This document shows, piece by piece, positions 1 to 54,925 of a stretch of 54,925 nucleotides of DNA. The notes under the pieces are model-generated. The model had not been told where the DNA came from and did not search any database. It worked only from the letters and a program-made list of their open reading frames with translations. Every line of letters starts with the position of its first letter. The stretch's first letter is position 1. The DNA lies in the IMG/VR virus record IMGVR_UViG_3300020021_000017, positions 1 through 54,925 of that record; one strand, written 5' to 3'. The DNA comes from a virus (taxonomy: Duplodnaviria; Caudoviricetes). A program made the translations under genes and the position numbers.

Positions 1-16
1 AAATGAGATCTAGGTT
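1..16 (+). repeat. Terminal overlap AAATGAGATCTAGGTT, identical to 54910-54925 (circular assembly join)
   Basis: Direct sequence identity; the ORF starting at 54438 continues in frame across the join. Confidence 0.9.
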
Positions 17-131
17 TGGAAAAGAACAATGGAAAGTAACCGATAAAGGCGTAACTGCGAATTTAATTAAACAATATAAGCCTTTTCTTTCTTTACTTAA
101 AAAACAAGTTCCTCGTAGTAAAGGAAAATAA
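1..131 (+). CDS. 3' end of hexapeptide-repeat protein copy 2 (continues from 54438)
   Basis: Translates ...MRSRFGKEQWKVTDKG...PRSKGK*, the same as the C-terminus of 52402..53184. Confidence 0.85.
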   Translation, partial: MRSRFGKEQWKVTDKGVTANLIKQYKPFLSLLKKQVPRSKGK

Positions 132-133
132 TT

Positions 134-343
134 ATGTATGCCCGAGTTATCATACCTATGCTCATACCTTCTATGTATGAACCTGTATGTAAATGTATGC
201 TATCCGATATAACCGACCGCGCAATTCGTGAATTGTTATACGAAGTAGAGGACTATATATGGAATGTTAACGCATATATATGGGACGAAGTTGAAATCAT
301 GAATTCAAAGCTACGTAAGGATAGATTTAATATTTATGAATAA
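134..343 (+). CDS. Small early protein, V/I-W-x-x-V helical family
   Basis: Overlapping-ORF chain; EVEDYIWNVNAYIWDEV periodicity. Confidence 0.6.
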   Translation: MYARVIIPMLIPSMYEPVCKCMLSDITDRAIRELLYEVEDYIWNVNAYIWDEVEIMNSKLRKDRFNIYE

Positions 344-521
344 GGTAATAAAAAGAGAGGATATAATTAGTTGTTCTGACTTCAAAAAAGCATGGGCACA
401 AGTACACACTTCCATTTGGATATGGATTATTAACCAAAATGATGTTCAAGTACTAAGAATTAGGCTACAGATTAAGGCGGAACTAAAGGAATATGAATGT
501 AGAGATAAAAATAATGAATAA
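336..521 (+). CDS. Small early hypothetical protein
   Basis: Tightly packed + strand ORF chain. Confidence 0.55.
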   Translation: MNKVIKREDIISCSDFKKAWAQVHTSIWIWIINQNDVQVLRIRLQIKAELKEYECRDKNNE

Positions 522-687
522 GAGTAAAATTATTAACTATCTTATTATTTATTCATATCAGATTCTGGGAGTTTCTTTAACTCAAACACAAATAGTGCGT
601 GAATTCATGATGAACGAAGTTAATAATGAAGTCTGGAATAATTTTGGCTCATTTATAATGCAAGAATTAAAAGATAATGAATTATAA
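493..687 (+). CDS. Small early protein, V/I-W-x-x-V helical family (start may be the ATG at 514)
   Basis: EVNNEVWNN motif; packed ORF chain. Confidence 0.55.
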   Translation: MNVEIKIMNKSKIINYLIIYSYQILGVSLTQTQIVREFMMNEVNNEVWNNFGSFIMQELKDNEL

Positions 688-913
688 ATCACATGCAAAA
701 TGGAACCGTACTTATAATTGTTTAGCTCAATATTGGTTCAGTTATTGGCATCGATTTATTGGTTGTAACCCCGGTATTCTAATACAGAATCGTGTAGATA
801 TAAGTATTAGTTTCCAAGTCAACTGTGAAGTCAATGATATGGTGCGGCGCCAAGTGGTTGATGAAGTACGAAACATAATTGCAACACAATGTATTGATAA
901 TATATATAAATAA
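677..913 (+). CDS. Small early protein, helical repeat family
   Basis: QVNCEVNDMVRRQVVDEVRN periodicity. Confidence 0.55.
   Translation: MNYKSHAKWNRTYNCLAQYWFSYWHRFIGCNPGILIQNRVDISISFQVNCEVNDMVRRQVVDEVRNIIATQCIDNIYK
871..903 (+). promoter_or_regulatory. Phage early promoter motif AAACATAATTGCAA-N13-TAATAT
   Basis: One of four copies with identical spacing; AAAGGAG RBS downstream. Confidence 0.7.
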
Positions 914-924
914 AGGAGTACAAA

Positions 925-1770
925 GTGATAGACAAACTTAGTCCGGAGCAAATTGCAAAGTTCCCTTTTTATGTAAAGAAGTGGGTGACCATTGGATTAC
1001 AAACTCATGCCCTTGACAAACCAGCGATTGAAGCCTGCTTTAATCGAATATATACTGCAATAGGCAGGCCTGCGCCTAAAAAATTTATCTACGTACAGTC
1101 TCCTTACGCAGGGCAGCAACTTACGGGCGAATTGTACTCAATTATATACGGTGCACAAGAGGCTAACTGGCTGTCTTATTATGATTACTTCAGAACCGAG
1201 TGCGGATTAGTTAAAGAGACCGAATCCTTAGTTGGTTTGTTTGAGCTTGCGCCATTATGTGGATGGTGTTGGGTATCGGATGATACCGTAGTCGTGTGTG
1301 AAAATCCCGAATCGATTAGCATGAAAGACAAAAGACTACACAATGAAACAGGCCCTGCAATCCGGTATAGCGATGGCTTTGAAGTCTATTCCTTAAATGG
1401 AGTGCGTATGAAGAAGGAGTACGTCCTAACTCCAGCATCTGAATTATCCGTACAAACTATTATGAAGGAACAAAACGTTGATATACGGCGCGAACTACTG
1501 CGCAAAGTTGGCTTGGAAAACTTCATTAAGCAAACGGGTGCAAAGTTGGTTGACGAATTGACAGTCAAATATAACAATAAGTCTATTAATTATAAGTTGT
1601 TAGATATTGATCTTGGTGATTCAGTAACTGCCCGTGTTCTAAAAATGGACAATCCGTCAATTGATGCCGTTCACGTTGAAGGAGTTGAAGAAACTTGTAA
1701 TACGGTGCAAGAGGCTTTAGCATGGAGAATGGGACTAGATACCTATTCCGAGCCAGAACAATTGACGTAA
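925..1770 (+). CDS. DUF6745-like protein
   Basis: YGAQEANWLSYYDYF, CGWCW, LHNETGPAIRYSDG and NVDIRRELL motifs; GGAG RBS. Confidence 0.75.
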   Translation: MIDKLSPEQIAKFPFYVKKWVTIGLQTHALDKPAIEACFNRIYTAIGRPAPKKFIYVQSPYAGQQLTGELYSIIYGAQEANWLSYYDYFRTECGLVKETESLVGLFELAPLCGWCWVSDDTVVVCENPESISMKDKRLHNETGPAIRYSDGFEVYSLNGVRMKKEYVLTPASELSVQTIMKEQNVDIRRELLRKVGLENFIKQTGAKLVDELTVKYNNKSINYKLLDIDLGDSVTARVLKMDNPSIDAVHVEGVEETCNTVQEALAWRMGLDTYSEPEQLT

Positions 1771-1803
1771 ACAGCCGCTTGTGGCACGAAACGGAGTGTA
1801 GTT

Positions 1804-1986
1804 ATGTTATTGACAATAAAGTTCCTAGAGAGTAAACTTAAGGAGGCTGAAACAGCTATTGCAATGTATGCAACTATGCTAGCTGAGTTAGCCAAAGTGC
1901 AAAAAGAATTGGAACAAACCAAAGCTAATAGCAACTTTTTAAAAGTTGTTACTAATAAAAATGGAAGTGAATCTTATGAAAACTAA
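1804..1986 (+). CDS. Small coiled-coil hypothetical protein
   Basis: GGAG RBS; heptad pattern. Confidence 0.55.
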   Translation: MLLTIKFLESKLKEAETAIAMYATMLAELAKVQKELEQTKANSNFLKVVTNKNGSESYEN

Positions 1987-2293
1987 AACCTTACGTATTA
2001 TCGAACAAGGTGATGTTGTCCTAATCAAAAGAAATAGGGCTGTTGCAGGCATTATGACCAAAAATAATGTTGTCCAAGAAGGCGAGCATACTGGACACGC
2101 GCACCGTATTACTTCTGGCAATGCGACTGTATTTAATCTTGATGGTCAATTGTCTATTAAAGTTCTCAGTGGCGGAGCTACAATAACACACGAAGAACAC
2201 CTCCCAGTTACTATTGAAGAAGGGGAATACGAAGTTCGAATTGTTCGTCAAAAAGATCCTTTCACCAAATTGGTTAACAAAGTAATAGATTAA
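1976..2293 (+). CDS. His-rich beta protein commonly found next to DUF6745 genes
   Basis: QGDV...GEHTGHAH...HEEH...YEVR-Q motifs. Confidence 0.7.
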   Translation: MKTKTLRIIEQGDVVLIKRNRAVAGIMTKNNVVQEGEHTGHAHRITSGNATVFNLDGQLSIKVLSGGATITHEEHLPVTIEEGEYEVRIVRQKDPFTKLVNKVID

Positions 2294-2335
2294 ATGTTAA
2301 GACATATTGCATATCTTATGTGAAAAGATGCTTGT

Positions 2336-2563
2336 GTGCGCAATAATTTAGACAACGGCACAAATAAAGAAAAGTTGCGTAAAATGATGCGGGCCAAATC
2401 CAATACGATAGCCTCTATTATTCGAAGGGCATGCAGTTTGGGTACTGCTATAAGCCTCAGAATACGTGGTGAAATATGGGACAAAGTACGAACTGAAGTC
2501 GCTAGTAATAGAATAAAACATATGTTAACCGATCAAATTAATGAGGATATAAGTGCGCAATAA
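2336..2563 (+). CDS. Tandem-duplicated small protein, copy 1
   Basis: Close paralogue of 2553..2780. Confidence 0.65.
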   Translation: MRNNLDNGTNKEKLRKMMRAKSNTIASIIRRACSLGTAISLRIRGEIWDKVRTEVASNRIKHMLTDQINEDISAQ

Positions 2564-2780
2564 TTTAGACAATGGTACAAATAAAGAAAAGTTGTGTAAA
2601 ATGATGCAGGCCAAATCCAATAAGATAGCCTCTCTTATTTGGAATGCATACAGTTTGCATGCTGCTATAAGCCCTAGAATACGTAGTGAAATATGTGACA
2701 AAGTACTAATTAAAGTCGGTAGTACTAGAATAAAACATATGTTAACCGATCAAATTAATGAGGATATAAATGCGCAATAA
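2553..2780 (+). CDS. Tandem-duplicated small protein, copy 2
   Basis: Close paralogue of 2336..2563. Confidence 0.65.
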   Translation: MRNNLDNGTNKEKLCKMMQAKSNKIASLIWNAYSLHAAISPRIRSEICDKVLIKVGSTRIKHMLTDQINEDINAQ

Positions 2781-2994
2781 TATCTTAATATTAAATTTAG
2801 TTTCGGTATTATTACTACAAAGTTTCAGTTTATTCTACGTTTCCCAAGTTCGGTCAGATCTCTTTGTGCGCACAGTTGCTTACAACTCAGCAATAGATTC
2901 ATTCGAGACCTGTATGCGCAATGAGCGCAAAGTCAAATACAAACTCAAGAAGTTAATTCAAGAAAATACCTTACCAAGTAACAATAAATGGTAG
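2770..2994 (+). CDS. Membrane-anchored hypothetical protein
   Basis: N-terminal hydrophobic helix; shares the MRNN start with the repeat units. Confidence 0.55.
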   Translation: MRNNILILNLVSVLLLQSFSLFYVSQVRSDLFVRTVAYNSAIDSFETCMRNERKVKYKLKKLIQENTLPSNNKW

Positions 2995-3033
2995 TATTAT
3001 ATTAATACAGAGAGAACAAATTAAGGAATTTAT

Positions 3034-3228
3034 ATGAATTTGAAAGATAAAGATTGGTATAGTTTAACTATTTTTTTGACTGGGGGATGGGGAGGAGGCA
3101 ATAACATCTCTTGTTCTAACCAAGTCTGGGATAATATTGGGAATAAAATGGACGATACCGAGGGCGTTACTTTACGTATTAAAGGAGCTATACGTGATCT
3201 CGATAATTTGCGATTTTTGCAAATGTGA
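3034..3228 (+). CDS. Small hypothetical protein
   Basis: AAGGA RBS; QVWDNI motif. Confidence 0.5.
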   Translation: MNLKDKDWYSLTIFLTGGWGGGNNISCSNQVWDNIGNKMDDTEGVTLRIKGAIRDLDNLRFLQM

Positions 3229-3471
3229 AACTTATCCTCTTGTAACTAAAGTATTTACTTCTAACGTTGGAGTAATTCTTTGTATTCATTGTTTATTACG
3301 AGCCAACAATATACTACGGAATGATGAATCAAGACCAAGGATTCGCAATTTAAAAGCGGTAGAGCGCAAAGCTGCAAAGTGTTTGTATTTAGAAGCGCAC
3401 TTGGAGCATGAGAGGAAAGTTAATGAAAATTAAAGATTGGTACAATTACTCGGTGTTGTGCCTTGATCATC

Positions 3472-5388
3472 CTATCCCGGTATACCGGGAACGTTCGGCA
3501 ACATTTGCGATGTCGGAGATTGCTCAGGTTGAGCTTGTGGAACGCCTGGTTGAGACTGCTGCGCTGGTATGGCCTGCGCCTGAAGGGCAGTAACATCTTG
3601 TATGTACTGACGCAACATATCTAAACTTGTTTCTTCGGCATTATCACGTTTAGCTCTGGCATAGTACTGAATACCAAATTGCAATGCTTGTGCTAAATCA
3701 TCGTAAGCCTCAGGAGGTGTATAAATACCTTCTTCAATGATCTTGTCTAGGCTTTCTTCAATATAATCAAGAGGAGCATTGGAAATATCTTCGTAGAAGT
3801 CTAGATCTGGAAAGTGTAACAATTGTTTACCAACTTGAGGAGAAATCATTCCAGCTTGCATTAACTTCTGTACTTCATCAAGCCGTCCTGCAGGCTCTTT
3901 AGGCAAACTCGATTCTGGGAAACATTGAATGATGAAATCATCTTTAGCTAAGTTAAACTCAGGAAAATCAATCTTTTCAACAGCATTCTTACCCGGACAA
4001 ACAGTGGAATAAGAGCCCTCTCTTTCAAAGATTTCTTGAGCTTTATCAATGATTTGATAAGCTAGGTCAATAAACATTTTCTCATAATTCTGCGCAGTTA
4101 TTGCAAATCTATCAGATGAAATGTTATCATAAGCTTTGATTGCTTCGCCTGAATCCAACCCTGCCGGCTTTTGACTAGAAGCTTGCATCTCAGATACACC
4201 TGATTGTTTATAGGCATATTGCACCAAACGATCACGTTCTTGGTATATCTCGGCAGGAACGCAGGGCGCAACTTCGTACTCTGGCTTTGTGCCTTGATAC
4301 TTTACAATAGCGCCGATCTGATTATTGATGTGAGCAGAGACAACTTTACTGCCCTCTTCCACGAACACCCTAGGAACACCAACAAGATTGATAGACTGCT
4401 GAATAACATAACAAAGTTTATTAATCTCATTCTGAATCCCCATTAACTGTTCGGCCAAACCTTGTGCCCAAAAGCCCAAAGTCCTTGGAGCATAATTAAA
4501 GAATATGAATGGGAAGGTTTTCTTGGTATATTCTTCTTTAAGCATTATCCCACTATTAATAGAGATAACATGTAGTCCATCTGTGGCGTCTGATCCCGAA
4601 GGAAGATGCCAAGATTCTACTACCATTACTTGATCAGATATTGAGCGATGAGAATCCCCACTTTGATCAAATGATCCGCCTTCTGCTGATTGTATAAGGG
4701 CTTTTTTAGAAGGGAACATTGCAGTTAATTGAGAACGATCCATTAACTTAAGTTGATGTAGTTGCCTTGGATTACCGTAAAGAGATTCAATTTCATCAAC
4801 ATAGATCTCGGTATTTAATGTGCGTTCAATGCAAACTTTATTGTCTACTTCGTAAATCTTTACAACACCGGTACCTAGAATGAAGCTATCTATACAAACT
4901 TGTTGCAATATTTCATTAGCCTTTAATCGATACAATTCTCCATCAGAGAACTTATTAAGATCTTTAGACAACTTACGTTTCTTGTAATCCCCACCTGATG
5001 TTAAGAATACAGGGCGGGGTTTAGATTGGGCGATTTTAGCTTTAAGAGTATCACAGCATGATTGGACCACATTGAGAGTTACTCGATCTGCATTATTCTT
5101 ATATTGAGCATTCATCTTGGTGAGGTTCACTCCAAGCCAAGAATATAGAGGCATGTTACCATAAAGACGGGCATAAAGAGCGGCTTGGTGCTGACGATAC
5201 AATTGATTGGTCTTAAGATAACCAACAACACCAAAGATAGTTCCAACCATTTCTTTAGCATCTAATTCCCACCACTTACCTTCAACAGCATAGTTGCCAT
5301 CTTTAATATCAAAGCCTTTGGAAGCTTTTTTCTTACTATTCTTGTTGTTAAGTGAGGCAATGGGATCATGTTTGGTAACTTTTGCCAT
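3472..5388 (-). CDS. Portal protein (P22/T7-like podoviral type)
   Basis: 638 aa, downstream of TerL; VVESW, PF...Y..R..GFW.QG..E.L...Q..IN and SG.AI motifs; Q/P-rich tail. Confidence 0.88.
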   Translation of the reverse strand: MAKVTKHDPIASLNNKNSKKKASKGFDIKDGNYAVEGKWWELDAKEMVGTIFGVVGYLKTNQLYRQHQAALYARLYGNMPLYSWLGVNLTKMNAQYKNNADRVTLNVVQSCCDTLKAKIAQSKPRPVFLTSGGDYKKRKLSKDLNKFSDGELYRLKANEILQQVCIDSFILGTGVVKIYEVDNKVCIERTLNTEIYVDEIESLYGNPRQLHQLKLMDRSQLTAMFPSKKALIQSAEGGSFDQSGDSHRSISDQVMVVESWHLPSGSDATDGLHVISINSGIMLKEEYTKKTFPFIFFNYAPRTLGFWAQGLAEQLMGIQNEINKLCYVIQQSINLVGVPRVFVEEGSKVVSAHINNQIGAIVKYQGTKPEYEVAPCVPAEIYQERDRLVQYAYKQSGVSEMQASSQKPAGLDSGEAIKAYDNISSDRFAITAQNYEKMFIDLAYQIIDKAQEIFEREGSYSTVCPGKNAVEKIDFPEFNLAKDDFIIQCFPESSLPKEPAGRLDEVQKLMQAGMISPQVGKQLLHFPDLDFYEDISNAPLDYIEESLDKIIEEGIYTPPEAYDDLAQALQFGIQYYARAKRDNAEETSLDMLRQYIQDVTALQAQAIPAQQSQPGVPQAQPEQSPTSQMLPNVPGIPG

Positions 5389-5416
5389 GTAATACTCGCT
5401 TTAAAATGGAATGATA

Positions 5417-5725
5417 TTAGGCTTTATCTTCAATTTGAAAAGTAGACCAGAAAAGCATATCATCGCCTTGGGGATAATCGGTTTGAATTTGTTCTACGGA
5501 GGTAGGTGGTTTTGGTATTAGCTGTTCAGTTTTTGCTTGAGTTATCAATTTTTGCTGTTTATACTTACTAAGTGTAGGAATTTTATTAGGAATTGCGTCA
5601 AGAGTTAATTCAACCACGCCCGAATATTCTTCAGCAGCGATTTCGCTTAATTTTATTTGTTTTATGCCATTTTTACGGCAAAAGTTCACTAATTTCTTAA
5701 TATTCTTGATTGGATTGTTCATCAA
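5417..5725 (-). CDS. Hypothetical protein between TerL and portal
   Basis: Operon position; LVNFCRKNGIKQIKL...DDMLFWST. Confidence 0.65.
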   Translation of the reverse strand: MMNNPIKNIKKLVNFCRKNGIKQIKLSEIAAEEYSGVVELTLDAIPNKIPTLSKYKQQKLITQAKTEQLIPKPPTSVEQIQTDYPQGDDMLFWSTFQIEDKA

Positions 5726-5817
5726 AACTGCAAGAAGTAGTTAATTCAGTAATTATATTGAGGAATTATGTTTGAGAAGATAGTTGATTGCGGTTTTATA
5801 GTTACCGCAAGTTTTAG

Positions 5818-7263
5818 TTACTTCCGCCATTTCTCTAACTCATCGAAAAGATCTTGAGGAGCGCCGCCATTTGCTTCTTCTTCATAATGCTTTACTTCAG
5901 CTGCTTCCATTTTCTCAGCTTCTTTTTGCCAGTACGATTCTGAATATAATACAGGTGTAGGTTTTGTCGATATCTCAAAATGTGCGTTTATAGGTTTGAA
6001 TGCATATAATACTGCATCACAGATATCTGAATGAAAACGTTTACTTACTACTAATTTATCTGGAGTACTTTTGTCATAATCCCACTCCATTTTGGACGCA
6101 TCTTGTGCAAATCTGGAAGTAGGTTTGGCTTTGAAGCGACCTGTTCTAAGGCAGTCATTTAGCAAGGATATATTTTCATTTTTCCTTATCTTGTCAGCTG
6201 CTTCTACAGGCAAACTCCAGCGTTTACTAAATTCTTCTTGGATCTTTTTGCCCAAAGCCCCAGCGTCAATAATAGTTTTATATGGGGCGTATTTATGCCT
6301 AAAATACTCAATATCTTGAGCTAGAGCAGATATATCTTGTTTACGAGTTATTTTTTCTTCTATCAGATATACATCTCTAGAACCAGTCGCATAGCCTAGA
6401 ATTACTAATGCATCTGCATCTTTGAAGCCAATATCTACTCCAAGCACGTAGTTATTTATTTTGGGAGGTAATTCTGTATAACTATTTAATTTCTCATCAT
6501 AATGTATAACTAATGAATCGCTGTCTAAGATCCATTCACCGAAATACTCGCGTCTTATCGAAGGATTATTTATACTTACCCCTCTACGTTTCAATTCTGC
6601 ATTCAATAGCTCTATGTGGCTTTTACCACTTAATTGTTCTATGAATACATTATCAAAATAAGTCCAATGGTGTCTACTCCATTCTTGCGCAGAATTAGTT
6701 GAAACCTCATAAAAATACCCTGCCGGTATAGGACCGGGAGTGCCCGTTAGGATTAAAGAGCCGTCCAAGTCTAACAGTGCCGGTGCTACTACATCATCGA
6801 TAAGTTGAGTTATATATTCAGGAAATGATTGTGCTTCGTCGATAAATGCTTTTTTAAGCTTTGCAATTCCTCGAAACTTCTCAATCTCAGTGCGGTCATG
6901 GGCACCAGATACATAGATTTTTGATTCATTAGGTAAAGTTAGGCTTAACTCTACTTCATTAGTCTTTCCATCAAGTTTAAACTCCCTATTGAATTGTCTC
7001 AAAACAGGCCAGATAATCGTTTTAGCGTGAGCCCTGCTAGTAGTAATATAAAGCTGATTGCAATTAGGGTTTGTAGCAGCAGTCATAAGTAGTTCCAATG
7101 CTTCTGCGTGTGATTTACCTGCGCGTCTAGAGCACATTGCAACTTTATACTTTGAGGTATCTTCAATGAAAGCAAGTTGCTTAGGAAAGCAGAGTTTACT
7201 TAAATCTATAGTAGTATTGGAGCGTTTATTAAGCTCAGCTAGTACTTTCGTCAAATTGGACAT
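5818..7263 (-). CDS. terL: Terminase large subunit
   Basis: Walker A SRRAGKS, Walker B FIDEAQ, LTGTP coupling motif, RNase H-like GVDIG...HSDICDA. Confidence 0.95.
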   Translation of the reverse strand: MSNLTKVLAELNKRSNTTIDLSKLCFPKQLAFIEDTSKYKVAMCSRRAGKSHAEALELLMTAATNPNCNQLYITTSRAHAKTIIWPVLRQFNREFKLDGKTNEVELSLTLPNESKIYVSGAHDRTEIEKFRGIAKLKKAFIDEAQSFPEYITQLIDDVVAPALLDLDGSLILTGTPGPIPAGYFYEVSTNSAQEWSRHHWTYFDNVFIEQLSGKSHIELLNAELKRRGVSINNPSIRREYFGEWILDSDSLVIHYDEKLNSYTELPPKINNYVLGVDIGFKDADALVILGYATGSRDVYLIEEKITRKQDISALAQDIEYFRHKYAPYKTIIDAGALGKKIQEEFSKRWSLPVEAADKIRKNENISLLNDCLRTGRFKAKPTSRFAQDASKMEWDYDKSTPDKLVVSKRFHSDICDAVLYAFKPINAHFEISTKPTPVLYSESYWQKEAEKMEAAEVKHYEEEANGGAPQDLFDELEKWRK

Positions 7264-7699
7264 TCTTACCCCATTTAGGTATTAAATTCTTATTGGATTT
7301 TAGTGCTTTAAGCTCAGTCATTGTGCGAGCAGTATTTATGGAGATAATATATCCAATATTCCAGCAACCTTTTGATCTTCCGTAGTTTTCCCAGCACATA
7401 TCAGGAAGAAACTTACTTTCCAAATTAGCTTTTAAAGGAGCTTGTTTGCGGGATAGATTACCAGTTTTGGTGTGATACCGATGATTGTCAGATTGTGTAA
7501 TATGAGCTACAATCTTGCGTACTTGGTAGTTGATTGCATTTTTAGCAATTTTAATAGGCAAATACATAGGATTTGTGGCAGACAACTCAGCAGTCTTAAG
7601 TTTGAGCTTAAAGCACCTGAGTGCCTTACCACGATCCTTCTTTATCTTTCGATGGTATTTACCCCAACTTCCACCAGCCTTAAGATGCTTCTTCTTCAT
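7235..7699 (-). CDS. Degenerate HNH-like protein
   Basis: LESKFLPDMCWENYG..W.I..I...NL.P.W scaffold of viral HNH nucleases, but HIDH is replaced by NIGY. Confidence 0.6.
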   Translation of the reverse strand: MKKKHLKAGGSWGKYHRKIKKDRGKALRCFKLKLKTAELSATNPMYLPIKIAKNAINYQVRKIVAHITQSDNHRYHTKTGNLSRKQAPLKANLESKFLPDMCWENYGRSKGCWNIGYIISINTARTMTELKALKSNKNLIPKWGKNVQFDESTS

Positions 7700-7916
7700 T
7701 ACCAGATTCCAAAACAGCCATAGCTTTGATATTGCCAGCGGGAACAAGAGCTTGACGCTTTGTATTGGCAACGAGCAGATAAATAAACAAAGTTTGACCA
7801 TCCCACCACATTTCCAAATCTCTACGTTTAGAGATATTAAGGCTGATATCGCCATTTAGAATGGGAGGTGCGCTCACAGCGTTGATGAAAGTAACATTGC
7901 TAATCTTAATCTTCAT
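7680..7916 (-). CDS. Hypothetical protein
   Basis: Packed operon ORF. Confidence 0.6.
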   Translation of the reverse strand: MKIKISNVTFINAVSAPPILNGDISLNISKRRDLEMWWDGQTLFIYLLVANTKRQALVPAGNIKAMAVLESGNEEEAS

Positions 7917-8225
7917 TTAATCATTTCTTTCGTTTTTAATTACAAGCGCAGCATCGGTATCGGAAACCATTTTCCAAACCTCTTCCGCAGCCCTGAATAA
8001 CTCTAATCTCGAGCCGGCCAAATGCACTTCACGATCTGAAGTAAGCATAGTATGATCTGCCCAAGCTTTAACCAATCGTTCAGTATTGAGAGCAGCTTGG
8101 ACTAATTTAAGTACTTGATCTAATTGGCTCTGCGTCATTACTTTATCTCCACTAACGACAGTACAATCAATATTCCTGCAACCATAACTATCTATAATAT
8201 GACCACAAGTACACTTTTCCATCAT
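7917..8225 (-). CDS. Hypothetical protein with N-terminal Cys cluster
   Basis: CTCGH..C..C motif; packed in operon. Confidence 0.6.
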   Translation of the reverse strand: MMEKCTCGHIIDSYGCRNIDCTVVSGDKVMTQSQLDQVLKLVQAALNTERLVKAWADHTMLTSDREVHLAGSRLELFRAAEEVWKMVSDTDAALVIKNERND

Positions 8226-8662
8226 GTCACAAAATATGGAACGTATTCCAATCCTTTAATCTTGTTTTTTAAACGACTTCCAACCTTAGTCAAATGAGTG
8301 CAATAAACAGCATTATCAGGATTAATAGAAGTACATAACAACTTAGCTACGCCATGCGTGCGGTAAGCAGGTTTACAGTAAACATAATGAAGGACTGTAG
8401 ATGCATAACCATCTTCTTTTACAAGAAAACCTAGAATAATATTGGGTTCATCCTGAAATACAGCAACTACAGAATTCTTAGCGCGTTCTAAAATACGCTC
8501 CAAAAGAATATGGTGAAATTTGTAATAGTTGTCTCTAGATATGTACCGAGTAAAGTCAGCACTGCCGTGATAGTAATTATTGAGCCAAGTACTGATAACA
8601 AAGTTATAATCTGTAGAAGCATCAAAATCACGGAGAATAACTATTTTGTCTCCTAATTCCAC
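8222..8662 (-). CDS. GNAT-family acetyltransferase
   Basis: LHYVYCKPAYRTHGVAKLL matches acetyl-CoA-binding motif A. Confidence 0.75.
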   Translation of the reverse strand: MELGDKIVILRDFDASTDYNFVISTWLNNYYHGSADFTRYISRDNYYKFHHILLERILERAKNSVVAVFQDEPNIILGFLVKEDGYASTVLHYVYCKPAYRTHGVAKLLCTSINPDNAVYCTHLTKVGSRLKNKIKGLEYVPYFVT

Positions 8663-8807
8663 GTTCTATTAATCCTATCGCTTATAGTAACTTTACCTGT
8701 TAATTGAGGACCAAAACTATAAAAATAATTGTAACCGCCTTTTCGAGAAGCTTTATACAACTCCATTTTGAATACTTTAGTTAAAATAAAATGAATTATT
8801 TTCGCTT

Positions 8808-9275
8808 TCATCTAGAGGCCCCATCCTTGTTAGTTTCCCGTACCCACTCTAAAAACTCTTTCTTAAGTCGTACTAAAATTTTACTCGCCGGTAAATCACT
8901 ACTTCTTCCACTGGTTGCACCCAATAGTTTTAGTAAAGGTCTGATCTCAGTATCCAGTTTAATTTCAATTAAGGGTGCTCCGTTTGAATGCATTTCCCAA
9001 ATTTTACGATCTAACTCTGTTGCAAAGCAATACTCATGCAAGAAGATACCTGCACTACGGTAGTACTCGAAACCATCTTCAATTTGCTCTACAGAAACCC
9101 CCATACGTGCTGCATCTTTAAGGGCAAGAATCTTAGGAACCATATCACCCATTTTGAAATGCTCAAGATCTTCAAAACCAGATTCTTTCAGTTTCTGATA
9201 CCATTCTTTTTGTAACTTCCTAAAATTAGATTGTCGGATTCGGTTGGTCTTTGGGAATGACATCTTTTGTTGCAC
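8808..9275 (-). CDS. Putative HTH / sigma region-4-like transcription regulator
   Basis: DRKIWEMHSNGAPLIEI resembles the sigma region 4 HTH entry helix. Confidence 0.45.
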   Translation of the reverse strand: MQQKMSFPKTNRIRQSNFRKLQKEWYQKLKESGFEDLEHFKMGDMVPKILALKDAARMGVSVEQIEDGFEYYRSAGIFLHEYCFATELDRKIWEMHSNGAPLIEIKLDTEIRPLLKLLGATSGRSSDLPASKILVRLKKEFLEWVRETNKDGASR

Positions 9276-9564
9276 TTTCTTGTTGTTTAGCTTCTAATTC
9301 TTGAGCTTTACGTTTTGCTTTCATATCTTGAATGATATTAAACAGGTGCTGATTATGAATCATCTTTCGCATTGCTGCAGCTAGTTCTTCTGTATCAAAT
9401 GTATCTTTCATGGAAGAATCATGCTGAAGTAATCCAGCAGCGAGTTCTTTAAGATCCAAGGTGTTCTCGAAACCATTGGCCGCAAGGAAAGAGTCAATTT
9501 GTTCGTTAACTCCTTCCGCAGTCTGTGAAACCTTAATTAGGTTAGACTTTTTCATCCAGAACAT
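9226..9564 (-). CDS. Hypothetical protein
   Basis: GGAG RBS; operon position. Confidence 0.65.
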   Translation of the reverse strand: MFWMKKSNLIKVSQTAEGVNEQIDSFLAANGFENTLDLKELAAGLLQHDSSMKDTFDTEELAAAMRKMIHNQHLFNIIQDMKAKRKAQELEAKQQESATKDVIPKDQPNPTI

Positions 9565-9623
9565 TTTCTTTTACTCCTACTTTAGGGGCATATTCTATGA
9601 TAGCATCTTCTAAATTATTAATC

Positions 9624-9953
9624 TCAACCCGCCACTGGAATAGGTTCACTAGGAATAGTGGACTGTGCTGAAGTGGTAGCCAGACTTACTTCAACAACAG
9701 GAGTTGGGTTAGTAGAAGGAGTTTCAGGAGTTGCGGGAATAGATGCTTGCTCTTGGAGTTTTGACAACTCAGTAAACAAAGTTTCAATCTTCGTTCCGAG
9801 AAGGCGAGACTGGACGATTGCATGTCCTAACTCCGCGCATTTATTGCCATATTGTTGTTTCAAGTTTTCGTTATTCATTAATTTGATCCCCGTTTTTTTA
9901 CTGTTTTTTTCCGCGATTAACCTTAACCGCTTCGTTTGTGAATACTTTGACAT
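9624..9953 (-). CDS. Hypothetical coiled-coil protein (start probably the ATG near 9878)
   Basis: QQYGNKCAELGH coiled coil; P/T-rich tail. Confidence 0.55.
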   Translation of the reverse strand: MSKYSQTKRLRLIAEKNSKKTGIKLMNNENLKQQYGNKCAELGHAIVQSRLLGTKIETLFTELSKLQEQASIPATPETPSTNPTPVVEVSLATTSAQSTIPSEPIPVAG

Positions 9954-10125
9954 TTTCTTTCAATTCTCCGTTAATCGCTATAATTATAGGAAATATTTCT
10001 AATTTTGTTTTATGAAAAATACCTTGATGAATATCTATCCAATTATGGGCGCCTATTTTAGCGAAACAAGTGGAGGTTGCTTTAGACTTATCAAAAAACT
10101 CATATATATTATAAGACTTAATCAA
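9898..10125 (-). CDS. Hypothetical protein
   Basis: Start overlaps the upstream stop. Confidence 0.5.
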   Translation of the reverse strand: MIKSYNIYEFFDKSKATSTCFAKIGAHNWIDIHQGIFHKTKLEIFPIIIAINGELKENVKVFTNEAVKVNRGKKQ

Positions 10126-10583
10126 AAACTTAACCCGACCATTATACCAAATGCTGGACTATTTGTAACTTGCAAGCCTAGAGTAAATGGTCCTAGAACT
10201 GATTTAGTTAAGTAAGCACCATAACTAATTCTACCGTTAGACAAATCAATAGTACTGAGAGCGCCAATATTGAGAGTACCTTTATCGTAAGACTTTGTGC
10301 TAGTTGCCTCCGCCGTGCTATTTTCATTTGATATCTCTTCAGACTGATCACTTTCGACACTGAGATCCTTCGTGGTGGTTATGGTCGAGCCATCTACCGC
10401 CTTAGTGACAACAGTAACAATGTTGTCATGTTTAATAGTTTGTGTATCATGAACAACTTGCATTTCCGTCTGTATTTTGGTTTCTGTTACAATTTTAGCT
10501 GGAAGGGAATAATAACCAATTGCAATTCCAACTACAGTGCATATAATAGAAGTAATTATTGTATTTTTAAGACTTATTTGCAT
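10122..10583 (-). CDS. Membrane-anchored protein with C-terminal beta strands ending in Phe
   Basis: N-terminal TM helix; amphipathic strands ending ...GIMVGLSF. Confidence 0.65.
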   Translation of the reverse strand: MQISLKNTIITSIICTVVGIAIGYYSLPAKIVTETKIQTEMQVVHDTQTIKHDNIVTVVTKAVDGSTITTTKDLSVESDQSEEISNENSTAEATSTKSYDKGTLNIGALSTIDLSNGRISYGAYLTKSVLGPFTLGLQVTNSPAFGIMVGLSF

Positions 10584-10813
10584 TTACAATCACAGTGTTT
10601 TTTAGTTTTGACTTTAATCTTTCGGCATTGTTGAACAACTGGATAACTTGCATCAAAAGAAGTAAGTTTGTCATAACCCTTTTGATCGGTGTAAAGAGCT
10701 TTTCCATTCTCAACAACTTTTGTAACTTTACAGACTACTCTTGTAGGTACTAAATCACCATTAAGACTATAAACAGCTATTTTATCACCAATTTTAAATT
10801 TAGATTTATTCAT
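10574..10813 (-). CDS. Small SH3-like hypothetical protein
   Basis: KFKIGDKI start typical of phage SH3-like proteins. Confidence 0.55.
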   Translation of the reverse strand: MNKSKFKIGDKIAVYSLNGDLVPTRVVCKVTKVVENGKALYTDQKGYDKLTSFDASYPVVQQCRKIKVKTKKHCDCKCK

Positions 10814-11067
10814 TTCTTCTTACCGTTCTCTTCAATAAGTTTAGTAGCTTCAGCCTTTAGTTCTGCCTCATTCATTTTCTTCAATCGTTCCATTTCGGCA
10901 TCTGGAATGGTCTCTAGTTCCTTTAATACTTTGATATAAGCAACTAGATCACGAGCGCTAGACGCATCTAGCTTGGTACGAGAAACAGAGGTAAAAATGT
11001 GATTAATATCGCGTCGCATTGACTCTGTTGCTTTTTCCATCAAGTTTTGTATTAACTCTTTATCCAT
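10810..11067 (-). CDS. First gene of packaging operon; possible small terminase subunit
   Basis: Small helical protein at the operon head; function inferred from position only. Confidence 0.45.
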   Translation of the reverse strand: MDKELIQNLMEKATESMRRDINHIFTSVSRTKLDASSARDLVAYIKVLKELETIPDAEMERLKKMNEAELKAEATKLIEENGKKK

Positions 11068-11073
11068 ACTCTT

Positions 11074-11102
11074 AATATATACATCTTTAGCATAGTTGTC
11101 AA
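11074..11102 (-). promoter_or_regulatory. Sigma70-type promoter TTGACA-17-TATATT for the packaging operon
   Basis: Near-consensus boxes and spacing; predicted +1 falls on the ATG at 11067. Confidence 0.8.
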
Positions 11103-11134
11103 CATTTAGTTTACTTTTGTACTTGTACGTATAC

Positions 11135-11500
11135 CAGCAGTTGTCCCACAGGCATGAGGGTAAACTCTTTGTAACCGATCAGCTACAATACATATCTAAT
11201 AGGCGGTGCTATCCAAGCTGCCTAAACCCACCTACAGTACCCTGTCAGTCGCCCTTTGCACTCTCACTGCATGCCCATTAGCACCATTAATGCAGTCTGC
11301 AAAGAAACTATCTGGCATATTTCTATTGTCTCTAGCGCCAGGGAAAGATTCGGGCGAGATATGTAAGCGCCCTGCGGCCTATTTAGCACTAGAGGCATGT
11401 AGCTTTCGGTCCTGTTTAGCAGGGCCGCTCTTACGATTAGGGAAGCATTTACCCCTAACTTTTAGGCTTTATTTAAAGAGGCAGGAAAGCACTAAACAAA
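11135..11500 (+). ncRNA. Candidate large structured non-coding RNA A (~360 nt)
   Basis: About 10 helices with G-U pairs on the + strand, two long-range pairings, GC-richer than flanks, no credible ORF. Confidence 0.7.
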
Positions 11501-11864
11501 CCCGCTATCTCCTTCATATCACAAAACCCCTGCAAATACAAGTTTACATATAGAAGATTATGTGTAAAGATAGAGTAATGAACTTTATCTCTGGTACTAA
11601 AAGTGATGTAGGTAATCTTATGGTTGGCACAGTATTACTGCTAGGGATCATGGTATTATGCACTCTATATTAGAGAGCTTACGATTTGGGTTAGAACAAC
11701 TTTTATTAGATGGGACGTGGCTTATGAATTACTTTGCGTTTCTAGCCAGTAGGTTTGCGATTCGAGTACTTAAAGGTGGAATAAATCGTTGGGAACTAAT
11801 TATTTACTTGCTCTCAATTATCTTTATTGTGTACTATATATAGATAGGAGACCTTATACTGAGA

Positions 11865-12104
11865 ATGAAGAGAAGTCGAAGTAGTCAAGAAAAAATAAAA
11901 ATGATTGTATATGTAGTTATAGCTGAAGCGGCAGATTATGGTGAACCAACGGACATTATTAAAGTATTCTCCATGCGAGAAAAAGCAGAAGCGTTTAAGG
12001 ATTTGAATACTAGAGCAGATATGCCTTTTGGTGAAAAAGATATCTACTCTGGTGATCATGGGTTTCAACGTTTAGTAATTTACGAATTTAAATTGGACGA
12101 ATAA
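11865..12104 (+). CDS. Small hypothetical protein
   Basis: VYVV....IIKVFSMREKAE phage small-protein pattern. Confidence 0.6.
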   Translation: MKRSRSSQEKIKMIVYVVIAEAADYGEPTDIIKVFSMREKAEAFKDLNTRADMPFGEKDIYSGDHGFQRLVIYEFKLDE

Positions 12105-12107
12105 AAT

Positions 12108-12311
12108 ATGTTTGTATTCAGATGCAGTAGACAAGGTTGCGATTTACTTTTTCCTACAGGAGGTGAGGCACAGAACCATGCTGAAACAGAATTACATTGC
12201 GAAATGTGTAACTTTTCTATTCGTAAACCAATGACACCAATGAATATCCATTCAATTTGTACTGATTGTCAACAAGATTTAAACAGGAAACATGAAAATG
12301 TCCAAAGATAA
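12108..12311 (+). CDS. Zn-finger protein
   Basis: C-x4-C...H-x4-H, CxxC, CxxC. Confidence 0.6.
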   Translation: MFVFRCSRQGCDLLFPTGGEAQNHAETELHCEMCNFSIRKPMTPMNIHSICTDCQQDLNRKHENVQR

Positions 12312-12804
12312 TAAACCTACTTATTACTGTAGTCCAGGGGGATTAATGTCACAAGATTACCTGCACAAACTCCAAGCTATTATGAAGGCAGCCTCCAATG
12401 TTCCTTCACTGCAGGGACAACAAGATTCTACTGAATCCAGTGTATTAATAGGCGGAGACGATAAACTAACACACCCTTTAGATATACAGGCTGCTAAGAT
12501 GTATGAAGAGGACAAAATTGAAAGTATGGAAGCAAAGTTAAAGAAGTTGAACTATTCTCTAGTGCCGCCAGAACCAATTGAATCTGTAGTACGAGTTCTA
12601 ATGTTTGGGGCGAAAAAGCATTCTATTGGTGGATGGAAGAAATATCCAGATCCAGTTATTTATACTAATGCAATTGAACGTCATCTGGCCTGTATTAAGA
12701 AAGGTGAATTAATCGATCCTGAAACAGGTGAATCTCACTATGCAGCAATCTTGTGTAGCGGGATATTTTTGGAATGGCATCGTTTGAATGGGGAGAAGAA
12801 ATGA
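12292..12804 (+). CDS. dATP/dGTP diphosphohydrolase N-terminal domain (DUF5664-like) protein
   Basis: YSLVP...VVRVLMFGAKKH...W....AIERHL.....GELIDPETGESH. Confidence 0.8.
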   Translation: MKMSKDNKPTYYCSPGGLMSQDYLHKLQAIMKAASNVPSLQGQQDSTESSVLIGGDDKLTHPLDIQAAKMYEEDKIESMEAKLKKLNYSLVPPEPIESVVRVLMFGAKKHSIGGWKKYPDPVIYTNAIERHLACIKKGELIDPETGESHYAAILCSGIFLEWHRLNGEKK

Positions 12805-13379
12805 ATTTCAATGATCTCGAATTTAAGGCGGAGGATTTTGAATCCGTCATTAATTTCCTGGAGCCACGTATGACCTTCATAGGCGCGGACGATAAGAAGG
12901 TCATTACGAAATACACAAATGAGTACCTCCGTGACTTAGTTAACCGTCTCCTCCGCGAGCGGCTGGGGAAATTCCATAAGGATGAAGAACTGTATGTAGC
13001 CTATGGCAATCAAGGCATCCGATTGCATGACGTGGAAGTTAAACTTGCCGAAGCGAATAACAAAATCGACGCTTGGAAATCACGCGCTGCCATTAACGGC
13101 AAAATCGCCATTAGAAATACGGAAAAAGTGGACGAAGTGAGAGACGAAGCAAAAGAGGTTATCGAGACGCTATTGGAGTTGATCGATCTGAAAGATGAAG
13201 CTTTGAAGTTCTACGCGGATGGGGCTAACTGGACGACGAACGATGACGAATTTCACTTTATCAAAGTCGGCGATAGAGACTGGTCTAAAGAAGATGCGGG
13301 CTTTGTCGGTGGAAAGATTGCCCGCGAAGCGTTGGGGGAAGAAAGATTAGTATCTAAATTAATAAGAGGTAAGAAATGA
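12801..13379 (+). CDS. Hypothetical coiled-coil protein, compositionally foreign
   Basis: EALKFYAD...GGKIAREAL motif; visibly more G/C-ending codons than neighbours. Confidence 0.7.
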   Translation: MNFNDLEFKAEDFESVINFLEPRMTFIGADDKKVITKYTNEYLRDLVNRLLRERLGKFHKDEELYVAYGNQGIRLHDVEVKLAEANNKIDAWKSRAAINGKIAIRNTEKVDEVRDEAKEVIETLLELIDLKDEALKFYADGANWTTNDDEFHFIKVGDRDWSKEDAGFVGGKIAREALGEERLVSKLIRGKK

Positions 13380-13484
13380 GATTTAAGGTTGGTATGAAAC
13401 TTTTAGGTTTCCTTTTTTGCATTAATAGACTATTATCTAAGTTACAGGTTTGTATTATTGCTTGGATGACTAAAGGTATATTTT

Positions 13485-14084
13485 ATGAATAATGAGAATC
13501 GAGAGGTAGAGAAAAAATTTATTATACGAGGATTGCTACTTGATGATATTAATGAAATACTAATGAATTTCATTCCCAAAACTACCATTGAGCGCTACAT
13601 CAATCCCTGTACAACTACTGATTTCTATTGGAAAGTTCCAGTTAATTCTGAATTGAATACGGGTGGCATTCAGGCTCAGTTTGTGCGCCTTCGAGATTCT
13701 TGGGGTGTCGGTTCCGATGGATTCAGTCGCCAGTTGAAAGAGATCACAATTAAGGCAAAAGACAAAGATACTAACGTTGATCGCTTGGAACTTAACATTG
13801 CAATTGATGATGTTGCAAAAGCCAAGATGTTTCTGAATTTAGTGCTTGGACCTTCTAAGTCTATTCAAAAAGAAGAATGTGTAATTTTTATAAAAGAAAT
13901 GGGTGCAAACGGTCTAGTTGTAATTTCCCTGGCCCAGATCAAAGGGGAGCAGCAGGTTTATTTGGAGATTGAAGGACAAAGCGAAGAAGTAATTAATCTA
14001 TATGTTACTAAACTACAGAAAAAATTAGAATTCTTTCAAGAGGAGAAATCTCTATATGAAATCTACATCGAAAAAGCCTTTTAG
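13485..14084 (+). CDS. CYTH-family triphosphate tunnel metalloenzyme (class IV adenylate cyclase / triphosphatase-like)
   Basis: N-terminal ExExK (EVEKK), DFYW, VRLR, ITIK, RLELN, YLEIEG, SLYE. Confidence 0.8.
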   Translation: MNNENREVEKKFIIRGLLLDDINEILMNFIPKTTIERYINPCTTTDFYWKVPVNSELNTGGIQAQFVRLRDSWGVGSDGFSRQLKEITIKAKDKDTNVDRLELNIAIDDVAKAKMFLNLVLGPSKSIQKEECVIFIKEMGANGLVVISLAQIKGEQQVYLEIEGQSEEVINLYVTKLQKKLEFFQEEKSLYEIYIEKAF

Positions 14085-14307
14085 CATTAAAAGAATTTTA
14101 GATTTGAATGCCCATCTAATTATTGCATTTACTCTCATTGGCATTGGAACCTATTTCCTATCGGGTAAGATAGGATTTGGTATATGGTGTATAATTGTAG
14201 GATTATGTCAATTTTTATGATATCATTTATAATAGGTTTTATTATAGGATTTTTGATAGTACAAATATTTTTTATCATATTTACAAATAAATAATAAAAG
14301 GTGGGTT

Positions 14308-15243
14308 ATGGAAATAATGAGTATTTTTAGAAAGTTCTTTGCGGAGTTTAAAACTCCTCGCCTTCGTGACCGTAGGGAACACTACGCATCAAGTATCATG
14401 TCAGATCTTAGGGACCAGTATTGGGCATTAACCGGCGAACCAGAGACTAATCCTTCCGACACTGCGGGAAGAGTTAAGATGTTTCTAGGTAACGCTATTG
14501 AAAAAGAACTTAAAGACGAAATCCTTTCTAATCTGCACTTCTTTGGTCTACACCTACTTGGGACGCAGGTTCCTGCTGGCCTCGATAACCCTAATTTCAA
14601 CATGTATTATGATGCTGTTGTTACTGAGCGCGATGGTGCCAAATGGGGCAAAAAATATATCCTGGAAGTCAAAAGTAAAAGCGGCATTGGTGCTGACATG
14701 TTTATGCGATCTTTTGATCCCGGTGATTCTTATATGGCCCAAATGGCTTTGTATCTGCATACTTCACATTTGAAAGGATTGACGGATGAAGGCATTTTTA
14801 TCTTTGTTCCTCTCTCTAATGATACTATCGGCGATATTGTTGCAATCTACTGCAAATACGACCCGTCCACTAGATTTATTACTGCGCATTATGCAACGAC
14901 ACTATCAGGACACGAACAGAAAATAAATTTTATTTTTAATGTTGACTTAGCAATTGAACGTGCTAAATTAATAGATACGGCAGTCAAAAATAAACAAGAA
15001 CCAGCGGGGGAATTTATTTATAAATTTCCTCTTAATGAAGATTACCTTAAGAACGTTTCTGATTTTCAACTTGAAAAGGCTGCAAAAGGTAATGTAGTGT
15101 TGGGCGACTGGCAGGTTAAGTATAGCCGATGGAAAGATAAGATTTTGAAACAAGAAAATATTGAACCAGGTTACTCAAAGGCAGAATTAGAAATTCTTGT
15201 TGCTGAATATAAACGACGTCATCCGAAGAGTAAGAAGTTTTAA
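14308..15243 (+). CDS. PD-(D/E)XK Cas4-like nuclease
   Basis: YASS...R..YW, YDAV, ILEVKS, QMALY. Confidence 0.75.
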   Translation: MEIMSIFRKFFAEFKTPRLRDRREHYASSIMSDLRDQYWALTGEPETNPSDTAGRVKMFLGNAIEKELKDEILSNLHFFGLHLLGTQVPAGLDNPNFNMYYDAVVTERDGAKWGKKYILEVKSKSGIGADMFMRSFDPGDSYMAQMALYLHTSHLKGLTDEGIFIFVPLSNDTIGDIVAIYCKYDPSTRFITAHYATTLSGHEQKINFIFNVDLAIERAKLIDTAVKNKQEPAGEFIYKFPLNEDYLKNVSDFQLEKAAKGNVVLGDWQVKYSRWKDKILKQENIEPGYSKAELEILVAEYKRRHPKSKKF

Positions 15244-15345
15244 TAGTATTCCGAAGGGGAATGTCGGGTAGGCAGCGAATCTTATAAATACCTACCCAAA
15301 TTTTAATAAACCACGAAGCCTTAGGGCTGAGTATGAATGGAGTGA

Positions 15346-15792
15346 ATGAGTATGAAGGAACTTAAAGTAGTTGGTGGTGTAGTAAAGGAAGAGATCTTGA
15401 TGTATTATCAACCTAATGCACCTAAGACGCCTCATGCCAAAGTGAAAGCTTTGACTGTTGGTAAACCAATCTTGGGAACGTATGAAGGATCATTTGTTAA
15501 CAAGTTCGATAAGCGCAATCACCGCATTAAGACTTCCAAAGGTCTCATTGCAGTTGTTGGTTCTGCTGGTCTTGACAAGGATATGGTTCAAGTTGACCTT
15601 GGTGCGGATATCTCTGTAATGTATAAGGGTACTAAAGAGATTAAGTCGGGAATGTATAAGGGAAAGAAAGCTCATAGTTACGAAGTTAAGGCTAGTTCTT
15701 TTGACGCAAATCGTAAAGTTGAGGTTAAAGCCGCGCTTAAAGTAGCTGCTCCTGTAATTGATACCGAGGTGGACGATAACGATCCTTTTTAA
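15346..15792 (+). CDS. Single-stranded DNA-binding protein (OB fold)
   Basis: Acidic C-terminus ending DDNDPF; located in replication cluster. Confidence 0.7.
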   Translation: MSMKELKVVGGVVKEEILMYYQPNAPKTPHAKVKALTVGKPILGTYEGSFVNKFDKRNHRIKTSKGLIAVVGSAGLDKDMVQVDLGADISVMYKGTKEIKSGMYKGKKAHSYEVKASSFDANRKVEVKAALKVAAPVIDTEVDDNDPF

Positions 15793-15882
15793 ATAAGTTT
15801 GCCAGTCCTTAATTGGGTAAATGATACTTATATCAACTGGTAATAATTCAGTGGGGTTTGAACTTTTGTTCAGCCATCTAGC

Positions 15883-15914
15883 GCCTCAGTAGATTCCGTC
15901 TCTGGGGCATTTTT
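15883..15914 (+). terminator. Possible intrinsic terminator after SSB
   Basis: GCCTCAG...CTGGGGC stem followed by ATTTTT. Confidence 0.4.
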
Positions 15915-16197
15915 GTCTGGAGGATTTATGTTAAAGAAAAAACCTACACTCAAGAACCGAAACACGGAACTTGATTTAATTGAAAAATCTATAAAACTTA
16001 AAGACGGTAAGTATCGATTAGATTTCGGTGAATATGGTTCTTGTGGGCATATTACCGTTTATCAGCTAACAAAAGATACCGAAGGACAAAACTATTACGA
16101 ACAAACACATAGTTTTACTACTGATAACGTACCTACAATTCGTAGTTCAACCAAAGGTATTTTCCTGCTTTTAAAAGATCTCTACTTCTCAGAGTAA
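15913..16197 (+). CDS. Hypothetical protein (start probably the ATG at 15928)
   Basis: GGAGG RBS before MLKKK. Confidence 0.6.
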   Translation: MSGGFMLKKKPTLKNRNTELDLIEKSIKLKDGKYRLDFGEYGSCGHITVYQLTKDTEGQNYYEQTHSFTTDNVPTIRSSTKGIFLLLKDLYFSE

Positions 16198-16200
16198 TTT

Positions 16201-16533
16201 ATGAATGCCCTGGACCTAACTAAATTATTCGCGTGTACTTGGAAAGAGCGGTACGGAAAGCCCTATACAATAAATTTTGGTCGCGATTCGTCGATGTTTA
16301 AAACATTGTTGACAGACTTTACAGACCTAGATATTCAAGATATGATCAAGTTCTATTTATTCGAATTACAGAGCACTTTTGCTATTGAAGGTGGGCATAC
16401 AACTGCAATATTTAAATATTGTATACCACAAATAATTGCCGAAATGCAAAGATATAAGAAAATCGAAGAAGCAGCAAAGAACGTTGATAAAACAGATTTT
16501 CAGCGTTTGCAAGAAGCTAGAAAGAAGCTATGA
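16201..16533 (+). CDS. Putative replication initiator / helicase-loader-like protein
   Basis: Helical protein translationally coupled (ATGA) to the helicase. Confidence 0.5.
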   Translation: MNALDLTKLFACTWKERYGKPYTINFGRDSSMFKTLLTDFTDLDIQDMIKFYLFELQSTFAIEGGHTTAIFKYCIPQIIAEMQRYKKIEEAAKNVDKTDFQRLQEARKKL

Positions 16534-17363
16534 AATCTTTAGAAGAAGCCTGTATAAGGACTAATTGGGATTCTTTTGTATCTTATTTAGATCGCAGGGT
16601 GTCGGGCATTCAGACGGGTATTACAGCCCTAGATTCATATTTACTTGGTCTGGGCGGTGTAACTGTGATCCAAGGAGATACTGGAACAAATAAATCCACC
16701 CTTATGTTGCAAATTGCTCTTCATCAATTAATGCAAGGAAATCCAGCGCTTATTATAGATCGTGAAAACGGTCAAGGTAGACTTCGCAGTCGTCTAACTT
16801 GCCAACTTAACGGCATTTCTGAAACAGACTTGCTTGTAGGAACTAGAGAGCAAAGATTATTTTGGGTTAAGCCAGTTACAAGACTACCTTTTTATATTTA
16901 CACTGAGAGCGTTTCTGATTTTGTAATTCTAGAAACCCGCATAAAAGAAATGGCAGACCTTTACCCAGACAAACCCCTGCTCCTAATCATAGATTCTCTA
17001 CAAGCTCTTGTCCCAGTTAACGAGGACCAAAGAGTTAGCCTCGAGAAATGGCTTTATTGGGCCGATGGGATGAAGGTACAATATGACGGTAGGTTGACTA
17101 TCCTAGCAACTTCAGAGGTTCGTAGAGCCTCTTATGAGGTTAAGGAGGCAATAGGACGGGCTAAAGGAACTAACGCGGTGGAATACAAAGCAGAAGTACT
17201 TTTGAACTTAAAAGAGGTTGCTGACACAGGTGAGATTAAAGTTGAAGTTGCAAAGAATCGTGATAATATTAAAGGTGCGACAATACTTTTACGCAAGGTT
17301 TTTGCAGATCCAAGTAATAATAGAAGTTTTACTTTTTGCTTAGAAGGAGCGGATGAATTATGA
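16530..17363 (+). CDS. DnaB-like (SF4) helicase, ATPase domain only
   Basis: IQTG...LD, variant Walker A GDTGTNKST, IIDSLQ, KNR. Confidence 0.85.
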   Translation: MKSLEEACIRTNWDSFVSYLDRRVSGIQTGITALDSYLLGLGGVTVIQGDTGTNKSTLMLQIALHQLMQGNPALIIDRENGQGRLRSRLTCQLNGISETDLLVGTREQRLFWVKPVTRLPFYIYTESVSDFVILETRIKEMADLYPDKPLLLIIDSLQALVPVNEDQRVSLEKWLYWADGMKVQYDGRLTILATSEVRRASYEVKEAIGRAKGTNAVEYKAEVLLNLKEVADTGEIKVEVAKNRDNIKGATILLRKVFADPSNNRSFTFCLEGADEL

Positions 17364-18172
17364 TTTGTAGTCTTTGTAACATGGAAGCAATTGTAAATCA
17401 AGCTGAAGGGAAAGAATTCTTTTACTGCCGAACTTGTAAGATTGAGCCAACAGAAAAGAGAGATATAAACTATCCCATCTTACCTCCAGGTTCTATACAT
17501 TATAATGCAAATACTTTCCCCGGTTCCGTTAATCCCTCTTTCGGACCATTGATCCCCGCTTCCCGAGCATTCTTTGATAATGTTTCTAAAATCCAATCTT
17601 CGCCGCATCAGTTAGGTTCCGCTCTTAGAATTCCGTTCACGATAACAACACAAACGGGATTGCTCCCATCTTCGCCGCATCACTTGCTTTCTTTATCGAC
17701 ACCAATAGTTTTGTGGTGGCTTATTCCAGCCGATCTAAATCCCTTCTCAGTTTACTTAAATAAATGGCTACCCGGTTCCTTACAACTTAGTACGCTACCT
17801 GATATATTTTATGGTATTGATCGCAATCTTGATCGAATACAATTGGCTGGAAATTGGTATGACGGGACAGGCAAAACTATAGAAGAAGGTATAATAAATT
17901 TATCTTATGATATTATGCAAAGAGGAGGAAATGTAGACACAGTATTCATGCATTTAACAGATTTTACTAATCTTTGTAAACATTTAGGGAATTTCTCTCC
18001 CATTTCATATCATACAATAATCTATAGCCACTCCAAAATTAATGTATATCCTGATTCAGATTGTCCAAAAGGTTTTGTTTATCTAGTTCAAATGAATACT
18101 TGGGAATACAGTCTTAATTTTAATGCACTTTACTGCACTAATCTTGCATTCAATGGAGTATTGAAACTATGA
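17360..18172 (+). CDS. Zn-ribbon fused to an internally deleted major capsid protein paralogue
   Basis: N-terminal CxxC...CxxC; four collinear blocks align by eye to the MCP at 45997..47292. Confidence 0.8.
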   Translation: MICSLCNMEAIVNQAEGKEFFYCRTCKIEPTEKRDINYPILPPGSIHYNANTFPGSVNPSFGPLIPASRAFFDNVSKIQSSPHQLGSALRIPFTITTQTGLLPSSPHHLLSLSTPIVLWWLIPADLNPFSVYLNKWLPGSLQLSTLPDIFYGIDRNLDRIQLAGNWYDGTGKTIEEGIINLSYDIMQRGGNVDTVFMHLTDFTNLCKHLGNFSPISYHTIIYSHSKINVYPDSDCPKGFVYLVQMNTWEYSLNFNALYCTNLAFNGVLKL

Positions 18173-18363
18173 AGAAGCCAATTATTCGTTGTGAACGCTG
18201 TCATCATGAAGGAAGAGTAGAAAAATTACATTGTTTCGTTTGTGCTGGTTGCAAGAGAGTGGTAGAGTATAAGAATACTGACAAGAAACTTTTTGTGGAA
18301 ATTGATTTAGGACTGTGCAATCCGTGTCATGAAAGATGTCCTCATAGACCAGAAGGAATGTAA
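18169..18363 (+). CDS. Small Zn-finger protein
   Basis: Several CxxC motifs. Confidence 0.6.
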   Translation: MKKPIIRCERCHHEGRVEKLHCFVCAGCKRVVEYKNTDKKLFVEIDLGLCNPCHERCPHRPEGM

Positions 18364-20432
18364 TGAGACCAAAAAATCCTAAATTTATTTGTGTAGATTG
18401 TGAAACAACAGGATTAGACTGGACAAAAGATACCTTACATGGCTTTGCTTACGCTTATGAAGAAGGTGAAGCAATTTATGTTAATGTTTCAGATATACCT
18501 AATTATGTAAAAGAGGATTTGGAAAATTCCGCTATTTCAGTTATTGGTCATAATCTGCATGCGTTTGATGCAAAGTTTCTATTTGCCATAGGGATTAAGA
18601 TACAAGGCAAAATGATTGAAAATATGGGTATTTGGCAATTATTGGATGACACTACTCCTTTAGGTTTGAAATTCTTGTCTGAAAAGCATATTGGTCTTGA
18701 ATCATTGGAACGTAAAAGGCTTCTGGATGACACTATTAAAAAAGCAGGAGTTTCTAATATTGCTGGGCTATGTGCCAAAGATTTACTTGATGCTTCTCAT
18801 CCATATCTAAAAGTAATTGGCGATTATTGTGAAGAAGATTGTAATAATACTTTACACCTGGCACTTCTAGGCATGGAAAAACTTAAAGAATTAGATAAGA
18901 AACTTAAAGAAAAATATAGGGTTACTAAAACTCCTCTTGATTACTTCCGAGAAGAATTCACTCCTCTTGAGAGTGTTCTGTTTAAAATTGAGACTGAGGG
19001 GTTTCGAGTTAATTTGGCTGTCATTGAGAAGTTGAGGGCAAGTGCCGAGATCAAACGGGATGAGTTGACTGCGCGCCTTAATAAGGGCTTTAAAGAGCAA
19101 ATTGCAATTATTGAAGATAAGCTGTACCAGTCAGCCCTGCTTAAACTAGTGATGCCTGCTGCAAAAGCTAAACGTATAAAAGGAGAAGGTAAATTAGCTT
19201 TTAGTTGGGAGAATGCTAATCACGTAGCAATCCTATTCTTCGAGCATACTAATTTCCCAGAGGAATTCATCCGTAGGACCGCTAGAGGTAGTTATGCTAC
19301 TGATAAGACTTATATTAACGGGCTAATGCAGTCATTACCCAAAGGGCACATTCTCCTAAAAGCAATTCCTATCTATGCAAAATATAAGTTAAATCAAAAG
19401 GTACTCACTACTTATACAGGAGATTCTGAAAAGGGTATTTATTCGAAAATCAGAAAAGGTGAGGACGGTAATCATTACATTTATCCTACTTTTCGGCAGA
19501 CAACTACTACTGGAAGATTGGCGTGCAAATCTCCAAACATGCAGAATATTCCACGAAACTCTCCCATTAAAGAATTATTCATACCTACTCAAGAGGGTAA
19601 TGTGTTTGATCATTTCGATTATAGCCAGATAGAATTAAGGATTGCGGGGCATTTGGCTAATGACAAAGATATCATTGCTGCGTATATTAATGGTGATGAT
19701 GTACATAAACAAACAGCAGCCACACTTTTTGAAATACCTATTACGGAAGTCACAGATATTCAAAGACAAGTTGGTAAAACATCTAATTTTTTAACGATTT
19801 ATAAAGGAGGTGCTTATAGATTGCAGGAAAGTCTCAGACAGCCAAATGGCTCATATCCGGGGCTCGAGTTTAGTAAAGAAGAGTGCCAAGAGTTTATTGA
19901 TAAATTCTTTGAACGCTATCCTGATCTTACTAAGTACCTCGCAAATGTACTCGTATTTGTTAGGAAAAACAGGTTTGTAATTAGCGAAGTGGGACGTATT
20001 CGAAGGTTAAGTGATATTGCTTTTGGTGATGAAGGCAACCTTAATTACAAAACTAAACGGTTTGGTGGTACACAACAACAAAGACAATTAATTATACAAG
20101 ACTTCAAAACAAAGAGTATACCAAATCCTTCTGAAGATGATATTTTCTGGGCCGCGCACAAGCGCTATAATCATGCAGTTAAGCAAGCATTTAACTTCCC
20201 AGATCAATCCTTATCTGCTAGTATAATTAAGCGCGCAATGATTAAGTTACATGCTGATGGTATTTCAATTCGTAATCAAGTGCATGACTCATTAGATATT
20301 GAGAGAGAAGAGAAGTTTACCAGTAAAACAGATTATGTACGGCATGTAATGGAAACTATCTATCCTTGCAGGCTTCCAATTAAAGTAGATTTTAAGACAC
20401 TTAGGAGTTTCAGTGAAGAAGATAAAGCCTAA
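18363..20432 (+). CDS. polA: DNA polymerase family A with 3'-5' exonuclease
   Basis: Exo motifs DCETTG, HN..FD, YCEED; TTTGRL..PNMQNIP; motif A DYSQIELR; motif B RQVGKTSNF...Y; motif C VHDS. Confidence 0.95.
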   Translation: MRPKNPKFICVDCETTGLDWTKDTLHGFAYAYEEGEAIYVNVSDIPNYVKEDLENSAISVIGHNLHAFDAKFLFAIGIKIQGKMIENMGIWQLLDDTTPLGLKFLSEKHIGLESLERKRLLDDTIKKAGVSNIAGLCAKDLLDASHPYLKVIGDYCEEDCNNTLHLALLGMEKLKELDKKLKEKYRVTKTPLDYFREEFTPLESVLFKIETEGFRVNLAVIEKLRASAEIKRDELTARLNKGFKEQIAIIEDKLYQSALLKLVMPAAKAKRIKGEGKLAFSWENANHVAILFFEHTNFPEEFIRRTARGSYATDKTYINGLMQSLPKGHILLKAIPIYAKYKLNQKVLTTYTGDSEKGIYSKIRKGEDGNHYIYPTFRQTTTTGRLACKSPNMQNIPRNSPIKELFIPTQEGNVFDHFDYSQIELRIAGHLANDKDIIAAYINGDDVHKQTAATLFEIPITEVTDIQRQVGKTSNFLTIYKGGAYRLQESLRQPNGSYPGLEFSKEECQEFIDKFFERYPDLTKYLANVLVFVRKNRFVISEVGRIRRLSDIAFGDEGNLNYKTKRFGGTQQQRQLIIQDFKTKSIPNPSEDDIFWAAHKRYNHAVKQAFNFPDQSLSASIIKRAMIKLHADGISIRNQVHDSLDIEREEKFTSKTDYVRHVMETIYPCRLPIKVDFKTLRSFSEEDKA

Positions 20433-20754
20433 AAAGAAGAGAGTTTCGAAGTATCCTTGGTACTACAAGTATCTATTTGCGGCTGCCCGTAAAACCTTTA
20501 GGTGGTCTCCAGCCAAGAGAAATGCCGTGAAACGTGCATTTGGTAAGTGTGAACTTTGTGAGCAATACGCCGATAAACTAGTTGTAGATCACATCCGTCC
20601 TGTAGTAGATCCTGAAACGGGCTTCACAACTTGGGATTCTTATTACACAAGATTATTCGTTCCTGAGAGCGAAGTGCAGGCTATCTGCAGTCCGTGTCAT
20701 AAACTGAAAACTAAAACAGAAGCCAAGATACGTGCTGGGGTTCGTAATGCTTGA
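20413..20754 (+). CDS. HNH endonuclease
   Basis: CELC...VDHI...ICSPCHKLKT. Confidence 0.8.
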   Translation: MKKIKPKKKRVSKYPWYYKYLFAAARKTFRWSPAKRNAVKRAFGKCELCEQYADKLVVDHIRPVVDPETGFTTWDSYYTRLFVPESEVQAICSPCHKLKTKTEAKIRAGVRNA

Positions 20755-21004
20755 TATTGTAAACAGCATTTTCAACATCTTTAGTACTTTTGCAATTCTC
20801 GCTAGTTGCTATGGAATATATAAAGCTAAAAAAGTACATAAACAAAGCATTATTACAACTCTTTTTTTTGTTTCTTATGGAGCTTGGAATATTTATTATT
20901 TCTATATTTTAAAGCAGCATTTTAGTATGTATTGTGTCATGGTGACTTTAGCAGCTAATTTGTTATGGACCGGTCTGATTATAAAATATTGGAAGAATGC
21001 ATAA
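20747..21004 (+). CDS. Three-TM membrane protein, PQ-loop/SemiSWEET-like
   Basis: About 85 aa with three hydrophobic helices; IYKAKKV..S, W.IYY and N in TM3. Confidence 0.55.
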   Translation: MLDIVNSIFNIFSTFAILASCYGIYKAKKVHKQSIITTLFFVSYGAWNIYYFYILKQHFSMYCVMVTLAANLLWTGLIIKYWKNA

Positions 21005-21006
21005 TT

Positions 21007-21759
21007 ATGAGTAAAAAAGCAAAAGTAATCTTGTTTGATATTGAGAATAGCCCGATAACGTCTTATACCTGGGCGATGTTTGATACCAATGTAATTGATA
21101 TTAAGAAAGATTGGGAGCTCTTGAGTTTTAGTTATAAAGAATTGGGACAAAAGAAAGCAACGTGCATAACTAGATTAGATTTTGTTGATCCTACCGATAA
21201 ATCTCTTACTAAAGCTCTATGGGATGTTTTAAACGGGGCGGACATTCTTATAGCACATAATGCCAATGAGTTTGATGTTAAGAAAGCTAATGCTAAGTTT
21301 TTGGAATGGAAATTAGGCCCCGTTTCTCCATCACACGTCATTGATACATTGAAGATTGCTCGTAGATATTTCAAATTGTCAAGTAATAAACTTGACGAGT
21401 TAGGTAAGATTCTTAAAGTTGGTAGAAAAGTTAAGCACGAAGGATTCAGTTTGTGGCTAAAATGCATGGCTTCTGATGAAAAAGCCTTTAAGAAAATGGC
21501 TCGATATAATAACGAAGATGTGCAGTTGTTAGAGAGAGTTTATTTGAAGCTTCGTCCCTGGATGCAAGCGCATCCCAATTTGGGACAAATTGAACAAGAG
21601 TTTAGTAGCTGCCCAAAGTGTAAATCCACTAAATTAGTTAAGCGAGGATTTGGTTATACCAAAACTACTACTTATCAGCGGTACTTTTGTACTAGTTGTA
21701 AGGGATGGTGTAAAGGCGCAACTATTAAGGGTTTGAAACCAGAATTTACAGGAGTTTAA
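21007..21759 (+). CDS. DEDD / RNase H-like 3'-5' exonuclease with C-terminal Zn ribbon
   Basis: FDIE, AHNANEFD, IDTL, YNNEDV, CPKC...CTSC. Confidence 0.85.
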   Translation: MSKKAKVILFDIENSPITSYTWAMFDTNVIDIKKDWELLSFSYKELGQKKATCITRLDFVDPTDKSLTKALWDVLNGADILIAHNANEFDVKKANAKFLEWKLGPVSPSHVIDTLKIARRYFKLSSNKLDELGKILKVGRKVKHEGFSLWLKCMASDEKAFKKMARYNNEDVQLLERVYLKLRPWMQAHPNLGQIEQEFSSCPKCKSTKLVKRGFGYTKTTTYQRYFCTSCKGWCKGATIKGLKPEFTGV

Positions 21760-21760
21760 T

Positions 21761-22003
21761 GTGACTAGGATAAAAATGGGCGACATTGTTCGCATCATCT
21801 TTAATGACCATGCACAGGGTTCCGGGTATGCCCCGGGGGTATTACAATTTGAATGTTTTGGTAGGATTGCGGGGATTACTAAGACACACTTTGATGTATG
21901 TACTTGGGGGTATTTACCTGGTCATTTACAAGAAGCTGATGACAATTGTGACTTTACTCATATCGTTCGTGGAGCTATTATTTCGATAAAGGTTTTGAAA
22001 TAA
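21761..22003 (+). CDS. Hypothetical protein
   Basis: GGAG RBS; IVRIIFNDH...G...IVRGAIISIKVL. Confidence 0.6.
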   Translation: MTRIKMGDIVRIIFNDHAQGSGYAPGVLQFECFGRIAGITKTHFDVCTWGYLPGHLQEADDNCDFTHIVRGAIISIKVLK

Positions 22004-22157
22004 CTCGCATTGTTTTCTTCAATTCGGAACGAGTTCTCCTTCTACTAACTTCTCCCATCTGCACAGGTTCTTTCACGCCCGAAATAAACAAATAAACAAG
22101 TGATGATAAGAAAAAAGCTACGAATGCTATTACGATACTCATTTATTTCACACAAAT

Positions 22158-22238
22158 GAAAAAGGCCTCCTTTTGGAAGCCCTGCTTGGGGAGAGTAAGA
22201 TTTTGCTCTGTGAGCCCCTACTCCCCCCTAATTTTGTA
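22158..22238 (-). ncRNA. Candidate ~80-nt sRNA (13-bp stem plus intrinsic terminator)
   Basis: TTGACA-18-TAGTAT promoter at 22275-22246; G-U-containing stem; GGGCTTCC-AAAA-GGAGGCCT-TTTT terminator. Confidence 0.55.
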
Positions 22239-22346
22239 TATCTTTATACTAACGTAATATAAGGTCATTTGTCAAGTAATAATAAGCATTTAATTTAACT
22301 TGCAAATTGCAACTTCTTGTGTAATTATGGAAAAAGGAGGTGTTCT

Positions 22347-22886
22347 TTGAGCGTCATTACGTCAAATCGAAAAATAGTGTTTTCTGGAAGCATTAATGAA
22401 GAATCAACAGCCGAACTGATAGCCGCCCTGCTTTCTATGAATTGCTACACAGATGAAGAAGTAACACTAATCATCAATAGTGGTGGTGGGCATTTAGATG
22501 ATGGTATAGGTATATATGATTGTATCCGCTCCCTTCCATATAAAACTCATGGTATAGTGTTTGGGCAAGCTAGTTCTGCAGCAGTATTGATATTGCAAGC
22601 ATGTACTATGAGAACAATAGGTGAGAATTCTATTATTATGGTACATGCAGGTTCCGTAGGTATCGATGCTAGACATCCTGAGGAAACATTTAAACAAGTA
22701 AAGACTTCCGTAGATATGGTAAGAAGAACAACGAAAATCCTTGCTTTAGCTTGTGGTATTGATGTAAAATTAATGAGTAGAAGAATGAGATTCGGATCTT
22801 CTTATGTTGGACAAAAGGCTGTTGATGCGGGGTTTGTAGACAATGTACTTAAAATAGGAGATTTATACCGTGGAATTAAAGTTTAA
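22347..22886 (+). CDS. ClpP-like serine protease subunit
   Basis: INSGGG, GQASSAA (Ser), IMVH (His), A..GFVD; AGGAGG RBS with TTG start. Confidence 0.85.
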   Translation: MSVITSNRKIVFSGSINEESTAELIAALLSMNCYTDEEVTLIINSGGGHLDDGIGIYDCIRSLPYKTHGIVFGQASSAAVLILQACTMRTIGENSIIMVHAGSVGIDARHPEETFKQVKTSVDMVRRTTKILALACGIDVKLMSRRMRFGSSYVGQKAVDAGFVDNVLKIGDLYRGIKV

Positions 22887-23283
22887 AAGAATTACAATCG
22901 GATCACGATTACCCGATTATCGACAAGAAGGTAATGGTGGATTGGATCTTACTGTTGCTTCACGATCAATTGGGCTTAACTTTGTAGAATATGGATTCGG
23001 AGTAGCTGTTGAGATCCCAGTGGGTTATGTTGGATTTTTGGTACCAAAAGCGTCCATCTCTGACACAAACCTGTATTTAGCCAATTCGGTTGGAATTATC
23101 GATAGTAACTTTAAGGGAGAATTGAAAGCTAGATTCAAACGAGATGGTGGAAGTCCAAAGTTTCCTTCGATTGGCGACAAGATTGTTCAGTTAGTTGTAT
23201 TGCCTATTCCTCAAATGGAACCTTCGTGGGTTGAAAACCTCACGCATTCTGAGCGTGAAGCGCTAGAAAATAAAGAAGAGTAG
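22870..23283 (+). CDS. Trimeric dUTPase-like protein with degenerate motifs
   Basis: GLDL, GIIDSNFKGE and GDKIVQL present; motif V absent. Confidence 0.8.
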   Translation: MELKFKRITIGSRLPDYRQEGNGGLDLTVASRSIGLNFVEYGFGVAVEIPVGYVGFLVPKASISDTNLYLANSVGIIDSNFKGELKARFKRDGGSPKFPSIGDKIVQLVVLPIPQMEPSWVENLTHSEREALENKEE

Positions 23284-23284
23284 T

Positions 23285-23836
23285 ATGACAATTCAAGAGA
23301 TACAAGTAAAAGAACGTAAACAAGCAGCGTTGAAAGTTATTTCATTATTGAAATCATTACGTAAACGTAAAGTTGGCAAGAAGTACTATAGAACTCTAGC
23401 TATCCTAGCCAATTCTATAAAGAGTTCTGGTACTTATCATTCTTGGGGCGATGGGTTCCAGTACTTTAATGAAGTTGAGGATGCGGCTTATGAGATCGGT
23501 GAGTTTTGCAAAACCTGGGGACGAATCTTTATAACTCAAACCAAAGAGAAGTTCGGTACTGCTCGGGTATATTGTTACTTTGCATATCCGAGTTTACACG
23601 GACTGATTTGGCCTGGATACTATTGCAAACGACCTAATTACCCACAATGGCTTTGGTCCGCAGATATCTATTATCTTAGTAAGATTTTTGCAGTTATTAG
23701 CCGATTGATTGGATTTAATAAGTACCAGACGTTTATCTACCGCTTGGCTTACAAGCGAGCTTTGGCGAAGTATCCTATGATTCGAAATGAGATTTTAGCA
23801 GGGGCCGATCATGGGGAGCTGCTTAAAGATTTGTAG
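23285..23836 (+). CDS. Conserved phage hypothetical protein
   Basis: ITQTKEKFGTARVY (Q.KEKFG..R.Y family). Confidence 0.7.
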   Translation: MTIQEIQVKERKQAALKVISLLKSLRKRKVGKKYYRTLAILANSIKSSGTYHSWGDGFQYFNEVEDAAYEIGEFCKTWGRIFITQTKEKFGTARVYCYFAYPSLHGLIWPGYYCKRPNYPQWLWSADIYYLSKIFAVISRLIGFNKYQTFIYRLAYKRALAKYPMIRNEILAGADHGELLKDL

Positions 23837-23929
23837 TGCTAAAATTAGGATCGAACAATGAGAATTGCAGAACGTATAGTACTCTTTATCAGTTATGTAT
23901 GCTGGACTATAGTTATAATACTATTTATA

Positions 23930-24361
23930 TTAAGCTATCTCAAATAAAGCTTTTTCAGCTAATCTTCGTTTCAATAATCCAGCATTTGCGATACCATTAA
24001 TATGAGACCACTTGACGAACTCTTGGGCAGCAGAGCCAAAAGCTCCGTTGTTTACGTCAGCCAGTAAAGTACTTCGTCCTAAGTTCCCAATGCCAATGTT
24101 AAAAGCTAGGGAAACCAAAGCCGCAAACTGATTATCATTTACATTTGACTTGATAGCGTCATCGACTTGTTGCTCTGCATTTGTTAGGTCCTGAACTAGG
24201 AAAGCTTCTGCCTGATCTTGCGTAATAGAATCCCCATCACATACGCTGTGAGTATGACCATACCCAATAGTCCAAACACCGCCCTGGTCTTGATACGCGT
24301 CTAATCTACACCCTTCAAAGTGCTCAATGAGAGCCATTCCCGCTGAATTAATCTGTCTCAT
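23930..24361 (-). CDS. Endolysin, GH24 lysozyme
   Basis: FEG.RL.AYQD..GVWTIGYGHT, FAALVS.AFNIG, GL..RR..E..LF. Confidence 0.95.
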   Translation of the reverse strand: MRQINSAGMALIEHFEGCRLDAYQDQGGVWTIGYGHTHSVCDGDSITQDQAEAFLVQDLTNAEQQVDDAIKSNVNDNQFAALVSLAFNIGIGNLGRSTLLADVNNGAFGSAAQEFVKWSHINGIANAGLLKRRLAEKALFEIA

Positions 24362-24945
24362 TATTTTTCAACCAAGCAATAAAGTAGCATTGCAGTAACC
24401 ATTCCACCTAAATGAGCAGCAAATGCTGTCCCAGTGGGCATTACAATAGCTGTACAAGTTGCAATGTATTGTGACATAAACAAAAACGCCATGAATAGAA
24501 TACTAAGTACTCTTACTATCTTATTCTCTTTGCAAGAAAGCAGGGCGTAAAATACACAGCCGCTTATAGCCACAGAACTACCGAGTAATTCAGTCCACCC
24601 AAACAGGCTGGGAGTAATCATGAAGAATAGAGAGCCACATACCCCCGTAATAAACCATATTGCAAGGAACTTTAGGGAACCTATTTTACGCTCTAAATAG
24701 ATGCATAAGGGACCGCCAAATACGAAATTTCCAGTTAAGTGTATGAAGCCAGAATGAGCAAACATATGAGTGATCATATGTAGTATACTAAGGACACCAA
24801 TACCATCTTCGTATTTAACTGCTAATTGGTCCATTAAGCCAGGATAAAATAAAGATGTTACGTATGCAATAGCACTAAGAAGGAACATTGAGAAGAACGC
24901 TATCGGGGAGTGTTTTGATGAAGGTCGTGGTTTTTTGCTTAACAT
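24361..24945 (-). CDS. Rhomboid-family intramembrane serine protease
   Basis: HMFAH...HL.GN, LE..IG, G-S-S (catalytic Ser), AHLGG (catalytic His); about 6 TM helices. Confidence 0.85.
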   Translation of the reverse strand: MLSKKPRPSSKHSPIAFFSMFLLSAIAYVTSLFYPGLMDQLAVKYEDGIGVLSILHMITHMFAHSGFIHLTGNFVFGGPLCIYLERKIGSLKFLAIWFITGVCGSLFFMITPSLFGWTELLGSSVAISGCVFYALLSCKENKIVRVLSILFMAFLFMSQYIATCTAIVMPTGTAFAAHLGGMVTAMLLYCLVEK

Positions 24946-24969
24946 TGATTATAAACCTTTAAGTCGTGG

Positions 24970-25179
24970 TTATGGAGTTATGTTATTATTGTCATTTCTA
25001 GAAATCATTATGTCTTGCGCAGACCTAGCCCCAGAAGCTCCAACACATATAAATGCAATAGAGCTAGCAGCTTCAGTATGACCCATCCACACACAAATAA
25101 GGATGCAAATCATACCGAGAGTAGCTATAAAGAAATGTTCGTAGGTTTTAAATGACATGTTAAGGTTTAATTTTGACAA
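24970..25179 (-). CDS. Putative holin (2 TM)
   Basis: Small protein with two hydrophobic helices in the lysis cassette. Confidence 0.55.
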   Translation of the reverse strand: MSKLNLNMSFKTYEHFFIATLGMICILICVWMGHTEAASSIAFICVGASGARSAQDIMISRNDNNNITP

Positions 25180-25387
25180 ATATTTCTACTATTGTAGCAA
25201 TAATAGCCAATAAAGACAATAGACTTAATGCGCCTGAAAATTTATAATGTAACTTTTCTAGAATGTCAAGTCTTTTCTCTAGCAATTCCGTGCGTTTCAT
25301 ATGCTCTTTAAGTAAGTTATTGTAAATAGAGAGTTTGTTGTCAATTTTGAGTAATTTGATTGATATACTAGTGTTGTTGGTTTCCAT
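25160..25387 (-). CDS. Coiled-coil plus C-terminal TM lysis-associated protein
   Basis: Architecture and position. Confidence 0.55.
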   Translation of the reverse strand: METNNTSISIKLLKIDNKLSIYNNLLKEHMKRTELLEKRLDILEKLHYKFSGALSLLSLLAIIATIVEIFVKIKP

Positions 25388-25397
25388 AAAGCACTAA

Positions 25398-26801
25398 TTA
25401 CTTACCCCTACTTCGTAGTAAATTGGAAAGCGCTAATGCTCTCATGAACTTACCTTTTTTATTCTTATCAACTAACCCACCATCGGCCATTGCATTACTA
25501 AAGTCACCTTTGGAAGTATCTTCCTGCATTCTGTCAGCTTCGTTAGCTGTTCGGCTCTCGGAAGCGTCTGCAATGCCAGTTTGGTATGCAAATTCATCTT
25601 CTGCATCTTCGTGGATATCTTGTTGCATATCTTCAATCATATCACCCATTGGATCTGAAGGCTCAAATACACCTCCACCTTGAGACATTTTCTGATGATG
25701 TGAAAGAGCAGCCATTTTCTTGGTCCCATATTTCTTTCGACCGATAGCCGCCGCTAATGCTGCGGGGTTAGTAACGCCTTTTTGGTGACTGAGATGACTC
25801 TCTAACTTAGCAAATCGTTTACCTGAGCCTAGTTTAGCTTCCCCACCCTTTGACATCATATCCATTTCATATTCTGAATCTATAGAAGGATCATCATGAA
25901 TCATTCCACCGTCTTTAAGGTAGTTATCCTTACAATCGATATCCCCATCTTCTGATTCTAGAGAATCGGATTCAGAAACAAACTCATTCTCGTTGTTTGC
26001 AATCCCGCCTTCAGACATCATTGAGGCTTCCGGCAATCTATGTTGAAGTGCTGGTTTAGCCTTACTAAGAATTTTTGTAGCAATCTTGCTATTTCCGCCA
26101 GCTTTGTGATGTGCAGCAACTTCGTCTAACGCTTTCTGGACCATACCGCCCTGTGCGTATCTTGGCTCAGAACCCATTTCCTCGTTGTAATTTTGGTGCA
26201 GTCCTACCGTATCATCGTCATCGTGCGGATTGGAAAGGTCATTATTCATGGCCTCTACCAACTCATTGTGATACTCCTTATCGGAGTTAACAATACCGCC
26301 GTCAGCGTATTTTACCAGGGGACTCTTTTTTGCATTCGTTCGTTTCATTTCTTCCTCAGACATTCCGTCCTGGTAACCAGGAGCATTAGAGTAATCAGTT
26401 ACTTTGCCGCCCTTTGCATAATTACTTTGAGATTCAAATCTTGTTTTCGTTTGAGAATCCGTTTTGGCCTTATCCGCAGTATTATTTCGGTTAGCTTTAG
26501 CTTGTGCTTGTTCAATAGTCTCAGCACCGCTGTAATCTTCTTTAAGTACTGGAGCAGGTCCACTACCTACTACATCACCAATTTGTCCGCCGATAACACC
26601 GCCAGTAGACATCCCACCCATACACATTGCACAACCTTCAGAATCAGTTATTGAACCGCCATGTGCTTTATGTGCAGCTTTATATGCATGAGCATTTGAC
26701 AGTGCTGCTGCTACTGCTTGATTTTGTGGGTGACCTGATGCAACCATTTCTTTGATATTCTGAGAAATGATTTTATGTGAACTACCTTTTTTGAGAGGCA
26801 T
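25398..26801 (-). CDS. Internal virion-like protein with ~10 xxxGGxV motifs
   Basis: MPLKKGSS...NI.E...G.P..QAVAAAL start; repeated YAKGGKV/YADGGIV/YAQGGMV/MADGGLV. Confidence 0.75.
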   Translation of the reverse strand: MPLKKGSSHKIISQNIKEMVASGHPQNQAVAAALSNAHAYKAAHKAHGGSITDSEGCAMCMGGMSTGGVIGGQIGDVVGSGPAPVLKEDYSGAETIEQAQAKANRNNTADKAKTDSQTKTRFESQSNYAKGGKVTDYSNAPGYQDGMSEEEMKRTNAKKSPLVKYADGGIVNSDKEYHNELVEAMNNDLSNPHDDDDTVGLHQNYNEEMGSEPRYAQGGMVQKALDEVAAHHKAGGNSKIATKILSKAKPALQHRLPEASMMSEGGIANNENEFVSESDSLESEDGDIDCKDNYLKDGGMIHDDPSIDSEYEMDMMSKGGEAKLGSGKRFAKLESHLSHQKGVTNPAALAAAIGRKKYGTKKMAALSHHQKMSQGGGVFEPSDPMGDMIEDMQQDIHEDAEDEFAYQTGIADASESRTANEADRMQEDTSKGDFSNAMADGGLVDKNKKGKFMRALALSNLLRSRGK

Positions 26802-26814
26802 TTGATCTTCCTTG

Positions 26815-27012
26815 TTACATAGAAATTACATGAGTGACAGGATTATATACTATTTTGTATATCTTATTATTTACAACTAAGTTAACTGGCCATTGTCCTT
26901 GGCTTACTTTAGATACTATCGGTGCCCCGCCTGGCAATATGATAGTTCCTGCAATCACTGCTGCTAAAAAATTCTGTATAGCTATAGATACAAGTATTTG
27001 TGCCGGAGTCAT
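26815..27012 (-). CDS. Small hypothetical protein
   Basis: AAGGA RBS. Confidence 0.55.
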   Translation of the reverse strand: MTPAQILVSIAIQNFLAAVIAGTIILPGGAPIVSKVSQGQWPVNLVVNNKIYKIVYNPVTHVISM

Positions 27013-27049
27013 GTTGTGTCCTTTGAAGAATACTAATTAATGAAAATAA

Positions 27050-28105
27050 TTAAGCTGGGCACCATTGTCCAAGTATACTGACAAATCGGTATCGCAAAAT
27101 CTGTCCTATTGTTAGTGAAGTGGGAGGCGCAACTAAAAATCCCGATCCATTGCCATTTAAAGTAAAACTTGTAATTACACGCTGTGTAGTAATTGAAAAT
27201 AACTGTCCATCCGGGGGAGCAGCAGGTAAAGTTAGAGTAAATGAAACAACGGTAGTAGCATTTGTCAAAATTATTGCCGGAGGCATAATGGGAACAAGGG
27301 GTGCATTCTGCGTATAAGGAACAGTAAAGTTACCGCCAGCCATGTTGTATGTGATGTACGAAGGCTGCTGACCAGTTGCAATTTCATCAAGAGCGTCTTT
27401 AACAATAGAAGCATTAAGACTAGAATTACCACTACCATATCTTATTTGAGAAGAATCATCAATGAAATTTACGCTTATTGCGCCAGAAAAAGCTGACTGT
27501 GGTACGGTAATTATGGAACTAGCATCCACGTCGAAAGAAACCAAGCCGCTGCTACTTCCACTAATAGTATCTGCTATCTGTGTGGCATCAAGACCAAACA
27601 TTAGCACTTGTCCTTCAACATCAAGTATGGTATTGCCACCAGCAAATGTACCGAAATTAAGAAACATTCCTAATGCTGTTCCCGTTGGAACAGAAATCAT
27701 AGGAGCTGATCCAGAGGCTTGTAAGGTGGTGCTATTCATTTGTATAAAAACAACTGTAGAGCCTACTGTATAAACAGGACTATTGGAATTGGAATTTAAA
27801 GTTAGGAAATTACAAGTATCTGGAAATGCTGTAAATACGCAACCGTCATCTAAATTCACAACATCTTCTTGTAGATTACCAATAAAAGTTACTCCAGTGA
27901 GGTCATAGGTACCTGCGGGGATTTCTGGAGTAGTGAAGGTTGAATCAAAAAATACTTGTCTAGCTCCTTGTAATAAAGAAAGTGCTGCATAGAGCAAAGA
28001 CCAATCTGTGTACGTGTTTAATCCTGCCGTTCCGCCAGGTTGGAATACCAACGAGGAAAACAGTCCAGGTCCCGAACCAGAGGATGATGAGCTAATTCGC
28101 GCCAT
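27050..28105 (-). CDS. Fibre/spike protein (beta-helix-like)
   Basis: S/T/G-rich; right-handed beta-helix-like body; TLTLP.AP.DGQ C-terminal module. Confidence 0.65.
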   Translation of the reverse strand: MARISSSSSGSGPGLFSSLVFQPGGTAGLNTYTDWSLLYAALSLLQGARQVFFDSTFTTPEIPAGTYDLTGVTFIGNLQEDVVNLDDGCVFTAFPDTCNFLTLNSNSNSPVYTVGSTVVFIQMNSTTLQASGSAPMISVPTGTALGMFLNFGTFAGGNTILDVEGQVLMFGLDATQIADTISGSSSGLVSFDVDASSIITVPQSAFSGAISVNFIDDSSQIRYGSGNSSLNASIVKDALDEIATGQQPSYITYNMAGGNFTVPYTQNAPLVPIMPPAIILTNATTVVSFTLTLPAAPPDGQLFSITTQRVITSFTLNGNGSGFLVAPPTSLTIGQILRYRFVSILGQWCPA

Positions 28106-28106
28106 A

Positions 28107-29063
28107 TTAATCACCAATCTCTATTGCACAAAGGGTTTGTCCGGCATTATCGCTGATCGCCCAAATCTCTTGCGTAGCAATAAGGTCCATTTGCAGGGAG
28201 TCTCCGTTAACCAGCGGGTACCCTGTAGTAGTAGTTACCGATGAATCATTACCTATGTATACAGTACTGCCCGAAATAGTAAGGGCTTTGAGGCCTAATG
28301 AACTTCGACCTGAAAGAGGACTAGAAGTAATTTGTACTGCAGTAGTGTCTACAGCATATTGAGAAGTTTGAAAGGTATTTAATCCATTCAAATTTACATC
28401 GTTTCCACCTGGAGAAGCAGAAGTATCGACTAAAAGAGCACCTGCAGTATTAGCTTGGACGTTAACGAAGGTTGTAACTGGAAACTGTCCGTTAGGGGCC
28501 TCGGCATTCAAAACTGCCTTGACCACATCCACGCCCTGCCCAGCAATAACGTTTGATTCTACGTTAGTTTGATAGGTAGACCTGGTAACTGCATACTTAA
28601 AGATCTTGATATTCAGAGTGGTAGTTGTAACAGGACCGTTGGTGTAAACTAACCTAAAAAACTGTGCTCTCGGAGCAATAGATAAGTAAACCCCTTGGTT
28701 AGCAATAACAGAAAAAGCTAGGGGGAAATTCCAAGTGGTTCCGTCGATAGAAAACTGAAAACTAGCTCCATTAATAGCAGAATCTTGATCTGATAAAATG
28801 GATACGTCTAAATCAGTAAATGTACTTACATCTTCCGCAGTTCCGGTAAATACTGCATTTGGGCTTAATTGAACAACAGTCGAATTGTTAGTAGAAGCAG
28901 TAGGAGTTATAGTTGCCGTATTAATAGGAATGGCTTGTGCTGTCCCAGTGTTAGTAACAGTAACCGCTTGATTAGCTGGAAAATTACCAACAGTAACTGA
29001 ACCCGGTATTGTAACCGCACCTGTAATCGTGGTAGTAGAGGCTGGATATGAAATTGAAGGCAT
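28107..29063 (-). CDS. Virion fibre / spike-base protein
   Basis: T-rich; internal beta-sandwich; C-terminal TAVQI...VYIG..SVTTTTGYPL..G domain. Confidence 0.65.
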   Translation of the reverse strand: MPSISYPASTTTITGAVTIPGSVTVGNFPANQAVTVTNTGTAQAIPINTATITPTASTNNSTVVQLSPNAVFTGTAEDVSTFTDLDVSILSDQDSAINGASFQFSIDGTTWNFPLAFSVIANQGVYLSIAPRAQFFRLVYTNGPVTTTTLNIKIFKYAVTRSTYQTNVESNVIAGQGVDVVKAVLNAEAPNGQFPVTTFVNVQANTAGALLVDTSASPGGNDVNLNGLNTFQTSQYAVDTTAVQITSSPLSGRSSLGLKALTISGSTVYIGNDSSVTTTTGYPLVNGDSLQMDLIATQEIWAISDNAGQTLCAIEIGD

Positions 29064-29065
29064 GA

Positions 29066-29407
29066 TTATAAACCCTTGTTATAAGTATCTATGTTAAGAG
29101 TTCCGGCACCAGAGGTAGCGGTATAAGTAATTCTTAAATATTGAACAGATGTTTGTGTAACATCAAAAATATATGTATTCCCGCCAGACGTTACAGCTAA
29201 AGTAGCGGGGGATACTGGTGCTCCTAAAGTAGTGAAATCAATACCGTCAACGCTACCTTGAAGGGACAGAGTGCCGACCGCAGTAGACCCCGCTGACACG
29301 ACGCAAGATGCACTAGCTCCATACATATATTGCAATTGCCATATAGATGAAGTTAGGTTACCAGCCATATTGCCATTGACTAAAATTATTGAGGGATATG
29401 TTCTCAT
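29066..29407 (-). CDS. Small beta-sandwich virion adaptor (paralogue of 31547..31918)
   Basis: GTLSLQGSVDG...YLRITYTATSGAGTLN. Confidence 0.7.
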   Translation of the reverse strand: MRTYPSIILVNGNMAGNLTSSIWQLQYMYGASASCVVSAGSTAVGTLSLQGSVDGIDFTTLGAPVSPATLAVTSGGNTYIFDVTQTSVQYLRITYTATSGAGTLNIDTYNKGL

Positions 29408-31545
29408 TACGAAATCCTCTGTATTTTAAACGAACTATAAGTAGCTGGAGCATTCGTATTAGTGTCTGTATGCACCATGATAACATCACCAGGAGTTACA
29501 CATTGATAAACTCCGCCTTGACTACCACCAAAATTGATTGCCGGACCTAGAGAAACTCGCTGCACACTTGGTACAGTGTATGCAGGATTAGGGATCGTTG
29601 CTCCAGTTTCATTAATTGTAATTGCAACCGACATAGTAGCGGCCGATGTAGTCATACTACAAGTCATTGCGTAGAATCCAGCTGTATTAAGAATAAATGT
29701 ATCTCCTAGTGCAGGATCGCTATTATATGTTATATCTGTGCCAGTATTTGTAACAACATTTGACCAAACTACTATTGTAGGGTTAGTCGTACCGCCACCA
29801 CCATTAGAGGAACTAGGTGTATCTACTTGTACTATTTCGACTCCGGTGAATCCTCCGCCGCCGCCTGAGGGCGGTTGCCAAGTACCAAATCCAGAGGCAT
29901 CTGAAGTTAAGACGTTCCCTGCAGTGAGGGTACCAGAAGTTAATTGAAATCCAGGAGTTCCTGTAATAAGTAGGTCTGTAGTAATTATAGATCCGGATGT
30001 TACCGAACCAATGAAGAATGCAGTGTTAAAAGGAAATCCTACTGTACCTATATTAAATGCTGTAGATGCAGCTGGCAATAGATCTGCGTTGATTGCAGTA
30101 GAGGAAAGATTTGAAAGGGAGGTATTTGCTCCACCGGCGCCTGCTGATTGAAAATTAACTGTATTAGTTGATAGATCTCCTGTTATAGTTACAGAAGAAT
30201 CTGAACTTGTTAAAGTAAGAGTAGATGTAGGAGTAGAAGCTACCGGGTCCGTACCCGCATCAGTTACAACGGTTGTAAATGAATTAGAGGCAGTAGATGT
30301 ATTAGTAATTGTGGTTGTTCCACCAGTGCTCGAAACAGAAATGCCCGTTCCAGCAGCTATTACTTGAGCAGCAGTTGTATCACTATTGATACTTGTAATT
30401 CCAGAACCACCAGAACCAATTTGTGTCTCAACTCCAGCTGCTGTTAATTTATAAAGATTATCGTCTGATTTGAAGTAAAGTTTATCAGTTCCTGAAGCAG
30501 GTAGATGGGTGGGGGTGGTTATTTGGCTTATTTGAAGGGGGGCGTTCTCAATGAATACCCCCGCACCACTCACATCTAAATTGGGTTGTAGGATGATGTC
30601 AGTACCAACATTTATCATCAAGGTGCCTGAAGCACCGATATTCATCGCACCACCGCCACCAGTAAGCAATGTTAGAGATGAAGAAGTAATTGGATCAAAT
30701 ACCTGTATTGTGTTGAGATTTGTAATGCTGTGCTGGTTTAGATCAACATCTTTAAATGCACCATTGTAAGGCACAAAATCATTTGCGTTGGCTATAGGTT
30801 GCCAGGTTTGTCCAGTACCTCCGCTTAAAAAGTCAGGGCCGAAGTCGTCGCCGGATACTATATTACCGCTAACACCGGAATTAGTAGTGGCTACAAGTGC
30901 AAATGCAGGAGCATTTCCATTGAGTGCAGTAACAAAAGCAGTATAAGTAGTGTTATTACCAGCAGTAATTTGTATTGCGCTCCCAATAACATTTATTGAA
31001 CTAACTCCAACACTACCGCTAACAGTTAATCGTACATTTATAGAGTTACCTGCAGTACCGGGAGTTTGGGCGGTAAAGGTTAGATTGCCGAAGGACAAAG
31101 ATTCAGTTAACGTTGAATCAGCAGAAATACCCGTAAATCCGTCATATTCGCCTAGATCAGTATTATAAATCAGTAGTCCATTTGTAGGTGAAACTATTGC
31201 ATTCATCTGAGCGGAAGTCATTCTTGGTAGTAAAAAACCTTGAGTAGTAGAAGAAAGATCTAGGAGCGCAGAGTGATCAATGATGCCCGTACCTAGAAGT
31301 AAGGTAGTTCCGTCCCACTCACCAAAACCATTGAAACTTCCAGAATCGTTAAACTGTACAGAATCAACAGCTCCACCGGGACCGCCGCCACTTCCAGTAT
31401 TAGTAATGGTGATAGTTTGGCCAGAAGGTGTTACAGTAATACCCGTTCCACCAACGATGACAACAGCACCTGTCTCACCATTGATTGACGTAACTCCGCC
31501 AGAACCACTTGAAGTTGCTGGATATTCTGCGTAGAATTGACTCAT
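29407..31545 (-). CDS. Tail fibre protein
   Basis: VTSING, SALLDLSSTTQGFLLPRMT...GLLIYNTD, GNVLTSDASG.GTW, C1q-like tip. Confidence 0.8.
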   Translation of the reverse strand: MSQFYAEYPATSSGSGGVTSINGETGAVVIVGGTGITVTPSGQTITITNTGSGGGPGGAVDSVQFNDSGSFNGFGEWDGTTLLLGTGIIDHSALLDLSSTTQGFLLPRMTSAQMNAIVSPTNGLLIYNTDLGEYDGFTGISADSTLTESLSFGNLTFTAQTPGTAGNSINVRLTVSGSVGVSSINVIGSAIQITAGNNTTYTAFVTALNGNAPAFALVATTNSGVSGNIVSGDDFGPDFLSGGTGQTWQPIANANDFVPYNGAFKDVDLNQHSITNLNTIQVFDPITSSSLTLLTGGGGAMNIGASGTLMINVGTDIILQPNLDVSGAGVFIENAPLQISQITTPTHLPASGTDKLYFKSDDNLYKLTAAGVETQIGSGGSGITSINSDTTAAQVIAAGTGISVSSTGGTTTITNTSTASNSFTTVVTDAGTDPVASTPTSTLTLTSSDSSVTITGDLSTNTVNFQSAGAGGANTSLSNLSSTAINADLLPAASTAFNIGTVGFPFNTAFFIGSVTSGSIITTDLLITGTPGFQLTSGTLTAGNVLTSDASGFGTWQPPSGGGGGFTGVEIVQVDTPSSSNGGGGTTNPTIVVWSNVVTNTGTDITYNSDPALGDTFILNTAGFYAMTCSMTTSAATMSVAITINETGATIPNPAYTVPSVQRVSLGPAINFGGSQGGVYQCVTPGDVIMVHTDTNTNAPATYSSFKIQRIS

Positions 31546-31546
31546 A

Positions 31547-31918
31547 TTATGAAACCTTCGCAGACATTGAGGCATTCAAGATGCCAGAACCAGAAGTAGC
31601 AACATAATGTAAACGAACAAAACCCGCACCAGTTCCGCGAATATCAATAAACCCTGTCCCCGAAGTACCAGTAGCCGTTGTGGGAGCAGAAAGAGTAAGA
31701 GGAACCCAAGAGCCAGTACCTGCTTTGTATGAACCATCAGCATTGAAGATCGCGTCGTTACACACTTCTACTTCGAAGGTGCCAACAGGGGAACCGGTCC
31801 AAATCACATTATAAGACAAAAAACTTACTTGGGTGGAAATTGTAATGGGGGAGATAACATCAGTTGCCATACTGGCATTGATGATTATGGGATGGTTTTT
31901 AATGAGGTTTCGAGACAT
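31547..31918 (-). CDS. Small beta-sandwich virion adaptor (paralogue of 29066..29407)
   Basis: GTFEVEVCND...FVRLHYVATSGSGILN. Confidence 0.7.
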   Translation of the reverse strand: MSRNLIKNHPIIINASMATDVISPITISTQVSFLSYNVIWTGSPVGTFEVEVCNDAIFNADGSYKAGTGSWVPLTLSAPTTATGTSGTGFIDIRGTGAGFVRLHYVATSGSGILNASMSAKVS

Positions 31919-32012
31919 AGGGTGCTCCGGATTGGTTCGCTGGGATACCAGCTAGCTATTCTGTATACAAAGGTAAGTATCGGTATTTTAACTAAGTATT
32001 CTGAATATTTAC

Positions 32013-34877
32013 TTATTTCAGCCCCGTAGACATTTTTTGTGCGTTTGTAAGATATGATTCAGAAATACTTGCTTTAGTTAGTGAACCCTTTCTTCCGCCC
32101 TTACCTATACTATTTGGTGAAGGAGGAGGTTGGGGGGTATTGAAGGTCGATTGCAACTGCATGATATTAGAACCTTTGGTAGTTAAAGCAGTTCCAAGAA
32201 ACTTGCCTAAAAGCATCTTATTTTGATAGGGCATGCTTTGCGATTTATCTAAACCTTTAGTAGAAAGAGAATTCATGATATTTTGTCTCATAGAATTTAA
32301 TAGTTCTGGATGAACATTAGTTGTAGCTAATAGTTTATTTTGATTCAATATGCCGGACTTCATATCTTTGAGCAGGGACGTTGGGTTTACGATGCCTTGG
32401 TATGCATCAATAACGTGAGCCATTTCTTGCTTATTTGGTTGATAAGGCATATCCAAAGGACCACCCTGCTTCTGAGGCACGATGGAGTCCATGTACTGAT
32501 TAGCGCGCACAACGGTCTGTTGCATTGCACTAGATGTTTGTGGAGCATGATCATGAAGATTCTCAGTGAGGTTTGTAACGTGACCTAGTAATCCATCTGG
32601 TCCTTGTTTAATCTTTGCAAGTTTACTAATGATATCATCATATTGATCTTTTTGATCTTGATTAGAAGCGAGAACCTTAGCTGCGGAAGCAGTCGAAAAA
32701 GGCTCAGCAGTATTTACTAGGGCTTTTGCTCCTGATGCAATAGCTTTGGCAGATTTAGTAGCCATGTTTTCAATGGCCATCAAAGCACCGACTGTACGGG
32801 TTTCTGGTCCACCAATAGCTTTTTGAATAGCAGTTAATCCAGCCCAATCTGCAACGTGCCCAATAGTTCCTTTGATAGGATGACGAAGGAAATTTATACC
32901 AGATAACACTGAGGATGCGGGGGTAACTCTAGTTCCACCTTTACCAAAAGCTTCTAAATAAGTACTTGCAGCCTGTAGCTTTTCCAATTCACCTGGTTGA
33001 AACATAACCTTTTGAACTTCTGGAGAAAACTTGTTTACTTCTTTTAATACTTTAGAAGGATCAATCCTACCGTCAAATAGGGTCTTTTCTACGATCTTTG
33101 ACTTCTGACTGTCAACCATTGATTTCAGTTCATCGGGAAAAGTCTCTTGCATGAATTGGAGGAAATCGGGATCTTTCTTAGTAAATAAACGGTTTGCAAG
33201 TTTAGTAGGATTTAAATCGTTAAGAAAATTAAGAATGTGGGTAGGTCCATAAGTTTTGGACTTACCAGCTGCACCAGCAATCTCTTCCATTTTATTCATT
33301 AGTCCCGAATATTTCTCATCTACTAAGGCTTTTTGAGCCGGGAGATTTCTTAGTTGTTCTACCAAGTCAGGCGGGAAATTAGGATCACCTTCTAATTGAG
33401 TAGCCAATCCTTCTACAGTTTTATTTTCTAAACCATCAAGTTCATTGCGAACCAGGGAAGCAGCATATCTAAGATTAGGTTTACCAATGGTCTCTTTTGC
33501 AATCAAAGTTCCATATGCTTTGATCTGATCCAGAGTTTTTAAATTACCAATGTCTCTAGCTGCAGAACTTAGGAAAGAAGCTTGATCGGAAGTAGGAGAC
33601 AATTTTATAGCATCGGATTTATAAAGATTTTTAGAAGCAGTTTCTGTATCCTTGGGTTCCAACGTTACAGCTTTACCGTTCTGTTGAAGTTCGTCATATA
33701 TAGGTTTAAGTGGTTCATACTCGGCATTAAACTTATCAGTCATACTTTGCTGTAAGTTTTGTCCAAGTTCATGATCGGTCATGGCTGGAGTACCGGGGGT
33801 GATAATCTCACCAACTTGATTTTCAACAGAATCCAAAGCTCCATCAACAGCCTTAGCCCTATTAATTCCGACAGTAGTCGGGGACGCTCTAAGATCGCGC
33901 CCGAAACTTTGTATACCCTTATCGGCGGCTAGTTGCTCTTCAAATGCGGGGACGCCTAGGGTTCCTGCTGCACTTTTAATTTCGTCAGCATTATCTTTTA
34001 GGCCGCTCATCTTCTGGAAATACCCACGTTTCTGAGTATCAGATAAACTAGAATCCAGCAGGATATCTTGCATAGATGCGGGAGCAGCGTCTGCAGAACT
34101 TCCAGTAATTGCATCTCCACCAGTTCTGAGATTACCGAGAGTTTCTGCAATATCAGATTTATATGGATTAGGAAGCAACGTACCGAGCCCCGCACCAAAC
34201 ATGGCACTTTCACCAATTTGCGTAAGTGCGTGCTGGGCAACTAAGTGTGGATCACCAAGTGCTGATTCAGAAACAACATTACCAGTACCGTACAAAGCCC
34301 CCTCAACGGCACTACCAGCAGCTTTAGGAACTACCTTTGCCATTATTCTAGAAGCTAAAGAAGCTTCGGGACCGGCATTCATTAAACCTGACACACCCGC
34401 AGCAGTAGCTCCTCCAGCCTCTGAAATTAATCCAGGAGCGCCTACTCCACCAGCTAGCAGTGAAGCACCAATACCACCAATTTCACCAGCAGTAGAAGCG
34501 ATAGGATTATATTCTTTTAATTTAGCAAGATCCTTCTTGGACATTCCCATTGCTTGCAGGGCGTAATCTGAGGTTCCTGCACTAACGCCTCTTAACGCTC
34601 CAGCGGCTGTGGCTTTAGCAACATTACCGACGCCCTCGCCGTATTGAATGGACTCATTATGCTTTGTGACATCTTGAGTAGATGGGAATGATAATCCATT
34701 ACCCAATGAGTTTGAGACTTGTTCCGCGGGAACAGAAACCAGATTCCCATTCTCATCCTTCAGCGGCAGGGACGAGCCAGTAGGCAACTCATGAGTACCT
34801 GCTTGGAAAGCAGTTCCCAACTGATCGTAATCTACATTTTCAGGTTGACCAGTTTGTTTGTTGATTAAATTAGGCAT
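32013..34877 (-). CDS. Large internal virion / DNA ejection protein
   Basis: 954 aa, A/G-rich membrane-like segment then helical; third gene of the ejection cluster. Confidence 0.65.
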   Translation of the reverse strand: MPNLINKQTGQPENVDYDQLGTAFQAGTHELPTGSSLPLKDENGNLVSVPAEQVSNSLGNGLSFPSTQDVTKHNESIQYGEGVGNVAKATAAGALRGVSAGTSDYALQAMGMSKKDLAKLKEYNPIASTAGEIGGIGASLLAGGVGAPGLISEAGGATAAGVSGLMNAGPEASLASRIMAKVVPKAAGSAVEGALYGTGNVVSESALGDPHLVAQHALTQIGESAMFGAGLGTLLPNPYKSDIAETLGNLRTGGDAITGSSADAAPASMQDILLDSSLSDTQKRGYFQKMSGLKDNADEIKSAAGTLGVPAFEEQLAADKGIQSFGRDLRASPTTVGINRAKAVDGALDSVENQVGEIITPGTPAMTDHELGQNLQQSMTDKFNAEYEPLKPIYDELQQNGKAVTLEPKDTETASKNLYKSDAIKLSPTSDQASFLSSAARDIGNLKTLDQIKAYGTLIAKETIGKPNLRYAASLVRNELDGLENKTVEGLATQLEGDPNFPPDLVEQLRNLPAQKALVDEKYSGLMNKMEEIAGAAGKSKTYGPTHILNFLNDLNPTKLANRLFTKKDPDFLQFMQETFPDELKSMVDSQKSKIVEKTLFDGRIDPSKVLKEVNKFSPEVQKVMFQPGELEKLQAASTYLEAFGKGGTRVTPASSVLSGINFLRHPIKGTIGHVADWAGLTAIQKAIGGPETRTVGALMAIENMATKSAKAIASGAKALVNTAEPFSTASAAKVLASNQDQKDQYDDIISKLAKIKQGPDGLLGHVTNLTENLHDHAPQTSSAMQQTVVRANQYMDSIVPQKQGGPLDMPYQPNKQEMAHVIDAYQGIVNPTSLLKDMKSGILNQNKLLATTNVHPELLNSMRQNIMNSLSTKGLDKSQSMPYQNKMLLGKFLGTALTTKGSNIMQLQSTFNTPQPPPSPNSIGKGGRKGSLTKASISESYLTNAQKMSTGLK

Positions 34878-34879
34878 AA

Positions 34880-36526
34880 TTATTTAATAGGAGTTGTAAT
34901 TTGTGGGAAATTAGTTTTTGGTTGACCAAGTTTCTGCGCCGCCAATAGAGGATCTAACTTAGGTGTAGCTGGACTCATCATTGTAATTACATGCTTTAGG
35001 GCTTCGGTATTGGCTTGTGTAGTTTCTGGATTATCTAGTACTTTTTTGAAATAAGGAACAATTTCTTTATTCGCTAGAAATTCAGTCATTCTAGAACCGG
35101 GATTAACTTTTCTGAGCAGAGGATACATTTCACCTTCTAAGGCTGATAATTGTCTAGTAGATTGAATTGGGTTTAAAAGTCTATTAGTAGGAGTTTGTAT
35201 AGCAGACATACGTTTCATTATATCATCTACACCATTTAGTGCGGCTTGTTTATTTTGAAAAGTCTCGTATTCCCCCTGCAATTGTTTAGCGTCCGCAGTA
35301 CTGCCCGTTCGTCCCAAGAAGTTAATCTGCTGCTGAATAGGATCTCCTTGTGTAGAATTAGGACCGCCCTGACCGTTTAGAATATTCTGAGTCATTCCAT
35401 ACATGGCTTGTTGATTGATCAATTGGCCTTTTTGCATGTCAATTTGAGAATTCAGAAGTGCAGCGTGTTGTTTTGCCAAAGGATCTTGGGTGTTCGAAGC
35501 AATCGTTTGAATCTTAGCTTGTGCCTGACTTAATGAGAATGCTTTAGCCATGTTAGTAGCAGTATCTAGATTACCTGTTTGTTTGTAAATATTGCTTAGA
35601 AGAGATTCTTTCTTTCCTAAGTTCAACTTTTGTGCTTCCATATCCTGATCGATAGCTTTATTAATCATTTCAACTGCGGGATTCTGTGCATTAGGAGAAC
35701 CACCAGCCCTGGCAAATCCTTGAGATAACGAACCAAGTCCAAGAGCAATCGCAGCAGAAATCTTATTGCCAGTCGATTGATGTTCCCAATATGGTTGGAT
35801 TTTAAAGTTTGCAATATCATCTGTGTATTTGGAAGCTAGATTAGTCAGATTGTCACGTTGTGCTTGATACGTATCTTGCAGATCTTGTTGTTGTTTAGCC
35901 AAACTATTGAGTACGGTAGCAGTTTGTTTACCCATACTGGCCTGAGCATCACCAACTGCAGTGTTAGCAGTTTGCTCGGAACTAAGGGCCTTATTCATTA
36001 TATCATTGCCAGGAAACGTAGTTCCCGTATTTTGCATTCCTTGTTGAGGAGATTGAAAGGGTATCCCAGTTTGTGCTGCAGACGGAGAGGTATTGGGAGT
36101 TCCGACAGCAGACATAATACCAGGTGCTTCAGGTATTCCCTCTTGTCCAGGCATTTCTACAATTTGATTAGGTGCAGAGGACTGCGCATCGGCTTCTTCA
36201 GTCGGAGCTACTTCAGCATCTGAAGCATCAGCAAGTAGTGGATTGGAACTTTCCGCCACTTCTCCACCATCTGATAAATGTTGTGAAGCTGGATCAGAAG
36301 AGGGCATAGCAACGGAAGGAAGTTTAGGATTCTTGTCAATCAATCTATCTGCTCGGGCTTCTTTAGTTGGAGAAGCATCCTCAAGTTTAGGTAACTTTCT
36401 AATCTGCTTAAAAATCTCTTCGCCAATATGGGGTTTGGCAATATTAATAGATTTATTATTTCTCATATCGTGGAGTTCGAAATGGGTAGGGTGCTCACCA
36501 ATTAGTCGTAGATGTTTTAAGATCAT
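34880..36526 (-). CDS. Internal virion / ejection protein
   Basis: Q/A-rich helical protein with LSDGGEV motif. Confidence 0.6.
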   Translation of the reverse strand: MILKHLRLIGEHPTHFELHDMRNNKSINIAKPHIGEEIFKQIRKLPKLEDASPTKEARADRLIDKNPKLPSVAMPSSDPASQHLSDGGEVAESSNPLLADASDAEVAPTEEADAQSSAPNQIVEMPGQEGIPEAPGIMSAVGTPNTSPSAAQTGIPFQSPQQGMQNTGTTFPGNDIMNKALSSEQTANTAVGDAQASMGKQTATVLNSLAKQQQDLQDTYQAQRDNLTNLASKYTDDIANFKIQPYWEHQSTGNKISAAIALGLGSLSQGFARAGGSPNAQNPAVEMINKAIDQDMEAQKLNLGKKESLLSNIYKQTGNLDTATNMAKAFSLSQAQAKIQTIASNTQDPLAKQHAALLNSQIDMQKGQLINQQAMYGMTQNILNGQGGPNSTQGDPIQQQINFLGRTGSTADAKQLQGEYETFQNKQAALNGVDDIMKRMSAIQTPTNRLLNPIQSTRQLSALEGEMYPLLRKVNPGSRMTEFLANKEIVPYFKKVLDNPETTQANTEALKHVITMMSPATPKLDPLLAAQKLGQPKTNFPQITTPIK

Positions 36527-36560
36527 AATTCGCCTTGCTCTCTCGGCCCAGAGGCCTAAA

Positions 36561-37703
36561 TTACTTTTTAGTATTCATCTTTCTTTTAGCTTCTACTACT
36601 TTACCGAACGAGCCCTTTGAATTCAAGATAGCTTGTACAAACTTCTGAGCATTACCAGACGGATCTTCTGAATTAACCACTGTACGAGGTACTACTACTC
36701 CACCGGGCTCAAGATGCGTTTTGTAAGTATCATTCTTAGGCGAATCACCTTTAACTTTAGCCTTACCAGGAACTGTCTTACCTTGCATTGGGTCCATTTG
36801 GCCTTGCGCAGTAGATTTCGCTTGATCAGGAGATAAGTATTTCTCACCGGGACTAAGCATTGCGGGAACTTTACCACCTTGATTGAACAGAGCCGCTAGG
36901 GAAAGTAATCCGCCCAGCCCTAACTTCTGCGGGTTCTGCTCACTAGGAACTTGTCCACCATCTGACATTGCCGCTGCTTCTCCAACATCTCCGCCAACAC
37001 TTCCACCAGCACCCCCGCCACCACCGATTCCACTTGTTCCCCCAGAGCCTCCCATAATCTGACCAATACTAGGCAAAAATTGACTAATTAGTCCACCTGT
37101 AATAGCATTAGTAGCGGCCACATTAGCACCTTGGCCTGCAAGACTCTGTTGGTTTTGTCCTTGATTAGCTTGTTGCAGAATCTGTTGTTGCGTAAGATTT
37201 TGCTGACCAACAAGACCAGCTTGTGACTGAGCCTGTCCAATTTGATTGCCATATAAACTTGAGAGAGCATTCTGAGCGGCTAATTGTTGTTGCGCGCCCA
37301 TAGTAGCCGCCTGACCGGCTGCTTGCTGTTGAGTTTGTGCACCAGACTGAGCCGCTAATCTAGCAGCTAATCCAGGATTGATGCCTTTAGCAGAAGCAAT
37401 CTGAGCTGCTGTATTAGACATGTTCTGGTTAGTAGCTTGATTCAATTGGTTAAGGGCTGGATTTGGACCGGTACCAGAAGCCTCTTGCTGAAGTTGTCCG
37501 CCAACTTGATTCAAACCATTTGAAGCATTCTGAGCATTACCTGTCAAGGCATTAAGGAAATTCTGTTGCTGTGTGGAAACGCCCTGTTGGTTTGTAAGAG
37601 CATTTTGTGCTTCCCCAGAGAGTCCCGTTTGCCCCTGATAGGGGGTAGTTTGAACAGTATTGCCGCCCTGCAGGCCCTGTGCGAGTGATGTTAGAAAACC
37701 CAT
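36561..37703 (-). CDS. Internal virion / ejection (pilot-like) protein
   Basis: Q/A/G-rich; MSDGGQV, FNQGGKVPAMLSPGE; GGAG RBS before MGFL. Confidence 0.65.
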   Translation of the reverse strand: MGFLTSLAQGLQGGNTVQTTPYQGQTGLSGEAQNALTNQQGVSTQQQNFLNALTGNAQNASNGLNQVGGQLQQEASGTGPNPALNQLNQATNQNMSNTAAQIASAKGINPGLAARLAAQSGAQTQQQAAGQAATMGAQQQLAAQNALSSLYGNQIGQAQSQAGLVGQQNLTQQQILQQANQGQNQQSLAGQGANVAATNAITGGLISQFLPSIGQIMGGSGGTSGIGGGGGAGGSVGGDVGEAAAMSDGGQVPSEQNPQKLGLGGLLSLAALFNQGGKVPAMLSPGEKYLSPDQAKSTAQGQMDPMQGKTVPGKAKVKGDSPKNDTYKTHLEPGGVVVPRTVVNSEDPSGNAQKFVQAILNSKGSFGKVVEAKRKMNTKK

Positions 37704-37746
37704 AGAAATCTCCGATTTCGACGGAAGCTTTTGCTTCCTATAATTA

Positions 37747-38121
37747 TTATCGTAAACCCTTAATAAAAACAGAATGTAATAGGGGAGTAAAATCCTCACC
37801 CTCTAAAAATTTAATAACTGACCCATGTTCAGTGATTGCCAATATCTTAGTGTACTGGGCTTCTTTACAAAACTTCACAAGTTCCAAATAGATAGTGTCA
37901 ATTGCTGTTGATCGGTCTAAAGAGTTAGCGTCTTTGTTGGAGATCAATCCCTCTATAATTGCAAAAGACGAATCTGTTTGATGTACAAATACTGCTGCAA
38001 TATCATCGACCATGAACCCAACTTCTGGAAAGTCAAAAGGTTCTGGAGGCACCGTAGCCCTCGCCTCATACCAGCCCTCGATCTTATAAATATCATCAGG
38101 TTTAATTCGTCTAACATCCAT
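37747..38121 (-). CDS. GNAT-like tail assembly protein (P22 gp14 / T7 gp13 position)
   Basis: GNAT-like pattern between nozzle and ejection genes. Confidence 0.55.
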   Translation of the reverse strand: MDVRRIKPDDIYKIEGWYEARATVPPEPFDFPEVGFMVDDIAAVFVHQTDSSFAIIEGLISNKDANSLDRSTAIDTIYLELVKFCKEAQYTKILAITEHGSVIKFLEGEDFTPLLHSVFIKGLR

Positions 38122-38133
38122 TTACGTGAATCC

Positions 38134-41100
38134 TTAAGAAATTATTTGTCCCGGAGCAACTTTATTAAGACCAACTTTAACGCCCGCAATAATCGTCAAT
38201 CCCGATAAACTAAGACCTTCCCCAAAGGGAGCAGTTTGCACATCTTGAATAGTTATCTGAAATGACTGAGTCTTTTGCTGAACTAGATCTAATCTCCATT
38301 GTTCTGTCGGAGCAGGACCGCCAAAAGTTCCATTAGAACCGTAAACATTACCGTCACCAAATACATTACCACCACCGAATAACGCTGTAGCATTAGCGTA
38401 CACAACTTGAGTAGCACCAGGATTGAAGTTATTAGCAATACTAACTTGTAATGTATGGGGAGATTTAAAAGTCCCAAGTATGTAGACCTTGTAGCATCTC
38501 TGGTAACCCTGTAATCCAGCTAGTTGAAGCCATGATGTTCTCACTCGTAAAGGTACGAATGCCCCATTATCTGTGAAATTACCAATAGATTCCTGAAACA
38601 CTACTCCATCCGTACCGAAGTATGTAAACAGATCTTGAAAGATAATTGCATCGGAAGCAAACTGATTAGTGAACGTACCCCATTGCTGGTAGTAATAGTC
38701 GTACATTAAAGAGATACCCGAGGTAGTAACAAATCTGACTTGATTCGTGTTCGGAACTAATATAGATGCCGTAATAGTTAGGTTATTAAAAGCCTCGACT
38801 TCAGCGCCTACATACCTAGAATTCAATCCTCGATCTAACAGGTATATGCCCTTAGGGCTTTGAAACATCAAACCAGAAGGCATTGTAACGATTGAATTCT
38901 GATTAGTACACCCACAATCAGTAGTTACTAAGAAAGGAGTAGAGAAATCATTCTGTAATCCTTCAGAATTTGGTCCTAGTCCCGCAAAATAGAAGAGAGA
39001 ATTGGTCTTAAAGATAATTAACTTATCATCCATTGTGAAGATAGAGGTTATGAAGCCGCCCCTTGGATCAATAAATTCTGTAAGAGAATCATTGAAACTT
39101 ACAGGAATACCTTCATCTGTAACTTGAGAGTACCAAAGTAGATTTGGATCTTCTGCAACAACCAAGATAACACGATTGTTGTAAGTTGTCAAGATATTTG
39201 TTGCGGGTGCACAGATATTTTCTAGGACGCCCCCAGTTGTGTACAATAACTCATTGCCAATTAGTGCCGCATCAGGAGTTGTGTCTAAGAATTGTACGCT
39301 GTCAACTGTTGTATCATTATATGTAGGTGCAGTTATTGAACTAACCCGGAAGAATGTTGTGCCATTAGCGACGGTGCGATATAGTACAATGCTTACGGGT
39401 GTTCTAGGAGAAATTTTACGAGTAATTCTAAGGGTATCGACATTAATAACACTGCTATCAGTATCATGAGTAGTGATGGTTTGGGCCGTACCACTTGCAA
39501 TGGCCGGTAGGCTCATTGTAATGGTTGAACCGGCAATATCTAGTGACACAATAGTCGTGTTAGTTTGCAAATCAGTAACGTTTGTAATAACTTGACCAAC
39601 AAACAACCCCGTAAAAGATGATACGGAGCGTAAAATAGTCGGTGTTGATGTAGCAGAGGTCGTAGCAGTGAATGTAACTGCACCTCCCATGGGAAACATA
39701 ACAGTTAATGGGATCGAAGGTGCACTTTGATGATTATTACCCTGATTATCAGTCCATTCATAAGTAGCAGAGTACTGCCACGAAGGCTGTGAAGTCAAAA
39801 CACCCCAACCTATTCCACCTGCGGGAGGGAAAGGAGGGATTATAAGTGTTACAGTCTCAGGGAACACGAAGAATCCATGCTCAACTACTGAAATCCCATC
39901 ATACATCGAGAGTATTCCACCAGATATATGAAGATCGTTGCCTAATGTGACTGATCCGAAGTTATTAAGATCTGCAAAGTTGATAAACGCGCCATTAAGG
40001 CCCGTTTGTGTATATATATTGCCGCTTTCAGCCTCAAGAAGATCCTTAATCAGATAAGCAACTTCAAATGAAGTGCTATTGATCATGTTAATTTGCGGTA
40101 ATATTACTTTAAGTGTAAGTCCACCGGCATTTTGATAAGCAATCTTTGTAATAACTATTCCAGAAGAATTTACAATATAGTAAAGAGGCTGTAATTGTGA
40201 TTGGTAAGTAACACCAAGATATACAATGCCCAGATACTGAAAACACTTCGCCCATAGTCCCACAGACCGAAGAAATACTGTCGGAGTACCGACGGTTCCT
40301 ATTAGAGTACCTGTATTAGTTCTAACTAATGTATTGTAGGCAATTACGTTAGAAATTTCATAATAGAATGTTGCAGTAACTCCAAGTACAGATGCAGTAA
40401 TGTTGCGAGTATTTGCAACAGTTTCGACTGTAGTCCACCCTAATACTGTTGCGGTCAAACCTATATTTTGTATGCTATAAAGCACTTCTGTACCAGTAGT
40501 TATTCCATCAACTACTGCACACCATACGAAGTTGTTAGTTACATCACCGAATATAGTCAAACCGGTATTTGCATTAGCCCCTATAACAGTAGATGTGGCT
40601 GACTGGACTAGAAAAGGATTAATGAAACAGAAAGATACGTTTGTGGTATTATTATTCCACGCAAAATAGACACTATTATTTATAACAGTAGCATCGTAAT
40701 TTCGTTCGGATGGAGTTGTATTCACTGTAGTAGCAATATCTATTGGTGCAGAAGGAACAGAAGGTGTTGTAATAGGAATAGAAATTTGTCTTAAATGAGA
40801 AGTGCTGGAATCAATATATGATATTAGGAAGTAATTACCAAGTACATTTACTTTAGGTTGTACAGCGACCGTACCTAGAGAAATCGAGGATACTACTGTC
40901 TGATCTGTATTTGAATCAATAATTGAATAACGGGAAGTACCGTCTGAACTTTCCCATACATAACAATAGTAACCAGAAGTATGAAATGCACTATCTTGAG
41001 TAGTCTGTTGTACGGTATCCCGCACAATTGATTCTACGCTTAATGATACAGATTGTGCAGTTCCTTTAGGTGTCCAGTTCAATCCAGTTTGATTGTAAGA

Positions 41101-41565
41101 GTAAATAGTTAATCCGTCAAATAGGATGGCTTCATTTTGGTAGGAAGCTCCACCAAGTGCTAATCCAATGCTAGGATTTAATGCAGAGATCGTTTGTGCA
41201 GTTCCAGAAGCAATCGCAGGAAAACTAATAGTTATGGTATTGGCATTAACATTTATAGATTCGATCTTAGTTCCTGGAGTCAGGTCAGTAGCATTAGATA
41301 AAAATTGCCCCGTATATAGAAGTATGTTAGAAGATACTGCGGTTAGGACATTGGAACCAGAAAGAGTAGTGGCAGTAAAGGTTATAGGAGCAGCAATAGA
41401 AGTAGAAAATGCACTATACCCAAATCTCTTGTGAATGCTCATACCTTCGGTAAATACCGCATTCTCAAGCAATTCAACTTTAGGAGGTTGGACCTGATAC
41501 TGATCGGTCTTTGTATCTAATCCACTCTTAAAGGGAAGAGTAATATTTTGTTTTTGTAACGCCAT
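38134..41565 (-). CDS. Tail nozzle / tail tubular protein B (P22 gp10-like)
   Basis: 1143 aa; GLDTK, LENAVF, KRFGY, beta-propeller-like YNNRVI..LWYS, LIIFK, GC.NQ.SI, FQSPKGIY. Confidence 0.75.
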   Translation of the reverse strand: MALQKQNITLPFKSGLDTKTDQYQVQPPKVELLENAVFTEGMSIHKRFGYSAFSTSIAAPITFTATTLSGSNVLTAVSSNILLYTGQFLSNATDLTPGTKIESINVNANTITISFPAIASGTAQTISALNPSIGLALGGASYQNEAILFDGLTIYSYNQTGLNWTPKGTAQSVSLSVESIVRDTVQQTTQDSAFHTSGYYCYVWESSDGTSRYSIIDSNTDQTVVSSISLGTVAVQPKVNVLGNYFLISYIDSSTSHLRQISIPITTPSVPSAPIDIATTVNTTPSERNYDATVINNSVYFAWNNNTTNVSFCFINPFLVQSATSTVIGANANTGLTIFGDVTNNFVWCAVVDGITTGTEVLYSIQNIGLTATVLGWTTVETVANTRNITASVLGVTATFYYEISNVIAYNTLVRTNTGTLIGTVGTPTVFLRSVGLWAKCFQYLGIVYLGVTYQSQLQPLYYIVNSSGIVITKIAYQNAGGLTLKVILPQINMINSTSFEVAYLIKDLLEAESGNIYTQTGLNGAFINFADLNNFGSVTLGNDLHISGGILSMYDGISVVEHGFFVFPETVTLIIPPFPPAGGIGWGVLTSQPSWQYSATYEWTDNQGNNHQSAPSIPLTVMFPMGGAVTFTATTSATSTPTILRSVSSFTGLFVGQVITNVTDLQTNTTIVSLDIAGSTITMSLPAIASGTAQTITTHDTDSSVINVDTLRITRKISPRTPVSIVLYRTVANGTTFFRVSSITAPTYNDTTVDSVQFLDTTPDAALIGNELLYTTGGVLENICAPATNILTTYNNRVILVVAEDPNLLWYSQVTDEGIPVSFNDSLTEFIDPRGGFITSIFTMDDKLIIFKTNSLFYFAGLGPNSEGLQNDFSTPFLVTTDCGCTNQNSIVTMPSGLMFQSPKGIYLLDRGLNSRYVGAEVEAFNNLTITASILVPNTNQVRFVTTSGISLMYDYYYQQWGTFTNQFASDAIIFQDLFTYFGTDGVVFQESIGNFTDNGAFVPLRVRTSWLQLAGLQGYQRCYKVYILGTFKSPHTLQVSIANNFNPGATQVVYANATALFGGGNVFGDGNVYGSNGTFGGPAPTEQWRLDLVQQKTQSFQITIQDVQTAPFGEGLSLSGLTIIAGVKVGLNKVAPGQIIS

Positions 41566-41567
41566 TA

Positions 41568-42779
41568 TTAAAGCCTGTAAGCTGCCATTGCAGCTATTGA
41601 TATTGTTGCTTCAGGTACATAAGAAGAAATGAACGGACTAACTCTGAAAAATAATTGGTATAGATTGGTACCAGTTCCTGGACTAAAATCTATAAATTTT
41701 AAAGAACTTAAAGGAAGTGTTTGTACTCCACCAGAAGTCGAGGGTTCATTTTGTTTCCAATCACTTTGTGTTTGCGCTTGAAATGGAGTACCATTTTTGT
41801 ATAGAGTATAGAAGGCAGTAGGAGTACTTCCGACATGGAAACTTATAGAACCTATTGTTATAGCACATACAGAAGAAGTTTGACCGTCACATATAATCAT
41901 TACAGGTCGTCCTACGGGACTAGTTATACTTACTTCTAATCCTGAATAAGTATCTCCAGGACTAGAGGTAGTATCTCCTAAACTAATTCCTAAAGCAGTA
42001 GCACCCGGGATCAGCTTATCCTGAGTTACAGAACCGTCAGCTAAGTTAGATCCCAATATAGAAGTAAGAGCAATCTTAGTATTATCTATAGTTATATCTG
42101 CAAAGTTACCCGCTGTTATAGTTATATCGGCTATCATTGCAGTTACTAATTGCGGCACAAAAGATATTGTTCCGGTTGAATCTAAAGTTAAAATCTGTGC
42201 CGGTCCAGAAGGAGGTAATGATACGGGTAATGTAAGAACAATTGCACTTGTTGCTAATAGCGATGAAGGAGATAGTGTTATTGTAAAATTACTAATATTA
42301 GTAAGTATCTGATCGGCACCCTCCATTGCTGAAAATACTCCCGTAGAGGTAGTATATGAAAATTGATTCAGTGCTGTACTGTAACTAGCTATTGCTCCAG
42401 ATGAAGAATAGTCGCCAAAGAAACTGCCTACTGCCGTGGGTGCTACTGCACCATTAAATGTAATTAATACTTGCTGACCAATGTAATTGTTATAGTAAAG
42501 GTCAGAAACGCTATATACTTTACCTACATCAGCAGTAGTTATTAATGGAGATAATTGTTGATTAAATTGCAGTGAGGCAATGTTAGCTAAACTAAAACCA
42601 GTAAAGGAAAAATCAGATACAATTGCAATAGCTGCCGTAGGTATTTTTACTCCTGATCCAGTAGTGTGGTTATGGCCATCAATAATATTAAACCCGTCCA
42701 GGAAGTCTTGTGACCATGTGGGGTCATCGGTTGCCTGTATAATTGGCAGGGGCAGTAACATGTTTGGTGTTGTTGCCAT
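41568..42779 (-). CDS. Tail fibre/needle protein, paralogue B
   Basis: Shares MxLP...DP.WSQDFLD..N.ID.HNHTTG.G with 42782..43981. Confidence 0.7.
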   Translation of the reverse strand: MATTPNMLLPLPIIQATDDPTWSQDFLDGFNIIDGHNHTTGSGVKIPTAAIAIVSDFSFTGFSLANIASLQFNQQLSPLITTADVGKVYSVSDLYYNNYIGQQVLITFNGAVAPTAVGSFFGDYSSSGAIASYSTALNQFSYTTSTGVFSAMEGADQILTNISNFTITLSPSSLLATSAIVLTLPVSLPPSGPAQILTLDSTGTISFVPQLVTAMIADITITAGNFADITIDNTKIALTSILGSNLADGSVTQDKLIPGATALGISLGDTTSSPGDTYSGLEVSITSPVGRPVMIICDGQTSSVCAITIGSISFHVGSTPTAFYTLYKNGTPFQAQTQSDWKQNEPSTSGGVQTLPLSSLKFIDFSPGTGTNLYQLFFRVSPFISSYVPEATISIAAMAAYRL

Positions 42780-42781
42780 TA

Positions 42782-43981
42782 TTACATGATCTCGTAAGCT
42801 ACTAAAACTGCGTTATTGATAAATACTGAGGCAGAATTTCCTGTATTGACGACATTGTATGATAGAGTATAGTTATACACACCTGCTCCTACAAAGTCTA
42901 CTTGTGCGATAGAACTAAGAGGAATATTCATTGATATGGCAGAAAAATTATCAAATGTCGTTGAGATACTATAAGAGTTTATTGGAGTACCGTTTCTAAG
43001 TAATGTAAAAGTGGCTTGTGCTATTGCAGGACTAGTGGCATTTGGGCAACTGACTCCAATAGAATTGAATCCTGTGAAATTGCCCGGACCAGACATTAAT
43101 AGAATTTGTACAGGCCTGCCGCTTGTAGTAAACACTGGACAAGAAAGTCCGGTGGGTATTGAAGATACACTGGTAGTTGAGGCAGTTATTGCAGTACTCA
43201 CAGACACATTAAGCGGAGCAAGATTTAGATCTGTTACTGTATTATTTGCAATCTGTGCGCTAGTAATGGTATTATTTGCAATCTGTGCGCCAGTAATGGT
43301 ATTATTTGCAATCTGTGCGGCGGTTATAGCTAGATTTGCAATTTCTATTCCAGTGATTTGAGCTGCGACTAATAACCCAGCATTACTTATAGTGAGAGGC
43401 AATGGTGTAGTTGGCGAAGGTAGTGTTATAGGTAATGTTAAGGTGTAGTCTACAGTCAGTGTAGAATCAACCTGTAATTGAATTGTATTACCTAAAGCAT
43501 TAGTAAGAAGAAGCGAACTACCTTGAATAGAAGAAAATTGGTTGATGGAATTTGTATATGAAAAAAGATTTGCAGTACTGTTGAAATATGCAATGGCATG
43601 GGCAGTTGTATAGTCCCCTTTAAATCCACCGCTACCTGTAACGTTGACGGAAGGGCCACTAGTTATCTGTACCGCTGTTCCAGCGCCATTGGTGTACCAC
43701 AGGTCCCCAAGATGTGTGTATATGGAGCTAGGGGTTGCTAATGTCGATCCCTGTTGCACAAATGCAGCGCTAGTAAGATTAACTGCACTAAAGTTATTAA
43801 AATTCAAGTCTGCGTTAATATTGATTCCAGCAGTAGGAACTTGTTGCCCTTGACCAGTAGTGTGATTGTGGAGATCGATAAGATTCAAATCATCTAGAAA
43901 GTCTTGTGACCAAAGGGGATCTGGCGTTACATTTATTACAGGTAACTCAAGGCTCATGTATTGAGACAAAATTGTAGTCAT
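42782..43981 (-). CDS. Tail fibre/needle protein, paralogue A
   Basis: HNHTTG motif; 10-aa ITxAQIANNT repeats. Confidence 0.7.
   Translation of the reverse strand: MTTILSQYMSLELPVINVTPDPLWSQDFLDDLNLIDLHNHTTGQGQQVPTAGININADLNFNNFSAVNLTSAAFVQQGSTLATPSSIYTHLGDLWYTNGAGTAVQITSGPSVNVTGSGGFKGDYTTAHAIAYFNSTANLFSYTNSINQFSSIQGSSLLLTNALGNTIQLQVDSTLTVDYTLTLPITLPSPTTPLPLTISNAGLLVAAQITGIEIANLAITAAQIANNTITGAQIANNTITSAQIANNTVTDLNLAPLNVSVSTAITASTTSVSSIPTGLSCPVFTTSGRPVQILLMSGPGNFTGFNSIGVSCPNATSPAIAQATFTLLRNGTPINSYSISTTFDNFSAISMNIPLSSIAQVDFVGAGVYNYTLSYNVVNTGNSASVFINNAVLVAYEIM
43225..43335 (-). repeat. 30-bp coding tandem repeats (ITxAQIANNT)
   Basis: TATTATTTGCAATCTGTGCG recurs every 30 bp. Confidence 0.85.
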
Positions 43982-44295
43982 TAAAAAACCTCTAGATCAA
44001 CTGTAACAAGTACTGAGCTATTCAATAAAAGAGTCTTATCGGGAGTAAGGTTGGTATCTTGTGTGTCAAATACTTGAGAGAAAACAACCCTCATCCTCAA
44101 TATTGACCAACCTTGCAATTTTCTACCAAGCCCGTGATTTATTACATTAGGGCCAACTTTAAGAACTATTCCAGGTAATATCTGAGCATTGATCAAAGGA
44201 TTCTGTGTAATGGGATTAAGAGTGTTGGCAATGTTATCCTGGATGCGTTGGAGAGTAGAATCTCCAGTTTGTAATTTTGAGAATTGAGAAATCAT
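43981..44295 (-). CDS. Small virion protein
   Basis: NVINHGLGRKLQGW motif. Confidence 0.65.
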   Translation of the reverse strand: MISQFSKLQTGDSTLQRIQDNIANTLNPITQNPLINAQILPGIVLKVGPNVINHGLGRKLQGWSILRMRVVFSQVFDTQDTNLTPDKTLLLNSSVLVTVDLEVF

Positions 44296-44333
44296 TTTAG
44301 CAATTTCCTATTGCGCAATCGAGTGCAATGAGA

Positions 44334-45068
44334 TTACATACCGCCATTAGGACCGTCACTGCCATAAGATCCATACGCTCTATTCATTCTCTGTACGTCA
44401 GAAATAGTATCAGGCATTCCTTCATCGCGATTAGTAGATGCACCGTTAATACGAACTACTAAAGCTGCCTTCTGTGCCATTAACACAGACACATCTGATT
44501 CTTCTTTTTGCATTGCTCTGATGGCCGCGTCAACAATGATGTAATCTGTCCATTGACCGGGTGTGACTGGAACATCTGTGCTAAGTACAAGGGGCGCAAG
44601 TACCGGTATATACCAAAGTCTGAAAGATTGTGAACCTGACGGTAGGGGGATGAATCGTATCATGTTACCGATTATTCGATATCTTAGATTTAAAACACCT
44701 AAGTACGTTGTAGGCGTATTACCGTAAACATATTTGTTGCGGTCTGCAAAGTTATATTTGCCTAGCGTAATCCAGGCATCAGTTGGACCAGAAATATGTG
44801 CTGCTAAAGAAATGTCTACGCCCATAAGTTTGTAGAAGTTTGCTGGCAGGGGGTAGTGGCTGGTGAGGCCTGTGAAGGTGAAAATGGGTGGCGGTAGAAC
44901 GGTAAAGTAATCTTCATATACGGTTACAAGAAGATCATAAAGTTCTAGGTAGGCTGCATTGATGTAGTTAGTCCATTCGGGATCAGTGACGAAGTTAGAA
45001 TTAACTAGGTCTGAGCGCTGCTTGGCTTGAAGGATTATAGTATCTAATGTGAGTGAATTTGGGTCCAT
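44334..45068 (-). CDS. Head-tail adaptor / tail tubular protein A-like
   Basis: D.E...YIN.A..EL, YPLPANF, P.PSGS...L.Y. Confidence 0.75.
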   Translation of the reverse strand: MDPNSLTLDTIILQAKQRSDLVNSNFVTDPEWTNYINAAYLELYDLLVTVYEDYFTVLPPPIFTFTGLTSHYPLPANFYKLMGVDISLAAHISGPTDAWITLGKYNFADRNKYVYGNTPTTYLGVLNLRYRIIGNMIRFIPLPSGSQSFRLWYIPVLAPLVLSTDVPVTPGQWTDYIIVDAAIRAMQKEESDVSVLMAQKAALVVRINGASTNRDEGMPDTISDVQRMNRAYGSYGSDGPNGGM

Positions 45069-45162
45069 ACGCTCGTCCTCAATAGAAAAGTGTTGGGGAG
45101 GAAGGATATTTAGTCCCCCTCCCCCACGACGACATTATTAATGATGCCGGCGAATATTTCTA

Positions 45163-45738
45163 TTACTCGTTACCTGCTTTGGCAGTAGAGTTCTTAACGA
45201 ACATGTCGAATCCAAGGACAGATCCGGCAGTAGGATCAGTTGCCGCACCAGCTGAATTCAGGCATTGCATGATCAGAGAAGGTAGACCAGGCTGCGTGAT
45301 CGTGAGGTTCGTGTTACCAATCACTTCAACGTGACTGATACCAGAATTGGTTACTAGAAAGGCAGAGCCGGTTCCAGCGCCAACAGTCGTTGCAACAAAC
45401 GGAATACCGGGGGCTGCTACGAGACCGATGTTCAGTCCCGCTGCATTAAAATTAGTAGTACCTAACGCATTGATAACATAACTATCACCAACAACGAAAG
45501 ATCCTGCTGCAACAGAAGTCGTTGCCGGAGAAACAAACCCAGCTGCTCCCGCGAGATATCGCGGATAAACTTGACTGAGAACTACTTGGTAAGTTCCAGG
45601 AGAAAGACGAGTAATCGAAGTGATACCCGCACCTTTGATTGTTCCGACCGCACCAGTACCGAGCACTACGAAGTTACCTTCGATATATGTGAGCATTGGT
45701 TGAGCACTATACAGGAATTGATATTTAAGTCTAGCCAT
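45163..45738 (-). CDS. Putative capsid decoration / minor virion protein
   Basis: Follows MCP; SITRLSPGTYQV and AGSFVVG.SY.I..LGTTNF modules. Confidence 0.6.
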   Translation of the reverse strand: MARLKYQFLYSAQPMLTYIEGNFVVLGTGAVGTIKGAGITSITRLSPGTYQVVLSQVYPRYLAGAAGFVSPATTSVAAGSFVVGDSYVINALGTTNFNAAGLNIGLVAAPGIPFVATTVGAGTGSAFLVTNSGISHVEVIGNTNLTITQPGLPSLIMQCLNSAGAATDPTAGSVLGFDMFVKNSTAKAGNE

Positions 45739-45954
45739 GTTATTATTTTCTTCCAGTTCCGAAGCAACTGAAATCCTTCTATTAGTATCGCCCGAAGGAT
45801 TTAGGGGAGGGTGTCAAACAGCTACTGCCGTTAGGCAGGAACGGAATAGACGGTTTAATTATACCGTTTATGGTATAAAACTTGTTTATCCCTGTAAGGG
45901 TATAACTTAATACTCACTACCGAGAATTAGGTTAAATACTTACAGTAAAAGTAA

Positions 45955-45990
45955 ATTGGGAACCAAATCACATCGTGATCTGGCCCCCAG
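45955..45990 (-). terminator. Long hairpin after MCP (terminator or mRNA stabiliser)
   Basis: TGGGGGCCAGATCAC-GAT-GTGATTTGGTTCCCA followed by ATTT. Confidence 0.6.
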
Positions 45991-45996
45991 AATTAA

Positions 45997-47292
45997 CTAG
46001 GCTGACAACCGGATTACGCAGTTCCAACCAGGCGCACTAGTGATCAAATTGGCATAATAACCAATTCGGATCTCTAATGCATCCGCAGTACCAACGCGAA
46101 GACCTTCAAGGCCTTCCATGCCGTACGTGAGGATATGAGGCGCTTTTCCAAGCGACCGCAGCTTCCACACGTCTAGCTCCAGGAGGTAGCACATCTGCTG
46201 TGGGCAGTTACGGTCAGGAATGACCGTGATCGGGCCGTACGGAGCATGAACAGTGATACCCTTAAACGCGATATCTCCCATGCCACCTTCACCGTCATCG
46301 CCGCGCACATCAACATATTGCACCTTACTTCCCAATTCTTTTTCAAGAGCTGAGTAGGATGCGAAGTTCATGAAGCACATTTCAGGCGCTCCGCCTTCTC
46401 GTGCAACAAGTGAACTTCCGTCAATGAGGGCTTCTTCGATTGATTCGCCTGATCCGTCAAAACGGACGCCTGCGAGTCTGGTCACATCAACTGATCTGTC
46501 CACTCCCCAGAAACTGTCGCCAGTAACAGGAGCAATGAACGGCAACCACGCGGCTAAACCAGCAACCTTCAAGAACGAAGTCGTTCCAGAAGCGCCAGCT
46601 GCACCGATGTCACCCTGCGCCACTAGGAAGCTCAAGGCCGCCCATTGTGCAGAAGGAGTTGCACTTGAGGATAACAGAATCAACTGACCCGTAGATCGAT
46701 TAACATTGGTGACTTGAGCAGTCGTAGCAGAAGGAACGCCGCCATCAGTAGCAGTTGCAACTAACGTCATTCCAACTTCGAACTGTACGATGTCATTCGT
46801 GTCAAGCAGAACGATCGTGATGACCGTACCGACCAACGCGTATGTACCAATTTGTCCGCGTGTACCCGTTCCACTGCGGAACAAGTCACCGGCTAAGTCA
46901 TTCGAGATCGAACGAAATGAGGCATCAACCTGGAGCTTGCCTTCGTCCAAAAACGCACCCGCATTCTGTCCCGTTGCGGCTTCGAGAAGCTCGTTCGAGA
47001 TAGATGCGATCACGTAGTTGCTTACTCGGAATACAAAGAAACTTTGCATCTGAGTAGGCGTTTGATTAAGCTGAGCATTCGCAAACGTAGCGGATCTTCC
47101 TTGCGGAGTTCCGTAGATCAACGGCACGGGAATATACTTTCCCGCGAACCCTTGAGGACTTTCGTCCTTAGGGATAATGGCCAACATCGGATTCTTTTTA
47201 TAAACTAGATCTTTCATGTACTCGGTAGGATTGTCGTACAATTCCTTGAGTGCAGCGATCTGGTTCGTTGCATTATTAAAAACTGGAGGCAT
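45997..47292 (-). CDS. Major capsid protein (HK97 fold inferred)
   Basis: 431 aa after the scaffold; ALKELY, F..G.G, PD..CP...Y.L...W; GC-richer codons; downstream hairpin. Confidence 0.88.
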   Translation of the reverse strand: MPPVFNNATNQIAALKELYDNPTEYMKDLVYKKNPMLAIIPKDESPQGFAGKYIPVPLIYGTPQGRSATFANAQLNQTPTQMQSFFVFRVSNYVIASISNELLEAATGQNAGAFLDEGKLQVDASFRSISNDLAGDLFRSGTGTRGQIGTYALVGTVITIVLLDTNDIVQFEVGMTLVATATDGGVPSATTAQVTNVNRSTGQLILLSSSATPSAQWAALSFLVAQGDIGAAGASGTTSFLKVAGLAAWLPFIAPVTGDSFWGVDRSVDVTRLAGVRFDGSGESIEEALIDGSSLVAREGGAPEMCFMNFASYSALEKELGSKVQYVDVRGDDGEGGMGDIAFKGITVHAPYGPITVIPDRNCPQQMCYLLELDVWKLRSLGKAPHILTYGMEGLEGLRVGTADALEIRIGYYANLITSAPGWNCVIRLSA

Positions 47293-47358
47293 AGTACACC
47301 TTAATTATCAATTAGTTACCATATTGCAACTGCATGTTGCACACACGTGCAAAATGAG

Positions 47359-48399
47359 TTAGCCTCGTCCGTACAACTTAGCAAGGACTTTGGCTTTACG
47401 TTCCGCTGGTGATAGATTTTCTTTGACAGGACGTGCGGTGCCGTCTGTTGCAATTTGATGCGTTAGGGTAGTAGGTACCCATTTTGGCTTCGTTATAGGT
47501 GCAGCTTCATTACCAGCAACAGGAGGTATTCCAGTACCTTGAGTTCCGGTATTCGTAGCCAGGGGGGCATTGATCCCGAGCTTTGCCTGTAGTTTAGCTA
47601 CTTTGAATAAATCGAGTGCTTGTTCTTCGAAATAAGATTCGACGGACTTGCAGGCTTCCTCGACATTCATTATGCGGCCAGTGTTATTGTAATGCTGGGA
47701 CATTAACTCGAACACTACTCCGCTTGCTTCATTCTTTGAGACCAAGGCGAAATCATCTGGGCGCGCCTTGACAAAATCTTCTATTTCTAACTTAACCTGG
47801 TCGGTGGCTTGTTGATATTGTTGTTGGGCCTGAGCATTCGCTTGTTCAGCGGCTTGAGCCTGCTGAGCTTTAAATTCTGAATCACGTCGGCTGTTCTCGT
47901 CACGTAACTGCTGTAACTCACGTTGCATCCTACTCTCTACTAACTCTGGAGTGGGCTTAGAATCGTTTAGGACGAATTGAGTAAGCTGTTCGTACGTCAT
48001 CCCCAGGTCTTTCATGGCCTCAATGGGGTTTTGCAATGCACGGGCTTTTAAATCGTTTTGGTAAGTGCTCTTTACAACATCAGCGGGTTGCAACGTTGCA
48101 AGTTTAGCCTCGAGCTCTGCAATCTTAGTGGCTTGAGCTTTGGACGCAGTAGATGCTTGCATTGCACGTTGCGAACTGGCTCTCTCTTTTTCAACCAGCG
48201 CATTGAAGCGCTTATTCATTTCGATGCGTTCTGGGGAGGGTGTCGGGGCTTTGACTTCAGGAACAACAGGGACAACGGGGCTGGGGGCTACTTGCGCTAT
48301 AGATGCCTTTGCTTGAAGAGTTTGTTGCTGAGGGGTGTTAATAGTAGTTGCAGCTACAGAGGGCTTTACATTGAAACCAGAGCCGATGGGGGCAGGCAT
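47359..48399 (-). CDS. Capsid scaffolding protein
   Basis: Coiled coil with P-rich ends and C-terminal ERKAKVLAKL helix; directly upstream of MCP. Confidence 0.75.
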   Translation of the reverse strand: MPAPIGSGFNVKPSVAATTINTPQQQTLQAKASIAQVAPSPVVPVVPEVKAPTPSPERIEMNKRFNALVEKERASSQRAMQASTASKAQATKIAELEAKLATLQPADVVKSTYQNDLKARALQNPIEAMKDLGMTYEQLTQFVLNDSKPTPELVESRMQRELQQLRDENSRRDSEFKAQQAQAAEQANAQAQQQYQQATDQVKLEIEDFVKARPDDFALVSKNEASGVVFELMSQHYNNTGRIMNVEEACKSVESYFEEQALDLFKVAKLQAKLGINAPLATNTGTQGTGIPPVAGNEAAPITKPKWVPTTLTHQIATDGTARPVKENLSPAERKAKVLAKLYGRG

Positions 48400-48534
48400 T
48401 GTACCTCGTGGGTTGCAAGCACTTTACTTGCAGTATGTGTTAATGTGTGATAAGATATACGAATATCCGACTGACACACGTTGATGAAATCGTAAGGAAT
48501 GGTAAACTGGTTAATAGTATTAAGGAGTTAGGAA

Positions 48535-48783
48535 GTGAATCATATTTGGGTTAATAGTGTTAATGGTAGTGGGGAATTAATTTGCAATAGTTGTGGCAAA
48601 CTTAGTTCTGATAATTCACTAAGTATAAATACTTGTTTTGGACCTAAACTTAAACTTACTGGAATAAGTGGTGGTAAACTATCGCCTGGATACCCCGATC
48701 CACCTATCCCACTAGTTGCAGCAGACGGTTCTTGCAGTTGCAGTGAGAGGTCCTGCGTAATATGTACACCGAGCTTTTTATAA
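48535..48783 (+). CDS. Small Cys-rich protein
   Basis: AAGGAG/AGGA RBS; H..CxxC and CxC..CxxC. Confidence 0.5.
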   Translation: MNHIWVNSVNGSGELICNSCGKLSSDNSLSINTCFGPKLKLTGISGGKLSPGYPDPPIPLVAADGSCSCSERSCVICTPSFL

Positions 48784-48924
48784 CTTGAGTTGTATCTTTA
48801 TTAGAACATACACCTAATACACATTCCATATTCTTTTGGTATGAGCATAAGTATGGCTAATCTTTAGTACATAAGTATTTGTAAACTGTAAAGACTTCAT
48901 CTAGTTTACTTTAGAGTGCATAGA

Positions 48925-49285
48925 AACCCAATCTCTTACGGGTTCGTGAGCCTATAAGAAGAAGGGAATCTTTACTCAATGAAAGGTTTTATAGATTTAA
49001 CGCTTGCAATTTGTGCCGCGCTGAGAATTACTTGCCACTAAGTGGGTTTTGGCTATCGTCTTTCGACGAGCTCACGCCCCGTACCACACACTCAGACAAT
49101 CAATAAAGAGGAATGGTGGCTCGTACTTCTCATAATCACTTCAACCTAATTTAATACCGAGCCCTGCTATGATTGAATCGCTGTGCAATATGGGTTCTTA
49201 GTGGTGCCCTACGGCTTCGGAGCTTATCCCGACACACTAATTGATTACCTTGCGGTTCCAATCCAACCTTAACAAAACTCTTCTA
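48925..49285 (-). ncRNA. Candidate large structured non-coding RNA B (~330-360 nt)
   Basis: GAAA and GCAA tetraloop hairpins, 5'/3' closing helix, long-range pairing, upstream promoter, no ORF. Confidence 0.65.
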
Positions 49286-49290
49286 ATTAC

Positions 49291-49320
49291 ATTAATATCA
49301 TACTTTATTGCAATTTGCAA
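49291..49320 (-). promoter_or_regulatory. Promoter TTGCAA-17-(TGn)TATTAA upstream of candidate RNA B
   Basis: Reverse strand reads TTGCAAATTGCAATAAAGTATGATATTAAT; TTGCAAATTGCAA also occurs at ~22300 on +. Confidence 0.55.
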
Positions 49321-49470
49321 CTGTTATCTTTGCCTCTACTGCAAAAAGTGTTGTTAAACTTGTAAGTTTTGGTGTAATGTGTAATAATTGATACACGTTG
49401 CAATTCTCCCTACTTATACTCTAAATGTAAACAAACGATTACATTAGGCACTCTTATTTATATATTAGTT

Positions 49471-49489
49471 GTTTAGAATGATTCTAAAC
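49471..49489. promoter_or_regulatory. Perfect inverted repeat GTTTAGAAT-G-ATTCTAAAC (ICE/Irr, Fur-family-like operator)
   Basis: Contains TTTAGAA-N3-TTCTAAA. Confidence 0.5.
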
Positions 49490-49608
49490 TCACCAAATTT
49501 ATTAATAATACTAATCATTTAAACTACTAAGACTTTAGTAGATGTATATTTATTAGTCAATTGTTATTAGATATACAATTTTTCATTATCTTTTAGGCAT
49601 AAGCATCC

Positions 49609-49624
49609 TGGCATTCACATTGCA
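49609..49624 (+). promoter_or_regulatory. Sigma54-like -24/-12 element TGGCATTCACATTGCA
   Basis: GG and GC at the exact sigma54 spacing, upstream of the first early gene. Confidence 0.4.
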
Positions 49625-49665
49625 ATATACTAATCTTACGAACACTAAACAAAGGAAAGTGATTT

Positions 49666-49803
49666 ATTATCGATTACAAAGGTTTTAAGATTCACCAAAA
49701 TGTTTACACTGGTTCTTTCTTCTATTTCGAAGGTAAGAATCTTATTAAAACTTCTACTTTAGCTGAGATGAAACGAATCCTTGATGCAAAGGAGACAAAA
49801 TGA
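49666..49803 (+). CDS. Small early protein with apparent ATT start (MIDYKGFKIHQN...)
   Basis: AAGGA RBS 9 nt upstream, in-frame TGA just before, stop coupled (ATGA) to next gene. Confidence 0.5.
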   Translation: MIDYKGFKIHQNVYTGSFFYFEGKNLIKTSTLAEMKRILDAKETK

Positions 49804-49937
49804 ATCTAATATTCCTCACACTCGGTCTTTTGTTACTAATCCCACTTTGCTTAGTTTGTTATGTGGCTTGGTGCATTCATCCAATTCTAGGTATCATTGC
49901 AGCCATAAGCATTTTCAGCGGTGGTCTCTATTCTTAA
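49800..49937 (+). CDS. Small membrane protein (45 aa)
   Basis: AAGGAG RBS; MNLIFLTLGLLLLIPLCLV... Confidence 0.6.
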   Translation: MNLIFLTLGLLLLIPLCLVCYVAWCIHPILGIIAAISIFSGGLYS

Positions 49938-49952
49938 TAAAGGAGTTTACTT

Positions 49953-50336
49953 ATGAGAAGTACATTATTCATCCTTACTGTATTTAGCCTACTTGCAGGG
50001 CATCAAGCACGCGCAGACGTTACTTGGGACCATATGGGCACAAGTTTTGCCTTACAAACTATTACATATGGGATAGCAGAACAATTCTTAAGTATCGGTA
50101 CACACCAAGAATGTACGTATAATCATTACAAAACTTCTTGTGAGTATCTATCACATAAGAAAGTGTTCAATCGTACAGAGGCTGTAATATTCAGTGCTGC
50201 TATAACTTTTGCAGCAACGTTTGCATATTCATATGCCAAAACACTTCACAATACACCTTTGTCGGGTACTGAAGTTTTGTCTAATGTAATAGGCCAAACA
50301 GTTGGTATTAGTACTATTTATGCTTTTCATTTTTAG
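49953..50336 (+). CDS. Exported/membrane protein with signal peptide
   Basis: Signal peptide ending QARA; hydrophobic helices; AAGGAG RBS. Confidence 0.65.
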   Translation: MRSTLFILTVFSLLAGHQARADVTWDHMGTSFALQTITYGIAEQFLSIGTHQECTYNHYKTSCEYLSHKKVFNRTEAVIFSAAITFAATFAYSYAKTLHNTPLSGTEVLSNVIGQTVGISTIYAFHF

Positions 50337-50346
50337 TAAGTATAAT

Positions 50347-50379
50347 GAGCATAATTGCAACACAATGTTCTATTATACT
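50347..50379 (+). promoter_or_regulatory. Phage early promoter motif GAGCATAATTGCAA-N13-TATACT
   Basis: Repeat of the 871 motif, sharing CATAATTGCAACACAATGT. Confidence 0.7.
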
Positions 50380-50398
50380 AATAACGAAGGAACGAACA

Positions 50399-50608
50399 AT
50401 GAATAATATTAGTCCATTTAACACTCAATCGCCGTTTGCAGTTGTAAGCCCTACAGCTGCAGTTAGCCCGACCGCTGCAAATCACCCTGCTTACAAGGTT
50501 GCACAAGGACCTGTACAGCATAAGGAAGAAGGTGGATTGGTCTATTCAACTCCTGCAGCGAACGTAACTATTAGTGCGGCAGCTATCAAGGCGGCGAAAG
50601 ATGTATAA
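50399..50608 (+). CDS. Small hypothetical protein
   Basis: AAGGA RBS after promoter motif. Confidence 0.55.
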   Translation: MNNISPFNTQSPFAVVSPTAAVSPTAANHPAYKVAQGPVQHKEEGGLVYSTPAANVTISAAAIKAAKDV

Positions 50609-50879
50609 CGAAGATAAAGCATTTGTCATTAATAACGTTTTGTTCATTACAGACTGTAATAATAAACTCTTACTAACGATTCCTTGGAAAAACGTTATTA
50701 ATGCATTAGGAAAGGTTGTAAAGCCTATTGTAGCTGAGGCAATTGCAATGCCAGTTATTACTATTTCAGAGCCGGTTGCGGCACCGAAGCTACAGGACGA
50801 ATATCCAATTAAGGGAATAAACATAATTGAAAAGCGTAGCTATGGTATATTTAATAATGAAAGAAGGAACAATAAATGA
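50601..50879 (+). CDS. Small hypothetical protein
   Basis: Overlaps the upstream stop. Confidence 0.5.
   Translation: MYNEDKAFVINNVLFITDCNNKLLLTIPWKNVINALGKVVKPIVAEAIAMPVITISEPVAAPKLQDEYPIKGINIIEKRSYGIFNNERRNNK
50819..50851 (+). promoter_or_regulatory. Phage early promoter motif AAACATAATTGAAA-N13-TATATT
   Basis: Same motif and spacing; AAGGA RBS downstream. Confidence 0.65.
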
Positions 50880-51054
50880 ACACCTATATCTTTACAGCTT
50901 TCATATACTTAGTGGCAACAGTGCTTGCCTTCATAGTGCTTGCCGGGTGCGGTCAGCAAGAAGCATTTAATTACATTTGTGTTGCACCGTTGCACTATAA
51001 TAATGGCAATTGCGTATTATAACCAGCGTTTATCGCTACAAACCAGGAGTAAGT

Positions 51055-51798
51055 ATGAATCCATTTACTACAACTATCCCCTCACTTGAAAATGTTACTG
51101 AAAAGTACAAATTTATCTCAACTGCTCAATTTATTGAGGATGTTACTAGCATGGGATATACGGTTGAGCGTACGTCTAGTCCGCGCCAAGGTTTGGGAAT
51201 GCACTCAATGGTTTTTAATAATCCGTCAATGCCTAAACTAGATGGTCTGGACCTCCGATTACTTGCGACTAATTCTCATGATGGTACTAGCGCATTCAAG
51301 TTGTACATTCAAGTTGGTGTTGGTATTTGTTCTAATATGCTTGTTGCATTCATGCCCGAACTGGCTAAAGCCTCTCGAATCATCCACCGTGGGTATGCAC
51401 TAGACAAAGTTGTTGGCGCTGTAACTGCAGTTAACAATAAAATTAATAGTGTATTAGATTCAATTGAAGAAATGAAGTCGATTCAAGTAAGCCCGGAACA
51501 AGCGTCTGAATTCATTGTTAAGGCAAGCGCCCTGCGGGATGCGAAACCTTTCCGAATCATGGACCTACAAACCGTTCGGCACCGTGAACAGACCGACAAC
51601 AATGCTTGGAATGTGTTCAACAGAGTGCAAGAGGCTGTTGTCAAAGGCGGATATGTAACACAAGCTGAATATCTGGGTAATAGCGGAACTTACATTGGTC
51701 CTGGTTCTAAAGCACGCGAAATAATTTCTATTAAAGATAGAGTACAGATGAACTATAAATTGTGGGAATTAGCAACAGAAATTCTAATCAAAAAGTAA
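51055..51798 (+). CDS. DUF932/DUF945-family protein
   Basis: Y.FI.T, NSHDGTSAF, CSN, H.G, W.VFNRVQE...GG, N..LW. Confidence 0.85.
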   Translation: MNPFTTTIPSLENVTEKYKFISTAQFIEDVTSMGYTVERTSSPRQGLGMHSMVFNNPSMPKLDGLDLRLLATNSHDGTSAFKLYIQVGVGICSNMLVAFMPELAKASRIIHRGYALDKVVGAVTAVNNKINSVLDSIEEMKSIQVSPEQASEFIVKASALRDAKPFRIMDLQTVRHREQTDNNAWNVFNRVQEAVVKGGYVTQAEYLGNSGTYIGPGSKAREIISIKDRVQMNYKLWELATEILIKK

Positions 51799-51916
51799 TC
51801 TGGAAGGTATCGATTATTATGAGTTCTTCGAAAAAACCAGTAAAGTCTAATAATGGAGCGCCGATTCAAAAACCTAAATCTCGGTTTTAATATGGCTATT
51901 AAAGAAAACACAAAGT

Positions 51917-51949
51917 AAACATAATTGCACGTTAGTTGGATGTTATTCT
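51917..51949 (+). promoter_or_regulatory. Phage early promoter motif AAACATAATTGCAC-N13-TATTCT
   Basis: Same motif and spacing; GAGGAG RBS downstream. Confidence 0.7.
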
Positions 51950-51970
51950 AGTAATAAGAGGAGATCAAAT

Positions 51971-52333
51971 ATGAATATTGTACTTCATATCGAACATATG
52001 AATCACAATGACGGAGAATCTTATTCTGAATGCCCTATGTGCATTGCAGAAGAACGTCAAGATGCGCTGGACGCAGGTATTCCAGCCTCTGTAATCGATG
52101 GGAAAACTAAACTTAGCGAGCACTTTACATCAGAACAAATTAATGCAAATGCTGAAAAATCTGTTGAATATAATTGTACTAATTGTGAGGATACGGGTAC
52201 CGAGCCTGCAACAGGGGATGGTTGTCAAGATTGTTGTGAGCACGACGATAAAGATGACCACTGTTGTCTGATATGTGGCGCTGAAATCGATTGGTCTGAC
52301 TTTTATAACGAAGATTATGGTCTCGATCGATAA
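51971..52333 (+). CDS. Acidic Cys/His-rich (Zn-binding) protein
   Basis: Multiple CxxC motifs; strong RBS. Confidence 0.65.
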   Translation: MNIVLHIEHMNHNDGESYSECPMCIAEERQDALDAGIPASVIDGKTKLSEHFTSEQINANAEKSVEYNCTNCEDTGTEPATGDGCQDCCEHDDKDDHCCLICGAEIDWSDFYNEDYGLDR

Positions 52334-52363
52334 GCTTCGCAGCATTGTTTCTTAAATTAACCA

Positions 52364-52401
52364 TATTTTAATTATAGATCGAATCTAACGGAGGATATCT
52401 A
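52364..52401 (+). repeat. Repeated leader/RBS module (also at 53197-53234 and ~54402-54437)
   Basis: TTTTAATTATAG(A/G)TCGAATCTAACGGAGGATATCTA, three copies. Confidence 0.9.
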
Positions 52402-53184
52402 ATGAAATATAAATTTACTGGATTAACGAAAATTGCTGCAGGTATTACACTGCGACAAATTATTCGTAAAGCAGATAAAAAGATCGGCGGTTGGATTGAG
52501 AAAGAAACTAATCTAGCTCAAAATGGCGATGCTTGGGTATATGGCGATGCTCGGGTATATGGCGATGCTCGGGTGTACGGTGATGCTCAGGTGTACGGCA
52601 ATGCTCAGGTGTATGGCAATGCTCGGGTATATGGCACTGCTTGGATATTCGGCAATGCTCAGGTGTATAGCAATGCTCAGGTGTACGTCAATGCTCAGGT
52701 GTATGGCAATGCTCGGGTATATGGCACTGCTTGGATATTCGGCGATGCTTGGGTATATGGCGATGCTCGGGTGTACGGTGATGCTCGGGTATACAGCAAT
52801 GCTCAGGTATACGGCGCTGCTTGGGTATATGGCAATACTTGGGTATACGGCGATGTTCGGGTGTACGGTGATGCTCAGGTGTATGGCAATGCTCAGGTGT
52901 ATGGCAATGCTCGGGTATATGGCACTGCTTGGATATTCGGCAATGCTCAGGTGTACGGCAATGCTCAGGTGCTTCAATCAATAGATATTATAAATATTAT
53001 AATCCGCCCTTATTCAATAACTATCACTCCGCAAAACATCGTTATTGGGTGTCAAATGAGATCTAGGTTTGGAAAAGAACAATGGAAAGTAACCGATAAA
53101 GGCGTAACTGCGAATTTAATTAAACAATATAAGCCTTTTCTTTCTTTACTTAAAAAACAAGTTCCTCGTAGTAAAGGAAAGTAA
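52402..53184 (+). CDS. Hexapeptide-repeat (left-handed beta-helix) protein, copy 1, 25 repeats
   Basis: GGWIEKETNL followed by G(D/N)A(R/Q/W)VY 18-bp repeats at 52525-52974. Confidence 0.9.
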   Translation: MKYKFTGLTKIAAGITLRQIIRKADKKIGGWIEKETNLAQNGDAWVYGDARVYGDARVYGDAQVYGNAQVYGNARVYGTAWIFGNAQVYSNAQVYVNAQVYGNARVYGTAWIFGDAWVYGDARVYGDARVYSNAQVYGAAWVYGNTWVYGDVRVYGDAQVYGNAQVYGNARVYGTAWIFGNAQVYGNAQVLQSIDIINIIIRPYSITITPQNIVIGCQMRSRFGKEQWKVTDKGVTANLIKQYKPFLSLLKKQVPRSKGK

Positions 53185-53235
53185 TTTTTTAATTAGTATT
53201 TTAATTATAGGTCGAATCTAACGGAGGATATCTAT

Positions 53236-53745
53236 ATTGGCTATACACATTATTGGTCTTTTTTGAAACCAAGTAAGGATAAGAAATACGCAGCTAAGGT
53301 TGAAACAATGTATCAAAAGGCATTATTGGAATGTGCTAAAGTTGTTCTATTCTACAACAAAACTGCAATAGGTGACGATAGACTTAGCGGATTTACCGCA
53401 CATACTAAAGTCGGTGCATACGGCGGTTTGCAAGTTAACGGCAAAGGCGGCAACGGGCATGAAGAATTCACTTTGCGTGAGCATTACAATCAACTCGAGC
53501 CGGGGTTTTGCAAAACGGCGCGCAAGCCTTATGATATTGTCGTAACTGCTTGTCTCTTAATTCTCTATTATCGACTTGGCGACTTAATCGATATTAGCTC
53601 AGACGGTGATACGGATGATTGGGTGAATGGCAGAGCTCTTGCTAAGCAAGTATTGAAACTAAACATTACTATTCCATGCTCCATTCGCCTATCGGTGTTT
53701 GACCATACCTCAGGATTACGTTTTATAGCGGGAGGCAAATTATGA
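53236..53745 (+). CDS. Conserved phage 'MGYTHYW' family protein with ATT start
   Basis: ATT-GGC-TAT-ACA-CAT-TAT-TGG 8 nt after GGAGG; HEEF, FCKTARKPYD.VV.ACL and SSDG motifs. Confidence 0.75.
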   Translation: MGYTHYWSFLKPSKDKKYAAKVETMYQKALLECAKVVLFYNKTAIGDDRLSGFTAHTKVGAYGGLQVNGKGGNGHEEFTLREHYNQLEPGFCKTARKPYDIVVTACLLILYYRLGDLIDISSDGDTDDWVNGRALAKQVLKLNITIPCSIRLSVFDHTSGLRFIAGGKL

Positions 53746-54389
53746 ATCTTTTAACTCAAAATCGCAAGATGAAAAAGTCAAAAGATAAACGCACATTCAA
53801 TTTCGGCATCCCTGCATATAAGGACAAAGTCGGAAACAAAACGTGTCCTAATGCCGCAGCATGTATTGTAGGTTGCTATGCGAATGCGGGTGCCTATATG
53901 TTTTCTAACGTCAAATCCGCATTCGAAGCTCGGCTCAAAGCAACTAAGCAAAACAACTTTGCAGAATTGATACAATTAGAATTAGACAAAAAGCGTGTTG
54001 AACGGCTTCGCATTCATGATTCGGGAGACTTCTATTCTCTCGAATATACTATGAAGTGGTTTGAAGTAATGAAAGCTAATCCAAGTATTCACTTCTATGC
54101 CTATACTAAGATGGTCTCAATGTTCAAAGTATTAACTTTGGCCGGACACATTCCTTCCAACTTTACTCTCATTTATAGTTTCGGAGGTACACAAGACAAA
54201 CTTATCGACAAGAATACAGACCGGCATTCAATGGTATTTGAAACACACAAAGAGCGTAAAATTGCAAAGTATTCTAATACAACTGAGGACGATAGACACG
54301 CTGTTGGACTTAATATACGCGTAGGGTTAGTTTATCACGGCGCAAAGTTATACAAGAATACAACTTGGAATAAGGTTATAGTAAAGTAA
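53742..54389 (+). CDS. Gp88-like (radical-SAM-related Fe-S) protein
   Basis: LLTQN.KMKK, TCPNAAACIVGCYA, RIHDSGDF, YAYTK. Confidence 0.8.
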   Translation: MNLLTQNRKMKKSKDKRTFNFGIPAYKDKVGNKTCPNAAACIVGCYANAGAYMFSNVKSAFEARLKATKQNNFAELIQLELDKKRVERLRIHDSGDFYSLEYTMKWFEVMKANPSIHFYAYTKMVSMFKVLTLAGHIPSNFTLIYSFGGTQDKLIDKNTDRHSMVFETHKERKIAKYSNTTEDDRHAVGLNIRVGLVYHGAKLYKNTTWNKVIVK

Positions 54390-54437
54390 AGGAAAGTAAT
54401 TTTTTAATTATAGATCGAATCTAACGGAGGATATCTA

Positions 54438-54925
54438 ATGAAATATAAATTTACTGGATTAACGAAAATTGCTGCAGGTATTACACTGCGACAAATTATT
54501 CGTAAAGCAGATAAAAAGATCGGCGGTTGGATTGAGAAAGAAACTAATCTAGCTCAAAATGGCGATGCTTGGGTATATGGCGATGCTCGGGTATATGGCG
54601 ATGCTCGGGTGTACGGTGATGCTCAGGTGTACGATTATGCTTGGATATCCGGCAATGCTCGGGTATATGGCGATGCTTGGATATTCGGCAATGCTCAGGT
54701 ATACGGCGATGTTCGGGTGTATGGCAATGCTCAGGTGTATGGCAATGCTCAGGTGTATGGCGATGCTCGGGTATATGGCGATGCTCGGGTGTACGGTGAT
54801 GCTCAGGTGTACGGCAATGCTCAGGTGCTTCAATCAATAGATATTATAAATATTATAATCCGCCCTTATTCAATAACTATCACTCCGCAAAACATCGTTA
54901 TTGGGTGTCAAATGAGATCTAGGTT
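54438..54925 (+). CDS. Hexapeptide-repeat protein, copy 2, 15 repeats (continues across the join to 131; 200 aa in total)
   Basis: Same N- and C-terminal flanks as copy 1; repeats at 54561-54830. Confidence 0.85.
   Translation, partial: MKYKFTGLTKIAAGITLRQIIRKADKKIGGWIEKETNLAQNGDAWVYGDARVYGDARVYGDAQVYDYAWISGNARVYGDAWIFGNAQVYGDVRVYGNAQVYGNAQVYGDARVYGDARVYGDAQVYGNAQVLQSIDIINIIIRPYSITITPQNIVIGCQMRSR

Follow-up and report, generated by a model that had tools for sequence, protein, structure and literature searches.

A candidate regulatory RNA of probably conserved structure at the head of the early/replication operon of an uncultivated phage

The stretch of viral DNA analyzed here (the window: all 54,925 nt of IMG/VR record IMGVR_UViG_3300020021_000017) contains a GC-rich, gene-free element of approximately 320–390 nt, which separates two divergent operons of an uncultivated phage. 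Comparison with its one detectable relative, locus L002, makes it very probable that the conserved RNA structure of this element is real, and the element is probably a new regulatory RNA, a reading founded on two sequences. The proposal taken as a whole, that a conserved structured RNA of the + strand regulates the early/replication operon in cis, is one on which our judgment is evenly balanced. The structured RNA would extend from approximately 11189 to 11508, possibly on to the start codon at 11578, and would lie upstream of the gene that opens the rightward early/replication operon, probably running into it without a break. A strand at its 5′ end, X, may pair either with a decoy loop in the folded domain or with a copy of the same motif close to the start codon; the fold of the large domain would then determine how accessible the first early gene is at its start region, and a ligand, a protein or the kinetics of transcription are candidates for stabilizing one of the folds. 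To our knowledge, few large structured phage RNAs have been described, and almost none has a worked-out mechanism. The design is testable: three to four copies of a short word covary between two phages, and these include one exposed in a hairpin loop and another next to a start codon. Should the proposal hold, a phage lineage without a cultured relative would contribute a new RNA family, and studies of long-range decoy pairing in early-gene control would gain a compact system.

The genes and sites that frame the element are given below, with positions counted from the first nucleotide of the window.

3472–5388, leftward operon: portal gene
5818–7263, leftward operon: TerL gene
11074–11102, − strand: leftward promoter TTGACA-17-TATATT (promoter scan, 11/12 matches), the left boundary of the element
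11578–11673, + strand: first rightward ORF, 31 aa with a hydrophobic C terminus, overlapping the next ORF (11658–11843)

The initial annotation of this DNA noted that GC content rises over the element, and this is borne out, with values of 0.455–0.505 inside (11100–11499) versus 0.305–0.385 on either side (0.305–0.375 for 10400–11099 and 0.325–0.385 for 11400–12099). It also placed the element back-to-back with the terminase/portal operon. The leftward operon does begin at 11067, but TerL and the portal gene sit 3.8–5.7 kb deeper in it, with 11 other ORFs in the 3.8 kb between the element and TerL. Because the leftward promoter ends only 6 nt before the ATG at 11067, the leftward message looks leaderless. 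The corresponding promoter of L002 is arranged alike (TTGACA-17-TAGTAT with an upstream TG), and a GTTGTCAA block at this promoter is common to both phages. On the other side, the + strand RNA would stand directly upstream of the first + strand ORF (11578), a layout repeated in L002, and the operon that follows encodes small membrane ORFs, a MazG-like enzyme, a DnaB-like helicase and PolA. The call of the first rightward gene is tentative, since its 31-aa product and that of the 35-aa ORF at the counterpart position in L002, which is ATGA-coupled to the next gene, have no detectable sequence similarity.

The statement that the element has no credible ORF needed qualification: a 115-aa ORF with a GTG start is open across 11206–11553. 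Its product has no BLASTP similarity to the longest ORF (66 aa) of the homologous gap in L002, where it is not conserved; neither of the two ORFs has a Pfam match, and the conserved blocks shift reading frame between the two phages. On this comparison, the stretch is non-coding. It was also correctly described as neither tRNA nor tmRNA, as none was found in the window and the stretch has no Rfam match.

The helices and motifs of the element, all on the + strand, are as follows.

11189–11197, + strand: X (TACATATCT), the 5′ strand of long-range helix P1, with a 9-nt perfect complement at 11357–11365
11200–11224, + strand: P2 hairpin TAGGCGG/CTGCCTA, with a conserved start to its loop, T(G/A)CTAT
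11243–11317, + strand: domain closed by TGTCAG/CTGGCA, containing P3 (11254–11260/11298–11304) and P3a (11266–11272/11290–11296)
11305–11330, + strand: conserved joining strand AA.AAA.CT.T ... TTTCTNTTGTC
11327–11397, + strand: P4 domain with stem TGTCTCTAG/CTAGAGGCA, enclosing the P5 hairpin and a conserved GCGGCC (11374–11379)
11352–11372, + strand: P5 hairpin GGGCG/CGCCC, whose 11-nt loop carries X′ (AGATATGTA, 11357–11365), the 3′ strand of P1
11407–11427, + strand: P6 hairpin CGGTCCTG/CAGGGCCG; the L002 hairpin here has 9 bp, a bulge and an unrelated sequence
11437–11458, + strand: P7 hairpin TTAGGG/CCCTAA, found in the window only and unsupported (3/6 in L002)
11466–11490, + strand: P8 hairpin GCTTT/AAAGC with a 15-nt loop
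11495–11508, + strand: invariant 3′ motif A(C/G)AAACCCGCTA, with an exact 10-mer in both phages

Judged from the window alone, the structure is at chance level. All 12 pairings proposed in the initial annotation are present and fully complementary, including TGTCAG, which had been listed without coordinates (11243–11248; used in the alignment test). The folding-energy check against shuffled sequences came out against the window, which folds no better than its controls: minimum free energy (MFE) is −103.2 on the + strand versus a shuffle mean of −98.2 (z = −0.96, with 13 of 100 shuffles as good), and z is 0.00 on the − strand. For L002, the z-score is −0.80. A 9-nt perfect inverted repeat occurs in 64 of 300 dinucleotide shuffles of the window. 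Above-chance support is obtained solely through the comparison with L002, and it extends to 8 of the 12 pairings.

L002 is the sole relative found; its TerL is 72% identical to that of the window at the amino acid level, and the core proteins are 71–74% identical. Alignment A4, a structure-blind MAFFT alignment of the window and L002 (two sequences in all), was used for the tests. Fifty-five pairs in eight of the originally proposed helices could be tested; 55/55 pair in the window and 41/55 in L002 (96 of 110 cells), and 13 pairs have changed on both sides with pairing kept, versus 0–5 in controls in which the partners were slid by 1–3 columns and 29–48% of cells paired. An in-register subset of 31 pairs has 61 of 62 cells paired, with nine double changes, no one-sided change and one mismatch, counts that are inflated by construction because the helix set was picked with knowledge of both sequences. 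A4 was also scanned, blind to structure, for helices that both phages keep with a length of 5 bp or more; this returned 10 helices versus 2.7 in 1,000 column shuffles (8 shuffles as high) and 10 compensated pairs versus 2.1 (3 shuffles as high), and RNAalifold recovered P1, P2 and P3a from A4 unaided. At the homologous site in L002, P1 is a 9-nt Watson-Crick run, a length equaled in 20 of 20,000 shuffles. The element keeps seven collinear blocks in L002, and the small ORFs downstream cannot be aligned by BLASTP; by this measure, the element is conserved above its neighbors. Two further comparisons were set aside. GTACCCT proved to be a false homology when taken as an anchor between the window and L002, and the anchored Needleman-Wunsch alignment with RNAalifold was uninformative. 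An all-against-all comparison of stems between the two phages was too noisy for use.

P1, P2, P3a, P4 and P5 are kept in register with compensatory changes, while P3, P6 and P8 have positional counterparts. In P1, the L002 counterpart of X (TAGCACACC) occupies the homologous place and forms 9 bp with its own loop; in register, six pairs are common to both phages, two of them changed on both sides. The complementarity between 11189–11197 and 11357–11365, singled out earlier as a long-range contact, is thus the best-supported tertiary contact; L002 has it too, with two U-A pairs replaced by C-G. P2 keeps 7/7 pairs in L002, with one U-A to G-C double change and a G.U in both phages; P3a keeps 6/7 with two double changes; and P4 keeps 7/9 with two double changes, one internal mismatch and a conserved U.G. 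In the columns of P5, L002 has GGTAGG/CCTACC with the loop GTGTGCTAG, and 4/5 columns are paired, two of them changed on both sides. The wobble pairs are G.U on the + strand, as had been proposed: both phages share the G.U at 11205/11219 and the U.G at 11329/11395, and A.C occurs in 0 of the 31 in-register pairs. This polarity argues for a structured RNA read from the + strand.

The remaining helices are less uniform. The TGTCAG/CTGGCA closing stem pairs at 4/6 positions in L002, and L002 has an 8-bp P3 stem, TTTATTAC/GTAATAAA, with the same 3′ position if a shorter internal loop is allowed. A gapless block of 44 nt (11287–11330) is identical to L002 at 29 of 44 positions, counted by eye, and the variable position of the joining strand within it covaries with 11200, giving an alternative 5-bp helix (ATAGG/TCTAT vs AGAGG/TCTCT). 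P6 starts 6 nt past a shared GGCATGT in the window and the L002 hairpin 5 nt past it; since the L002 hairpin is out of register, P6 is supported by position only. P8 has a counterpart, CAGTCTT/AAGACTG with a 15-nt loop, on a shared AG(G/T)CTTTAT block with a shifted register.

Four of the 12 original pairings are present in the window but lack this backing. AGGGTA/TACCCT falls partly within a stretch of approximately 42 nt that is absent from L002; GCTTTC/GAAAGC, which had been drawn as closing the 3′ domain, pairs at 3/6 positions there, and the local hairpin 11466–11470/11486–11490 has a counterpart instead; TTAGGG/CCCTAA pairs at 6/6 positions in the window and 3/6 at the same columns of L002; and the loop pair TGCTA/TAGCA retains 3/5 positions without compensation. 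The earlier idea of a new large phage noncoding RNA (ncRNA) therefore stands for a conserved multi-helix structure of the + strand with no match in Rfam 15, but not for its second loop-loop contact, its closing 3′ stem or AGGGTA/TACCCT.

A near-identical metagenome contig from run X4 (one contig, depth 4.7) carries G11292>A, which puts a C.A in P3a, and T11313>C. The two substitutions break P3a and the closing stem unless they are compensated elsewhere.

P1 crosses both P4 and P5. Pairing of the P5 loop with a single strand approximately 160 nt upstream would therefore create a pseudoknot or belong to an alternative fold. A full 9-bp P1 and a closed P5 would not be complete together, because only 1–2 nt of the loop would be left. 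The conserved blocks end at AAACCCGCTA (11498–11507), approximately 70 nt before the ATG. This word has no above-chance repeats elsewhere in the window, which rules it out as a repeated promoter word; it is absent from all of the unrelated loci compared, and no pairing partner was found for it.

Between the end of the conserved blocks and the start codon, the paired motif returns.

11543–11568, + strand: second copies of X/X′ in a local hairpin, TTTACATATAG/TTATGTGTAAA, with an 11-bp stem 9 nt before the start codon

The phages differ in detail here, with four copies of the motif in the window (11189–11197, 11357–11365, 11544–11553 and 11558–11566) and three in L002 (6609–6617, 6438–6446 and 6223–6231). 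In the window, the loop at 11357–11366 is complementary both to 11189–11197 (9 nt) and to 11544–11551 (8 nt). The third copy of L002, GGTGTGCTA, is exact; it stops 4 nt short of the ATG and overlaps a Shine-Dalgarno-like AGGTG; loop and start-proximal copy are identical, both complement the upstream strand X, and X pairs at 9/9 positions with the word that overlaps AGGTG. Exact copies of TAGCACACC (one) and GGTGTGCTA (two) in L002 all fall inside this gap. The 9-nt run between the 5′ segment of L002 and the 30 nt before its ATG was equaled in 30 of 20,000 shuffles, and in the nested MFE fold of L002, pairing of X to the start-proximal copy (8.86 expected bp) closes the entire leader. The duplexes have energies of −14.9 and −15.1 kcal/mol in L002, compared with −9.7 and −5.3 kcal/mol in the window, where the pairing of X with the start-proximal copy is weak (7 bp, −5.3 kcal/mol) and the local X/X′ hairpin takes its place.

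A different account, which we consider unlikely, is that the element is a stand-alone ncRNA gene acting in trans or self-assembling: it would have its own promoter in 11103–11188 and a 3′ end near 11510, the operon would start separately at a leaderless promoter by 11578, and the loop and X would contact other molecules (the same RNA, another RNA or a protein). It shares the same conserved structure with the cis-acting leader, and it would explain why the conserved blocks stop at AAACCCGCTA, well short of the ATG. Inspection by eye gave a putative promoter, TTTACA-17-AAAGAT with an upstream TG, that ends 6 nt before the ATG at 11578 and overlaps the start-proximal hairpin, and in L002 a TGcTAAGAT that ends 6 nt before the second ATG (common form TGn(T/A)AAGAT); the promoter scan did not report TTTACA-17-AAAGAT. 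If TGn(T/A)AAGAT drives the operon and its message lacks a leader, which also seems true of the leftward one, the start-proximal copy belongs to the promoter and not to the mRNA, and the cis model fails. An intermolecular contact would also relieve the clash of P1 with P5 within one molecule, and the conserved GCGGCC holds a GGCC palindrome. Against this account, scans found no promoter upstream of X (11189) in the window or L002 and no terminator-like site in the window, so no signals for such a gene were found, and the second loop-loop contact needed by a ring is not conserved. The window sequence matches X elsewhere 22 times versus 21.2 expected with one mismatch allowed; because X is not enriched, no set of trans targets is visible. 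Neither a pRNA nor any large ornate RNA of Rfam is matched, and the motif copies at the start codon are left unexplained.

That the gap is a DNA element, a replication origin or a set of operators, seems to us quite unlikely. The 9-bp motif and its inverted copies would bind a phage protein, and their change along with its specificity would mimic RNA covariation. The motif is indeed repeated in both orientations (four copies in the window, three in L002). The two start-proximal copies of the window make up an 11-4-11 palindrome across the promoter-like site, the two GGTGTGCTA copies of L002 lie within an imperfect direct repeat of approximately 32 nt, and the gap heads a replication module and passes from a GC-rich element to an AT-rich stretch. 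However, protein binding of this kind would account for P1 only. The local stems P2, P3a, P4 and P5 show compensatory changes and conserved G.U pairs, which as DNA, or when read from the opposite strand, would become A.C mismatches. In each phage, the middle copy falls precisely within the loop of a covarying hairpin; no regular array of iterons is present; and spacing across 11189–11400 (210 nt), including the lengths between helices, differs by at most 3 nt between the phages.

Least probable of all, and very unlikely in our view, is that the stretch has no specific function and is a GC-rich remnant (such as a decayed gene or an insertion) with chance stems and residual homology to L002. In its favor, the statistics of each sequence taken singly do not rise above chance, the comparison has two sequences only, the window keeps a 115-aa ORF open, and many helices are uninformative because they are sequence-identical in both phages (21 of 31 in-register pairs never vary). 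Yet neutral DNA should be randomized at this distance, as the core proteins are 71–74% identical and the adjacent small ORFs are beyond BLASTP detection, and here seven collinear blocks and 9–13 pair-keeping double changes persist, as much compensation as observed arose in 3 of 1,000 column shuffles, and the ORFs are not conserved.

Returning to the reading of the element as a cis-acting leader, relatives were sought by family models and by sequence. Rfam 15 includes models for ROOL, GOLLD, OLE, phage pRNA, C4, 6S, T-box and riboswitch classes. The covariance-model check proposed earlier gave no family match in either phage: none of the 4,227 models matched at gathering score anywhere in the window; at E ≤ 10, positions 10900–11900 gave two weak matches, both outside the conserved core (mir-2355 at 10972–11044 and Ocean-VII at 11584–11600), and L002 6100–6800 gave one weak miRNA match. 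GenBank phages yielded no match by blastn of the element or megablast of 8 kb, and tblastn with TerL against 50,697 GenBank phage records found none. A single TerL protein query found L002 only; among the 40 loci of the TerL alignment, L021 is 54% identical with merely 1 kb upstream, and the others are at most 39% identical. Alignments of neighboring proteins (A3 and A5) and a three-block DNA pattern recovered the L002 contig alone, two metagenome scans found no homolog, and an exact 21-mer had no match. Covariance model R1, run over the window and 41 loci (467 kb), picked out just the three copies on which it had been trained, and the next best hit was at E = 0.36. In the collections searched, the family thus has two members. 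Among the six sequencing runs found, none is an RNA run with the sequence; relatives are present in the freshwater runs X3–X5 at shares of 0.10–0.25, and four DNA runs yielded solely fragments of approximately 100–210 nt. Two looser patterns were rejected: AGGCGGTRCTAT..CTGCCT hit 18 loci, which besides the L002 contig were all chance or terminator-like hairpins, and TTAATNCAG-N24-TTTCTNTTGTC hit 73 viral and 53 genome loci, with 0 of the 125 matches examined carrying any of four accompanying motifs and no blastn similarity.

Among known systems, c4 and CI RNAs are small, processed, stable RNAs of approximately 70–80 nt from immunity regions, and c4 targets are laid out as a/b and seqA/B/C sites. 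Like the c4 antisense RNA of P1/P7 and the CI RNA of P4, the element is encoded at the head of the operon that it supposedly controls, displays in a loop a putative recognition sequence complementary to upstream and downstream sites in the same region (11357–11366 against 11189–11197 and 11544–11551) and has complementary words that change together between related phages. C4 is described as an antisense RNA in the same operon as icd/ant (PMC8198154). The element differs in having its loop embedded in a multi-helix domain with no covariance-model match, in the absence of lysogeny or immunity genes nearby (repressor, antirepressor and integrase families were not found among 34 window proteins scanned) and in that the single strand X, not the loop, has two partners in L002. 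With a core of approximately 320 nt, it is not a small immunity-region RNA of the c4/CI type.

Riboswitch-type and autoregulatory leaders with anti-Shine-Dalgarno pairing offer a second comparison. As in these, the element lies directly upstream of a gene on the same strand, and its large conserved folded domain is accompanied by predicted pairings that exclude one another and reach into start-proximal sequence. Unlike them, it matches no known aptamer class, its downstream genes imply no ligand or protein, and its competing strands are approximately 370–390 nt apart, an unusually long range. A more ambitious classification, which we put forward tentatively and think unlikely, is a new class of large (at least 320 nt) pseudoknotted phage RNA: a sensor or switch heading an early/replication operon, whose domain would bind an effector or self-associate through the exposed loop and GGCC strand and so decide whether X is released to close the start region, making it a long-range decoy riboregulator without an Rfam relative.

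The element resembles ROOL, GOLLD and OLE in being large, GC-rich relative to its surroundings, multi-helical and phage-borne, with conserved unpaired blocks. GOLLD, ROOL and OLE have been reported to form homo-oligomers (PMC12286853). In contrast to these RNAs, it has no model match in either phage, a smaller conserved core, no tRNA nearby and no conserved loop pair of intermolecular appearance (TGCTA/TAGCA, 3/5 in L002). Nothing tested points to the intermolecular rings or multimers that had been suggested, the second loop-loop contact not being kept in L002. With phi29 pRNA, it shares complementary loops in a phage RNA, but no model matched, L002 does not retain TGCTA/TAGCA, the adjoining operon is the early/replication one, the terminase gene is 3.8 kb away, and the capsid and adaptor proteins are SU10-like, not phi29-like. 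Lacking both a conserved loop pair and a packaging-adjacent gene, it is not a phi29-type pRNA. The suggested link to packaging likewise found no support in anything tested; the element abuts the first early/replication gene, and its paired motif is repeated beside the start codon of that gene. Nor is it the guide or partner RNA of a mobile-element protein (retron msr/msd, TnpB/IscB omega RNA or IS110 bridge RNA) by its adjacent genes: no Pfam or PHROG family of reverse transcriptase, TnpB/IscB or IS110 recombinase was found in 10 neighboring, 10 downstream and 20 further window proteins.

A survey of IMG/VR by Fremin et al. (2023), as described in PMC10690425, required at least three unique regions and had candidates of 29–151 nt. 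With two members and 320 nt, the whole element would fail that filter as described, and a fragment of it may figure among the candidates.

The RNA structure at 11135–11500 is probably real. It lies within a non-coding gap of approximately 510 nt, flanked by divergent operons, in a viral record of 54,925 bp with an estimated completeness of 43%:

Starting at 11067, minus strand: leftward operon of 11 small ORFs, followed by TerL (5818–7263) and portal (3472–5388)
11578 and 11658, plus strand: small hydrophobic ORFs that come first in the rightward operon
Further genes of the rightward operon, plus strand: MazG-like dATP/dGTP diphosphohydrolase, DnaB-like ATPase, family A DNA polymerase, exonuclease and ClpP-like protease

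The initial annotation had proposed a novel, large phage RNA from the window sequence. All 12 of its listed pairings are present and fully complementary where they were placed, the GC rise was confirmed (0.455–0.505 across 11100–11499 versus 0.305–0.385 in the flanks), neither tRNA nor tmRNA was detected, and no Rfam family reached its gathering score in the entire window. A permissive Rfam scan of 10900–11900 gave only two weak matches, both outside the core. The assertion that the stretch has no credible ORF held in part: a 115-aa ORF is open across it, but that ORF has no family match. Statistical support from the window by itself is nil. The plus strand has an MFE of −103.2 kcal/mol versus −98.2 ± 5.2 for shuffles (z = −0.96; 13 of 100 fold equally well), the minus strand gives z = 0.00, and 64 of 300 dinucleotide shuffles contain a perfect inverted repeat of 9 nt or more. 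In the folding-energy check that the annotation itself had proposed, the window is no better than shuffled controls, and on the window alone the finding would fail.

A TerL scan of viral contigs identified one relative, L002 (L007, L060 and L186 are the same contig), with 72% TerL identity and retained synteny. Protein identities are 49% for the neighbouring 153-aa protein, 64% for the 85-aa first leftward protein, 71% for a 311-aa protein and 74% for a helicase-like protein; the small ORFs immediately downstream have no BLASTP-detectable similarity. L002 has a gap of approximately 480 nt in the same place (GC 0.48 versus 0.33–0.43). The two gaps have seven short collinear blocks in common, and from 11189 to 11400 the phages differ in length by at most 3 nt. 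Rfam models matched neither homologue. No further family members were recovered from viral, metagenome and genome scans, GenBank phages or a covariance-model search, and nucleotide searches of GenBank phages returned no match to the element or to the 8 kb around it.

The annotated structure, drawn without L002, was scored on a structure-blind MAFFT alignment of the two gaps. For 55 pairs in eight helices, 96 of 110 cells were paired (window, 55/55; L002, 41/55), with 13 double-sided changes that preserve pairing; sliding controls, in which the 3′ partners were moved by 1–3 columns, gave 29–48% of cells paired and 0–5 double changes. The in-register subset comprises the long-range helix P1 (6 pairs), hairpin P2 at 11200–24 (7), P3a at 11266–72/11290–96 (6), domain stem P4 at 11327–35/11389–97 (8) and hairpin P5 at 11352–72 (4), and has 61 of 62 cells paired, nine double changes, no one-sided changes and one mismatch. 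Because this subset was chosen with both sequences known, the alignment was also scanned blind to structure for helices of 5 bp or longer retained in both sequences, with 1000 column shuffles as control. Ten helices were found (shuffle mean 2.7; 8 of 1000 reach 10), with 10 compensated pairs (mean 2.1; 3 of 1000 reach 10), and RNAalifold, unaided, recovered P1, P2 and P3a. Two G·U pairs are retained in both phages and no A·C occurs, which supports the annotated plus strand.

Other proposed helices fared less well. AGGGTA/TACCCT overlaps a stretch of approximately 42 nt that is absent from L002; GCTTTC(11402)/GAAAGC(11485) and TTAGGG/CCCTAA each pair at three of six positions there, and the TGCTA/TAGCA loop–loop contact at three of five, with no compensation. 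Where the window has P6 (11407–27) and P8 (11466–90), L002 also shows hairpins, but length or register differs, and their backing is by position only. A near-identical 151-nt freshwater metagenome contig (depth 4.7) has six differences; two of the four listed disrupt pairing, G11292>A within P3a and T11313>C within the TGTCAG/CTGGCA stem closing the 11243–11317 domain, and the two unlisted ones fall near the contig ends. Both phages carry an invariant GCGGCC, with a GGCC palindrome, 3′ of P5 (window 11374–11379; L002 6423–6428), which RNAalifold pairs with an invariant GGCATGT in competition with P4.

P1 joins 11189–97 (TACATATCT) to 11357–65 in the loop of GGGCG/CGCCC, as annotated, and a homologous pairing of 9 bp exists in L002 between TAGCACACC, immediately 5′ of P2, and GGTGTGCTA in the loop of GGTAGG/CCTACC. 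A run of this length occurred in 20 of 20,000 shuffles of the 30-nt 5′ segment of L002. Between the phages, P1 has two U-A to C-G double changes in register. P1 crosses P4 and P5, which have compensatory changes too; it therefore forms either a pseudoknot or an alternative fold. Judged from the sequence, only 1–2 loop nucleotides would remain if P1 were complete and P5 closed, so the two helices cannot be complete simultaneously.

In L002, GGTGTGCTA occurs twice, in the loop and 4 nt upstream of the ATG, where it overlaps AGGTG. The second copy belongs to an imperfect direct repeat of approximately 32 nt (6223–6256 and 6438–6469; TAAAACAA..TTTTTTG..GGTGTGCTA on the element strand), which places a copy of the hairpin-loop surroundings directly upstream of the first start codon of the rightward operon. 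Either copy is an equally good partner for the L002 5′ strand (−14.9 and −15.1 kcal/mol), and in the nested MFE structure the start-proximal copy closes the whole leader. The window has a fainter form of this direct repeat (GAAAGATT..ATATGTAAG versus GAAGATTATGTGTAAAG). Its hairpin loop at 11357–65 is complementary to 11189–97 and also to 11544–51, and 11543–53/11558–68 form an 11-bp hairpin 9 nt upstream of the ATG. The start-proximal segments of the two phages align with each other. A possible second alternative pairs the P2 5′ strand with a conserved TTTCTNTTGTC block; the N of this block covaries with position 11200.

A repeated paired word beside the start codon fits a leader with fold-controlled start access, in which the fold of the large domain would set whether the start region of the first rightward gene is occluded. 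The best mechanism we can infer is cis regulation through alternative long-range pairing; for the whole statement, with the early/replication operon as its target, we judge the chances to be even. The geometry of the promoters bears on a different reading. Leftward promoters (window 11065–11102, TTGACA-17-TATATT; L002 6660–6698, TTGACA-17-TAGTAT with an upstream TG) end 6–7 nt upstream of the ATG, which suggests that the first leftward gene is leaderless in both phages. The rightward ATG may be similar: inspection by eye shows a promoter-like motif, TGn(T/A)AAGAT, ending 6 nt upstream of it in both, mirroring the leftward spacing. If this is the true operon start, the start-proximal copy would be promoter DNA, and the element would be an RNA gene in its own right or, with lower probability, a group of sites bound by protein. 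A promoter scan of both phages found no promoter upstream of the P1 5′ strand and no terminator. The suggested multimer or packaging role gained nothing from any of the tests made; the minus-strand operon with TerL and portal does start at 11067, but the link is weak because TerL is 3.8 kb distant. An exact 9-mer, TAGCATAGT, is common to both phages (window 11088–11096; L002 6629–6637), lying on one side of the leftward −35 box in the window and on the other side in L002; about one such match is expected by chance between two 500-nt stretches.

The element represents a new family of RNA whose general kind is familiar. In principle, the candidate leader may be likened to the antisense RNAs that P1/P7 and P4 encode within operons. 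C4 is described in PMC8198154 as an antisense RNA within the operon that it represses. Fremin et al. (PMC10690425), in a large screen of viruses, required at least three IMG/VR regions and reported motifs of 29–151 nt, so an element of two members and 320 nt would not be reported whole. A full-text literature search for related descriptions returned nothing specific.

The phage lineage is very sparsely sampled and is present in soil and freshwater metagenome runs. TerL had no tblastn match at E ≤ 1e-5 among 50,697 GenBank phage records, and only three IMG/VR contigs encode a TerL above 35% identity. The adaptor and capsid proteins resemble their phage SU10 counterparts (loci 44334–45068 and 45997–47292): the adaptor scores against the SU10 adaptor family at E = 1.3e-08, and the major capsid match is weak (E = 0.00013, under Pfam's cut-off). 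These matches hint at a distant kuravirus-like podovirus. A ClpP-like protease (22317–22886), a rhomboid-domain membrane protein (24361–24945) and a YdcK beta-solenoid/bactofilin-like protein (52402–53184) are unusual phage cargo. No reverse transcriptase, TnpB/IscB, IS110 recombinase or immunity protein was found near the element. Hairpins nearly identical to P2 of L002 (93–96% over 25–28 nt) occur in four unrelated viral contigs (L005 3953–3974, L006 108–129, L019 3359–3380 and L020 1904–1925) and may reflect chance or a widespread hairpin word; the L019 copy lies where two minus-strand ORFs meet, with TTT after it, as in a terminator.

Follow-up and report, generated by a model that had tools for sequence, protein, structure and literature searches.

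A truncated and rapidly diverging paralogue of the major capsid protein encoded among the replication genes of an uncultured phage, a possible capsid mimic

RESULTS

The mini-MCP gene lies among replication genes

The window analysed in this work was the whole 54,925-nucleotide stretch of a Caudoviricetes virus record (IMG/VR IMGVR_UViG_3300020021_000017). On its + strand, the ORF list contained a frame of 270 aa (P0001; 17360..18172, stop codon included), which was named mini-MCP for its homology to the major capsid protein (MCP) and its HK97 fold. The gene directly upstream encodes a DnaB-like helicase of 277 aa (16530..17363, + strand; Pfam AAA_25 and DnaB_C; phrog_19), whose stop codon overlaps the mini-MCP start codon in the sequence ATGA; a GGAG was found 11–14 nt upstream of the mini-MCP ATG. 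At the other end, the stop codon overlaps the start of a Cys-rich ORF of 64 aa (18169..18363, + strand; ORF list), for which Pfam, PHROG and PADLOC gave zero family matches. This ORF is followed by the gene of a family A DNA polymerase (PolA) with a 3'-5' exonuclease domain (18363..20432, + strand; Pfam DNA_pol_A, E = 4.8e-62). A previous sequence-only reading had placed mini-MCP as coupled between the helicase and PolA. The overlap with the helicase was confirmed, but there is no direct contact with PolA, because the 64-aa ORF intervenes. The two overlaps suggest that mini-MCP would be expressed together with the replication genes rather than with the capsid module. The scan for promoters and terminators gave a result no better than that of shuffled sequences.

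The full-length paralogue, the MCP of the same phage (P0002, 431 aa; 45997..47292, – strand), was identified by NF033394 and by its fold. The distance between the two genes was measured to be 27.8 kb, with mini-MCP on the + strand and MCP on the – strand, in agreement with the opposite strands and ∼28 kb reported before. The MCP and scaffold genes are both on the – strand, at 45997–48399, with the scaffold gene at 47359–48399, and mini-MCP is located outside this head module.

Mini-MCP is homologous to the MCP of its own phage

By BLASTP, residues 133–249 of mini-MCP were aligned with residues 246–377 of MCP (E = 4e-19, 30% identity over 137 columns). The profile–profile alignment with hhalign covered mini-MCP 131–270 and MCP 244–430 with a probability of 100 and E = 4.8e-41. 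When an HMM of the MCP family was run, every one of the 23 mini sequences was matched, at domain E-values between 2.4e-10 and 7.9e-36. Pairwise and profile alignments were thus both significant and, together with the HK97 fold, they bore out the proposal that the protein is a miniaturised paralogue of the phage's own MCP family. Four collinear blocks had been proposed from the sequence. Blocks 2 and 3 were recovered by BLASTP and by the family HMM, and block 4, the last strand, was included in the hhalign alignment, as was the deletion of ∼35 aa that precedes it. Taken as a separate HMM domain, block 4 was weak (i-E 0.012–1.5), and its register was identical in 17 of the 23 minis. The sequence comparisons did not support block 1 (HMM score –2.0, i-E 100; BLASTP not significant), for which the HMM domain had the register proposed before; in the AlphaFold models, however, strand 88–98 of mini-MCP is the counterpart of MCP 53–61, the first long strand, so this block holds in the models only.

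The phage's own MCP passed NCBIfam NF033394 (capsid_maj_Podo) with 88.2 bits against a cut-off of 80, and scored 22 bits against PF17236 (SU10_MCP), below the cut-off of 24.1. Its fold gave Z values of 20.6 to the capsid of cyanophage A-1(L) and 17 to another solved capsid. In contrast to the own MCP, mini-MCP reached no Pfam, NCBIfam or PHROG capsid model: no Pfam family was matched at E ≤ 1, no NCBIfam family at E ≤ 0.1, neither the PF17236 nor the NF033394 cut-off was reached, and PHROG and PADLOC gave zero matches. A PADLOC match would not be expected of a counter-defence gene. The homology to the SU10 and capsid_maj_Podo MCPs (PF17236, NF033394), which include the own MCP, was nevertheless clear, with A-domain helices and strands in common. 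The shared motifs were W-[LI]-P, G-[VI]-D-R-x-x-D-x-x-R-L-x-G, G-G, P-D-x-x-C-P, Y-x-x-Q-M-D-T-W and, at the C-terminus, C-x-x-P-G-x-N. Compared with the SU10-type MCPs, mini-MCP is ∼160 residues shorter, without the N-arm, the spine helix, the insertion domain and the long P-domain hairpin; it carries a zinc ribbon, is encoded outside the capsid module, is accessory and evolves ∼13-fold faster.

Domain layout and predicted structure

The N-terminal CxxC..CxxC module noticed before was confirmed as a putative zinc ribbon with four cysteines (C3, C6, C23 and C26; codons 1–30, 17360..17449, + strand), which is two-stranded in the model (11–15/18–23, pLDDT 81–90). It is acidic (pI 4.9), and no Pfam family was matched by these codons at E ≤ 1. 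A Pro-rich, disordered linker of ∼35 aa and low confidence follows (codons 31–66, 17450..17557, + strand; pLDDT 44–49 over residues 31–60, with the segments 34–49 and 51–53 below 50). Its length varies among family members and it could not be aligned. The remainder (codons 67–270, 17558..18169, + strand) was assigned by structural alignment and hhalign to a cut-down HK97 fold. The median pI was 6.2, and the protein is near neutral; together with the pI of the ribbon, this suggests that the protein is not DNA-binding by charge.

The AlphaFold model of mini-MCP had a pLDDT of 82.7. Its cut-down fold was composed of an E-loop-like hairpin (88–98/113–123), A-domain helices (174–187 and 199–208), P-domain strands and a C-terminal strand. 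The top Foldseek matches were capsids. By VIA-align, the model gave Z = 14.9 to 7f38_I (189 aligned residues, rmsd 5.2) and Z = 12.7 to HK97 prohead II (8cfa_D; 155 aligned, rmsd 3.1); residues 67–270 corresponded to HK97 gp5 130–381 (155–170 aligned residues, Z 11–12.7). With Z values of about 11–15 overall, the HK97 core fold, i.e. A-domain and P-domain, was recognised in the model. In the ESM Atlas only capsid look-alikes were found (scores <0.8, TM <0.5), and the BFVD matches were MCPs and two short unnamed proteins.

The model of the own MCP (pLDDT 88.2) exhibited an N-arm, an E-loop, a spine helix at 100–136 (helices 100–108 and 111–136) and an insertion domain at 144–225. In mini-MCP, only 10 residues lie between strand 113–123 and the segment aligned with MCP 244, and no helix is longer than 14 residues; the hhalign alignment starts at MCP 244, directly after that strand. 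The long P-domain spine helix was therefore judged absent from the AlphaFold models and hhalign. A counterpart of the N-arm (MCP helices 8–39) was absent as well, residues 1–66 being the zinc ribbon and the low-confidence linker. On these models, mini-MCP has lost the N-arm, the spine helix and insertion domain (MCP 100–243) and the P-domain hairpin (about MCP 381–404), and has kept the E-loop-like hairpin, the A-domain and part of the P-domain sheet. The sequence-only reading was right that the central part of MCP is missing and, since the N-arm and spine helix needed for a shell are lacking in the models, that the protein could not build one. Its description as roughly a stand-alone A-domain was not upheld, because the E-loop-like hairpin and P-domain strands are also kept; the match to HK97 gp5 was not limited to the A-domain. 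A predicted complex of MCP with mini-MCP residues 60–270 gave scores of 0.10 and 0.28, below the 0.32 mark and without control runs, and was given no weight either way on binding.

Mini-MCP is an accessory member of a family with one origin

The mini family was defined here as proteins of ∼200–290 aa with an MCP-like C-terminal domain that ends in the C-x-x-P-G-x-N...L strand and with a separate position in the tree. The window protein had this length, domain and tree position, and 22 sequences entered the alignment. Besides it, 21 short proteins were taken from the best 150 of 341 matches, while ∼20 other short matches (e.g. P0022, P0024 and P0046) were treated as MCP fragments on the basis of their match ranges. 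In the tree, at least 22 diverged short proteins formed one group apart from 45 MCPs: a single branch with an SH-aLRT of 99 separated the 22 minis from the 45 MCPs, and the window mini grouped with P0005 and the orthologue of a related 51-kb phage, G001 (SH-aLRT 94). As judged from this tree, the mini family has a single, old origin. Two other origins were considered and rejected. Gene conversion from the own MCP did not fit, since the minis were one group and the window mini was not nearest to its own MCP; independent origins did not fit, since all minis fell in one tree group. Four cysteines of the ribbon were present in 15 of the 23 family sequences; of the others, one had a Cys/His variant, three had a single Cys in the first knuckle and four had no ribbon. 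The ribbon was thus degenerate or missing in 8 of 23, one of which is a fragment of a ribbon-bearing protein and some of which may be shortened ORF calls.

Three genomic contexts were covered, namely the window, G001 and L054/L055. G001 showed the same order as the window, helicase–mini–small Zn ORF–PolA. Its mini starts 2 nt after the helicase stop, a small Cys-rich ORF of 84 aa takes the position of the 64-aa ORF, and its PolA is 67% identical. The neighbours of the L054 mini were small ORFs, a GNAT gene, a recombinase, a terminase and a portal gene, with zero replication genes within 7.5 kb. Further members lie on long contigs: P0039 on 19 contigs of up to 50.6 kb, P0008 on one of 45 kb, P0155 of 34.7 kb, P0006 of 25 kb and P0010 of 24.7 kb. 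Mini-MCP was absent in all 13 further IMG/VR records with a 57–65% identical MCP. Among these, one has terminal repeats and three reach 82–84% completeness; these records have the capsid module in common with the window, but not the replication module. Across 80 loci, two minis were found against 74 MCP-type ORFs. The sequences surveyed indicate that mini-MCP is an accessory gene of one lineage.

Searches elsewhere returned little. No match was obtained by tblastn with P0001, P0002, P0007 and P0039 against 50,697 deposited phage genomes, and IMG/VR scans with P0001, the A3 alignment and P0011 gave no relative; those with the helicase alignment and PolA found G001 only. Word-indexed protein searches returned P0005, P0039 and P0066 only, and the ribbon alone (residues 1–40) returned P0005 only. 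A metagenome scan yielded MCPs and zinc-ribbon-only ORFs with zero mini contexts, two species-genome scans found neither a prophage copy nor a host, and Rfam matched no intron family within interrupted MCP genes.

Mini-MCP diverges faster than the capsid protein

Between the window phage and G001, mini-MCP was only 29% identical, the lowest value among the 19 named genes compared, versus 82% for MCP, 81% for portal, 74% for helicase and 67% for PolA. The tree path between the two minis was 2.45 substitutions per column, and that between their MCPs was 0.19. By these sequence comparisons, mini-MCP diverges ∼13-fold, roughly an order of magnitude, faster than MCP. The phage occurs in soil and freshwater sequencing runs. 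At the strain level, a contig of run X5 covering 17911–18167 showed 15 differences in 257 nt of mini-MCP, versus 1 in 195 nt and 1 in 353 nt in adjoining genes. Ten of the 12 listed mini differences were nonsynonymous and two were synonymous. The unique changes were 11 nonsynonymous to 2 synonymous in mini-MCP and 1 to 6 in PolA (Fisher p = 0.004), in a small sample of 13 unique changes from metagenome contigs at a depth of 2–8.6. A crude dN/dS of 1.25 was obtained for mini-MCP from one strain comparison over 85 codons; a value near 1 over this short stretch also fits relaxed constraint.

The nonsynonymous changes clustered in codons 195–252 and defined a strain-variable patch (17942..18115, + strand) between near-identical strains. 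Of the 11 changed residues, nine were in aligned columns and the other two, 251 and 252, outside them. Family conservation was <30% at eight of the nine columns and 50% at the ninth, G238. A diversity-generating retroelement was rejected as the source of the patch, because the 12 listed changes were not adenine-specific. Fourteen columns were conserved (≥70%) with the same residue in both minis and MCPs, and none of these was hit by strain differences within aligned columns. A further 24 MCP-conserved columns were relaxed in the minis, only one column was conserved in the minis alone, and column conservation in the two groups was correlated (Spearman 0.70). That the minis keep core columns of MCP and few of their own suggests that the gene keeps looking like an MCP and gains no new site. 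The frame was open in all 23 mini sequences. It is concluded that mini-MCP is a non-shell-forming, selected offshoot of the phage's own capsid-protein family.

DISCUSSION

A possible capsid mimic in conflict

Capsid proteins are major alarm signals for bacterial immunity, and CapRel and Lit/Gol are capsid-sensing defences. Capsid-sensing bacterial immunity is established, the sensing of MCPs by Avs7 and Dsr1 being described in a preprint (bioRxiv 10.64898/2026.01.04.697583). We favour, tentatively, the reading that mini-MCP acts as a capsid mimic, made early, at an interface of conflict with the host or with rival phages. It is predicted that mini-MCP would be produced before the real MCP, with the replication genes, and would show the conserved MCP core to whatever recognises MCP, most likely a host immune sensor that is triggered by capsid protein. 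It could occupy this sensor without activating it, as the parts for assembly and activation are missing; the zinc ribbon may serve as a protein-binding or dimerising handle, and the variable patch may follow changing sensors. A more specific version, that the family was exapted from the phage's own capsid protein as a decoy or blocker of capsid-sensing immunity (of the CapRel, Avs7, Dsr1 or Lit type), is possible but more doubtful, with a phage-encoded dominant-negative capsid subunit against rival phages as a close second.

The accessory status, the ∼13-fold faster divergence and the nonsynonymous excess argue for a role in conflict over that of a housekeeping chaperone; accessory distribution and rapid, nonsynonymous-rich divergence are traits of counter-defence genes. 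Several observations count against the mimic. A decoy would be expected to match the epitope of its own MCP, yet mini-MCP shares only 30% identity with that protein and is not nearer to it than to foreign MCPs; the dN/dS near 1 also fits relaxed constraint; 8 of the 23 members have a degenerate ribbon or none; and the PADLOC, PHROG, Pfam and NCBIfam families gave no hint of function.

The main rival to the capsid mimic is interference with capsid assembly or its timing, in which mini-MCP would bind MCP through its A-domain and P-sheet, possibly with a contribution from the groove of the missing spine helix. It might poison or cap the capsomers of co-infecting related phages (exclusion), or delay the own MCP until the DNA has been replicated. 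The motifs most conserved in MCPs and most of the fold are retained while the N-arm and spine helix that would form the lattice are gone, as in a dominant-negative subunit, and fast evolution fits phage–phage conflict. One member shares its contig with a tyrosine recombinase and may therefore belong to a temperate phage. Inhibition of assembly by capsid-derived proteins also has precedents (satellite Ccm, Ty1 p22 and Fv1). Nevertheless, a gene whose partner is the own MCP, 82% identical between phages, should be conserved, whereas mini-MCP is the fastest-changing gene; and its absence in 13 of 13 relatives with the same capsid module indicates that it is dispensable for assembly of that capsid type. 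Overall, we regard interference as somewhat unlikely.

It is improbable that mini-MCP is a minor virion or assembly protein (vertex, portal-proximal or cementing) encoded outside the structural module. MCP paralogues in special capsid positions exist, such as T4 gp24, and the HK97 fold is largely retained; but mini-MCP lacks both the N-arm and the spine helix, its coupling is with helicase and PolA, 27.8 kb from the capsid genes and on the other strand, relatives with the same structural module are without it, and it diverges 13-fold faster than the MCP that it must fit.

A replisome accessory is more improbable still. Here the ribbon would be primase-like or loader-like, acting in template recognition or recruitment of the host primase, and the capsid-like domain would be a mere scaffold. 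The place between helicase and PolA in two phages would suit such a role, and T7 gp4 carries a zinc-binding domain at the corresponding position. No Toprim_2 or Prim-Pol match at E ≤ 1 was found in either genome, one of which is rated 100% complete. P0001 itself, though, had neither the TOPRIM or Prim-Pol domain of a T7 gp4-type primase nor a match to a primase-type zinc ribbon family (no Pfam family at E ≤ 1, with Toprim_2 and Prim-Pol absent from the whole record), and the L054 member has no replication gene in 7.5 kb. Furthermore, the ribbon is acidic and the protein near neutral, the shared domain has no conserved catalytic site and only one column conserved in the minis alone, the first Cys knuckle is lost in one subclade, and replisome components seldom diverge so rapidly.

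The least probable explanation is a functionless, slowly decaying partial MCP duplicate, for which the crude dN/dS, the 24 relaxed columns and the rarity of the gene among relatives can be cited, but against which stand the open frame in 23 of 23 despite 2.45 substitutions per column between two orthologues, the 14 core columns spared by strain differences, the helicase adjacency kept in both phages (ATGA overlap in the window, 2 nt gap in G001), the single old origin with many diverged members and the confident model fold (pLDDT 82.7). Of the signs of decay named by the sequence-only reading, absence in most relatives and a dN/dS near 1 (85 codons) were observed, but disrupted copies were not (none in 23), and the conservation of core motifs over >2 substitutions per site without a disrupted copy argues against decay.

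Comparison with known systems

T4 gp24, a vertex protein, and satellite Ccm-type MCP homologues are second capsid paralogues with a special role. Mini-MCP resembles them as a duplicated HK97-fold MCP whose role is distinct from that of the main shell protein. They are, however, full HK97 folds that enter the shell and are encoded in the structural module or in a satellite, whereas mini-MCP is truncated, carries a zinc ribbon and lies in the replication operon of a phage with a full set of capsid genes. Among eukaryotic elements, Ty1 p22 (a truncated Gag), mouse Fv1 and sheep enJS56A1 are capsid-derived inhibitors, i.e. truncated or diverged capsid proteins turned against capsid assembly or function; their folds and hosts are unrelated to those of mini-MCP, and the analogy is one of principle only.

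With respect to the preferred capsid mimic, phage counter-defence by mimicry or sequestration is known from DNA mimics like Ocr and from DSAD1, which acts against the tail-tube sensor DSR2 (PMC11087589; bioRxiv 10.1101/2025.06.06.658234). Like these, mini-MCP is an accessory, probably early and fast-evolving small protein, with the occupation of a host sensor as proposed logic; it differs in being derived from a capsid fold, and its binding to a defence protein is only proposed. A catalogue that covers 268 anti-defence proteins uses the words 'capsid' and 'HK97' 0 times in its main text (bioRxiv 10.1101/2025.06.06.658234), and no phage counter-defence derived from a capsid fold was found in that main text or in the literature texts searched, as far as these were available. 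If true, the mimic would be the first counter-defence to imitate the very structural protein that serves as the host's alarm signal, and the mini family is a concrete candidate, with clear ancestry, a confident model, a variable patch and a full-length partner that the same phage encodes. Should the decoy be wrong, the family still shows that the HK97 fold can do without its spine helix and N-arm and be maintained by selection outside the virion module, which bears on how capsid folds get recruited to new roles. The family also provides an entry point to an uncultured lineage of phages for which the 50,697 deposited phage genomes gave no match. Finally, in related contigs the ribbon motif recurs at the head of other, unrelated proteins that are small and acidic, suggestive of a modular arsenal of accessory proteins.

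Homology of the mini-MCP to the major capsid protein

The mini-MCP gene (17360-18172, + strand; P0001, 270 aa) follows the gene of a DnaB-like helicase (16530-17363, +; AAA_25/DnaB_C, phrog_19); its ATG and the helicase stop codon share ATGA, and GGAG is present upstream. Its own stop codon and the ATG of a Cys-rich ORF of 64 aa (18169-18363, +) overlap, and this ORF adjoins the gene of a family A DNA polymerase (PolA, 18363-20432, +). The position was as described in the sequence-only reading, except that the Cys-rich ORF before PolA had been missed. The PolA gene overlaps at its end with an HNH endonuclease gene (20413-20754), of which a shorter homologue is found 3' of PolA in G001, a related 51-kb phage with a mini-MCP.

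The full-length major capsid protein (MCP; P0002, 431 aa) is encoded at 45997-47292 (- strand), after a coiled-coil, scaffold-like gene. It scored above the NCBIfam capsid_maj_Podo cut-off (88.2 vs 80 bits) and slightly below that of Pfam SU10_MCP. By BLASTP, residues 133-249 of the mini-MCP matched MCP 246-377 (E 4e-19, 30% identity, 137 columns). Comparison of a profile of 22 short relatives (alignment A2) with that of 40 full-length MCPs (A5) gave a probability of 100 and an E value of 4.8e-41, with mini-MCP 131-270 corresponding to MCP 244-430. An MCP-family HMM detected the core in 23/23 short proteins, with domain E values between 2.4e-10 and 7.9e-36, and the C-terminal strand was matched weakly, in a single register, in 17 of the 23. 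These results confirmed that the mini-MCP is a homologue of the MCP. The proposed last strand and the deletion of ~35 residues preceding it both lie inside the profile-profile alignment. The first of the four blocks aligned earlier was not significant by sequence (HMM score -2), but its proposed register recurred in the HMM and was consistent with the structure models.

Structural elements retained and lost

The AlphaFold2 model of the mini-MCP, computed on A2 (pLDDT 82.7, pTM 0.72), exhibited an N-terminal two-stranded ribbon with C3, C6, C23 and C26, a low-confidence linker (~31-66) and a domain at 67-270. The top Foldseek PDB matches were the capsids of phages Pa223, SU10 and HK97. With VIA-align, the model was superposed on the cyanophage A-1(L) capsid (Z 14.9, 189 residues aligned) and on HK97 prohead II (Z 12.7, 155 aligned, rmsd 3.1), where residues 67-270 span gp5 130-381. 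The MCP model (pLDDT 88.2, pTM 0.87) gave Z scores of 20.6 and ~17 against the same capsids, with 235-284 residues aligned. It showed N-arm helices (8-39), E-loop strands (53-61, 81-99), a spine helix (100-136) and, between this helix and the A/P elements, an insertion domain (144-225).

Of these elements, the mini-MCP retains the two A-domain helices, the C-terminal strands and a hairpin (88-98/113-123) equivalent to the E-loop plus first P strand; the N-arm, MCP 100-243 (spine helix and insertion domain) and a P-domain hairpin (~MCP 381-404) are missing. It therefore corresponds to about two thirds of the HK97 core, and the earlier description as roughly a stand-alone A-domain had to be replaced by that of a spine-less HK97 fold, with the hairpin and strands besides the A-domain. 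As judged from the models, the lattice-knitting elements are absent.

By homology the mini-MCP belongs to the HK97-fold MCP superfamily, nearest the SU10 and 'Podo'-type MCPs, and it reaches no curated capsid model. Second MCP copies such as T4 gp24 and satellite Ccm are full folds that enter shells, whereas the mini-MCP is truncated and ribbon-tagged; no description of such a derivative was found in a full-text literature search. Two unnamed viral proteins in BFVD, UPI001E7EF71E (160 aa) and H9YS96 (129 aa), partially matched the mini-MCP model (rmsd 4.2-4.5, 97-114 columns), and viruses may encode further reduced HK97-like proteins.

The mini-MCP family and its zinc ribbon

Searched exhaustively with HMMER, 1.84 billion representatives yielded 341 proteins at E<=1e-3. 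The best 150 were mostly MCPs of ~400 aa that matched mini-MCP residues 133-250 only, together with ~21 proteins of 180-290 aa that matched end to end. Mean column identity among 22 aligned mini-MCPs was 25%, with W136, G152, R155, D158, L162, G164, G189, Y241, T247, W248, C259, P262 and N265 near-invariant. In an unrooted tree from a quick search over 118 shared columns, one branch (SH-aLRT 99) split the 22 mini-MCPs from 45 MCPs, and the window protein clustered with family member P0005 and the G001 orthologue (SH-aLRT 94).

The four-Cys N-terminal motif was present in 15/23 family sequences; one subclade has a single Cys left in the first knuckle, and the ribbon is absent from at least two sequences. 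Because the ribbon varies, the capsid-like domain is the constant part of the family. The member P0062 (212 aa) is without the N-terminal ribbon and carries a Cys-rich C-terminal extension beyond the last capsid-like strand. The ribbon motif (M-I-C-x-K-C ... G-K-[DE]-F-[YW]-Y-C-R-T-C-K-x-E) was also found at the N-terminus of unrelated ORFs of 85-203 aa in related contigs (L004 12707-13318; L005 12582-13148; L007 202-543; L008 573-851; L009 759-1034; L010 9995-10255; L013 288-545). Several of these have strongly acidic C-terminal tails, those in L004 and L005 lie within a small-gene block inserted 3' of the MCP gene, and none reached a Pfam family above cut-off. This suggests that the ribbon is a reusable handle.

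Genomic contexts and distribution

Three mini-MCP contexts were read: the window, G001 and the loci L054/L055. The genes of G001 (51,355 bp; completeness rating 100%, circularly permuted) are collinear with those of the window: as there, the helicase is followed by a mini-MCP of 229 aa, a small Cys-rich ORF of 84 aa and then PolA. The window (an IMG/VR virus record of 54,925 bp) was rated 43% complete by CheckV, yet its gene-for-gene collinearity with G001 makes a nearly complete genome probable. A DnaB-like helicase, PolA and a separate exonuclease are encoded by each of the two phages. In L054 and L055, the mini-MCP gene is accompanied by small ORFs, a GNAT acetyltransferase and a tyrosine recombinase, then terminase and portal.

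The mini-MCP was found in 0/13 further IMG/VR records with a 57-65% identical MCP (E<=1e-3); among the 13 are three records at 82-84% completeness and one 37-kb genome that has terminal repeats. These relatives have head and tail genes in common with the window and a different replication module, with no helicase homologue and a 19-22% identical PolA in the two records with PolA. A C-terminal-motif scan gave 80 loci with 74 MCP-type ORFs and only two mini-MCPs (L054, L055). Together with the L054/L055 setting, these counts indicate a rare accessory gene, which is bound neither to the window's capsid type nor strictly to replication genes. In 50,697 deposited phage genomes, the lineage as a whole had no tblastn match at E<=1e-3.

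Divergence between phages and between strains

When the window was compared with G001, identity was lowest for the mini-MCP (29%) among 19 named genes (MCP 82%, portal 81%, helicase 74%, terminase 72%, PolA 67%). Over the same columns, the tree path between the two phages was 2.45 substitutions per column for the mini-MCPs vs 0.19 for the MCPs.

For strain comparison, contigs of four metagenome runs were compared with window 16530-20432; they were few and short. In the strain of run X5 (depth 8.6), 15/257 nt differed in the 3' part of the mini-MCP gene, 1/195 nt in the following Cys-rich ORF and 1/353 nt in PolA; 10/12 listed differences in the mini-MCP gene were amino-acid changes. Pooled unique nonsynonymous and synonymous changes were 11:2 for the mini-MCP vs 1:6 for PolA (Fisher p 0.004; small numbers, with run X3 at depth 2-4), and the crude dN/dS of the mini-MCP, likewise from small numbers, was 1.25 over 85 codons. 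Residues 251 and 252, two of the 11 that changed, are outside the aligned columns. The other nine avoid all 14 core columns, eight lying at positions with <30% family conservation and G238 at one with 50%. In a single low-depth contig of X3, the 3' end of the Cys-rich ORF (18296-18362) reads 13 other letters where the window has 65 nt, so this ORF may also differ among strains.

Conservation in the shared domain was correlated between mini-MCPs and MCPs (Spearman 0.70): the two groups had 14 conserved columns with an identical residue in common, 24 columns conserved in MCPs were relaxed in the mini-MCPs, and one column was conserved in the mini-MCPs only. The picture is of a conserved capsid-like scaffold with a freely varying surface and without a new active site.

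Possible functions

The mini-MCP is thus a selected, accessory, very fast-evolving MCP derivative, predicted not to form shells and encoded in the replication operon. Such properties, we infer, are typical of proteins that act at an interface between phage and host or between phages, and capsid-sensing immunity is described as real and widespread in a preprint (bioRxiv 10.64898/2026.01.04.697583). On these grounds a capsid mimic was ranked first, as a plausible though tentative reading: the mini-MCP would occupy, but not trigger, a factor that recognises MCPs, most probably an immune sensor. The interpretation proposed from the sequence was supported in part: conflict roles were favoured for such an accessory, fast-evolving derivative, and its equation with a stand-alone A-domain was dropped. 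A catalogue of 268 anti-defence proteins (bioRxiv 10.1101/2025.06.06.658234) uses the words 'capsid' and 'HK97' nowhere in its main text; its supplements may hold a case.

Ranked second, and rather less probable, is a dominant-negative or timing subunit that binds the MCP. Two facts speak against an exclusively self-directed role: the mini-MCP is poorly conserved although its partner MCP is highly so, and the relatives that use the same capsid have no mini-MCP. Shell proteins have a spine helix, an N-arm and a head-module position, and the mini-MCP has none of the three; that it is a minor virion protein is unlikely. A replisome helper is slightly more doubtful still. Toprim_2 and Prim-Pol had no match at E<=1 in the window record or G001, which would leave room for such a helper, but the L054 context, the lack of a conserved new site and the charge argue against it: the median pI of the mini-MCPs is 6.2, near neutral, and the ribbon is acidic, which favours protein contacts over DNA contacts. 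Least probable is a decaying MCP duplicate, since the frame is open in 23/23 sequences, the core motifs are conserved and the position beside the helicase gene is retained.

Other features of the window and its relatives

The MCP genes of several relatives were interrupted. In G001 (locus L020, 2001-3929), L029 (1907-3876) and L030 (2001-3901), the first ~53-61 codons lie ~0.5-0.7 kb apart from the remainder; in L005 (8222-10498), a gap of ~1.1 kb that holds a 155-aa ORF separates codons ~16-102 from codons 113-431. These look like introns or other inserts, and no intron family was matched in Rfam at gathering thresholds. In the window, 46001-47000, in the MCP gene, has 52% G+C vs ~38-40% for the genome. 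The gene of a ClpP-like protease (22317-22886) is on the replication-side strand, outside the head module, and the window also encodes a rhomboid-family protein (24361-24945, -), a YdcK beta-solenoid/bactofilin-like protein (52402-53184) and a DUF6745 protein (925-1770).

Follow-up and report, generated by a model that had tools for sequence, protein, structure and literature searches.

The stretch of DNA analyzed here (the window) is an IMG/VR virus record of 54,925 bases that represents an uncultured SU10-like phage lineage, and distant matches to SU10-type Pfam families were obtained in it for the portal (1e-8), the adaptor (1e-8), and the major capsid protein (1e-4, below the Pfam cut-off). 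Further Pfam names found in the window include the large terminase, a family A DNA polymerase, a DnaB-like helicase, and a lysozyme, among others. The plus strand carries a module running from 49666 to the end of the window and over positions 925-3433, as well as the replication block (12292-23836), and the minus strand carries a block composed of small genes, the terminase, and the portal (11067-3472) and another composed of a scaffold-like gene and the capsid, adaptor, tail, and lysis genes (48399-23930). The first gene of this last operon (47359-48399, minus strand; 346 aa) was considered scaffold-like by its position, its homologues in relatives being flanked by the portal gene and the gene for the major capsid protein, and GAGG is located 6 nt 5' of its start at 48399. 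On the other side, the divergent module begins with a conserved small ORF of about 45 aa (49666-49803, plus strand), whose counterpart in the related IMG/VR contig G001 lies at 6259-6396 of locus L006, also on the plus strand. The ATT codon of the window at 49666, which has GGAAAG 6 nt upstream, corresponds to the G001 ATG when the two are aligned; judging from this alignment, ATT is a possible non-canonical start of the small ORF. The ORF that follows begins in an ATGA overlap at 49800. A 1.26-kb non-coding gap (48400-49660), bounded on its far side by the small ORF, is located between the divergent operons and upstream of the capsid and tail genes. The stretch under study (48925-49285, minus strand) is situated in this gap, as the 5'-proximal part of a putative leader.

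Among GenBank phages, neither the junction DNA nor the terminase had a match, and matches to the DNA polymerase shared 23-28% identity among the 12 listed, with all 3736 falling below 60%. Regarding other genes of the phage (12292-12804 and 22317-23283 on the plus strand, 23930-24945 on the minus strand), a domain resembling the N-terminal part of dATP/dGTP diphosphohydrolases was detected (E 4.9e-22). Enzymes of this type occur in phages with 2-aminoadenine genomes, and the domain may hint at a modified-base DNA metabolism. A Clp protease, a dUTPase, and a rhomboid-domain protein adjoining the lysozyme are encoded as well. Three tandem units of about 30 nt starting with TTGCAATCTGTGCG are located at 43246-43336 (plus strand), inside a 399-aa gene (42782-43981). 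The end of the capsid gene together with the following gap (45400-46000, minus strand) contains the lowest 150-nt fold z-score of the structural block (-3.9), and the fold calculation suggests that a stem-loop may follow the capsid gene.

When the gene order was compared with that of distant relatives, the portal, scaffold, and capsid genes followed one another directly on one strand in 16 of 16 loci (L008-L022 and L047; two of these loci are truncated by the start of their contig). The window and G001 alone have an opposite-strand module of about 8 kb that splits the portal (3472-5388 in the window) from the scaffold gene (47359-48399), with the portal ending the other minus-strand block; the small genes of this module include DUF932, GP88, YdcK solenoid repeats, and DUF6745. 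As a consequence of this split, the scaffold operon of the lineage of the window and G001 acquired an upstream region of its own. One explanation of the gap, which we consider possible though rather unlikely, builds on this rearrangement: the region would be mostly functionless spacer, composed of decayed genes or inserted DNA that is drifting, with only the promoter/operator and the ribosome-binding region being functional.

The absence of an ORF over the stretch, reported in the preliminary description, was confirmed. The longest ORF with a start codon measured 38 aa and the longest stop-to-stop frame 60 aa, and stops were present in each of the six frames (4-11 per frame). Alternative genetic codes (table 4 and TAG=Q) opened no frame across the stretch, and a pseudogene remnant was discarded after a tblastx search of 48400-49660 against the 16 related loci and G001 gave no match at E<=1. 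The same query gave weak matches in the remaining window, located solely outside the stretch. This lack of translated similarity, both to the relatives and to the rest of the genome, argues against the spacer explanation, whereas the base composition is in its favor, since the GC content of the stretch (0.44) is nearer to that of the neighboring genes (0.48-0.51) than to that of the regulatory, promoter part of the gap (0.27). The 3' part of the gap has a GC content of 0.36 and the genome an average of 0.39, and a very AT-rich segment (49400-49600, GC 0.19-0.28) adjoins the GC-richer stretch. The remaining ORF-free leader up to the scaffold start (48400-48924, minus strand) contains a second GC-richer patch at 48640-48800.

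Close relatives of the phage, with contigs 95-100% alike, were present in three freshwater-metagenome runs (2025, three studies) and one soil run (2018); none of the runs listed with the window's sequence was an RNA run. Within the stretch, the contigs from these four runs extend over 48934-49188 but not over 49189-49285. Three substitutions are listed in the covered part, at a density of about 1% that is the same as in the flanks; one changes a predicted C-G pair to U-G and two fall at unpaired positions of the minimum free energy (MFE) fold described below, so all three fit that fold, a number far too small to serve as covariation evidence. Additionally, the relatives carry an insertion of 1 nt after 48692 and another of 22 nt after 48830, which confirms the non-coding nature of the 3' part of the gap; such indel polymorphisms among close relatives are also what a drifting spacer would accumulate. 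The 22-nt insertion lies beside one copy of a weakly similar element of about 75 nt (nhmmer E 0.75) that is common to 48805-48881 on the minus strand, in the late leader, and to 126-201 on the plus strand, where the window begins with 676 ORF-free bases. The two copies hold a 17/18 match, CATACTTATGCTCATACC versus CATACCTATGCTCATACC.

Two promoter-like sites precede the stretch on the minus strand. The promoter proposed earlier, TTGCAA-17-TGnTATTAA (49292-49320), is present with all of its elements, namely TTGCAA at 49320-49315, a spacer of 17 nt, the TG (as TGa), and TATTAA at 49297-49292. Its last -10 position is A and not T, and because this final T is missing the site was omitted by our sigma-70 scan. 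The scan identified TTTACA-17-GAGAAT (9/12; 49403-49431), located 110 nt upstream of the TTGCAA/TATTAA site and in the same relative position, just after a conserved palindrome, as TTTACA-16-TATAAT (11/12) in G001. Promoter-like sites in the region numbered 7 versus 5.6 expected from shuffles, and the sigma-70 consensus may not suit the host. A phage-sigma motif of the TAATGTA type was discarded, its 19 matches versus 14.4 expected showing no enrichment. No terminator-like site was detected on the minus strand between 50100 and 48200. These features bear on one reading of the locus that we regard as improbable, in which a discrete, lineage-specific structured ncRNA or ribozyme of 300-360 nt would be made from the TTGCAA promoter and would act in trans, or in cis as an antiterminator or regulator of the late operon, with an unalignable analogue in G001. 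A discrete RNA of this kind is disfavored by the lack of a terminator-like 3' end and by the -10 hexamer without its last T.

The junction also contains candidate binding sites for proteins. The conserved palindrome is a perfect 9-1-9 repeat, GTTTAGAATcATTCTAAAC (49471-49489), found in G001 as GTTTAGAATtATTCTAAAt at about 5916-5936 of L006, and a dimeric regulator could use it as an operator. A second palindrome, ATTGCAAT, which contains TTGCAA, occurs in 11 copies in the window versus 2.35 expected (0/100 shuffles reach 11), two of them in the junction gap (49307 and 49619); this excess could stem from binding by a regulator or from a bias linked to restriction or methylation. The 3' part of the gap additionally contains a 17-nt repeat in three loosely matching copies. 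Together with the AT-rich segment at 49400-49600 beside the stretch, the conserved and the recurring palindromes and the 17-nt repeats are the features expected if the divergent junction held a DNA-level element, i.e., a replication origin, a packaging site, or a platform for regulator binding. We consider such an element very improbable as an account of the stretch itself: apart from one copy of TTGCAATTTG at 49004-49013, the features lie outside 48925-49285, no iteron array was found inside the stretch, repeat families with two or three loosely matching copies often arise by chance, and nothing links replication or packaging to this junction.

Regarding the fold of the putative transcript, all eight complementary segments and both GNRA-type loops described earlier were found at their minus-strand coordinates, and the partition function gave an appreciable pair probability to three of the eight proposed helices, the other five being near 0. 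The TCGTC-GAAA-GACGA hairpin (49056-49069) reached 0.59-0.98, the TTAGTG/CACTAA helix 0.90-1.00, and the TGAGAAgTAC/GTAaTTCTCA helix 0.38-0.99 except at its G-A mismatch, all of them in contexts of 361 nt and 997 nt. In the same contexts, the ACC-GCAA-GGT hairpin had a pair probability of 0.00, as did the three 5'-3' closing helices in the partition function, and the 8-bp long-range match between CGTGAGCT and GGCTCACG remained at 0.00-0.03. The proposal that the RNA forms one large closed structure is not supported. Rather than a single closed architecture, the calculations predict a chain of local domains, composed of domain 1, domain 2, and a small 3' hairpin. Domain 1 (49159-49280, minus strand) is predicted as a long irregular hairpin of 122 nt with a three-way tip that includes TTAGTG/CACTAA; it was identical in the 361-nt and 891-nt folds, with high pair probabilities in the 361-nt and 997-nt contexts. 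Domain 2 (48995-49147, minus strand) is predicted as a multibranch domain comprising TGAGAAgTAC/GTAaTTCTCA and the TCGTC-GAAA-GACGA hairpin.

The MFE of the whole stretch was -102.9 kcal/mol, with a z-score of -2.07 (2/100 shuffles fold equally well; -1.92 when recomputed). When compared to a coding background of 30 sense-strand windows of 361 nt from the structural genes, which had a mean z-score of -0.46 (sd 1.04), this value corresponds to about the 93rd percentile, and two of the 30 windows reached -2.07. The best 150-nt window of the stretch (49150-49299) had a minus-strand z-score of -3.41 and a plus-strand z-score of -0.05, and three of the 121 coding windows of that length reached -3, two of them -3.4. 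With coding windows this extreme (2/30 and 3/121), the stretch belongs to the upper tail of the background and not beyond it. Fold statistics that stay inside the coding background are consistent with the spacer explanation and speak against a discrete RNA, as do the five helices near probability 0. Conversely, a discrete RNA is favored by the well-populated GAAA-capped hairpin with two more predicted helices, by the GC-rich island within an AT-rich gap, and by the strand specificity of domain 1, since no window of the stretch other than 49150-49299, which covers it, differed clearly in z-score between the strands. The three substitutions among close relatives also point in this direction, with the reservation on their number given above.

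Searches against known RNA families provided no support for a discrete RNA either. The whole window gave 0 matches to Rfam 15 at gathering score in the cmscan comparison proposed earlier, a collection that covers riboswitches, self-cleaving ribozymes, group I/II introns, GOLLD, ROOL, OLE, HEARO, 6S, RNase P, and tmRNA, among others. At E<=10, no match fell inside the stretch when 48300-49900 was searched, ribozyme models included, so no known catalytic core of a self-cleaving ribozyme was recognized in it by an Rfam model. Three weak matches at that threshold were located outside the stretch, at 49345-49489 (E>=2.9; 15-18 bits versus gathering scores of 50-150). ARAGORN found 0 tRNA or tmRNA genes. 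Likewise, no antiterminator or sigma family was named in the 62 ORFs scanned with Pfam, most of which had no family at all.

G001 (51,355 bases) was the sole mid-distance relative among the collections searched (IMG/VR, metagenome contigs, GTDB genomes, and GenBank phages); with one such relative, the power of the comparison is low. The IMG/VR search with alignment A1 returned 16 loci, G001 alone being close, and single protein queries returned two distant loci for the scaffold and one locus, G001, for the terminase. In metagenome contigs, alignment A2 yielded 0 loci and A1 one, identical to a known distant locus, and in GTDB genomes A1 yielded one distant locus. G001 shares 72% protein identity with the window in the terminase and 54% in the scaffold, and the two are syntenic over their whole length, with coding blocks at 64-81% nucleotide identity. 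Similarity covers the scaffold gene at 47581-48058 (72%) and resumes at 49710-49788 (73%), and blastn finds none between. For the stretch, no similarity to the syntenic region of G001 was detected by blastn (word 7) or nhmmer --max, the leader including the stretch gave no nhmmer match at E<=1, and the Smith-Waterman score against the G001 leader was 18 versus a shuffle mean of 20.2 (91/100 shuffles score as high). For the promoter/operator part of the junction, the Smith-Waterman z-score was 3.6, with 0/100 shuffles as high. With filters off, nhmmer aligned the small ORF (E 4.6e-8) and gave two weak alignments in the AT-rich promoter part; in one of the two (E 0.61), TATTGCAAT and the palindrome GTTTAGAATnATTCTAAA are common to the window and G001.

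Structural searches led to a similar result. Single-sequence covariance models of domains 1 and 2 (R1 and R2) recovered self-matches only in 196 kb of related loci, and the best match of R1 in the G001 gap with filters off was 6.8 bits (E 0.31), single-sequence models having little power. A 16-mer from domain 1 had 20 IMG/VR matches, none with extended similarity, and a 20-mer pattern had 0 matches in GTDB genomes. The preliminary description had named a lack of structural conservation in related phages as an argument against its own proposal, and as far as this can be tested that is what was found: the stretch had no counterpart in G001 by sequence or by single-sequence covariance models, and no homologues with conserved blocks and covarying pairs, as a conserved structured ncRNA would have, were obtained. 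The failure of blastn, nhmmer, Smith-Waterman, and both covariance models to find a counterpart weighs against a discrete RNA, and the complete loss of similarity next to coding DNA that retains 64-81% identity is what the spacer explanation predicts. The layout of the junction, on the other hand, was preserved. In G001 the palindrome is followed by TTTACA-16-TATAAT, then by about 750 nt without an ORF >=70 aa (leader at L006 5111-5860), and then by the scaffold gene, and ORF-free DNA at the junction exceeds 1.1 kb in both phages. The G001 leader (561 nt; L006 5220-5780, minus strand) had a fold z-score of -4.46 that 0/100 shuffles equaled, and its 150-nt window at L006 5200-5349 (minus strand) had one of -4.97. 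This calculated folding, better than chance, hints that structure matters there. Both the retained length, in genomes that are compact elsewhere, and the fold of the G001 leader argue against a functionless spacer and are in line with a discrete RNA.

Considering these results, the reading to which we give an even chance of being correct is that the stretch constitutes the 5'-proximal third of a fast-evolving untranslated leader of about 0.9-1.0 kb, belonging to the scaffold-capsid-tail operon and bearing local stem-loops. Between the promoter-like sites and the scaffold gene, which share a strand, there is neither an ORF nor a terminator-like site. This reading is also favored by the corresponding layout in G001, by the split of the portal from the scaffold gene, by the helices with high pair probability in both contexts, and by the loss of similarity next to a scaffold gene and a promoter/operator part that are conserved. 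Of the three readings offered earlier, the large regulatory leader therefore agrees with the strand, the position, and the absence of an ORF and a terminator, and the independent ncRNA and the ribozyme obtained no positive support. We infer from these features that the stretch is transcribed, where its transcript would begin and end, and what role its folds could play. Transcription would start at one or both of the sigma-70-like sites (49431-49403 and/or 49320-49292), and, with no intrinsic terminator on the way, the transcript would cross the stretch and reach the scaffold start at 48399. The leader RNA would fold into local domains, namely the 122-nt 5' hairpin domain and the multibranch domain, which would most plausibly stabilize or time the late mRNA through 5'-end protection or processing sites, and whose sequence would not be tightly constrained.

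Against the leader reading, a functional RNA with fast sequence turnover could likewise account for the GC 0.44 island and for the length of non-coding DNA (more than 1.1 kb) that both phages maintain, and the position of the fold z-score in the upper tail of the coding background and the fold of the G001 leader count against it as well. Indeed, it is because of the GC island, the strand-specific domain 1, the length kept in both phages, and the strong fold of the G001 leader that the RNA readings stay alive. If the leader reading is true, the stretch would form part of an ordinary, though unusually long, late-operon leader, and its main interest would be evolutionary, in that the splitting of a gene block left a non-coding region of 1.2 kb whose length was kept and whose sequence was not. 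Phages rarely keep 1.2 kb of non-coding DNA.

Long untranslated leaders are known in phage late operons, an example being the late leader of lambda pR'. Like lambda-type late leaders, the stretch occupies the coding strand, with promoter-like sites before it and the first structural gene after it, lacks an ORF, and has predicted local stem-loops. Unlike them, the putative leader described here is much longer (about 0.9-1.0 kb) and has no identified terminator or antiterminator protein. The put RNAs of HK022 are cis-acting antiterminator stem-loops located just downstream of a promoter, which comprise about 70 nt and two stem-loops and act on downstream terminators. The resemblance consists of a predicted stem-loop domain that begins a few bases from a putative start site and precedes a long operon, and the difference lies in the length of the domain, here 122 nt, and in the absence of a terminator-like site found downstream. 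In put- or nut-type antitermination, the leader acts on terminators further along, and the nut type also involves an N-like protein and a boxA/boxB pair; in the stretch, a 5-bp GAAA-capped hairpin is predicted (pair probability 0.6-0.97), with no terminator-like site found downstream. The stretch resembles GOLLD and ROOL (PMC12286853), which are large ornate RNAs associated with phages, in being large, ORF-free, and GC-richer within a phage genome, and differs from them in being at most half their size, without an Rfam match, and without a conserved core in G001.

The other divergent junction contains a comparable region, referred to as RNA A (11068-11573), which is ORF-free and GC-richer and lies upstream of the minus-strand terminase-portal operon. 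The earlier statement that the stretch has no similarity to RNA A was borne out by nhmmer. Both regions are located at a divergent junction ahead of a minus-strand late operon, and in this respect the proposal that each junction carries its own large RNA held loosely, since both contain long ORF-free, GC-richer stretches; it did not extend to conservation, similarity in G001 being found for RNA A only. An even broader proposal, which we consider to have little probability, is that a structured GC-richer ncRNA precedes each of the two late operons, the one on the scaffold side being a functional RNA of at least 300 nt (a cis antiterminator, an mRNA-stabilizing RNA, or a trans-acting RNA) whose fold was kept while its sequence turned over beyond what an alignment of the window and G001 can recover. 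If true, it would define an orphan class and would suggest that both late operons are controlled via large leader RNAs, which the present data do not support.

Unlike the stretch, which keeps no similarity, RNA A retains block-wise similarity to G001 33571-34070 (L025 7571-8070), with an nhmmer E of 1.9e-7 and a Smith-Waterman z-score of 5.5 (0/100 shuffles). As a candidate conserved RNA, RNA A is more promising than the stretch at 48925-49285. Visual inspection of the minus strand showed a TTTACA-16-TAAACT site at about 11567-11540, and with this site RNA A would be the leader of the terminase-portal operon.
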